DNA from: a virus
Lineage: Duplodnaviria > Caudoviricetes
DNA length: 36,344 nucleotides
Reading direction: 5' to 3' (one strand)
Virus record (IMG/VR): IMGVR_UViG_3300021364_000072
Span: 1-36,344 of that record
Shown: positions 1 to 36,344 of the stretch, in pieces
How positions within the stretch are numbered: position 1 is the stretch's first letter
How the letters are laid out: each line of letters opens with the position of its first letter
Notes under the pieces: generated by a model
Told to the model about the DNA's origin: nothing
Databases searched by the model: none
The model's input: only the letters and a program-made list of their open reading frames with translations
Position numbers and translations under genes: made by a program

Positions 1-1672
1 TTCTAATCAAAGAAGCGTTATCTCTATTCTCATCCGATGCATGTGAGTATAATTTATCAAAGATATCCACTCCCATAAATTGAGCAAGGATTTCCTTTCT
101 CTCACTTTGTGATTTATCTATGAATAGAGAGTTATTACCTTGAAGTGAAAGAGTAGTTAGTACAAAATCTTCATACGTTCCTAAGTATTGTTGAATGATG
201 GAGTTAGTATCCCTCCTTTGCTCTCCATTCAAGGAGTGGATACCACTCTCATCCTCTCTCCAAAAGGATACATCTACTTTTAGATTTCTCCCTTTGTTGA
301 TTAACTTAGCTCTTCTTTCAATAAAGTAATCTACATCTTCTATTTGGAAGTGTAGTTTACAATAGAAGTTACTCTTTCTATTATTAAGAATGTTCTTTGC
401 TATATAGGTTCTACTTGTTTTGTCGAATATACAAAAGGATAGTGCATCGAATAAGGATGATTTACCACTAGCATTAGGTGCGAATATACCTACTATACCA
501 TTTGTGTTTTCAAATCTGATTTTATTATTCTCACCATAAGAGAACATATTAGAGAATTCAAACTCCTTTGGAACCCATTGTACATTAGGAGTCATTTCAT
601 CGTCAACCAACTTTGTGTTGATTTCTCTATTGATTTGTTTTATCTTATCAATCGTTTCATCATCTGCCAAATACTGTCTTTCCAAATAATCTTTGATAAG
701 TTCGTTTTGGAATTCTACATCTCTCACATTTCCGATTGCTAACTTATCATCAAAGTTACCAGTCTTTTGTTTAGATAAAGTATCCATTCGAGTAACAGTG
801 AACTCTTGTACTTTATATTTCTTTTTGATTTGAGTTAATGCCTTTTTAATCTGAGAAGGTTCCGTATTCGAAACTCTTACTCTCAATCGAGGTTTCTTAG
901 GCATATCATCTACGATTGGAACTACACCATTGTTTACATCTAATGTATAGAAACCATAATCGTTTGGTAAGTCAACCTCTTCGAATGTTCTACTTTCAAC
1001 ATCCCATAATAGATAACCATGCTTATCTAATGATTCTCCGTGGTTTTGTTGAATCATAGAACCAGCATATGCTATTGTTGAAGTTCCTAATGTTTGTCTT
1101 TTATGAATATCACCTAACATTACCATATCAAATCCTTCAAACATATCAGTTGTGAAAGAGTTTGATGATACAGTATATCCGATATCAGTTTGTGCTAAGT
1201 TTACAGGTCCGTGGAATAAACAAATAGTGTTTTCACCTTCTACCAATTCCGCCTTTGGCCAATTCTCTTTTTCATCGAGTATCGAATATACAACAAAAGT
1301 AAGATTATGAAAGGGATACACACCAGTATCTTTAAGGTAATGGATTCTATCATTTTCTAAGTTTTCTACGATTGGAGTTAGTACATCCAATCTATAATTA
1401 TTATTTAGATTACAATCGTGATTACCAGTGATTAAGAATGTATGTTTTCTATTTGCACATTCAGTTAAGAACCAACTGATTTCTCTGATTAACTCAGGAC
1501 TCATTTCGGTTTTAGCATGTGCAATATCACCAGCTAAATAGATAACTGAATTCTCAATGTTATCCTTATCTACGTTGTTTAAGAATTTTTGGAATACTTC
1601 TCTATATTCCTTATGTCTTTTTAAATTACGAATATGTAAATCCGCTAAATGGTAGATTTTTTCTACTATCAT
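1..1672 (-). CDS. Mre11-Rad50 (SbcD-SbcC / T4 gp47-gp46) fusion recombination nuclease-ATPase, runs off the window edge
   Basis: Hand translation from ATG 1672 (ATGA overlap with the primase stop) gives metallophosphoesterase motifs ADLHI, AGDIAH, TGNHD, FHG and GDIH. These are followed in frame by FSNMFSY and the Walker A motif GIFAPNASGKSS (at ~490-455), then TLSLQG and ERKEILAQFMG. Confidence 0.93.
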   Translation of the reverse strand, partial: MIVEKIYHLADLHIRNLKRHKEYREVFQKFLNNVDKDNIENSVIYLAGDIAHAKTEMSPELIREISWFLTECANRKHTFLITGNHDCNLNNNYRLDVLTPIVENLENDRIHYLKDTGVYPFHNLTFVVYSILDEKENWPKAELVEGENTICLFHGPVNLAQTDIGYTVSSNSFTTDMFEGFDMVMLGDIHKRQTLGTSTIAYAGSMIQQNHGESLDKHGYLLWDVESRTFEEVDLPNDYGFYTLDVNNGVVPIVDDMPKKPRLRVRVSNTEPSQIKKALTQIKKKYKVQEFTVTRMDTLSKQKTGNFDDKLAIGNVRDVEFQNELIKDYLERQYLADDETIDKIKQINREINTKLVDDEMTPNVQWVPKEFEFSNMFSYGENNKIRFENTNGIVGIFAPNASGKSSLFDALSFCIFDKTSRTYIAKNILNNRKSNFYCKLHFQIEDVDYFIERRAKLINKGRNLKVDVSFWREDESGIHSLNGEQRRDTNSIIQQYLGTYEDFVLTTLSLQGNNSLFIDKSQSERKEILAQFMGVDIFDKLYSHASDENRDNASLIR

Positions 1673-2607
1673 ATATTATTTAGTTTTGAAAGGATTAAAT
1701 CATCCCAACCGGTTTCTTCGGTTTCTTTTAACAAGTTATTTATTTTATCAAATCCCAAATCACCAGCATCACCACCTTCAGGTATAACATTCTTTACCTT
1801 TATACCATTTTTGATAAAATAGTTTGCATGCTTAGTAGAATCTTCTACTGCATCAGAATCTAACAATATGTTGATTTCCTTTACACCCTTCTCTTTAATT
1901 TTGTTTTGTAAACTTCGAGGTATAAACTTTCCTAAAATAGGAATCACATTTCTCTTTACTGAGAATGAATCAAAAACTCCCTCCACCAATGTAATAGGTT
2001 CTTTCCAATTGATTTGATTATCAAATACAATTACATTTCTACTAACAGGTGGATTCTTATACTTCATCTTCTCATCTTCATAAAAAGAACGAGCAATGAA
2101 ATAATTTAATTCACCATCTTCATTATAAGATGGAATAATTATTCTACCACTATATAATCCTTCCTCACAATAACCAATATTATATTTCAAAACCTCATCC
2201 ATAGAAATACTTCTTTGTTTGAGATAATGAATTGCTTGATTATAAATCGGATTGATTGATTTTGGTTTTTTTGAAAGTGATTTGAATTCTTTTGGAAGTC
2301 TGAGAACTATCTTCTCTACTTCTACTTCATTTCGTTTTGGTTTATACTCACCATATATAGAATGAATTCTTGCTAATTCACTCTTATCAACATTTAGTTT
2401 ATAAAGTAAGGATTGAATACTCCTACCCTTAGAATCACATACCCAGCAATGCCAATATTGGGATTCTAAATTGATTTGGAGTTTCTTCTTATGGTGATGA
2501 CAAAAAGGGCAATGATGTGCTTGTTCATTTCCCTTTAAAGATGTACCAACACCTAAGGCAGAATCCAATACGTTTATAACAACTAACTTATTTCTTGCGG
2601 AGAGCAT
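1669..2607 (-). CDS. dnaG: DNA primase (DnaG/T4 gp61-like)
   Basis: N-terminal Zn finger CPFC...HCWVC, RIIIP...FIAR, KYKNP, and TOPRIM motifs LVEGVFD, LDSD and DAGD. Confidence 0.92.
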   Translation of the reverse strand: MLSARNKLVVINVLDSALGVGTSLKGNEQAHHCPFCHHHKKKLQINLESQYWHCWVCDSKGRSIQSLLYKLNVDKSELARIHSIYGEYKPKRNEVEVEKIVLRLPKEFKSLSKKPKSINPIYNQAIHYLKQRSISMDEVLKYNIGYCEEGLYSGRIIIPSYNEDGELNYFIARSFYEDEKMKYKNPPVSRNVIVFDNQINWKEPITLVEGVFDSFSVKRNVIPILGKFIPRSLQNKIKEKGVKEINILLDSDAVEDSTKHANYFIKNGIKVKNVIPEGGDAGDLGFDKINNLLKETEETGWDDLILSKLNNI

Positions 2608-2622
2608 AAATTAAATTTTATA

Positions 2623-2654
2623 CAAATATAAGAAAAATATTTGATATATCCAAA
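2623..2654 (-). promoter_or_regulatory. Bacteroidota sigma-A-type promoter for primase and the Mre11-Rad50 fusion
   Basis: Minus strand reads TTTG-N20-TATATTTG, an exact match to the -33/-7 consensus, ending 15 nt before the ATG. Confidence 0.8.
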
Positions 2655-2858
2655 TTATCCAATAGTTGAATCGGAAACATCAAACAAAAATTGTCCTAAT
2701 TTTTTTATATCATTAATAGTTTGTGCATCAACGTTACGCTTTTGCATTTGAATTACCAAATCTTTTATTGATTTTACTGCTATTTTCAATCCATCATCCT
2801 TCGCATTCAAAGAATTTGGATTGATACCATGTTTACGTGCTACTTGATTTAAAGTCAT
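2655..2858 (-). CDS. Hypothetical protein (67 aa, MTLNQVARKHG...)
   Basis: ORF track gives 2655..2903. Start moved to ATG 2858 because a promoter at 2893-2924 overlaps the longer TTG start. Confidence 0.7.
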   Translation of the reverse strand: MTLNQVARKHGINPNSLNAKDDGLKIAVKSIKDLVIQMQKRNVDAQTINDIKKLGQFLFDVSDSTIG

Positions 2859-2892
2859 AATATTATTTTTTGTGTATATACAATTAAGAGTA

Positions 2893-2924
2893 CTAATATA
2901 CAAATAATATTTTAATTATCCAAA
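2893..2924 (-). promoter_or_regulatory. Bacteroidota sigma-A-type promoter
   Basis: Minus strand reads TTTG-N20-TATATTAG. Confidence 0.65.
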
Positions 2925-3376
2925 TCTTTTTTGTAAAATTTTCCTAAAATATTACCATTTAGACAATTATCATCAGAAAGTACATCATATTTGAATTGAT
3001 AATATACTTCATAATAAGATAAGGATTTTTTGGAATAGCAGAATTGTAATACACTTCGTTTGAACTCATCTTCTTTACCTTCTGAGATTTGTTCTTTAAT
3101 CCAATCGTTTGATGAGTAGTATTTCTGCCAGTCAGAAGATTTTCTAACTTTTTTCTTTTTAGGAAGTGAACCTCTTATACCCTTTAACTTTCGTTCTTCT
3201 TTGATACGTTTTAGTTCCCTAACACCTATTTTTACATTGCGAACACTTTCTAAAGATTTTTTTCCAATGTAGTATTTGCCAGTGGGAATATGTTCTATTA
3301 GATAAACAAATCCTACGGCATTTTCAGGTATAACATCTTCGGTAACATCGTTACCATTCCATAACCAATTTAGCAT
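2912..3376 (-). CDS. GIY-YIG endonuclease (T4 EndoII/DenA-like)
   Basis: GFVYLI...YYIGKK, SDWQKYYSS, YYEVYYQF and LNGNI motifs. Confidence 0.8.
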   Translation of the reverse strand: MLNWLWNGNDVTEDVIPENAVGFVYLIEHIPTGKYYIGKKSLESVRNVKIGVRELKRIKEERKLKGIRGSLPKKKKVRKSSDWQKYYSSNDWIKEQISEGKEDEFKRSVLQFCYSKKSLSYYEVYYQFKYDVLSDDNCLNGNILGKFYKKDLDN

Positions 3377-3382
3377 TAAATA

Positions 3383-3565
3383 TTATTTAAATGTATCAGA
3401 GTAAGGTTTACTTTTTAGTTGACCACCTCTAGCTTGCTTTATTTTAGCTTCATCTTTAGATAAATCTAAACCACCATCAGCTTCAATTTTAGTTTTATCA
3501 CCACCTTTAGTGTTTGCTTTTGATTGAGCAGGTGGGTTATTTTTTAATCTTTCTTCTAAAGTCAT
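3383..3565 (-). CDS. Hypothetical small protein (60 aa)
   Basis: ORF fills the intergenic gap and is preceded by the ATATTTATA motif. Confidence 0.7.
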   Translation of the reverse strand: MTLEERLKNNPPAQSKANTKGGDKTKIEADGGLDLSKDEAKIKQARGGQLKSKPYSDTFK

Positions 3566-3586
3566 AATTGTGTTCCTTTAATATAT

Positions 3587-3595
3587 TATAAATAT
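3587..3595 (-). promoter_or_regulatory. Putative late promoter motif ATATTTATA
   Basis: Recurring intergenic 9-mer, 21 nt upstream of the ATG. Confidence 0.65.
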
Positions 3596-3599
3596 AACC

Positions 3600-4538
3600 T
3601 TATGTATCCAAACGAACAATGAAATTCACTGGATAATCTGGCAGTGATTTGATTGGTTGAGGTAATTTTGCTACTGCAACCATATTTAAATCATCATCAT
3701 ATAACCCTATTGTTGTAATAAATGGTGCTATGTAAGAACCAGTTTGGTCTAACGAACCACTTACTTCATAGTCATCAAAACTTCCCTTTGATGTATTATC
3801 ATACGAAGATACAAATGGATATTTTGAATTTCTAATATAACGAGCACCTGGTTGATAAAATTCTTTAGTAATTAACCCACCATCAGTTAATCTTACTCTG
3901 GGATTATTTACAGTTGCACTTACTTTTTTACCACCCACTTCATAAACTGCAGTTGGGTTTTGAGATACGTTAAATTCATTTTCTAAAACTGATAAAAATA
4001 TTTCATTTTCATAAATAGTCATTGTTGAGCGATATGATACTTCAAATGAAGATAGTCCAGTATTATCTGCTACATCTTCTGTTAAAACTACCAATCCTCT
4101 ATCATAAAAAACATTACCTTTAATATTTGATGCAGAATCTATTAAATTAGAATTACCATCATCGGTTGCGGTTATTGAACCATACTCAACTACCATAGAA
4201 CCTATTTTAATTCCCTCACCATAATATTGTTGAGGAATTGATATCACACCAATGGTATCACCAATAACTCTCTCATCAGTTGATGCATATGATTCTCTCT
4301 TACCAACTTCAGTTACAATTGATGCTGTGGCTGGGTTTAAGTAGAATTGTGATTTTATAGAATCGTATAGGGTTCTTTTAGATGTACCATCTGAGTTAGT
4401 ATCATCAGTATCTACATCGTACAAATCGGTCTGATTAGTACCATAATGTGCTGATATATCAGTCTGGTCTAAAGTCCATTCTTTATAAACTTTAAACGGT
4501 CTAACTACTACATCTGATTTTGGAATCTCTTTTATCAT
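3600..4538 (-). CDS. Baseplate/tail structural protein with C-terminal P2 gpH-like (tail-collar) motif
   Basis: C-terminal ITTIGLYDDDLNMVAVAKLPQPIKS. Paralogous to 4627..5838 (shared DDG/DDS, G-x-FYDRG, EFNxSxNPT). Lies in the baseplate module. Confidence 0.7.
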   Translation of the reverse strand: MIKEIPKSDVVVRPFKVYKEWTLDQTDISAHYGTNQTDLYDVDTDDTNSDGTSKRTLYDSIKSQFYLNPATASIVTEVGKRESYASTDERVIGDTIGVISIPQQYYGEGIKIGSMVVEYGSITATDDGNSNLIDSASNIKGNVFYDRGLVVLTEDVADNTGLSSFEVSYRSTMTIYENEIFLSVLENEFNVSQNPTAVYEVGGKKVSATVNNPRVRLTDGGLITKEFYQPGARYIRNSKYPFVSSYDNTSKGSFDDYEVSGSLDQTGSYIAPFITTIGLYDDDLNMVAVAKLPQPIKSLPDYPVNFIVRLDT

Positions 4539-4555
4539 CTACACAAATAGTTTTA

Positions 4556-4564
4556 TATAAATAT
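4556..4564 (-). promoter_or_regulatory. Putative late promoter motif ATATTTATA
   Basis: 17 nt upstream of ATG 4538, immediately after a terminator. Confidence 0.65.
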
Positions 4565-4572
4565 TAAGAAAC

Positions 4573-4597
4573 AAAAAACCCCACTTTTAGTGGGGTT
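4573..4597 (-). terminator. Rho-independent terminator
   Basis: Perfect 9-bp stem AACCCCACT/AGTGGGGTT with a 3-nt loop, followed by a T-tract on the minus strand, downstream of the 403-aa gene. Confidence 0.85.
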
Positions 4598-4626
4598 CTT
4601 CTATTATTTATATTTTAATAAATTTA

Positions 4627-5838
4627 TTAGAATGAAAGTTTAACTTTAATTAGAACTTCTTTATCAAATGATTTTTCAATCGGTTGAGAAGTTTTAGCTA
4701 CTGCAATGGTTTCATTTGCATCATTCAATAAACCAACCGTTGTGATATAGGTTTTAGGGTCACTTTCAAATGTTGTTTCCACAAACGTTCCATTAGCATT
4801 TACATACGTTGGGTTGTTTGAGTAGTTAAATTCTCTATTTGTTGCTCTTACAAAGAAGTGTTGTGTAGATACATTCTCAGTTCTTCTTGCTTGGAAATCA
4901 CCACCATGATGAATTGCGTAGAATAATCTCTTATGATTTTCCTTATCAGCATCTACACCTAAATCACCAACTAAAGTACCTAAGTTTCCGAAATCAGCAT
5001 CAAATGCGTTACCAACAGTATCAGCGATAGCAGTTGGATTAAGAATCATAATACCTCTATCAGGATAAAATAGTCCATATCCTTCATCATTAGATGCAGT
5101 TGTTGTATTGATAGTTGCGGCATCTTCTGTTCCTAAGTTAAGTGAACCTGATACTACTTTAAATACTCTACCAGCTTTTCCTAATGTATCTCCAAACTTT
5201 TTACCACTATCATCAATGAAAGTAAATAATCCATTAGAACCAGAAAGTTGTAATGACCAGTTACCCGGATCCATTTTTTCTCTATATCTAGCTCTATTAA
5301 TATTGATAGCGTAAATAGAATTAGAATCAACAGCTACACCACTTCCATTTTCAAATGAGAATTGGTCATCGGTTGGGTCTAATAAAACTGATTTGTATTG
5401 AGCGTAAGTTGCTTTTGTAGGTAGTAATGCATCATCATTTTGTGATAATTCTACAGAACCACTTCCATTTAAGTGCCCATATGCCACACCGAATTGAACT
5501 TCAGCAGATGCGGTTAGTGCAGTATCTCCAGCATAAGCGTTATAGTAGTACTTACCACTATCAGCTGCTACTTGAGTTGAAGAAGTGTAAAGTGCGGTTA
5601 AAGAACCTACATCACCAGACCATAATCCAGTTGTTACTACTTCTACTTTTGCGTTTACTTTATCAAACTCACCGAATCTTTTATAGATTCCAGTGGTTAC
5701 ACCAGCTCCTGCTTGTAATTGTTGTCCTGCAGGTAGTGCTGAGTTTAAAAGGGCTACAACATCACTACTGTCGATTGTACCGCCTGATGCTAATGCTTGT
5801 AGTTGAGCGGTTATTTGAGGGTCGTTTATAATTGCCAT
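4627..5838 (-). CDS. Baseplate/tail structural protein with C-terminal P2 gpH-like motif
   Basis: C-terminal YITTVGLLNDANETIAVAKTSQPIEK. Gly/Ala/Ser/Thr-rich, paralogue of 3600..4538. Confidence 0.7.
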   Translation of the reverse strand: MAIINDPQITAQLQALASGGTIDSSDVVALLNSALPAGQQLQAGAGVTTGIYKRFGEFDKVNAKVEVVTTGLWSGDVGSLTALYTSSTQVAADSGKYYYNAYAGDTALTASAEVQFGVAYGHLNGSGSVELSQNDDALLPTKATYAQYKSVLLDPTDDQFSFENGSGVAVDSNSIYAININRARYREKMDPGNWSLQLSGSNGLFTFIDDSGKKFGDTLGKAGRVFKVVSGSLNLGTEDAATINTTTASNDEGYGLFYPDRGIMILNPTAIADTVGNAFDADFGNLGTLVGDLGVDADKENHKRLFYAIHHGGDFQARRTENVSTQHFFVRATNREFNYSNNPTYVNANGTFVETTFESDPKTYITTVGLLNDANETIAVAKTSQPIEKSFDKEVLIKVKLSF

Positions 5839-5851
5839 ATCTTATCCTTTA

Positions 5852-6481
5852 TTAATTGTTACTTCTATAAGTTACAGTTACAGGAATGGTTTGTGAACCA
5901 CCCGTCTCATTTCCATATACAGTTATTGTAGTAGAAACATTAGATGTTAACGATGGATTAGGTGAGAATGTAAATCCTAAACCACTAACAACTTGTGCCG
6001 TAGTTGTGATTTCCTCTCCTAAGAAAACAGGAACCGAACCGGCTGCTGTTGCTCCTTGCGTTACTGCTAATGTACCAGCTCTCTGGTCTGCTAATACAAC
6101 AGTATATCCAGCACCAGTATTTCCTTGTGGTGAAGTTGTAGGTGAGAGAGCAACTTGCCCCTCATCTTGGAAAACTCCTACTGAAGAAATACCTAATGCT
6201 ACAACTGGAATCTGAGTTGTACCTTTTGGTAATGTAACTAACTTGTATCTTAATACTTGTGTTTCGTCTGGACTAGCTTCCAGAATTGGTATCGCCTTAA
6301 TTGCTGAGTCATAATACGCTGAACCCTTTGGGTGCGCTGGCTCATACAATGTATAATCAATCTCATCATCTCCTAATGCGAATTTGGAAATGTTAAGGGA
6401 TTGACCAGATGCCAACTTCTGTCTACCTTTTTTGGTTAGGATGGCATCGACTGTAATTGATGTATTGTCTAAATATCCCAT
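5852..6481 (-). CDS. Baseplate/tail structural protein with N-terminal P2 gpH-like motif
   Basis: N-terminal ILTKKGRQKLASGQSLNISKFALGDD resembles the start of P2 gpH (DUF3751). Beta-rich, Ig-like C-terminus. Confidence 0.65.
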   Translation of the reverse strand: MGYLDNTSITVDAILTKKGRQKLASGQSLNISKFALGDDEIDYTLYEPAHPKGSAYYDSAIKAIPILEASPDETQVLRYKLVTLPKGTTQIPVVALGISSVGVFQDEGQVALSPTTSPQGNTGAGYTVVLADQRAGTLAVTQGATAAGSVPVFLGEEITTTAQVVSGLGFTFSPNPSLTSNVSTTITVYGNETGGSQTIPVTVTYRSNN

Positions 6482-6518
6482 AATTTTTTTTAATTTGCCC
6501 TTTTGTTTATTATGTACT

Positions 6519-6527
6519 AATAAATAT
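6519..6527 (-). promoter_or_regulatory. Putative late promoter motif variant ATATTTATT
   Basis: Intergenic, 37 nt upstream of ATG 6481. Confidence 0.55.
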
Positions 6528-6545
6528 AACTATTTTAAAATTTAA

Positions 6546-9500
6546 TTAATCTACCTCAAGAATCGGTTCTCCACTTCCTCTACCAGTATCCGCAACTCTT
6601 AAAATGTTTGGATTCGTAGTAAATGTTTCAACAGGTGATAAACCATCTGGGGTTGTATCTTGTGTTTGTTTTGAACCTTCAAAGAATGAATTCTTCAATC
6701 CTTGTGATAAGTTATTTTTGTATCTATAATGAGATGGTAGGTATCCCTTTAAAGCAGTAACTTCAACTATATCATTTCCAACAGTTGGGTCTGGTGCTCC
6801 GAATGGAACTTTTGTTACTTTGTATCTAAACTTAGTAACTTCTACATCCTCATATCTAATCTGCTCATTGTTTGTGGTAGTAGGATATCCAGCTACCTGA
6901 GTAGATATTGTTTCTTTATATTGTTCTTTTACTAAATATACTTGTTGTCTACTTCCTGATAGGTTTCCGAATATATCCAATGTACTAATCTCACCATACT
7001 TTTCGATTGGTGTAAATAACCCAAACCCAGCATTATTTAATGAATTCGGGTCCATTCCGATTTGTTCAAATCCAAATGATGCTGCAGTTGCATCTAATAC
7101 TCCACCATCAGGTACATTTATTTCAGAAACATATGTTGGATAATTACCACTTAAAGTAGTTTCATCATCAACATCAATAGAAGAGTCATATTGTGGATTA
7201 GTCGATGTTAATACTACATCTTCCTCACCATCAAGATTCGCTTCATAATTATCGTACTGATGTGAAAGGACTACATCAGATTCTCCATCTATGTTTGCTT
7301 GGAATTGATTGTTATCACCTAATAGTATTACATCTTCATCAACATCAACACCAGTTTCATAATCTCGTTTTTCAGATGTTGGTTTTTCCCATTTAGTTTT
7401 ACTTCTTTCTAAAAAGTGAGGTTCAATCAATAAACCTTTAGAAACCTTTGCCCTAGCAGGAACTAAATCTTCCAATACATCAAATAACGATTTATCAATG
7501 TATCTAATTAATCTAATGTATTCATAAATATCTCTATTTAATCTTTGGAAGTAGTAATCTCTTAAAGATTTTAATTCGGTATATTCATCTTTATATTCAT
7601 CCGCAGGTGCTCCAATGTAATTATCAATATTGAAATTACCAAAGGATTTGATAATATCCATATTCAACTCTTTGATTGGTGAGAAGAATAATCCTAATCG
7701 AGATGAATCGATTGGAGCTCTATCTAATGATTTTTTAGTTGCCCTAACTTTATGTGATAAATCACCAACTAAAGTTTGAGTTTCAAATCTAATTTTATCA
7801 GCTTGATTAAATCCTAATGAAGGAACTTTTGCAGTAATTGTTCTTTCATAACTTCTATAATGATATGGATAATCGGATATAGAATTAAATCCAACTGCAG
7901 TTCCATCAACATTGTACTCGGTACTAATAGCAACATTATTTACATTTGTTGATGATGATAAATCTTTAGGATATTCAAAATCAAATCTAAGTACTAAATC
8001 TTCAGCTGAAGCTGTATAGCTATTACCTGCTATTGAATCAGGTTGTAAGGTATGAGTATCTAATAAATTTGTTTCTAATGGCGTTTTCCATAATCTAAAT
8101 TCATCCAATGAACCACCAAAACCATTACCCAATCTAATAGTATTCGATATACCACTACCAGTCCAATTAGATGCACCATTAACAGTTAAGGTATCGGAAG
8201 ATACTTCAGTTCTAATTCTACCATTTTGTGAATCTCTTAAATAAAGATTAAATGTATCATTTACACCATCTTCACCTTTATTTATTAAAATTTGCTTGTA
8301 TTCACCATCAAAGAATCTAACATTATCAATAGATGCTGATTCTAATGTTGAACTTGAACTCACATATAAATCTAAGTTAGCAAAACTACCTGTGGTTTGT
8401 GATATTTTAAATTCCCACTCAACATTTGAACCAAGAATATCCATACCCTTAATTAATGATGTTGTTTTGGGTGTAGTTGAATTTACTCTAAACTCAATGG
8501 ATTTAGGCCAATCATCATCAACAGCTCTCCAAGGTATTTGAATATATTCATTTGTATCTTCACTAAGTACTATCTCAGCTGTTCTATCATCAAATGTAAA
8601 TGGTTGAGTACCACCATCAGTTGGGTCAGTTGGTCCTCCAAACTCCATAATTGTAAGAAGTGATTGTGGAACACCATAACAAGCCATTACTGCTTTCAAA
8701 GAACGAGAAGTACCTTTGTGTTTTAGTAAATAAGGTAAGTTATTAAGTATTCTTCTCCAAACCTCTTCATTTGCTGATTTAAGTGATTGTTGATACTTCT
8801 GAGTACCATCTTTATATTGTCCTAATGCATATTCCCATAAGTGTTGAGAATCATATGCTTTCTTACCTTCCCAACCTAATGATTCTAATAATGAGTAAAC
8901 TAAATCATTTGAGAATCCTAAATCAGCTTTATGTTCTGGTTTTCTTATATTATTTAATCCATTAATATATGCCCATATAACATCAAAGTGATGCCCTAGC
9001 ATATCCATAAACAACATAAAGTCCTCATTTTGATAATCCTCCTTAATAAACTCTGGAAGGTTATTGTTTAGATAATCTATGTTATTTCTATCGAATAATG
9101 CTGCATCATTTACAGCAGAGTTATACCAAGATATCGCTTCTGTAGATGTTGATGATAGAACCGAACTTCCACTTTTTGGATATCCCAAAGAAGTGGTTGA
9201 TGTGTATAAGAAGTTTTCAAATCCATCAAATGTTCTAATTAAATTATTTATATTAGTTAATTGTTGATTTGCTTGTACTACTGATGCAGCTGTTACAGAT
9301 ACTGCTTCAATTTGTAAGCTTGAAGAAGCTGGTTCACTTATGATTGTATATTCATCAACAGAACCACCCTCTGCCAAAAGATATCCTAATTCTACTTGAG
9401 ATACTGATAAACTATTGTATTTATTTTGATAATTTTCTAATAGTTCGATTTTGTATTGGAAATTTTTTATTCTCTCTTCAGCTGAACCAAAGTGTACAAA

Positions 9501-10811
9501 GTTTTCAAATACATACTCAGAACCACTATAATATTGTATGTTTAACTTTTTAGTATCTACACCAATCTTCTCACCATACTGTCTTATAAGTGCTTCATTT
9601 GTTGAAGAACCACTTGCTAATAAATCATCATATACTTGATAACCAATACCATTATCAGGTTCCAATGAAAAGTTTGGTCCTTGTAAAGGTGGACAATATC
9701 CTGTACTATCACCAACTAATGTAAGAGTTTCAATTATAGGGCTTGTTTGGATTTTAGTAATCCAAGCCTTTTGGTTTGTTTGTATATTATTAGGTAGTGG
9801 TTCATATAGTTTAAGAATCAATGATGATGCATCTGCACCAGTTTGTGTTGATTCTTTTAACCCCCTCCATGTTGTAATTACTTTATTATCACCATTACCC
9901 AAATGTAGTAAATGTGTAAGATAAGTTGAATCATCAAAATTACATTTATTAAATTGAGATATAAATCCTTCGGATATTCTATTAATAACAACTGAACGAG
10001 GGATATCTAAATCACCTTTATCAAATAAAACAGTGAATGTTTCTGTTTCACCTTTTACTTTTTCTTTTCTTAAATTTTGGTTTACAGGTGTTAATGATAT
10101 AGGTATTTTAATTTTATCAACATCTTCAGTACCTTCCATATCGAAGTAGTTGATTAAAATCTCTTGTACATTAAAGTTGAGTTTAAAATCTCTAGTTGTA
10201 AATGCGAGTTTTGTTCTACCAATACCCACTTCTACATATCCACCCCTATCTAATCCAGAAACATTAAATGTTATATTGAAATCAACATCATATCCAATAA
10301 AGTCAGCACCCCTAATTTCTCTAGGGTATCGTATGCTTCTAATATCAGGTACATTTACTGTATATTCATCAACAACATTAATTGTTAAATCAATACCTCT
10401 ATCTAAAATATTTTTAGTTTCTTTGTCTTGAGTTCCTTCATCTAATTTAGTTACAATATCTTTTTGTTGTTCAACTTCATTTAAATCCTTAGGTCTATCT
10501 GATAAAGATATTGGTGGTAAATTAGATTTTAATCCTAAATCATTTATTGGTTTTGTAGGTGCATTAATTGGATTAATTGGTTTAGTAATACCAAAAGTTG
10601 GTTCAACTCTACCTTTTTGCGATTTTATACTTTTGTATTGTTTTAATCTATCGGCTTTTCGTCTTCGTCTCCTACCACCAAAGAATGCATTTGTGAGCGC
10701 TCCAATTGAAGTGAAGTTCGAAGAAATATTGCTAGAACGTCTACGAGAACGTCTTTTATCTCTCTGTTTATCCTTTCTTCTTCCAAATATACCTCTTCTT
10801 CTTCTAGCCAT
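6546..10811 (-). CDS. Large baseplate wedge protein (T4 gp7/P2 gpI-like core plus LamG/ConA-like domain) with Arg-rich N-terminus
   Basis: LPEFIKED...GHHFD and LLKHKGTSRSLKAVMACYG (gpI-type KGT motif), FGGSLDEFRLWKTPL (LamG-like). Downstream of gp25/gp6 homologues. Confidence 0.65.
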   Translation of the reverse strand: MARRRRGIFGRRKDKQRDKRRSRRRSSNISSNFTSIGALTNAFFGGRRRRRKADRLKQYKSIKSQKGRVEPTFGITKPINPINAPTKPINDLGLKSNLPPISLSDRPKDLNEVEQQKDIVTKLDEGTQDKETKNILDRGIDLTINVVDEYTVNVPDIRSIRYPREIRGADFIGYDVDFNITFNVSGLDRGGYVEVGIGRTKLAFTTRDFKLNFNVQEILINYFDMEGTEDVDKIKIPISLTPVNQNLRKEKVKGETETFTVLFDKGDLDIPRSVVINRISEGFISQFNKCNFDDSTYLTHLLHLGNGDNKVITTWRGLKESTQTGADASSLILKLYEPLPNNIQTNQKAWITKIQTSPIIETLTLVGDSTGYCPPLQGPNFSLEPDNGIGYQVYDDLLASGSSTNEALIRQYGEKIGVDTKKLNIQYYSGSEYVFENFVHFGSAEERIKNFQYKIELLENYQNKYNSLSVSQVELGYLLAEGGSVDEYTIISEPASSSLQIEAVSVTAASVVQANQQLTNINNLIRTFDGFENFLYTSTTSLGYPKSGSSVLSSTSTEAISWYNSAVNDAALFDRNNIDYLNNNLPEFIKEDYQNEDFMLFMDMLGHHFDVIWAYINGLNNIRKPEHKADLGFSNDLVYSLLESLGWEGKKAYDSQHLWEYALGQYKDGTQKYQQSLKSANEEVWRRILNNLPYLLKHKGTSRSLKAVMACYGVPQSLLTIMEFGGPTDPTDGGTQPFTFDDRTAEIVLSEDTNEYIQIPWRAVDDDWPKSIEFRVNSTTPKTTSLIKGMDILGSNVEWEFKISQTTGSFANLDLYVSSSSTLESASIDNVRFFDGEYKQILINKGEDGVNDTFNLYLRDSQNGRIRTEVSSDTLTVNGASNWTGSGISNTIRLGNGFGGSLDEFRLWKTPLETNLLDTHTLQPDSIAGNSYTASAEDLVLRFDFEYPKDLSSSTNVNNVAISTEYNVDGTAVGFNSISDYPYHYRSYERTITAKVPSLGFNQADKIRFETQTLVGDLSHKVRATKKSLDRAPIDSSRLGLFFSPIKELNMDIIKSFGNFNIDNYIGAPADEYKDEYTELKSLRDYYFQRLNRDIYEYIRLIRYIDKSLFDVLEDLVPARAKVSKGLLIEPHFLERSKTKWEKPTSEKRDYETGVDVDEDVILLGDNNQFQANIDGESDVVLSHQYDNYEANLDGEEDVVLTSTNPQYDSSIDVDDETTLSGNYPTYVSEINVPDGGVLDATAASFGFEQIGMDPNSLNNAGFGLFTPIEKYGEISTLDIFGNLSGSRQQVYLVKEQYKETISTQVAGYPTTTNNEQIRYEDVEVTKFRYKVTKVPFGAPDPTVGNDIVEVTALKGYLPSHYRYKNNLSQGLKNSFFEGSKQTQDTTPDGLSPVETFTTNPNILRVADTGRGSGEPILEVD

Positions 10812-12289
10812 TAGTATTGTCTTATATCGTTAAAAGGTCTATCATTTCTTCCAAAGTCATCGAATCTATCTCCGAAATCATTAAATTCTTCTCTTTCTAT
10901 GAATTCGTTTCGGCCTCCGCCACCGCCACCTCTACTTCCACCACGTGGTGGTGATGGTAATGGTTTATATGGATTTGTTTTATCTTCTGGTTTTGGTGGT
11001 GGTGGTAATTCTTTAATTGGTTTTTCATTAAAGGTGGGTGTAACCTCTACTGGTTTTATTTGAACCGGCTCTTCCTCTTCTCTGATTTGTGTTTCATAAT
11101 CATCAAATGAGAATGGGAATAATTTTACATTATATTGTCCTATTTTTTTAAACACTCTATGTGGTATTGTTATACCAACTATTTCATCACCATTTCCCTC
11201 TTCATAAGTATCTCTACCAAAATTATCAAACTCCAAAATATCATCACCAACTATAATTGTGATGGCTTGTACATCTTTATTTTTTTGAATTAATAAAGGT
11301 ACACCTGATTTAGTATTGATATTGTATTTTCTTGGGTCTGTCTTTACCAACGATATTTGAGGGTCTAATCCAGACAATGGTGCTGGTATCGATTCTGTAT
11401 CTATCTGAACCTCATAGTTTGCATTTAAAGTTATACTTGCTTCTAATGTTTCACCATCCTCAGCAGACAATATTGTTGGTGTATTACCAGCACGTATTAA
11501 ACGCATTTCAGTTATTCTATATAAGCTGATATCAGATGTACTGATTGTGTATTTTGTACCACCAGCATCTTCATATTCAGTATCACCAGCATTTGGAAAG
11601 AACTCTGCGTTTTTGTTTCCGTTTTTTAATATACTAACAGGAGCACCTTCTCCACTTATTTTAAACTTTACTTTATATCTAGTGGGTTCTTCATATTCAT
11701 CTCCACCTCCCTTTGGTTTCTTATTTAATGTGAAATTTAAAAATACCGAAGTTGAACTACCAATACCAACTTCTTCAACAATTTGGTTATCAACATATTT
11801 GATAAGAGATATTGCTTTTGTATTTAATCCAAGTAGTTTATTATCCTTTAAACCTTGGTTTTCTATTATAGGAGCCCCATCATCTAACATAGATACAATG
11901 TAATACTCATTACACAAATATCCTTCTTTAGATACCTTTATACGTTTATCCTCTCTAGCTAATTGTTCTCTTGTAATTCTTACTAATGAATTTATACCAA
12001 CTTTTTCATTATTTACAAAAGTTGAAAATCCCCTTTCATTTGTTTTTACAATAAAAAGAAAAGTATCTACAATAGTATCCTTTGGTGGTTCTTCTGGGTC
12101 TTCTGTATCACCAAAAGGGCCCTTTGGAGAGTTACCACCAGTATTACCAGTATTACCGGTATTACCAGTACCAGGTCCATTACCCACACCAGGGTCTTGG
12201 TCTGGCTCTTGTGGTGTAGTACCATCATCAAACCCATCATTAGGGTCTAATATTTCATCAAAATCAATATTTTTTATTGGTGCTGGCAT
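10811..12289 (-). CDS. Putative virion structural protein with low-complexity Pro/Gly termini
   Basis: 492-aa ORF in the baseplate operon with a TAATG overlap. Beta-rich core including a PEGA-like KVSKEGY segment. Confidence 0.6.
   Translation of the reverse strand: MPAPIKNIDFDEILDPNDGFDDGTTPQEPDQDPGVGNGPGTGNTGNTGNTGGNSPKGPFGDTEDPEEPPKDTIVDTFLFIVKTNERGFSTFVNNEKVGINSLVRITREQLAREDKRIKVSKEGYLCNEYYIVSMLDDGAPIIENQGLKDNKLLGLNTKAISLIKYVDNQIVEEVGIGSSTSVFLNFTLNKKPKGGGDEYEEPTRYKVKFKISGEGAPVSILKNGNKNAEFFPNAGDTEYEDAGGTKYTISTSDISLYRITEMRLIRAGNTPTILSAEDGETLEASITLNANYEVQIDTESIPAPLSGLDPQISLVKTDPRKYNINTKSGVPLLIQKNKDVQAITIIVGDDILEFDNFGRDTYEEGNGDEIVGITIPHRVFKKIGQYNVKLFPFSFDDYETQIREEEEPVQIKPVEVTPTFNEKPIKELPPPPKPEDKTNPYKPLPSPPRGGSRGGGGGGRNEFIEREEFNDFGDRFDDFGRNDRPFNDIRQY
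12137..12172. repeat. 9-bp in-frame tandem repeat (ACCAGTATT x4, degenerate) encoding Gly/Asn/Thr repeats
   Basis: accagtatt accagtatt accggtatt accagtacc, translating within GTGNTGNTGNTGG. Confidence 0.85.
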
Positions 12290-12294
12290 AATTA

Positions 12295-13554
12295 TTAACT
12301 TATATCAGAGATGAGTCCTCCACCCCCTCTATTTGGATTTGTAACTGGTGTTGATATTGGTTGTGGCGTTCCACCACCTCCTATATTATTATCTAATGGA
12401 GGTCTGTTAGGGAAATTCTTAAATCTATCCATAAAAGACCTTTTATTTCTACTCTTAGTTGGGTTTGGTGGGATGAACTTTGGTGTTGGTAAATCAACAG
12501 GTACTTCATCCTTTATTGCTTTTGCTAAATTTGTTTTTTCTACAATTTTTTCTTTGGATTCTTTTGGTTTTTCTTTTGTTACTTCTACCGCAGGAATATT
12601 TGGTTGTATAATTACATCCGATTCTCTACTTCGTATAACTTGTCCAATTTTATCTCTGCTAGCATCAAACTCGTTTTCTCTAACTGTTCTTGGTTGAATT
12701 GTTCTTTGTGGTAAAAACGTATCCACACATTCTATTAAAATCCTTTGAGCTGTTTTATAAACCGCTTCCTTTGATAAGGATAGAGATTCTTTTATTGGTT
12801 TTTGTTTACCATAGTTTGTATCACTAATATATGAGTTTCTATTTAAGTACTCATACTTCATTGCTTCTGCGAATTTTTTATGAATTCTAGTTGTTAACTT
12901 ATCAAATTCTCTAATACCAAATTCTGCAACCATTTTATTGTACCACTTTTCGGTGTATATTCTTTTAATAAATGAATCAATTTCCTTTGAATCTATTTTT
13001 TCAATAAACTCACCAATGTATGGTATAATATCATCTCTAAAAGATTGCCCTTCTACCATAATGTTAAATCTTTTTAGTAAATCAGTTTTTTCGGAAACTT
13101 CATTTCTAATAGGTAATAGTTTTACTTCAGTTCTTGATGGTGATATTTCTTTAATCCAAAGTTTTTCATTTAAACTATCAAATCCCACTCTTTTATTTAA
13201 TAATGTTATTTGTGCTTTAAATATACCATTGTTGTATCCAGCCTCATTTATTAATCTTTCCGCATCAATAAAATATTCATTTGGAAAATTAAATGCTTGA
13301 AATTCAGTTCCATCTGCTATTAGAAAATAATCTTTAATATTTTCTGAATTAAGAGGGATGTATCTAACTAACTTACCATCATCTCCTTGAGGTAATTGAT
13401 TTTCGTTAGCATCATAGACAATAAACTCAATCATATCTGAATCGGAGAATCCAAAGAATGATTGTAGAGTTCCTTTTTCGAAAATCTCTCTATCTTTAGT
13501 AGAGATTCGATACCCTTTATTATCTATTATTTCTTTAAATGTTTTAATTGCCAT
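12295..13554 (-). CDS. Putative baseplate-region structural protein
   Basis: 419-aa ORF in the operon. Ordered N-terminal part (IEFIVYD...LWIKEISPSRTEVKL) and a Pro/Gly-rich tail. Confidence 0.6.
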   Translation of the reverse strand: MAIKTFKEIIDNKGYRISTKDREIFEKGTLQSFFGFSDSDMIEFIVYDANENQLPQGDDGKLVRYIPLNSENIKDYFLIADGTEFQAFNFPNEYFIDAERLINEAGYNNGIFKAQITLLNKRVGFDSLNEKLWIKEISPSRTEVKLLPIRNEVSEKTDLLKRFNIMVEGQSFRDDIIPYIGEFIEKIDSKEIDSFIKRIYTEKWYNKMVAEFGIREFDKLTTRIHKKFAEAMKYEYLNRNSYISDTNYGKQKPIKESLSLSKEAVYKTAQRILIECVDTFLPQRTIQPRTVRENEFDASRDKIGQVIRSRESDVIIQPNIPAVEVTKEKPKESKEKIVEKTNLAKAIKDEVPVDLPTPKFIPPNPTKSRNKRSFMDRFKNFPNRPPLDNNIGGGGTPQPISTPVTNPNRGGGGLISDIS

Positions 13555-13556
13555 TA

Positions 13557-14855
13557 TTAACCTCTATTTTTTCTTAAATTAGTTGTAAGTGTTACACTAT
13601 CTTTAGTTCCATCTTCAAATGTAACTTCACATTTTAATGATAGTCCTTTATAGTTTGTACCTTTTCCTTTCCAACCAATTGTTCTTCTTCTTGGTTTTAA
13701 TCCTTTTTTCTTAGATTCACCAATCACCTTATTATCAAATTCAGTTCCAAATGTTACTGCTTTTTCCGGCTCTACAACTTTATCGTTACCAGTAACTTTA
13801 AACCATTCTGGTGAACCATCAAACGTCCATGATACATCAGTTATCTTTAAATCGGTAGTAACATTGGCAACTTCTAGTGTACTTGTCATTTTACGAGAAC
13901 CAGCATCTTTAGCACTACACTTAGCCCAAATATCTTGGGCCTGTTGTGATGCATCCCCATTACCATTAGTAACCTTAACAGTAAAGTTATTACTAGCACC
14001 ACTCTTAGCACCCTCTGCTGTTTGTGCAGATAACCCAAATAATTGTTCTCTCAATGATTCATTTTCTTGCAACAATGCCTCATTCCTAGCATTTAAAGAT
14101 ACTCTTTGAATTGCTTCATTAATTGAGTTTTGAACTGCATTTTGTAAATCAATTGTTGTTTCTGCTATTTGTTGGTTTGCTATATCAGCTTGTTCTCTAG
14201 CTATATTTGCTTTTAATTTTTCATTATCCAACTCTATTCTAAGAGTTTCGGCAATAGCTTCTAACTCTTGTATGATGGAATTTAAACCAATAATATCTCC
14301 ATTTAGTCTTTCAACTTCATTTGTTAAATCATCTATTCTATCTAATGCTTCTTGATAAATTGAACGAAGTACAGTATCAGGTAGTGGTGCTGGTGCATTT
14401 GGTATTAATTCAAATATACGAGTATCTATTGATTTTTCCAATTCAACACTATCGTATTTAGGTCTAATTAATTTACCACCAACTATACCGCCATCCATTT
14501 CTTGCTCACTAATATATCCATATAGTTCATCATATTCAGAACTATTAACATCATTCCAATCTATGCTAGATGGATTTACATTGGGTTCAATGGTTGTAGA
14601 ATCAATTGGTTTATTTCTAATTGTATTAGATAGTGGATTGATTGGTTTACCCTTAATTACATTCTTTTTTGCTATTCGTACACCACGTTCATTTTTTTTA
14701 GGAAGATTAAGAGAACCACCATCTTTAAGCTTGTTATAGAATCGCTCATCAGCTAAACCACGTTTTGGAACAAGGTTTTCATTACCCATCCCATCACGTC
14801 CACGTTTTATAGCTTCTCGCTTTTGTTTTGCTCTTTTATCTTTTTTGTTAAACAT
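13557..14855 (-). CDS. Putative structural protein with basic N-terminus, long coiled coil and beta-rich C-terminal domain
   Basis: Heptad-rich segment YQEALDRIDDLTNEVERL...LREQL. Operon context. Confidence 0.6.
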   Translation of the reverse strand: MFNKKDKRAKQKREAIKRGRDGMGNENLVPKRGLADERFYNKLKDGGSLNLPKKNERGVRIAKKNVIKGKPINPLSNTIRNKPIDSTTIEPNVNPSSIDWNDVNSSEYDELYGYISEQEMDGGIVGGKLIRPKYDSVELEKSIDTRIFELIPNAPAPLPDTVLRSIYQEALDRIDDLTNEVERLNGDIIGLNSIIQELEAIAETLRIELDNEKLKANIAREQADIANQQIAETTIDLQNAVQNSINEAIQRVSLNARNEALLQENESLREQLFGLSAQTAEGAKSGASNNFTVKVTNGNGDASQQAQDIWAKCSAKDAGSRKMTSTLEVANVTTDLKITDVSWTFDGSPEWFKVTGNDKVVEPEKAVTFGTEFDNKVIGESKKKGLKPRRRTIGWKGKGTNYKGLSLKCEVTFEDGTKDSVTLTTNLRKNRG

Positions 14856-14859
14856 AAGT

Positions 14860-15927
14860 TTACGAAATTACGCTAAATGTGTAATCATCATCAAAGAAAT
14901 AATCAGTTCCATTGATTCTAATTTTAAATTCTATAATATATACTCTATCAACTTCCCAATTAGATAAATTTAAATTAAAGTAGTTACCATCAGTATCACA
15001 ACTTAATTTTGTGTAATCTGAAAATGGAACGATTACTTCACCCGAATGATAATCACATATTTGGTAATATGATGTTGTTGGTAAGAATTTACTAATACCA
15101 TATTGCGCAGTTGATGAGAATGTTTTAATTGGATATAAGTCTCTACCAATTACCCTAAATTTAGGAGTTGTGTTTACTTTATATTCTTTTTTGAAGTTTC
15201 TAATTCCAACTTTGATTTCTTCAGATGTTAGTTCATCTAATGAGCCAGTTGAAAATACCGAATCATCCCATCCTATTCTAATCTTTGGTTGATGAATAGT
15301 GTTTGTTTCTTTACTAAAGAACTTTAAAATACCATAATCATTGTTATCCTCTTCTTTTTCCAATGGTAATTTTAATATAATACCATCATTTGGAATAGAA
15401 CCACTAATCCAATCAACCATAATGTCTTTGATATCCATTGAAATATCTGTGGTCTTATATTCAAAGTTTTGTAATGAAGAAGATGCATAATAAAATGTAC
15501 CACCCTTACCTTCATATGAACCAGTAGATACACTACTAAATTCAGATGTTTCTAACCATCGTAATACAGAATCACCCTCTCTATTGTTCCAAGTTACACC
15601 ACTTGTAGTAATATCATCGAATCTAGTACCATTACCCATCTCCCAACTTTGAGAAATCGGATATGCTTCTATTTGAAATTCTAATGGAAGTTCTTCCGAT
15701 TCAGTTTCTTTTAATATAAGAGTTGCTTCTGACATTGTTACCGAACCCTCAGATAAACTGGAGGATAGTCCGTTTACATCAAATTTAAGAAGTGCTCTTG
15801 ATACATCTTTAATATTACCATAGTAAACCTTACTTACTTCTAATACCTCATCTAAACCAGCGTTTTGGTCGGGTTGTTGTAAGTACACCGATGCATCTTT
15901 TGATGCTGTTAAAAAATAGTATGCCAT
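14860..15927 (-). CDS. DNRLRE/CBM96-like domain virion protein
   Basis: ASKDASVY...N.G.DEVLEV...RALLKFD...SEATLIL...VTWNN...NDGIILK...FFSKE...QPKI pattern is typical of DNRLRE-type domains. Confidence 0.65.
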   Translation of the reverse strand: MAYYFLTASKDASVYLQQPDQNAGLDEVLEVSKVYYGNIKDVSRALLKFDVNGLSSSLSEGSVTMSEATLILKETESEELPLEFQIEAYPISQSWEMGNGTRFDDITTSGVTWNNREGDSVLRWLETSEFSSVSTGSYEGKGGTFYYASSSLQNFEYKTTDISMDIKDIMVDWISGSIPNDGIILKLPLEKEEDNNDYGILKFFSKETNTIHQPKIRIGWDDSVFSTGSLDELTSEEIKVGIRNFKKEYKVNTTPKFRVIGRDLYPIKTFSSTAQYGISKFLPTTSYYQICDYHSGEVIVPFSDYTKLSCDTDGNYFNLNLSNWEVDRVYIIEFKIRINGTDYFFDDDYTFSVIS

Positions 15928-17960
15928 TATCTTGCCCTCCCTTTTATATCCGAATTTGGAAATTTAACTTCGAAAACCGATGGGTCTAAAGATGGATATA
16001 AAATCTTATCTTTAATCGCCGCTTCTATATTATATGAGTTTGGTGTATATTGACCACCACACTTATTTACAATTTTTAATTTTGGTACTGAACTAACTCC
16101 CTCAACATTTGCCACAATCAATTCTAATTCAGAAAGATTAATAGTATTATTAAAAGTCCAATTATCAATACTAAAATAATCTTGTAGTTCAGATATACAA
16201 TCTGATAGTACTTCACTTTTATTATAACTTTTTAAAGTTATAATTTCAAACTCAACACCAATATTAATGATAAACCCATCATTTATATTTACACCATCAG
16301 TTAAAATTTTGTATTCTGAAAGATATGTTTTTAAATTTTCCTTTACTGCTCTATTAAGATTTGTTAACTTCTTTTCGGAATCATATCCTAATAAATAAAG
16401 ATTAATAGCAAATGGATTATTCTTTTCATTATCATTAGATGTTTTACCAGTTAGATATTTTTGTATCTCTTGCTTAACACTTCTTCTATCAGGTTCCTCA
16501 TTATCAGGTTTTTCTACAAAACTCATTACCAATTCGGTAAACTCATTAAGAGCTTGTGGTGAGCTTAATATAGAAGATGGTGAGTTATTATCCAATGTTC
16601 CATCTGCTGTAGCGTATGCTTTTGCAATCGAACCAAACTTAGTTGGCATCGATAATGCTCTGATTTCATAATCCTTAGAAGTTACTGCTCTATTTTGTGA
16701 ACCGAAGTTAGCCAATGCGTTTTGTCTAATCTCCTCCATTGTATCACCACCCTTACCACCAGTTGCAGGAACTTCATTATCTACTGCGATAGAGTTTTTA
16801 GCTGCATTGTATATTGATAATTGGGTTGGTGTAAATAATGTTGTATCTTCTTCAAATTCCGTACTTCTAATTTGAGTAATTGAACCTTTCTTTACATTTG
16901 ATTCCACACCACCACCAACTAAATACTTTACAGTTATAGTTGTGTTAGATGGAGATGTACCATATGTTTTAGTTTTCAAAAAGTTAGTTGGGTCAAATGA
17001 TTCTTCTAATTTAGAAATAGAATTAGGTAACCCCAATCCAACGTTTTTAAGGTTAGGTATAATCGTTTCATCATTTGATGTTGGGTCTCCAGCTCCAAAT
17101 TGAATAGTTGTTGTACTGTCTGGGTTGATTTGTTTAACAAATCTACGAGATGTTTTTAATGTATTTAAAACATAAGGTACAGTTGATTTAAATTGATAAA
17201 GGTCTGGGTCATTTGATTCTGTATTTGGGTAATCCACAAATACTAATTCTTGTGCTAAATAAGGTACTTCATAGAATTTGTTACCATTTGAATCCCTTAC
17301 ATCATAGATATCTATTATGTTGGTATCTAATAAATCAATACTTTGAAAAGATTCATATGCACCAAACGTAAACTCTTCCTCTTTTATTTCAGCTGAAATA
17401 GCATTTACCAATTTCTTAACTAAATAAAATGAAGTTTCTCCACTTACTGAATCAGTTTGGTATATTGTAATTTCTCTATCTGTTGAATCTGAAAAATCTA
17501 CAACATCTCTAGTAATAAACTTAACCCCATTTGATGATTCTAATATCATACCTTCTTTAATTTTTAAAAGATACGTTTCATCAAATGTATTATTTGCACC
17601 TGTTCCAGTTGATGGAACCAATTGGTAAACTGAAAGAGTTGTTACTGCTGGTGAGGATACTTTTGGTTTATATCCTAAGTATTGTGAGAGTGCTATCACA
17701 TTCTCAATATCATCAGCATAAGTCATTAATGATTCCTTTAAGGTATCATCAACATAATATGAAAGTGAATCACCAATGTAAGATGCCATTTCAATGAACA
17801 TCATACCCGGTGAAGATTCGTTAAAATCAGAATAAGTTTGTGGGAAATAAGTTTTAGCAAACTCAATAAGATTAGTTCTGAATTCAGTAAAATCTTTATT
17901 GAGGTATTTTATATCCTTACCTCTATTCTTAAAATTCTTTGTTGTTTTTGTAATTGCCAT
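15927..17960 (-). CDS. gp6: Baseplate wedge subunit (T4 gp6 / baseplate J-like)
   Basis: KDFTEFRTNLI...YSDFNESSPGMMFIE, LGYKP, IQFG, and GG.GGDTMEEIRQNA...QNRAVTSKDY. Confidence 0.88.
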   Translation of the reverse strand: MAITKTTKNFKNRGKDIKYLNKDFTEFRTNLIEFAKTYFPQTYSDFNESSPGMMFIEMASYIGDSLSYYVDDTLKESLMTYADDIENVIALSQYLGYKPKVSSPAVTTLSVYQLVPSTGTGANNTFDETYLLKIKEGMILESSNGVKFITRDVVDFSDSTDREITIYQTDSVSGETSFYLVKKLVNAISAEIKEEEFTFGAYESFQSIDLLDTNIIDIYDVRDSNGNKFYEVPYLAQELVFVDYPNTESNDPDLYQFKSTVPYVLNTLKTSRRFVKQINPDSTTTIQFGAGDPTSNDETIIPNLKNVGLGLPNSISKLEESFDPTNFLKTKTYGTSPSNTTITVKYLVGGGVESNVKKGSITQIRSTEFEEDTTLFTPTQLSIYNAAKNSIAVDNEVPATGGKGGDTMEEIRQNALANFGSQNRAVTSKDYEIRALSMPTKFGSIAKAYATADGTLDNNSPSSILSSPQALNEFTELVMSFVEKPDNEEPDRRSVKQEIQKYLTGKTSNDNEKNNPFAINLYLLGYDSEKKLTNLNRAVKENLKTYLSEYKILTDGVNINDGFIINIGVEFEIITLKSYNKSEVLSDCISELQDYFSIDNWTFNNTINLSELELIVANVEGVSSVPKLKIVNKCGGQYTPNSYNIEAAIKDKILYPSLDPSVFEVKFPNSDIKGRAR

Positions 17961-17966
17961 ATCTTA

Positions 17967-18395
17967 TTATCCCTGAACTGTAAATGTTAGAGTTTCTAAA
18001 TTAATATCATCTCCTATTCTAAATTTAATCGAAACATTTAATTTATTGTTATCTCTCAATTCATCAGTTGATTCAATATCAATCTCTTCTGCTGTAACAT
18101 AAGGTAACCATTGTTCTAAACTATCGTTTATAGTATCTTCTATTCTACCTTCCAAATCATCTACATTTGGTTCAAACAATAACGATTGTAAACCACTACC
18201 AAATTCAGGTTGTATAATACGTTCCCCCTTTTTAGTAAGTAGAAGATTTTTAATATTTGATTTAACTTGGTCTTTGGTTAGAAACGATTGCTCGAATGTA
18301 TTTTCACCAAATTGTAATGGTAAAGTGATACCAATCGCATAGTTTGCAAATTCTTTAGTATCTTTAACAATTCTTCTTCCTAACTCAACTGCCAT
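17967..18395 (-). CDS. gp25: Baseplate wedge / sheath initiator (T4 gp25-like)
   Basis: VKSNIKNLLLTKKGERIIQPEFGSGLQSLLFEP...QWLPYV, the GPW/gp25 signature. Confidence 0.92.
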   Translation of the reverse strand: MAVELGRRIVKDTKEFANYAIGITLPLQFGENTFEQSFLTKDQVKSNIKNLLLTKKGERIIQPEFGSGLQSLLFEPNVDDLEGRIEDTINDSLEQWLPYVTAEEIDIESTDELRDNNKLNVSIKFRIGDDINLETLTFTVQG

Positions 18396-18403
18396 AATCT
18401 ATA

Positions 18404-18937
18404 TTACATTCCCGGTCTCCAAGGACCTTTCTTTTTATCCAACGCTTTCATTAAACCACTATAATCTCTATTTAGTGCTTTATCCAATCCAGTGTTTCCA
18501 GTATGAACACCTAAACCTTGTTTTGGTGCCATATCTCCGTAACCCATTTTTTGTGCTATATTTGATGCACCTAATGTATGTACTGAGTTTGAATCGAAGT
18601 TCATCGTACCAGACGATACTTCGGTTGGTGCCCCAGCATATGATGGAACATTAGTTCCACTTCTTTGTTGTGAGTTAAAGGGTTGTGTTTGTGCCAATAC
18701 CTCATTTAATGCAGGATTCTTACTAAATATTTTTTGTGGTTGAACTGGTTCTTCCACTACATTTGAATCCATAAATGTTGGTTGTTTTGGTGTAACAGCT
18801 TCTTTAAGTTTTTTGTTTTCTTTCAATAACTTAGCCATTTCTTTTTTAACACCCTCTTTAACAAGTTTAGGAAGAATCACTTTGATTTCCTCCTTAACTA
18901 TAATTTGTATTGCTTTTATTAATTTATCAGTGTCCAT
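18404..18937 (-). CDS. Hypothetical protein, first gene of the baseplate operon
   Basis: 177-aa ORF with an N-terminal coiled coil, preceded by ATATTTATA. Confidence 0.75.
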   Translation of the reverse strand: MDTDKLIKAIQIIVKEEIKVILPKLVKEGVKKEMAKLLKENKKLKEAVTPKQPTFMDSNVVEEPVQPQKIFSKNPALNEVLAQTQPFNSQQRSGTNVPSYAGAPTEVSSGTMNFDSNSVHTLGASNIAQKMGYGDMAPKQGLGVHTGNTGLDKALNRDYSGLMKALDKKKGPWRPGM

Positions 18938-18960
18938 TGTATAAAATGTTTTCCTTTCTA

Positions 18961-18969
18961 TATAAATAT
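18961..18969 (-). promoter_or_regulatory. Putative late promoter motif ATATTTATA
   Basis: 23 nt upstream of ATG 18937, heading the gp25/gp6 operon. Confidence 0.65.
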
Positions 18970-18984
18970 TTGATTTAGGTTTTT

Positions 18985-19830
18985 TTAATTTTTAATACAA
19001 TCAGGTCGTATTGCAACCAATTGTTTCTTAAATTCTTCTATTTGTTTATTGATAGGATTGCCATCTCCAATATCATCAATGCCATCACCCAACGTTGTGT
19101 TAACTATATCTTCAAATGAACTATCACCATCTAAACCATCCGATGGTAACTCATATTCTTGCATAGGTCCAACCTCACTTATTGTATTATTATCAGGTTG
19201 TTGTATTACCGCTGGTTCACTTCCATCTTCAGATGGAAAGTTTATGTTTGGTAATGGAATAGTTGGTGGTATTATATATGCAGTCCAAGGTATAACTGCT
19301 GGTGCTGGTATTGGTGAAGGTGATGCTGGATATAATGATGTTGTTTGTATAAATCCACCTATTGAAAATAAATGTACAATAGCCGCAAGTACAAACATAT
19401 TAACCATTATCTCTTGCTTTTTTGCTGGTTTTAATGGTGGATATAGTGGCCACACCCCAACATTACTTACTAAGTTTGAATTAACTGCTATGTTTTGAAT
19501 TGTACCTGGTGCTGGAATAAGTGGAATTGGGAATGGATTCATAGGTGCACCCGCCCAATATGCTTTTACACCATTTCCAAATTCATTTGGTAATGAGAAA
19601 TCAACACCAGGTGGAGTTGATAATCCTTTCAATAAAGCTACCCTAAAGAGAGTTTCCATTATTTGTTTGTTACCAGATTGTACAGCCTCACCATTAATTA
19701 AATCTCTACCCCTCTTAACGCATGCATCATATTCATTAGCCCAAATTTTTGCAACTTTATTTACATCTAAAGTATTATAATTCGGATTTGTTTGTCTTAA
19801 TACATTTCTTTTGAATAATCCCCAGGACAT
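18985..19830 (-). CDS. Hypothetical Pro-rich protein next to the spike gene (possible spike-associated protein)
   Basis: 281-aa ORF with a Pro-rich core and an acidic tail, two genes downstream of the gp5-like gene. Confidence 0.6.
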   Translation of the reverse strand: MSWGLFKRNVLRQTNPNYNTLDVNKVAKIWANEYDACVKRGRDLINGEAVQSGNKQIMETLFRVALLKGLSTPPGVDFSLPNEFGNGVKAYWAGAPMNPFPIPLIPAPGTIQNIAVNSNLVSNVGVWPLYPPLKPAKKQEIMVNMFVLAAIVHLFSIGGFIQTTSLYPASPSPIPAPAVIPWTAYIIPPTIPLPNINFPSEDGSEPAVIQQPDNNTISEVGPMQEYELPSDGLDGDSSFEDIVNTTLGDGIDDIGDGNPINKQIEEFKKQLVAIRPDCIKN

Positions 19831-19833
19831 TTT

Positions 19834-20214
19834 TTATTTTTTTAATAAATCCAATGGATTTGGTAAATTAACATCAGGTATCCCAACTTTTGGTATTTTG
19901 GGTAATTCTATATTAGGTATTTTAGGAATATCAATATTAGGTATTTCAGATATCTTTGGTATTTCTGGAATTGGTGGTAAGTTAGGTGGAGTTGGTAACT
20001 TAGGTAATCCTTTTTTAAGTTTAGGATTTTTTTCTACCTTCTTTTTTCTAAACTTTGGAATTGGTGGTAACTTTGGTAACCTAATTTTAGGTAATTCAGG
20101 TTTTTCAATCTTTGGTATTTTTGGAACCTCAGGAACTTTAGGCACATCAATAGGTAATGATTTAGCCAAATCACCAATTTTTCCAGTTTGTTTAGATAAA
20201 TCTTTTAGTGCCAT
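19834..20214 (-). CDS. Polyproline-repeat protein (P-[KEN]-[ILV] triplets)
   Basis: 126 aa with 28 Pro. Fits tightly between neighbours (1-3 nt gaps). Confidence 0.75.
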   Translation of the reverse strand: MALKDLSKQTGKIGDLAKSLPIDVPKVPEVPKIPKIEKPELPKIRLPKLPPIPKFRKKKVEKNPKLKKGLPKLPTPPNLPPIPEIPKISEIPNIDIPKIPNIELPKIPKVGIPDVNLPNPLDLLKK

Positions 20215-20215
20215 A

Positions 20216-21436
20216 TTATTTAAGTTGTACGTTATTACTTAACATTGATTGTAATTTAGTTTTCAATGTTGTAAATTGTGCTATATTGGTTGGACCGGGT
20301 GATGATGGACCGGCTGGAGTTAAATATATTTGTTGTGTTATTAAATCTATCATTTCACCCAATAACTCTACCAAAGTTTCACCCTTAGCAGCGGCTTCCA
20401 ATTCACCATCAGTTCCTAACATAATAGAACCATTACCAATATCTAAGTTAATATCTCTATCTTGTGTATCAACAAATATATGATTATCAGTTGTAATGTT
20501 TATACCATCAGTTGCATCAATTGAAAATTGACCATCGGTTATAAACCCTACATCTTTTTTTGCAGAAAAAATCATTTCAGCTGCTTTAGCAGAAACGATT
20601 ATTCTATCTGAATTTAGTAGAATTTGATTTCCCTTTAATTCAGAAGGGTAATTGTAAAATGATGGATATTCATTTTCAGTTGGTAATGTATATTCTAATA
20701 ATCTATCACCACTACCTAAATAAATAATATTACCATCATCATTAATATTTTCTTCAGTAGATGCTCCAATTGGTTTTGTTAAAGATTCACCATTTTCTCC
20801 ATTTCTAATTGTAATGCTTGGTGAAAAAATGTTATCAGGATTATTATATCCACTAAATCTAATTGATTGACCAAATCTGCTTTCTATTAAATTATCACCT
20901 TCATATAATTTAAGTTTATGAATAGTTCCATCTGGTGTGAAATATTCACCCAATGTTGAGGTATCAGTTTCATCTAAGGAACTTTCAGCTCTTGGTATTC
21001 CAGTTGATTGTACACTACTATAATTAGAAGCTGTATTAGTATCTGCTGCTTTTTCTTTTTTCTGAACACTACTTATCTCATCTAAGCTAGTGTTAACATT
21101 TGGTAAAGATGAACCTATAATTCGTTCATACACATAACCACCGCTGGGTGAGTTAATTATATGAATAGTTTCATTTACAGTTGGTAATGAAACATTTGTT
21201 TTATTTTTAGGTAAAGCTAAACTCAGTGCTTCATCTTTTTTATTTGGACTATTCGATGCTCTGAATAATACGGCTCCAATGTATTTACTCTTTAATTCTT
21301 CTACTATTTCTAAATCAGTAAGAATATCATCAGAAGTATCCAAAATAACCTTATACACCACACCCATAGTGGATGTTGGTTTAGGTTTTCTATCAACTCT
21401 TTGATTAGATTGTACATTACTATTTCTATTGAACAT
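20216..21436 (-). CDS. Baseplate central spike/hub protein (T4 gp5/P2 gpV-like, no lysozyme domain seen)
   Basis: OB-fold-like N-terminus (LPTVNETIHII), YEGDNLIESRFGQSIRF, beta-helix-like repeats, and C-terminal KGETLVELL...TPAGPS. Confidence 0.7.
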   Translation of the reverse strand: MFNRNSNVQSNQRVDRKPKPTSTMGVVYKVILDTSDDILTDLEIVEELKSKYIGAVLFRASNSPNKKDEALSLALPKNKTNVSLPTVNETIHIINSPSGGYVYERIIGSSLPNVNTSLDEISSVQKKEKAADTNTASNYSSVQSTGIPRAESSLDETDTSTLGEYFTPDGTIHKLKLYEGDNLIESRFGQSIRFSGYNNPDNIFSPSITIRNGENGESLTKPIGASTEENINDDGNIIYLGSGDRLLEYTLPTENEYPSFYNYPSELKGNQILLNSDRIIVSAKAAEMIFSAKKDVGFITDGQFSIDATDGINITTDNHIFVDTQDRDINLDIGNGSIMLGTDGELEAAAKGETLVELLGEMIDLITQQIYLTPAGPSSPGPTNIAQFTTLKTKLQSMLSNNVQLK

Positions 21437-21442
21437 AGCCGT

Positions 21443-21838
21443 TTACTTTTCTATTTTTTGTTTTACTTCTTCTATTTCATTTTGTAAATCATCTACCCTA
21501 CTAACCTCATCTTGAACTTGTTCAATCTCTGAAAGTAATTGTTCTCTTTCTGCATCGGTAAGATATCCAGTATCTCCTTCTGATTTTTGGCTTGATGCGA
21601 TAATTCTTTGTGCGATAGTTGCTAACTTAACTAATTGGTCATCGTTACGAACTGATGTATCAATTAAGTCTTTGATGACCGGGCCTAAGATTCCCATATC
21701 ACCATTATGTCTAATCATTTTTCTGATTTCAAAGATGACTTCAGAAATATGTTTCTTTTTATTTATTTGATTGTTATAGATATCCTCAAACAACCCACTA
21801 AGGTTTTTGCCTGGGAATAATTCAAAATCTGTTGACAT
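21443..21838 (-). CDS. Helical hypothetical protein (possibly terminase small subunit-like)
   Basis: 131-aa helical/coiled-coil ORF under the ATATTTATA motif. The function is a weak inference. Confidence 0.6.
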   Translation of the reverse strand: MSTDFELFPGKNLSGLFEDIYNNQINKKKHISEVIFEIRKMIRHNGDMGILGPVIKDLIDTSVRNDDQLVKLATIAQRIIASSQKSEGDTGYLTDAEREQLLSEIEQVQDEVSRVDDLQNEIEEVKQKIEK

Positions 21839-21862
21839 AGTTTATTAATATTGTGTTCAATA

Positions 21863-21871
21863 TATAAATAT
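21863..21871 (-). promoter_or_regulatory. Putative late promoter motif ATATTTATA
   Basis: 24 nt upstream of ATG 21838. Confidence 0.65.
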
Positions 21872-21893
21872 CAATAAACAAAAAAGTGTGGGA

Positions 21894-22037
21894 TTACCTA
21901 CCTTGCCCCCTATATGCCTTTTTGTAGTTTCTACTATTTTTAGATTTAGAAGTTTTGCTCTTAGCGTGAACACCAGGTCTCTTCTTACTTTGAGAACGAT
22001 ATAACGAAATACCAAAACCTCCCTTTGCTTTTGCCAT
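21894..22037 (-). CDS. Small basic protein (47 aa, ends YRGQGR), not in the ORF track
   Basis: Hand translation: MAKAKGGFGISLYRSQSKKRPGVHAKSKTSKSKNSRNYKKAYRGQGR. Preceded by ATACTTATT. Confidence 0.8.
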   Translation of the reverse strand: MAKAKGGFGISLYRSQSKKRPGVHAKSKTSKSKNSRNYKKAYRGQGR

Positions 22038-22056
22038 AATATATTTAGATTATACC

Positions 22057-22065
22057 AATAAGTAT
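22057..22065 (-). promoter_or_regulatory. Putative late promoter motif variant ATACTTATT
   Basis: 19 nt upstream of ATG 22037. Confidence 0.5.
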
Positions 22066-22090
22066 ATTCTATTAAACCAAACAAAAACAA

Positions 22091-22621
22091 TTACTTATTC
22101 TTATAAAAGAATTCTAATATATCTCTTTCTAAAGTAACATCCATTACGAAGTTATCTCCATACATAATGCTAGTAAATGTTCCTTCATCTTCATCGGTTA
22201 TTTCGATAACATAATCTATCTCATCAAATGTTACTTTATAGCTTTCACTCTTTCTGATTCTTTGTATGTTTTTATGTTCCGTAGTTCTTTCAACAACTTC
22301 TTTACCACTTATATCAGGTACATTTAGAAGTTGAGTTACACATTTAGCATAGTTTGTTTTGAGAGTATCTATAAAGAAGATATCATTCATCTTACTCATT
22401 AGATACAATCTTTGCTTTTTATCCAAACCACCTGCCTTAAAATCACCAGTGTATTGTACTATCGGTAAAGATAGTATTGCTTTTTTAGAATCATCTTTTA
22501 GATTTCTGAAATCTACTTTGGATTTTATTTGATGAGGATGATTGATATCTCTATCACATGGTAATGCTAAAATATCATAGAATGTATTTGTACCAAAGTG
22601 TTCTTGTATTAGAGGACTCAT
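22091..22621 (-). CDS. Hypothetical protein, last gene of the two-component operon
   Basis: 176-aa ORF starting 2 nt after the stop of the membrane-protein gene. Confidence 0.75.
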   Translation of the reverse strand: MSPLIQEHFGTNTFYDILALPCDRDINHPHQIKSKVDFRNLKDDSKKAILSLPIVQYTGDFKAGGLDKKQRLYLMSKMNDIFFIDTLKTNYAKCVTQLLNVPDISGKEVVERTTEHKNIQRIRKSESYKVTFDEIDYVIEITDEDEGTFTSIMYGDNFVMDVTLERDILEFFYKNK

Positions 22622-22623
22622 CT

Positions 22624-23196
22624 TTATTCTTTTTCAGTAGCATATTTTACACCCATAATTGTACCAACGATTGAGAATGCGTTAGTAAGGAGAATACCAA
22701 ACATATTACTCCAAGTAGAACCAATGATTTGAGTATCAGTACCAGACATCAATGCCAATCCATACATAACAGTTGTAAGAACACCAACTCCAACAATTAC
22801 ATAAAGTGCTACCTTTACAATCGTACTGATTAATTCGAATTGGGTTTTCTTTTGCATTACTTCTAAATCTTCCAATGCTTTATCCTTACCCTTTTCTGCT
22901 TCCTCTCTTAACTGATTAGATTCTTCCAATGCTATTTGGAGTTCTTCCATCAGTTCATCATTTTCTTTTTGCTTACTAACAAGTTCTTTATTTTGTTGTT
23001 GAACTTGCTTAGTTACCTTTAATCGTTTTCTTCTTGATTCAGAATCCTTTTCCTTACAAAGTTTTAGATACTCTTCGAACTCAGTATCACCTTTAGGTGC
23101 TTGTAGAATTTTTAAGAAGTTTCCTTCTATGTAAATTTTTTTCTTTTTAGCAACACCTAAAAGAACATCTCTTGTATGTTTTGTAACCTCAATCAT
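22624..23196 (-). CDS. Coiled-coil membrane protein with two C-terminal TM helices
   Basis: Long E/K/Q coiled coil followed by hydrophobic IVKVALYVIVGVGVLTTVMYGLALM and MFGILLTNAFSIVGTIMGV. Confidence 0.8.
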   Translation of the reverse strand: MIEVTKHTRDVLLGVAKKKKIYIEGNFLKILQAPKGDTEFEEYLKLCKEKDSESRRKRLKVTKQVQQQNKELVSKQKENDELMEELQIALEESNQLREEAEKGKDKALEDLEVMQKKTQFELISTIVKVALYVIVGVGVLTTVMYGLALMSGTDTQIIGSTWSNMFGILLTNAFSIVGTIMGVKYATEKE

Positions 23197-23202
23197 TATA
23201 GG

Positions 23203-23649
23203 TTACTTATAAACTTTGAATGGAGCAGTTCGGTTTAGATATCCATCATAATCTTTTCTGAAATCTTCTAATCGAGGTTCAATATCATCTGATTTAATAA
23301 TCCAGAATTGTGCACCAGCCGATTTTGCCTTTTCAATTTCTTGTTTGTCATCTGATGAAGATATAATTCCGATTACACACCCATTACCATATTCGAAATT
23401 GATTTTACGAATCAACTCAATCCCATCAAAGGATGAACCGATTATATTTAAATCAACGAATACACACTCAGGTCTATCATCATCATTGTTATCAGGAAAC
23501 CATTCTTTAAATTTTTTATCAGCTTCATCGGAAGAGTTAAGTGCTTCCAAAGATAAAGTGATATCTAAGATACTACAAGCATCTTCAAATACTAAGTGGA
23601 ATAAATCCTCATCATCCACCAGTAAGATTGAGTTAATCATTTCATTCAT
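23203..23649 (-). CDS. Stand-alone response regulator (receiver domain only, CheY-like)
   Basis: ILLVDDED acidic pocket, VFVDLN phospho-Asp, DGIELIRKI, IISSS and AGAQFWIIK. No output domain. Confidence 0.93.
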   Translation of the reverse strand: MNEMINSILLVDDEDLFHLVFEDACSILDITLSLEALNSSDEADKKFKEWFPDNNDDDRPECVFVDLNIIGSSFDGIELIRKINFEYGNGCVIGIISSSDDKQEIEKAKSAGAQFWIIKSDDIEPRLEDFRKDYDGYLNRTAPFKVYK

Positions 23650-24878
23650 TTTAAATTAATTCTTAATTTAGTGCCGTTATTTAATTTTTCGGCTGTTATT
23701 CCAAAACCATGTTCATTCAGAATTGCGATACAAATATTTAATCCCAATCCAGAACCCCCCTCTTTTTGTCCTTCTTTTCTTGTATATGGTTTGGATAACT
23801 CAATGAACTCATCATTAGTAATCCCCCTCCCATTATCTTCTACACACATTGTTGAGTTATTTTCCATATAAACTCTAACCATCTTTGTACTACTATCGTT
23901 ATACTTTAATCCATTTCTGATTAAGTTATCTATTGCCGTACAAAAGAGTGGTTCGTTTACTGGTGTGGTTGGTAATCTCTCTATCTTAACTTGTGAGATA
24001 TAAGATGTAGAAGATAAATAGTTTCTAAGTATCTCAGCAAGGTTACATTCTACCATATCTAATTGTGCATCTTCCTTTACCAAATTGGTAAATTCTTTTA
24101 CACCTGAATACACTTTCTGAGTATGTCTTAATCCTTCCTCTAACATTCGTAGTGGAGAACCTATTTTTAATTCTTTAATTTTTTCTTCCGATAATCTTCG
24201 TTGTAAGGATGATAATCCTCTTGGCATATATGTGTTGATACCACTATGCATATCGTGTCGGAGAATCTTTGCAGCATGTTCTAAGTAAGAGTTTTTCTGA
24301 TTAACTTCTACCTCTGCTAAGTGTTGTAGTGTTGTATCGGTTGCTATCTTTAGAACTCTATCATAACCACCATTAATACTTTTAATAGGAGTATAATTAC
24401 CAAACAACCAAACAGAACTTCCATCTTTTGCTATTCGTTCAAACTCACCACTTATATTTTCTCCTCTTTTTAATCTTTGCCAAAACTCTCTATATTCCAA
24501 ACTTTCTCCATATTGCTTTGGAACTAATGTTTTATGTTGTTTATACTTCAAATCCTTTTCAGTACATTTCATTGTACTACAAAATTTTGAATTAGCTTCT
24601 AAAACATAGCCATCCATATCCAACATTACAACTAAGTTTGATTTATCAATTGCTGCTAGTTGTAAATCAATATTCTTTTCTTTGAGTTTTGTACTTTTTA
24701 TGAAATTATATATGACGTAAGCAAATGGTGGTATAAATAAAATTATACAACCATATCCAAATTCAGCTAAAAGATAAGAAGGTTCTAACCATCTGAATAT
24801 AATACAAGTTTGTACTATAAAAAAGATGAATATAATAGAACCCGCTATGCCTAAACATATTTTTGCGAACTTATTCAA
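23646..24878 (-). CDS. Membrane-anchored PAS-domain sensor histidine kinase
   Basis: Two N-terminal TM helices, PAS/PAC (EYREFWQRLKRGE...KDGSSVWL...Y.P...KIATD), H-box LRHDMH, N-box DNLIRNGLKYN, G1 EDNGRGI and G2 GSGLGL. TTG start, ATGA overlap with the receiver gene. Confidence 0.93.
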   Translation of the reverse strand: MNKFAKICLGIAGSIIFIFFIVQTCIIFRWLEPSYLLAEFGYGCIILFIPPFAYVIYNFIKSTKLKEKNIDLQLAAIDKSNLVVMLDMDGYVLEANSKFCSTMKCTEKDLKYKQHKTLVPKQYGESLEYREFWQRLKRGENISGEFERIAKDGSSVWLFGNYTPIKSINGGYDRVLKIATDTTLQHLAEVEVNQKNSYLEHAAKILRHDMHSGINTYMPRGLSSLQRRLSEEKIKELKIGSPLRMLEEGLRHTQKVYSGVKEFTNLVKEDAQLDMVECNLAEILRNYLSSTSYISQVKIERLPTTPVNEPLFCTAIDNLIRNGLKYNDSSTKMVRVYMENNSTMCVEDNGRGITNDEFIELSKPYTRKEGQKEGGSGLGLNICIAILNEHGFGITAEKLNNGTKLRINLK

Positions 24879-24960
24879 TTTATAAAATATCGTTCAAATT
24901 ATATTATCGGGGAGATAACTGTTTGAACTTTTTGGGTGTGAAGTATTATAACCTATTTAG

Positions 24961-24969
24961 AATAAATAT
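24961..24969 (-). promoter_or_regulatory. Putative late promoter motif variant ATATTTATT heading the two-component operon
   Basis: Intergenic, 82 nt upstream of the kinase start. Confidence 0.5.
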
Positions 24970-24973
24970 AGGT

Positions 24974-25693
24974 TTAGTAAGAAAAGAACTCATCTTCATC
25001 TTCAGTATCTTTGACTTCACCATAATCCAAATAATCATTTAGCATTTTCTTTTGGTGGACTTTCATTACATTTACAACCTTAGTAATGTAGTGAGTTTTA
25101 CAATCAGTCATTTCTCTGATTAGAAGATACAAATGTTTTTTGTTGAAGTTTTCAATATATTGACTTCTTCTGAATAATTCTAAGATAGCATCTGCTATTT
25201 GAATATCTCTTTTCTTTGTAAATATTTTTGTTAGATTCTTATCCCAATACTTTAACATAAGTTGTTTAAACTCACTAAACTCATCCCCCTGCTCTCTATG
25301 ATAAAAATCATCTTCGGGATTCCAAGTTTGTGGCATTTGGGATAATAAATCAGTTTTCTTATATCTTTTATAGTTTGAATTATTGTTTAATATAAGATAA
25401 TTTTTTGCTACAATAGAAAAATAAGAGAACGCCTTACCCTTACCTTCTTTGAACATATGAATTTTTTGAATTAATATAGCAACTACCTCTTTTTGTACAT
25501 CTTCTTTTGGTACATCAAAGTAGGAGAACTTAAATGTGTTTAAAATATTTTCTGCTAATTTTTCAAATGGATATTTAATTCTCGTACGATACAATTCATT
25601 TTTTTCTTTATCGTTTGTAGAGTTGTTATACGCTATAATCGCATCTTGCGTATCTTGTGTAAAATATTGTTTGTTTTTTCTAGGTCTTGGCAT
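24974..25693 (-). CDS. Phage RNA polymerase sigma factor (T4 gp55-like, putative late sigma)
   Basis: Region-2-like EDVQKE...IQKIHMFKEGKGKAFSYFSIVAKNYLI, with an acidic/aromatic C-terminal tail DEDEFFSY like the gp55 clamp-binding tail. Confidence 0.75.
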   Translation of the reverse strand: MPRPRKNKQYFTQDTQDAIIAYNNSTNDKEKNELYRTRIKYPFEKLAENILNTFKFSYFDVPKEDVQKEVVAILIQKIHMFKEGKGKAFSYFSIVAKNYLILNNNSNYKRYKKTDLLSQMPQTWNPEDDFYHREQGDEFSEFKQLMLKYWDKNLTKIFTKKRDIQIADAILELFRRSQYIENFNKKHLYLLIREMTDCKTHYITKVVNVMKVHQKKMLNDYLDYGEVKDTEDEDEFFSY

Positions 25694-25696
25694 ACT

Positions 25697-25969
25697 TTAT
25701 AAATTGTTTTGATACTTTTCAATGATACCTTTTAATTCTTTGAAAACCACCCCAACCTCATCATCTGATTCAAATGAACCTCTAATATCTATTTGTTTCA
25801 TCTCTTCCTGCATTTTTGTTAGTGTTTCAATAGTTTGTTCATTAATAGTATCAGATTCGTTTATAGCATCTTCAACCTGTCTAACTAATTGAGTCCCTCT
25901 GTAAATGAAGAAAATATTTGAAAGTGTTAATACTCCAATAATAATATATAATATGTAGATTGTTTCCAT
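25697..25969 (-). CDS. Small membrane-anchored coiled-coil protein
   Basis: N-terminal TM (IYILYIIIGVLTLSNIFFIY) followed by a helical region with GSFESDDEVG. Confidence 0.75.
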   Translation of the reverse strand: METIYILYIIIGVLTLSNIFFIYRGTQLVRQVEDAINESDTINEQTIETLTKMQEEMKQIDIRGSFESDDEVGVVFKELKGIIEKYQNNL

Positions 25970-25986
25970 GTAGTTAAAATATTATA

Positions 25987-26018
25987 CTAATATACAAAAA
26001 AATATTTATAATTCCAAA
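25987..26018 (-). promoter_or_regulatory. Bacteroidota sigma-A-type promoter for the 90-aa gene and the sigma factor
   Basis: Minus strand reads TTTG-N20-TATATTAG, 17 nt before the ATG. Confidence 0.7.
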
Positions 26019-26267
26019 TTATGCTTCACCTTTTTTTCCATAAAAAGGTATTCCATTAATTGATAATTCAAAATTATCATCCTCATCTTCAGTCAATTCA
26101 ATTTTTTCATTATGAATTTCTTCAGATAACTTTTTAATTCTTTCTAAAATTCTACTATCCAATCTTTTTGAATTTATTAATTTTTCTTCTATTAATTCAT
26201 CTACTAATGATTCTAATATAATTTCTAAAGTTGCTAATTTTTGTTCTAATATAAAAAGTCTATTCAT
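26019..26267 (-). CDS. Hypothetical acidic protein
   Basis: 82-aa ORF in a tightly packed operon. Confidence 0.7.
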   Translation of the reverse strand: MNRLFILEQKLATLEIILESLVDELIEEKLINSKRLDSRILERIKKLSEEIHNEKIELTEDEDDNFELSINGIPFYGKKGEA

Positions 26268-26270
26268 TAA

Positions 26271-26522
26271 TTAGGTTGTAAGGGAACCAGTTAGTTCACT
26301 AACCGATTTCATAAATTCTTTAAAATCTCTATCCGATTCCGTTTCGTAATCTAAACTACCAAACGCATTCTTAACAGAATTATGATGATAACCCATTGCG
26401 TGTGCCAATCGAACACACATAATCTTATATTCATAAATATTCATATCATCAGGAACATCGAATGAAATGTTTTTTGCTTCCCTATTTAGGGAATCTTCTG
26501 ATTCGTAACTAAAAATTCCCAT
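26271..26522 (-). CDS. Hypothetical protein
   Basis: 83-aa ORF in a tightly packed operon. Confidence 0.75.
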   Translation of the reverse strand: MGIFSYESEDSLNREAKNISFDVPDDMNIYEYKIMCVRLAHAMGYHHNSVKNAFGSLDYETESDRDFKEFMKSVSELTGSLTT

Positions 26523-26524
26523 AA

Positions 26525-27103
26525 CTATACTAATTTATATCCTTTATCTAAAAGAGGTTGTGCTTTTTTGTATTTAACAAATTCCATATCTCCTTCAGGT
26601 GATTGTAACATTACTCTTTCGTTTCTACCTGGCTTCTTTTCAACTTTTCTTTCTTGGCTATATCTTCGTATAGGTGAGTTTATATCAATACCATCAATTG
26701 AATCGATTAATCTTTGTGCGGTAATACATTCGAACAATCCCAAATCATTCATAAACTCATCTTGATTTTTCCAAGTTTCTTTATCTGATGAAAATTCTAC
26801 AATACCTAAATTATCAGTATCTACTTTAAAAGATTTATGTCTTACTGTTTTTCTAATTTTATTTTTCTTAAAAGAATCTTTTTCAAAGTACTGAACCATA
26901 TCATTTGAGGTTTCAGTAACTTTTGGATTAACTAAAGTTAAATCTTCATAATCACCACCAAACTTAATCGTAACAATTCTTTTATCCATACCAACATCTA
27001 ATGCGGTAACTGCAAACTCTTTATCTAATTTAGATATTTTTTCTTTATATAGGTTTAACTCTTCGTTTGTAACGGGAGTTCTTTCAACTCTTTTTACTAT
27101 CAT
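26525..27103 (-). CDS. Degenerate (predicted inactive) peptide deformylase-fold protein with a SEC-C-like tail
   Basis: PDF-like layout AVTALDVGMDKRI...LVNPKV...YFEKDS...TVRHKSFKV...CITAQRLIDSIDGI, with all catalytic motifs altered. Confidence 0.7.
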   Translation of the reverse strand: MIVKRVERTPVTNEELNLYKEKISKLDKEFAVTALDVGMDKRIVTIKFGGDYEDLTLVNPKVTETSNDMVQYFEKDSFKKNKIRKTVRHKSFKVDTDNLGIVEFSSDKETWKNQDEFMNDLGLFECITAQRLIDSIDGIDINSPIRRYSQERKVEKKPGRNERVMLQSPEGDMEFVKYKKAQPLLDKGYKLV

Positions 27104-27260
27104 AATATTTTTCTATTTCTTCGGTTAGGTAATCTACTGATTCTGAACTTCCGATAAGTGCTCCATACTTTGAATAGTATTCAATCCATTTATCTTTATC
27201 AGATTCAAATTGTTCTTTTAATTGATATATTTCTGGCACATGAACTTTTATGTAACTCAT
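27084..27260 (-). CDS. Hypothetical protein (58 aa), not in the ORF track
   Basis: Hand translation MSYIKVHVPEIYQLKEQFESDKDKWIEYYSKYGALIGSSESVDYLTEEIEKYYDSKKS. ATGA overlap with the cupin stop. Confidence 0.7.
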   Translation of the reverse strand: MSYIKVHVPEIYQLKEQFESDKDKWIEYYSKYGALIGSSESVDYLTEEIEKYYDSKKS

Positions 27261-27643
27261 AATAAATCCTCAGGTGTTTCTCTATAAACTCTATAACTAT
27301 CTTCATCAAAGTGTTCAGTCGAAACCTCAAATACAATTGAGTTATCTTCTAATGAAATTAACTGATGAGGTAATCCTCTTTCAATTAAAACACTATCACC
27401 CTTCTCTAAAGTTTTACCTTCTAATTTTCCATCTTCTACATTCAACCAATTAAATTGAAATCTTCCTTCTTGTACATACCAACTTTCTTTTTTCTTTAAG
27501 TGGTAATGCATTGAAAATCTATTTCGTTCTTTTGTGAATACCAATAATTTCCCACAATACTCTTCATCGTTGTGAATCCATAGTTCATATCCCCAATTCT
27601 TTTCTACTCTCTTAGGAGCTTTAATATCTACATCTATAATCAT
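27257..27643 (-). CDS. Cupin-domain protein (mannose-6-phosphate isomerase-like)
   Basis: VEKNWGYE, SMHYHLKKKESWYVQEG and GLPHQL cupin metal motifs. Confidence 0.85.
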   Translation of the reverse strand: MIIDVDIKAPKRVEKNWGYELWIHNDEEYCGKLLVFTKERNRFSMHYHLKKKESWYVQEGRFQFNWLNVEDGKLEGKTLEKGDSVLIERGLPHQLISLEDNSIVFEVSTEHFDEDSYRVYRETPEDLL

Positions 27644-28593
27644 TCTGCGTAACTTTGTGTGTTTAACAATCCACTATAAGCACATACACTTTCTCTTGCA
27701 ACAAACGGCATAATAGCCAATTCCTTTGCTTTAGCTTCTACCATTACATCAACATTGGTTCCATATAGGTTTGGTAATTCATTGATATAATCTGAGTGTG
27801 CTTGTGGTTTTAATTTATCATTCTCTTCGTGTAATGCTTTACTTTCAGAGTAATGAACAATAGGTTTAATATCTTTTGGCCAAGTTGAGATTGCTAATCT
27901 TAATGCTTCTTCTTCACTCAATCCACCAGTATTGAATTTGTGGTGATGGTAATCAAATACAATAGGGATACCAATTTTTTCATGCAAATACATCAAGTCT
28001 TTTACTGAATACATTGATGCTTTATCATCGTTCTCAACAGTCAATCTACTTTTTACCGAATCAGATAATCTTTCAAAGTTCTTACAAAATCTATCCATAG
28101 CTGATTTCTTATCTCCATAAACACCATTACAATGAATGTTGATTTTGTTATAATGTGATTTTTCTAATCCTAACAAATCAAAAATCTTACCATGCATTTC
28201 TAAATCAGTAATTGTATTTTCTACTACATTCTCTCTTGGAGATACTAATACGTTAAATGGACCAGGATGTGATGTAATTCTAATTCCATTTTGTTTTGCA
28301 TAATGACCACAGCCTTCTAACATTGTCTTAATTCTTAGATAATGTGGTGATTTTTCAATATCATACTCAGAACCCCAAGGAAACATTTCAGATGATAATC
28401 TGAATAGTTTTATTCCGTTTTTATTATTCCATTTTAAAATATGAAATAAATCTCTTGCATTTTGTAACCCCAATTCAGTTGCGTATTCAACACCCCTTTC
28501 TAAGAATGTTCTTTTAATCATAGAACGATTGGTAGTTATTTTTGGTTTTTGACCCGATAGAGTCATATTAATACAAGCGTATCCTAAATTCAT
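27640..28593 (-). CDS. uvsE: UV DNA damage endonuclease
   Basis: LGYACIN, FRLSS, HPGPF, NIHCNG, LTVENDD, VFDYHHH, VHYS, AHSD and VEAKAKELA. Confidence 0.96.
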   Translation of the reverse strand: MNLGYACINMTLSGQKPKITTNRSMIKRTFLERGVEYATELGLQNARDLFHILKWNNKNGIKLFRLSSEMFPWGSEYDIEKSPHYLRIKTMLEGCGHYAKQNGIRITSHPGPFNVLVSPRENVVENTITDLEMHGKIFDLLGLEKSHYNKINIHCNGVYGDKKSAMDRFCKNFERLSDSVKSRLTVENDDKASMYSVKDLMYLHEKIGIPIVFDYHHHKFNTGGLSEEEALRLAISTWPKDIKPIVHYSESKALHEENDKLKPQAHSDYINELPNLYGTNVDVMVEAKAKELAIMPFVARESVCAYSGLLNTQSYAE

Positions 28594-28622
28594 CTTTTGT
28601 ATGATTTCTTATTTGTTATAAA

Positions 28623-28654
28623 CAAATATACGAAATTATTTTCAAAAAACCAAA
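28623..28654 (-). promoter_or_regulatory. Bacteroidota sigma-A-type promoter for the uvsE operon
   Basis: Minus strand reads TTTG-N20-TATATTTG, an exact consensus match. Confidence 0.8.
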
Positions 28655-28660
28655 TTATTT

Positions 28661-30055
28661 TTAATAAGTTTTAGAATCGAAATCAGTAGGATAGTTTGTA
28701 TCCTTTTCATTTTTGATATAAGTTAACCAATAGTTTACTGCGTTTTGGTTATTTATCCATTTACTTCTATCACCCCAATTGAAATCAGGTCTAGCATAAT
28801 ATGGTTTGGTTGCTGCTACATACTTTGCTCTCATAGATGATGAAGGAACTGGTTCATCAATTAACCCATCACCACTATTATCATATCCATCAATAGTACC
28901 ATCACCATCAATATCAACACCTCGTCTTTTTGTATCTTTTTTTAACTCAACACCACCAACAACTACAGTTTCATCAACTTTTTTTTTTAAATCTTCTGCA
29001 GCTTCTTTTAACTCTTCGTTGGGTTCTGATTCTTTTTCGGATTCTTCTACAATTTTTGAAATATCCTTTGGTGATAAATCAGATACCATATCATTCATTA
29101 CCATATCCAATGCATGGTCTTCATCAAACTCTTCTTCTGTTGGTGGAGCAAATCCTCTTGCTTCATCTGGTAAGGTTTTTTCGTTTTCTTCTTCAACAAT
29201 TTCTTCTTCAGTTACTTCATCATATAACTCTCTTTTACGAATTACCTTTTGTTTATCAACAACTCCTTTATCAACTTTCAAAGCATTATTAAATGCAACA
29301 ACCAATGCTACTGCTAATGGGTCGAATACAAAGATAATAATAAGAATAAACCAATTAATAATTTGGTCCATTGGTTTATCCAATAATCCGCTAAGGTATT
29401 GTAAAGGACCTAGTTCTGATGAAACACCTTCCGATGATTCAACATCCAATATTTTTAATTGAATAGATTGTAATGAATCAGCTGCTACTTCTCTTTTTGC
29501 TTGAACCCCTTTACGATTCTCTTCTTCAACTGATATTCGTTGTTGTGATAATCTTAATTCGGTTGTTGAAATAGTATTTCTAAATCCAGTTGTTGATGAA
29601 GTATCTCTAACTTGAATAGAACTTGCTTTAGCATTTGATAGTGTTGCTATATTATCTGATATTCTTTCTAACTCTACATCATATCGAGCTACATCATCTC
29701 CCCAAAACTTTTCTTTTTGTTTTAGAAATGATAATTGTTTTTCTTGAACACTAAACTGATTAAATGTATCTTGAAATGCCGATGTAAGGAATCCGTAGAT
29801 ACCCAATGATGTAATTAGTATTAAAATAACCACTGCTCCACTTAGATAGATTCTAAATGTTTTGTTTATCTTTTCCCAATAGTTGTAAAGATATCCAGCC
29901 GTAATTAATTTAGCTAATTCCAATGAACTTGCCATTATCATAACGGAGAATGCTGCTCCTGCAAATAGTTTAGATAAACCACTTACGGAGAAGAATGCTG
30001 CGTTAAATGCTACGAACAACGCAGATAACCCCAATAATAGTGTTCTGAATTTCAT
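28661..30055 (-). CDS. Multi-pass membrane protein with a coiled-coil loop and an acidic tail carrying tandem Dx[DN]xDG-type motifs
   Basis: Three N-terminal TMs, a coiled coil, TM WFILIIIFVFDPLAVALVVA, then DIDGDGTIDGYDNSGDGLIDE. Confidence 0.8.
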   Translation of the reverse strand: MKFRTLLLGLSALFVAFNAAFFSVSGLSKLFAGAAFSVMIMASSLELAKLITAGYLYNYWEKINKTFRIYLSGAVVILILITSLGIYGFLTSAFQDTFNQFSVQEKQLSFLKQKEKFWGDDVARYDVELERISDNIATLSNAKASSIQVRDTSSTTGFRNTISTTELRLSQQRISVEEENRKGVQAKREVAADSLQSIQLKILDVESSEGVSSELGPLQYLSGLLDKPMDQIINWFILIIIFVFDPLAVALVVAFNNALKVDKGVVDKQKVIRKRELYDEVTEEEIVEEENEKTLPDEARGFAPPTEEEFDEDHALDMVMNDMVSDLSPKDISKIVEESEKESEPNEELKEAAEDLKKKVDETVVVGGVELKKDTKRRGVDIDGDGTIDGYDNSGDGLIDEPVPSSSMRAKYVAATKPYYARPDFNWGDRSKWINNQNAVNYWLTYIKNEKDTNYPTDFDSKTY

Positions 30056-30068
30056 TTGAGGTAGAACG

Positions 30069-30242
30069 TTACTTAATTAGATTGCGAGATAACTCGAGTA
30101 ACTTATCAATTTTTTTTGTTAACGATATTGCATCTTTTTGATTAGATGGTCTTTTTCCTTCTAACATCTCTTGGATTACTTTATTAGAATTTTCTATTCC
30201 ATCCAAATGAGATAATACCATTTCTTTGTATTCTGGTTTCAT
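30069..30242 (-). CDS. Hypothetical protein (57 aa), not in the ORF track
   Basis: Hand translation MKPEYKEMVLSHLDGIENSNKVIQEMLEGKRPSNQKDAISLTKKIDKLLELSRNLIK. Preceded by ATATTTATA. Confidence 0.75.
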   Translation of the reverse strand: MKPEYKEMVLSHLDGIENSNKVIQEMLEGKRPSNQKDAISLTKKIDKLLELSRNLIK

Positions 30243-30265
30243 AAATAACTTTGTTTGTTAATATA

Positions 30266-30274
30266 TATAAATAT
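30266..30274 (-). promoter_or_regulatory. Putative late promoter motif ATATTTATA
   Basis: 23 nt upstream of ATG 30242, just after a terminator. Confidence 0.65.
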
Positions 30275-30283
30275 AAGAAAATG

Positions 30284-30310
30284 AAAAAAGGGAGATTTTT
30301 TAACCTCCCC
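30284..30310 (-). terminator. Rho-independent terminator after hsp20
   Basis: Minus strand reads GGGAGGTT-AAAA-AATCTCCC followed by TTTTTT. Confidence 0.75.
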
Positions 30311-30334
30311 TTTACTGAACTAACACCACTAAAA

Positions 30335-30697
30335 TTAAAATTTAATCTTAACTTTTTTGGATTTTCTTTCTTCTTTTTTATCCAAAAGAATGGTAAGTAA
30401 ACCATTTTCAATGGATGCTTCGGCAGAAGTTCCATCGTAATCTTTTCCCACTTTAAATCTTAGATTTACATTACCAACTACCGCATTTACGTTTTCAGTT
30501 TCTGCTTTAATTGTAATTAAATCGTCTGTAACATTTAATTCAACATCTTTAGGATTATGCCCTACAACATTGATTAGGAGTTTTTGTTTTCCATCTTCAG
30601 TTGTAATAGAATAATTACCTTGTTGGTGATTAATTTGAAGTGGTTTGAATCCTCTATCAAACACATCATCAAATAAGTTGTCAATTGTATAAATCAT
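30335..30697 (-). CDS. Small heat shock protein (Hsp20/alpha-crystallin)
   Basis: INVVGHNPKDVELNVTDDLITIKA and ASIENGLLTILLDK...KKVKI. Confidence 0.88.
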   Translation of the reverse strand: MIYTIDNLFDDVFDRGFKPLQINHQQGNYSITTEDGKQKLLINVVGHNPKDVELNVTDDLITIKAETENVNAVVGNVNLRFKVGKDYDGTSAEASIENGLLTILLDKKEERKSKKVKIKF

Positions 30698-30737
30698 ATT
30701 TTTTATTTTTTAAGTTAAACATACAATCTATATATTA

Positions 30738-30814
30738 CCAAATCTATACCAATTCTTTTTAAATGACATTTTGTCAGTTATACTAAAAGTTTTCTGAATA
30801 ATTGTCAGTTATAC
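30738..30814 (-). promoter_or_regulatory. hsp20 upstream control region: TGACA-N3-TGTCA palindrome, 13-bp direct repeat and sigma54-like TGGTATAGATTTGG box
   Basis: Palindrome at 30764-30776, TTGTCAGTTATAC at 30771-30783 and 30802-30814, and the box at 30751-30738. Confidence 0.55.
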
Positions 30815-31469
30815 CCATCTTTTTCTTATATTCAGAGTTTTCAATAGCTGTACTCATATGGTCAGCCCAATGAATAATCAATGGAAGATTTGTTTTAAGT
30901 TGAAAATCTTCATTATATGATATCCAATATTTTTTAGTTGCTTCATTATACAACCCATCAGCCATATGAATACCCAATTGTTCTTTCTGAGTATATTTGA
31001 TTCCATATTGATTTAATAACCAAAATGCTCTATCGGTTACATCAAAGTATTGTAACTTTGGATTATGAGCAAAATATGATTTTTTATTTTTCATATGCCA
31101 CTCTGATTGTTCTGGTAGATAGTATGGTTCTTTACCATCACCCAACTTTCCTAAATCGTGGTGGAAAGCTGCAAATAATAATTCTTCATCAGTAAAGTTC
31201 ACAATACCACCACCCTCTTCAAACATCTTTTTTATTTTATAAGCATTTCTAGCTACATTCATTACGTGGTCAATATAACCACCAACATAACAACTATGAA
31301 AGTTAAGTTTTCCACTGGCGGGTGCAATTGCTAACTCCGTTCCCAATTCTTCTGGAGAATACATATGGAGAAGTTTTTCTAATCGTTCTCCAGTAAACAC
31401 TTTTTTAATAGCTTCTATAAACTTATTATAGTTTGCTTCTAATTGTTCTTCGGTGTAATTTCTAATCAT
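30783..31469 (-). CDS. HD-domain phosphohydrolase (YhaM-like HD domain)
   Basis: APAS...FHSCYVGGYIDH...HHDLGK...HWADH. Confidence 0.88.
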   Translation of the reverse strand: MIRNYTEEQLEANYNKFIEAIKKVFTGERLEKLLHMYSPEELGTELAIAPASGKLNFHSCYVGGYIDHVMNVARNAYKIKKMFEEGGGIVNFTDEELLFAAFHHDLGKLGDGKEPYYLPEQSEWHMKNKKSYFAHNPKLQYFDVTDRAFWLLNQYGIKYTQKEQLGIHMADGLYNEATKKYWISYNEDFQLKTNLPLIIHWADHMSTAIENSEYKKKMGITDNYSENF

Positions 31470-31840
31470 TCTTCTATATATTTTGATGTTAGTGCTCTAT
31501 ATAATATTTCTAATTCTTCTTCAGTTGTACAAAATCCAAGTCCATCGAAATCTAATATCTCAATAAAATATTGACCTGGCTTCAATCCCATATTTCGTAA
31601 CTCCATATCATCATCAGATGAATTGGTTACAAATCTTGGTGCGTATTTATCCGTTCTTTCTTTCGGAATTGGTATAGTCCAAAAGTATGGTTTATCTAAT
31701 TCATCACCCTCTTCAACATCTTCTCTATTTTCAATGAAATCAGGTGTACCATTATAATCATTTGTTATATGTTTTGACCAACCCTGCCTTTTAAAAGTTT
31801 CATCGGTTAGTGGTGTTGCTTGTAATCTTACCTTTCTCAT
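31466..31840 (-). CDS. Hypothetical protein
   Basis: 124-aa ORF with ATGA overlaps on both sides. Confidence 0.75.
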   Translation of the reverse strand: MRKVRLQATPLTDETFKRQGWSKHITNDYNGTPDFIENREDVEEGDELDKPYFWTIPIPKERTDKYAPRFVTNSSDDDMELRNMGLKPGQYFIEILDFDGLGFCTTEEELEILYRALTSKYIEE

Positions 31841-32385
31841 TCTAATATGATTCTAATAGTTTCTTCTAAATCTTCAAATCTTGCTTTAACGATAAGTGTA
31901 TCTCCTACCATTTCATCTATTGGTGCAATTACTGTATTTATTTCTCCACCAGTTCCACTATATGAAAACTCATTTATAGTAGGTACAATGGTTCCAGCAA
32001 ATCCAGTTACATAAGTTGTATCTACATCTACCCAATCACCTAATACATTTATAGTTCTTCGAATGAATACATAAGCAGTATCATTTAAAGTCCATTGATG
32101 TGATGATTCCCATTCAACTAATTGTGGATATGGTTCTTCTCCATTGTTCAAAAGTTTACCTGTAATTCTATGAATTGTTTGAATAGAATTATCAGTTGAA
32201 TTTAATTCTAATTTATATAAACCCTCATTAGTTGTATCTAGTCTACCATCTAACTCCATTGTGTAATTATCGGGTAAATCTGATAATGGGTCATCCGTAC
32301 AAGATGTTAATGTTCCTAATAACATTAGTGAATAAAAAACTAATGCAAACTTTAATAAAAAATTTATACTATCGAATTGTTTCAT
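31837..32385 (-). CDS. Lipoprotein (signal peptidase II type), beta-rich
   Basis: Start moved to ATG 32385 (ATGA overlap with the upstream stop). Hydrophobic h-region and lipobox LTS-C followed by TDD. Confidence 0.75.
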   Translation of the reverse strand: MKQFDSINFLLKFALVFYSLMLLGTLTSCTDDPLSDLPDNYTMELDGRLDTTNEGLYKLELNSTDNSIQTIHRITGKLLNNGEEPYPQLVEWESSHQWTLNDTAYVFIRRTINVLGDWVDVDTTYVTGFAGTIVPTINEFSYSGTGGEINTVIAPIDEMVGDTLIVKARFEDLEETIRIILE

Positions 32386-32867
32386 AATAAGTAATCTAAA
32401 ATAGAATCCCAATCAGGGTATTCGTTTGGCTTGTTATCGTTTTCCCAATCGTATCCGAATCTTAACAACTCACCACCAAACTCACCAGCACCATTCTTCA
32501 ATCTATCATCGATTAGGTAATCACCCATCAATAAATCTTTTCTGTGAGTGGTAAATAATCTTTTGTGAAAGATATTATCGAAGTAATCTTCTAACCAAAA
32601 TCTTTTATCAGTAAGAGATTGAGGATTACCCCAAGGAGCAGAAGTGGCGATGAATAATTCATACTTACCACTATTGTGTAATTTTTTAATAGCTTCAATA
32701 GCTCCTTTGATAGGAGGTGCGATTCTAAATAAACCTTGAATGTGGTCAGGATGAGTTTTATATCTTTCTTCTAAATGTGGATGTTTTTCAAACCAATCTT
32801 TGATTGCTTTTCCGAAGTCAACAATAACTCCATCCATATCTATGTAAACTATTTTCTTTTTATTCAT
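32382..32867 (-). CDS. 5'(3')-deoxyribonucleotidase (NT5C, HAD superfamily)
   Basis: YIDMDGVIVDF, ATSAPW, KRFWL and LIDD motifs. Confidence 0.9.
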   Translation of the reverse strand: MNKKKIVYIDMDGVIVDFGKAIKDWFEKHPHLEERYKTHPDHIQGLFRIAPPIKGAIEAIKKLHNSGKYELFIATSAPWGNPQSLTDKRFWLEDYFDNIFHKRLFTTHRKDLLMGDYLIDDRLKNGAGEFGGELLRFGYDWENDNKPNEYPDWDSILDYLL

Positions 32868-32906
32868 TGATTATTTTAAGGATTAAACTATCACTCATTA
32901 ACAGGT

Positions 32907-32938
32907 CTAATATACGAAATCTTTTTGAATCATGCAAG
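32907..32938 (-). promoter_or_regulatory. Host-type (early) promoter, copy 1 of a conserved promoter-leader repeat
   Basis: Minus strand reads CTTG-N20-TATATTAG. The leader resembles that at 33512-33560. Confidence 0.65.
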
Positions 32939-32949
32939 CTTTTTCTCAA

Positions 32950-33177
32950 TTATTTTAACCATAAATTATATACATAATCGTATGGTTTGTTTAGTTGATT
33001 TGCTAGTTCTGAGAACAATCTTTCTCTTACTAAACTATCGTAAACACCAATGTATTTGTAAACATCATCTCCACCAAATAATTCGGTAACTAAACCAGCA
33101 AACGTAATATTATCGTTTAGTTCAATTCCCAACTCATCAGTTGGATATTCATTTAAATAAAATTCTTTAATATTCAT
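32950..33177 (-). CDS. Hypothetical protein
   Basis: 75-aa ORF in the early gene cluster. Confidence 0.75.
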   Translation of the reverse strand: MNIKEFYLNEYPTDELGIELNDNITFAGLVTELFGGDDVYKYIGVYDSLVRERLFSELANQLNKPYDYVYNLWLK

Positions 33178-33193
33178 ATCGTTTATAATTTAA

Positions 33194-33505
33194 TTACACT
33201 AAATAATTTGGTCCGTAGTAACTCCAACTATCAGTACCATCAAAGATGTTACCTCTACTATGTTTAGCAGGAGAACTCCATCCTGCAGGCTTTAATAAAT
33301 CTCCCTTACAAACAAGAGAACCTTTATTCACTCCTTCCCACATGGAAACGAATCCCCATACTGAGGTTCCATCTATAAGTTTAATGTACTTTCTACCCTT
33401 CTCTACTTTGAGGGGTTCATAAGGTTTATAAGAAAATTTTTCATCCCAATAATTTTTTCTTTCTTCGTTAACTTTTTCAAGCCACAAATCAAATTTACTT
33501 TTCAT
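33194..33505 (-). CDS. Conserved phage hypothetical protein (GRKYIK...GDLLKPAGW..PAK..RGNI family)
   Basis: Motif pattern recurs among small early genes of large phages (recognised from memory). Confidence 0.75.
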   Translation of the reverse strand: MKSKFDLWLEKVNEERKNYWDEKFSYKPYEPLKVEKGRKYIKLIDGTSVWGFVSMWEGVNKGSLVCKGDLLKPAGWSSPAKHSRGNIFDGTDSWSYYGPNYLV

Positions 33506-33547
33506 ATTTAGTGTTTTAAGGTTTAACTCTTTAACTCAATTACAGTA

Positions 33548-33579
33548 CTAACATACGAAAAAAAGTTGAGAAATCCAAG
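33548..33579 (-). promoter_or_regulatory. Host-type (early) promoter, copy 2
   Basis: Minus strand reads CTTG-N20-TATGTTAG. Confidence 0.65.
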
Positions 33580-33597
33580 GAAAACTCAACTTTTTTT
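33558..33597. terminator. 13-bp inverted repeat (terminator after phoH and/or operator)
   Basis: AAAAAAAGTTGAG-N14-CTCAACTTTTTTT. Confidence 0.6.
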
Positions 33598-33619
33598 TAG
33601 TAAATTTTAATAAATTTTT

Positions 33620-34282
33620 CTATTGATAGGCGCTTAATAATCTAAGTAATTCATCTAATGCCTCATGTCTATGATTATCCATTAGATGAGTATAATAAAC
33701 AAATTGCGAATCCTTTAATTTAGGAACTTCATGTATTGCTGAATCATTAGCAAACTTTAAATCGATTTGTTGTGGGTCTCCAGTTAGAATCATTGTAGAA
33801 CCTTTACCTAATCTACCTAACACCATTCCTAATTGAGATTTTGTTAGGTTTTGAAATTCATCAACTATTACAATAGAGTGTTCAAATGTTCTACCCCTGA
33901 AGTGAGATAATGATACTAGTTCAATATTCTCATCCTTTTCCATCTTTTCCAAAATGGCTGGTTTGTTATATACCTTTCTCATATTGGAACGAATTGGTAC
34001 TAACCAAGGTTCCATCTTTTCATCTAAAGAACCTGGTAAATAACCATTATCTTCATTAGATACAGTAGGTCTTGTTATTACAATTTTATTTACCTTTCTT
34101 GTAAAAAACATATCCAATGCTATTTGTACTGCTAATAACGTTTTTCCAGAACCAGCTTTTCCTTGTATAAAATTGTAAGGGTGATAAAGGATTGCTGTTT
34201 TTGCTAACTTTTGTTCATCTGATAAGGTTAGATTAAATTTAATCTTTCCTTTAGGTGGAACCTTCTTAATGTTCTCTGCCAT
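33620..34282 (-). CDS. phoH: PhoH-family ATPase
   Basis: GKAGSGKT, ITRP, GYLPG..EKM.PW, FRGRTF, VDEFQN, RLG, TGDPQQID and HRH. Confidence 0.95.
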   Translation of the reverse strand: MAENIKKVPPKGKIKFNLTLSDEQKLAKTAILYHPYNFIQGKAGSGKTLLAVQIALDMFFTRKVNKIVITRPTVSNEDNGYLPGSLDEKMEPWLVPIRSNMRKVYNKPAILEKMEKDENIELVSLSHFRGRTFEHSIVIVDEFQNLTKSQLGMVLGRLGKGSTMILTGDPQQIDLKFANDSAIHEVPKLKDSQFVYYTHLMDNHRHEALDELLRLLSAYQ

Positions 34283-34286
34283 TTTT

Positions 34287-34646
34287 TTAATTAATAGTTG
34301 TTATTTTATGCGATTTTTTAGTTAGAGATTTTCGTTTTGGTTTAATTGTTTTTTCATAATTTACAATCTCAGCACAAATTTCGTACTTCTCCATTCGTTC
34401 ACATAAATGTAATAGTCGGTGTAACGCCAACATATAATCCTTCTTTTCTACTACCGCTACAATATCGTGAATAGTAAACTCAATCAATACTATTGATGGT
34501 AAACTATTTTTGTGTGCATCGATAAGAAGGGCTAAGGTTTGGTTAAGGAATTCATCTCCGTAGTCATACAAATACTCATTCAATGTGGTATTATTGAGAG
34601 AGATATATTTTCTCCAATCAACATTTGCTAATGGTCGTTTCTTCAT
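34287..34646 (-). CDS. Hypothetical protein with a UVR-like motif
   Basis: 119 aa. EKYEICAEI resembles the UvrB/C helical hairpin. Confidence 0.65.
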   Translation of the reverse strand: MKKRPLANVDWRKYISLNNTTLNEYLYDYGDEFLNQTLALLIDAHKNSLPSIVLIEFTIHDIVAVVEKKDYMLALHRLLHLCERMEKYEICAEIVNYEKTIKPKRKSLTKKSHKITTIN

Positions 34647-34674
34647 AAAACCTGAAATGTTTAAGTGTTACTAT

Positions 34675-34683
34675 TATAAATAT
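34675..34683 (-). promoter_or_regulatory. Putative late promoter motif ATATTTATA
   Basis: 28 nt upstream of ATG 34646, heading the phoH operon. Confidence 0.6.
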
Positions 34684-34698
34684 AAGGAAGGATTGATT

Positions 34699-35937
34699 TT
34701 AATCTCTATATACCGGTCTACCACCATCTTCACCACTTCCACCAGTGTTACCACTTGAACCATCATCATCATTATCAGTTGGTGGATTATCACCACCTGG
34801 TCTTGAATCATCCTCAGGAATTTCTCCATTATTTGTTGTATCTATTATCCATTGGTTGTTGATAGCATCCCATTCATAATATGTACCATTGAAAAGTACA
34901 GTCTCACCTGGTTGAACTCCTCTTCTACCAATTGGTGGGAATGAACCAGCTGCTGGGTCTGGTGGTGAATCTGGGTCTTCTTTATAATCACCATCACCTG
35001 TTTTTCCACTAGCTCCTCCAGTGTTATCATCTTTATCATCTACTTTATCTGATGGTGTTTCTTCATCTGCCTTTTCTTTTGTATAGGAATCAAACTCACC
35101 TAAATCAGAAGCTGGTATTAATCTATCATCATAATTTTGCGCTGGTTTTGTTACTACCCAAGTTATGTATCTAAGTAATTCTATAATATCATATGATGGA
35201 TATGCAACCAATACCTTATCTGCACCAACTTCATAATTTGAATTAACAAACAAGTTTCTTTTTACTTCAACTTGACCAGCTATTTCGTTTCTATTTAAAT
35301 TAATAGTTAATTCTTTTTTTCTTAGGAATTCAACTTTTTCTTTTAATGGTTTTATATCAACTACTACAATATTTTTTTCTTCAATAATATCATTTACACC
35401 AAATGGTCTACCTTCATTGTATTCGTTAATAAGTAAATCATAAAACTCTCTGGTTGCATATAAATCAGGAATAGAACCTTCGCCATCTTTTAAACAAAGA
35501 AGAAAATCAAAATCAACCTCATCATCACCAATTACATTTATTTTACTTAAATCATATGTGGGAACCGAAACAAAGTTTTGAGGATATTCCCCAGTTATAT
35601 TTATAATACCATTTTCTACAAAATTACCAACCGATTCCTTTACAACTTCACCATCATCATCTAATTGTTCTCTTAAATTTTTAGATGGTGGTTTTGTTAC
35701 TACTTCATCATTTTTGAGAAGAGGTACTGTATCTGCAATAACGTTTTCATCATCGACTTGCTTAGGTGTTTTATTAGGGGGATTTGGTGGTGGAGGTGGC
35801 GGTGGGGGAAATGGTGGTACAGCTGATGCTGGTGGAGTGGGGTTCGAATTAGTATTACCTCCACTATTAGTATTACCTCCAGTAGTAGTTTCATCAAATC
35901 CAACAAGTCCCAATCCAGTATTTCTTGGTTCAGCCAT
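34699..35937 (-). CDS. Hypothetical protein with disordered Pro/Gly/Asp-rich termini (probable late/virion protein)
   Basis: 412 aa with a P8 tract and GGNTNS x2. Preceded by ATATTTATA. Confidence 0.75.
   Translation of the reverse strand: MAEPRNTGLGLVGFDETTTGGNTNSGGNTNSNPTPPASAVPPFPPPPPPPPNPPNKTPKQVDDENVIADTVPLLKNDEVVTKPPSKNLREQLDDDGEVVKESVGNFVENGIINITGEYPQNFVSVPTYDLSKINVIGDDEVDFDFLLCLKDGEGSIPDLYATREFYDLLINEYNEGRPFGVNDIIEEKNIVVVDIKPLKEKVEFLRKKELTINLNRNEIAGQVEVKRNLFVNSNYEVGADKVLVAYPSYDIIELLRYITWVVTKPAQNYDDRLIPASDLGEFDSYTKEKADEETPSDKVDDKDDNTGGASGKTGDGDYKEDPDSPPDPAAGSFPPIGRRGVQPGETVLFNGTYYEWDAINNQWIIDTTNNGEIPEDDSRPGGDNPPTDNDDDGSSGNTGGSGEDGGRPVYRD
35848..35883. repeat. 18-bp tandem duplication encoding GGNTNS x2
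   Basis: attagtattacctccact attagtattacctccagt. Confidence 0.85.
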
Positions 35938-35952
35938 TATAATTTCTTTCTA

Positions 35953-35961
35953 TATAAATAT
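35953..35961 (-). promoter_or_regulatory. Putative late promoter motif ATATTTATA
   Basis: 15 nt upstream of ATG 35937. Confidence 0.65.
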
Positions 35962-35977
35962 TGAAGTTTGAGAAAGA

Positions 35978-36344
35978 TTAGATTCCGTTGTGCCCAGTAT
36001 CATAGAACTGAACTTTTACACCAGCTTCTTCAAACATCTTCCAACTTCGTTCAGCTGATTCTTCCCATTTGATTCCCTTAGCACCATGCCCAGCTCTTTC
36101 ACAAAAGATTCGTACAATTCCAGCATTGATAATTCCTCTAGCACAATCAGAACAAGGGATACCACAACTTAGATACATTGTACATCCTTTAGTAGAAACA
36201 CCAATACGAGCTGCATTATAAATAGCGTTTCTTTCAGCATGTTCAAACCAAAAATACTTTTCTGGTCTTTCTTGTCTTTCCCTTATATTATCATCGATAC
36301 CTCTTGGGAATGAATTGTAACCAGTAGATACAATCTCTTTATCT
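35978..36344 (-). CDS. dCMP deaminase (start lies outside the window)
   Basis: Frame is open to the window edge: ...IVSTGYNSFPRG...FEHAERNAI...PCSDCARGIINAGI (HAE and PCxxC Zn motifs). Confidence 0.93.
   Translation of the reverse strand, partial: DKEIVSTGYNSFPRGIDDNIRERQERPEKYFWFEHAERNAIYNAARIGVSTKGCTMYLSCGIPCSDCARGIINAGIVRIFCERAGHGAKGIKWEESAERSWKMFEEAGVKVQFYDTGHNGI

Follow-up and report, generated by a model that had tools for sequence, protein, structure and literature searches.

Large tailed phages carry a signaling module in which the genes for a histidine kinase, a stand-alone receiver and a small membrane protein with a coiled coil and a two-helix hairpin follow one another. By its sequence record, the module is real, widespread and phage specific, its predicted output protein is new, and the genomic case for a role in the control of lysis is strong. 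Lysis timing by the state of the cell appears likely because related phages keep the three genes beside lysis genes or fuse a sensor to the hairpin. The more specific reading, that a private phage phosphorelay would set the time of host lysis through the hairpin, is one toward which we lean slightly.

The module and its surroundings

The window, that is, the whole stretch of 36,344 nucleotides analyzed here, belongs to the genome of a large tailed phage, with almost every gene on the minus strand and a gene content that includes primase, baseplate wedge, PhoH, Hsp20 and UvdE (Pfam and PHROGs). Four tightly packed genes make up the region of interest (Table 1), with an ATGA overlap followed by gaps of 6 and 2 nucleotides, all found in the sequence as the original prediction had described them. 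Its description of the products (a PAS kinase with two transmembrane [TM] segments, a receiver without an output domain and a 190-residue protein with two C-terminal TM segments) likewise agrees with both Pfam and hydrophobicity. The TTG start of the kinase is common to loci L001 and L002. The flanks had been read as a sigma factor on one side and a spike/baseplate module on the other; baseplate wedge genes are indeed present at 15927-18395, but the supposed sigma factor (24974-25693) and spike (20216-21436) had no match in Pfam, PHROGs or PDB sequences. The GC content of the module is 0.311, compared with 0.313 for the window, and another virus record (G001) has the same 3,001 bases as the module region of the window.

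Table 1. Features of the signaling module, in positions of the window
Feature	Position	Strand	Basis
Sensor histidine kinase, 410 aa, TTG start	23646-24878	-	ORF; Pfam PAS_3 and HATPase_c
Stand-alone receiver, 148 aa	23203-23649	-	ORF; Pfam Response_reg
Coil-hairpin membrane protein, 190 aa, predicted output	22624-23196	-	ORF; TM segments, model, homologs
Residues 1-72 of the 190-aa protein (N-terminal domain, predicted to dock the receiver)	22981-23196	-	Co-occurrence with receiver
Soluble two-domain protein, 176 aa, no known family, accessory	22091-22621	-	ORF; follows the hairpin gene immediately in every copy seen
Leader motif ATATTTAT / TATATTTAT, candidate late promoter	24962-24970	-	Ahead of the module

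The 176-residue gene had been counted as a member of the operon. It does adjoin the hairpin gene, directly behind it in all 40 distinct copies (from loci fetched via the module), but it is not part of the core, being found in 17 of 118 lineages. Its protein gave no usable match in the atlas and no Foldseek match at an E value of 0.001, and its best VIA Z was 5.0.

Kinase, receiver and PAS domain

The N terminus of the kinase has two hydrophobic segments joined by an approximately 10-residue loop, followed by the PAS domain (residues 83 to 183, with His115 and Trp133), an H-box with His208 and the HATPase_c domain (residues 312 to 409). Pfam recognizes PAS_3 (3e-10) and HATPase_c (2e-13) and gives no HisKA match at an E value of 0.01, the H-box being ILRHDMHSGIN. 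An atypical H-box combined with intact H, N, G1 and G2 boxes had been proposed, and this is what we found: the kinase has the conserved phospho-accepting His and the N/G1/G2 boxes of HATPase_c, and 221 of 224 distinct kinases retain the H-box with His208. As for the input side (n = 224), 104 kinases have the TM pair and one PAS domain, 33 the TM pair and two PAS domains, and 17 the TM pair only, while 37 have a PAS domain without this TM pair and 33 have neither, some of the last being fragments or second kinases. Because 17 of the 224 keep the membrane part without a PAS domain, we can say from this comparison that the domain is a swappable input and not a constant of the system.

The closest solved relatives of the PAS domain in the window are MmoS and Aer (3ewk, 2e-11; 8dik, 3e-7), and in pairwise alignment its Trp133 and His115 fall on Trp70 and His53 of Aer, with Arg148 at the position of the FAD-binding Asn85. 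The Trp on helix F has been described as the main FAD determinant and the His as lying under the flavin, the Asn that bonds the flavin ring (Asn85 in Aer) being kept in some clusters only (PMC10468136, PMC9668731). Among relatives of the window domain, the FAD-pocket Trp is kept in 215 of 215 and the His in 213 of 215. As the domain is nearest to MmoS and Aer and keeps the FAD-type Trp and His, FAD-based redox sensing by the window copy is plausible. The proposal that redox or energy state is sensed through an Aer-type PAS domain thus keeps this kinship and these two residues on its side, but the replacement of the Asn and the loss of the domain in some relatives count against it.

In the receiver, Pfam finds Response_reg (2e-7) and no output domain. 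The protein has an acidic pocket of Asp12, Asp13 and Glu14, together with Asp66, Ser97-99 and Lys119, and the Asp66 and Lys119 motifs are present in all 191 distinct receivers. Over 204 triples, it is the most conserved part of the module (mean pairwise identity of 0.78) and strongly acidic (mean net charge of -14); helix 1 and the α4-β5-α5 face bear invariant residues. Synonymous codon changes exceed replacements when the kinase and receiver are compared with three relatives, and both genes look functionally alive.

The coil-hairpin protein and its sensor fusions

The 190-residue protein has no family in Pfam, PHROGs or NCBIfam and hence is no known holin or antiholin by sequence. Its model (mean pLDDT of 83, pTM of 0.36) has a small N-terminal domain, a continuous helix at residues 38 to 151 and a return helix at residues 156 to 188. 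The C terminus contains two hydrophobic segments in a two-TM hairpin, the second of which carries an invariant polar stripe (Ser163, Asn164, Thr171, Asn172, Ser175 and Thr179), and residues 50 to 72 form a basic helix. Fold searches with the hairpin returned generic helical hairpins only (Z of <10), an atlas search with the membrane protein returned viral clusters of its own family only, and BFVD yielded one uncharacterized phage homolog.

Of 320 proteins, 295 allowed the coil to be measured from the N-terminal domain motif to the hairpin (25 did not), and in 294 of these it is 34, 41, 48, 55, 62, 69 or 76 residues long; amidase lengths, used as a control, spread over all seven classes. Length steps of one heptad have been reported to mark signal-carrying coiled-coil linkers in sensor kinases (PMC6798134). 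The steps seen here may be the signature of a linker of this kind; a structural coil would keep them too. We also considered a spanin and discarded it, as the coil precedes the TM pair and relatives are fused to cytoplasmic PAS domains.

These fusions are numerous. Residues 105 to 190 match 808 proteins of at least 334 residues, and the 120 fusions listed all have two PAS domains or a GAF domain and are 70 to 78% identical over the hairpin. Their loci lack the kinase and receiver, and the proteins themselves lack the N-terminal domain of the hairpin protein. The coil distances in the GAF fusions are 84 and 91 residues. In three lineages, a gene for a retinal-type rhodopsin lies within the module.

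Linkage to lysis genes

Frequent neighbors of the module are a peptidoglycan-binding amidase, an M15 peptidase, a family that matches a PHROGs endolysin and DUF5675, together with a Phage_holin_4_1-like protein and small two-TM proteins. Using profiles of the four enzyme families, which were picked as common in these loci and one of which (DUF5675) is not a proven endolysin, we counted 80 endolysin genes in 490 kb within 2 kb of relay modules versus 7 in 798 kb at 2 to 7 kb (3 in 412 kb at 2 to 4 kb and 4 in 386 kb at 4 to 7 kb), a density about 19-fold higher close to the module. Among lineages with >2.5 kb on both sides, 48 of the 93 in the relay set and 13 of the 15 in the fusion set have an endolysin within 2 kb, the other 45 relay lineages having none of the four families within that distance. 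Placing the 37 lysis-linked lineages among the 70 of a quick tree takes 19 changes, 13 of which are forced by well-supported branches, and the linked enzymes belong to four unrelated families and lie upstream and downstream, on both strands. Given the 19 changes and the enzymes on either side, the linkage is therefore not one inherited accident; it could stem from a shared late promoter. Three outputs had been put forward as candidates, and lysis timing is the one that the relatives support, but superinfection exclusion and host motility gained nothing from the analysis.

The competing reading that survives best, unlikely as we judge it, is that the relay controls a hairpin acting as a gated ion leak or membrane plug (for superinfection exclusion, energy management or defense evasion), whose place beside lysis genes would reflect no more than a shared status as late membrane genes. 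A nearby endolysin is lacking in about half of the relay lineages, the window included, as expected for such a protein; it is harder to see why the enrichment should then be confined to 2 kb and involve four enzyme families on both sides and strands. Other late genes, such as the virion genes, are not comparable constant neighbors of the module. The invariant polar stripe on the second TM helix would suit a small channel, and the separate holin-like gene in 30 of the 50 lysis-linked relay lineages also speaks for this reading; against it, the fusion genes sit between holin-like and endolysin genes.

The same 50 lineages bear on what the hairpin might do in lysis. Within 3 kb, 30 of them have a small holin-like gene apart from the hairpin, 15 have some other small membrane gene and 5 have neither. 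Since separate holin candidates are common, a hairpin that regulates or gates a holin is favored over one that is the sole holin. We find it improbable that the hairpin is itself an unregulated or self-timed holin, which the kinase and receiver fine-tune or over which they have lost control in the window subclade: most lysis-linked loci have another holin candidate, and the kinase and receiver are intact, with synonymous changes in excess. What would fit a sole holin are the five lineages without any other small membrane gene, the several loci in which the hairpin gene directly precedes the endolysin and the loss of the small upstream membrane gene in the window subclade.

None of the endolysin and holin families tested turned up in the 36-kb window or in 19 loci of its subclade. 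In a relative (G003), >100 kb separate the module from the amidase, and the 3.4 kb that were read showed no holin candidate next to this amidase. A search of five partial sister genomes for holin families had no match, a result that carries no weight. As the window copy has drifted from lysis genes, it is less telling than its relatives.

Coupling of the receiver to the hairpin protein

Among lineages cut at 90% identity and with enough upstream DNA, the N-terminal domain and the receiver are both present in 128 and both absent in 19, with 3 discordant. Three discordant loci appear in the 75% listing: the ORF caller missed the receiver of L139, the ORF of L046 is cut, and L402 is a genuine case of a hairpin gene standing alone, with the N-terminal domain but neither kinase nor receiver. 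Because the domain and the receiver co-occur and the fusions lack both, the kinase, receiver and N-terminal domain together are, on this pattern of occurrence, a replacement for the directly fused sensor. The N-terminal domain is the predicted receiver-docking part, and the hairpin protein is very probably the output of the relay, a claim that stands more firmly than that of lysis as the effect. Gene order, the fusions and the joint occurrence of domains support the original prediction of a posttranslational link to the membrane protein.

Stand-alone receivers often act on targets encoded elsewhere, CheY, Spo0F and DivK being examples, and by this precedent, the receiver could address a host protein (in motility, cyclic nucleotide or host two-component signaling), with the hairpin gene as an independent passenger. 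A fixed host target would also give a receiver that is more conserved than the N-terminal domain, as observed (identities of 0.78 versus 0.51). We nevertheless rate a host target as a poor explanation, as the receiver and N-terminal domain are kept or lost together and direct fusions replace both; furthermore, receivers keep >60% identity across genomes of 27 to 67% GC, which probably have unrelated hosts.

Distribution and origin

Scans of viral contigs confirmed at least 629 stretches for the kinase, at least 509 for the receiver and at least 284 and at least 454 for the membrane protein, with 80 loci kept from each scan; the membrane protein matches 6,854 protein clusters. When loci were fetched by the kinase and by the receiver and those cut too short (16 and 10, respectively) were set aside, all 64 loci of either set had the order kinase-receiver-hairpin, confirming the expected co-conservation of the three genes in related phages. 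The loci have GC contents of 27 to 67%, on contigs of up to 430 kb, and the flanks of the module change freely from one locus to another. With two hairpin patterns, the hairpin gene was found in 4 of 185,579 prokaryote genomes, which are bins of four different phyla. Of the four contigs, two look phage-like by gene content, and one copy is frameshifted. In GenBank phages, neither the membrane protein nor the receiver had a match, the kinase core had two weak generic ones, and no cultured phage with the hairpin was found. The bacterial donor group of the receiver was not found, since the distant receivers returned by a representative search carry almost no names.

This distribution marks the three genes as a mobile module conserved among phages rather than DNA captured from a host. 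Recent capture from a host or chimeric assembly, the danger raised along with the original prediction, has next to no probability despite the bacterial origin of the kinase and receiver folds and is ruled out by the hundreds of viral contigs, the matching GC, the independent record G001 and the near-absence from cellular genomes.

The sequencing runs that hold the window DNA are mostly marine. Contigs from four marine RNA runs match parts of the module at 90 to 99% identity; such contigs cannot show transcription.

Leader, promoter and host

The motif listed in Table 1, with ATATTTAT at 24962-24969, is found in the module leader in 38 of 161 lineages versus 0 of 161 control stretches within the kinase gene, and TATATTTAT additionally stands ahead of several virion-block genes. 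The claim that a late-type motif heads the operon therefore holds as to its presence and its enrichment in the leaders of relatives, but the total count of TATATTTAT in the window is not above chance (6 versus 3.4 expected). We regard it as a candidate "late" promoter motif, its lateness being suggested by position. The module leader is 95 nucleotides long and is possibly a remnant of a small membrane gene present in sister phages. A stem-loop at 24892-24928 in this leader folds no better than shuffles (z of -1.1).

A second element, TTTG-N20-TATATTTG, lies directly ahead of two genes, with 4 matches in all versus 1.25 expected (5 of 100 shuffles were as high). An upstream TTTG element is part of the same promoter type as the flavobacterial box. 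That box, TAnnTTTG, is given as the flavobacterial sigma-A consensus (PMC9723704). From these two genes and this consensus, the host is probably a member of the Bacteroidota.

Proposed mechanism and implications

We propose that, late in infection, the kinase would read the host membrane and, in the window copy, redox state via the FAD-type PAS domain. His208 would then pass the phosphate to Asp66, after which the acidic receiver would bind or release the basic N-terminal domain of the 190-residue protein, and the change would travel down a coiled coil of fixed heptad register. The hairpin might open or, more likely, restrain or release a separate small holin, and lysis would be delayed or advanced. 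In the window subclade, where the module has moved from the lysis genes, it would act at a distance.

On a broader scale, the module could be one form of a modular signal-to-lysis device in a large group of aquatic phages, in which PAS, GAF, intramembrane or rhodopsin sensors act on the hairpin, directly or via the private kinase-receiver pair, and the hairpin sets the burst time by redox, energy or light; we see the chances for and against this whole picture as even. If it is true, a phage phosphorelay lets a lytic virus read the physiology of its host and choose when to burst. The module is common in marine and freshwater viromes and could thus shape the timing of carbon release by aquatic bacteria. 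For experiments, the one-gene PAS-hairpin fusions beside holin and endolysin offer a compact cassette that can be tested directly, and the kinase and receiver, with their invariant interface, are a candidate for an insulated signaling pair.

Comparison with known systems

In openly accessible literature, searches on phage kinases or receivers and lysis, huge phages, PAS and rhodopsin found no description of the module. Known lysis-time control answers a superinfecting phage or an internal holin clock. In phage T4, holin T and antiholin RI delay lysis upon superinfection (PMC11413866), and TeaA and ArrA of ICP1 provide an antiholin-based lysis delay in response to superinfection (PMC7182436). 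The likeness is that a condition is sensed and lysis time changed through membrane proteins of the lysis set. However, the signal in T4 and ICP1 is superinfection, and the antiholin binds the holin directly from the periplasm, without a kinase, phosphate or cytoplasmic sensor. Lysis control is demonstrated there, whereas for the module we infer it, and the hairpin matches no holin or antiholin family.

On the signaling side, CheA-CheY and KinA-Spo0F are the bacterial systems with a stand-alone receiver. They share with the module an N/G1/G2 kinase and a receiver with the acidic pocket, Asp, Ser and Lys and without a DNA-binding domain. The module differs in being found only in phages, in having an H-box outside HisKA, in scoring below the NCBIfam cutoffs and in its output of no known family. 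The FAD-binding PAS sensors Aer, AerC, MmoS and NifL have the Trp and His of the pocket in common with the window domain; in contrast, the Asn of Aer and MmoS is replaced there, its cofactor is a prediction, and the domain is lost or doubled in relatives. Phage phiCDHM1 carries host-derived agr quorum-sensing genes that include the AgrC kinase (PMC3901668), so that both phages encode a histidine kinase, but the genes listed for phiCDHM1 include neither a phage response regulator nor a dedicated membrane output (PMC3901668).

Membrane genes associated with the module

Three lineages (loci L066, L144, and L123) carry a microbial rhodopsin gene between the genes for the receiver and the 190-aa coil-hairpin membrane protein, preceded in all three by the gene for a 165-aa membrane protein. 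The top PDB match of this module-inserted rhodopsin was the viral rhodopsin OLPVRII, and both the helix G Asp and the retinal Lys are retained. A role as a light input or membrane-potential modulator of the phage signaling module is possible. The 165-aa multi-TM gene is found inserted at this position in 15 of the 118 lineages, and a family search with its product gave no match.

Immediately upstream of the kinase, 29/118 lineages code for a two-TM protein of 62 to 66 aa, a candidate kinase partner in which a Cys-Pro-Ser-Lys motif is invariant and for which the family search also gave no match. The window and loci L001 and L002 are without this gene before the kinase.

Features of the module and its surroundings. 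Coordinates with an L-number are those of the respective locus carrying a relative of the module or, for L402, of its hairpin gene alone.
Feature	Coordinates	Strand	Remarks
Microbial rhodopsin gene, 192-193 aa	L066:10170-10751; L144:7001-7582; L123:7394-7972		Pfam Bac_rhodopsin, 1e-13
Multi-TM protein with C-terminal coil, 165 aa	L123:6887-7390		Between receiver and hairpin genes
Two-TM protein, 62-66 aa	L006:7813-8001 region; L128:6459-6659		Directly before kinase gene
Lone coil-hairpin gene with N-domain	L402:5574-6230		
Stem-loop in kinase leader	window 24892-24928	-	
Membrane and coiled-coil protein, 464 aa	window 28661-30055	-	
Genes for divergent peptide deformylase, cupin, and the UV endonuclease UvdE	window 26525-28593	-	
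Very basic ORF, 47 aa, Lys/Arg/Ser-rich	window 21894-22037	-	Between module and virion block

Gene neighborhood and kinase leader

The 464-aa protein may belong to the lysis neighborhood. In many relatives, a gene of its family comes immediately after that for the hairpin protein or the holin, and is at most four genes away in 13 of the 118 lineages; in the window it is located 3.8 kb upstream of the kinase. The 47-aa basic ORF is also present in L001 and L005. The kinase-leader stem-loop is retained in L001 and L002, with loop substitutions, and its stability is no higher than that of shuffled sequences.

Variant layouts and genome bins

Some huge phages (L140, L164, L192, and L200) have a tandem kinase pair feeding one receiver, the two kinases being separated by a 200- to 245-aa gene with a signal-like N-terminus. 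The hairpin gene of L402, which includes the N-domain (residues 1 to 72 of the 190-aa protein), stands alone, with both kinase and receiver absent within the surrounding 13 kb.

The module was also found in contigs from genome bins, among them L139 and L141. The latter (67% GC) contains numerous pentapeptide-repeat genes with one common N-terminal leader. L139 codes for a cluster (9377-13812) that presumably resembles PrkA/SpoVR/YeaH.
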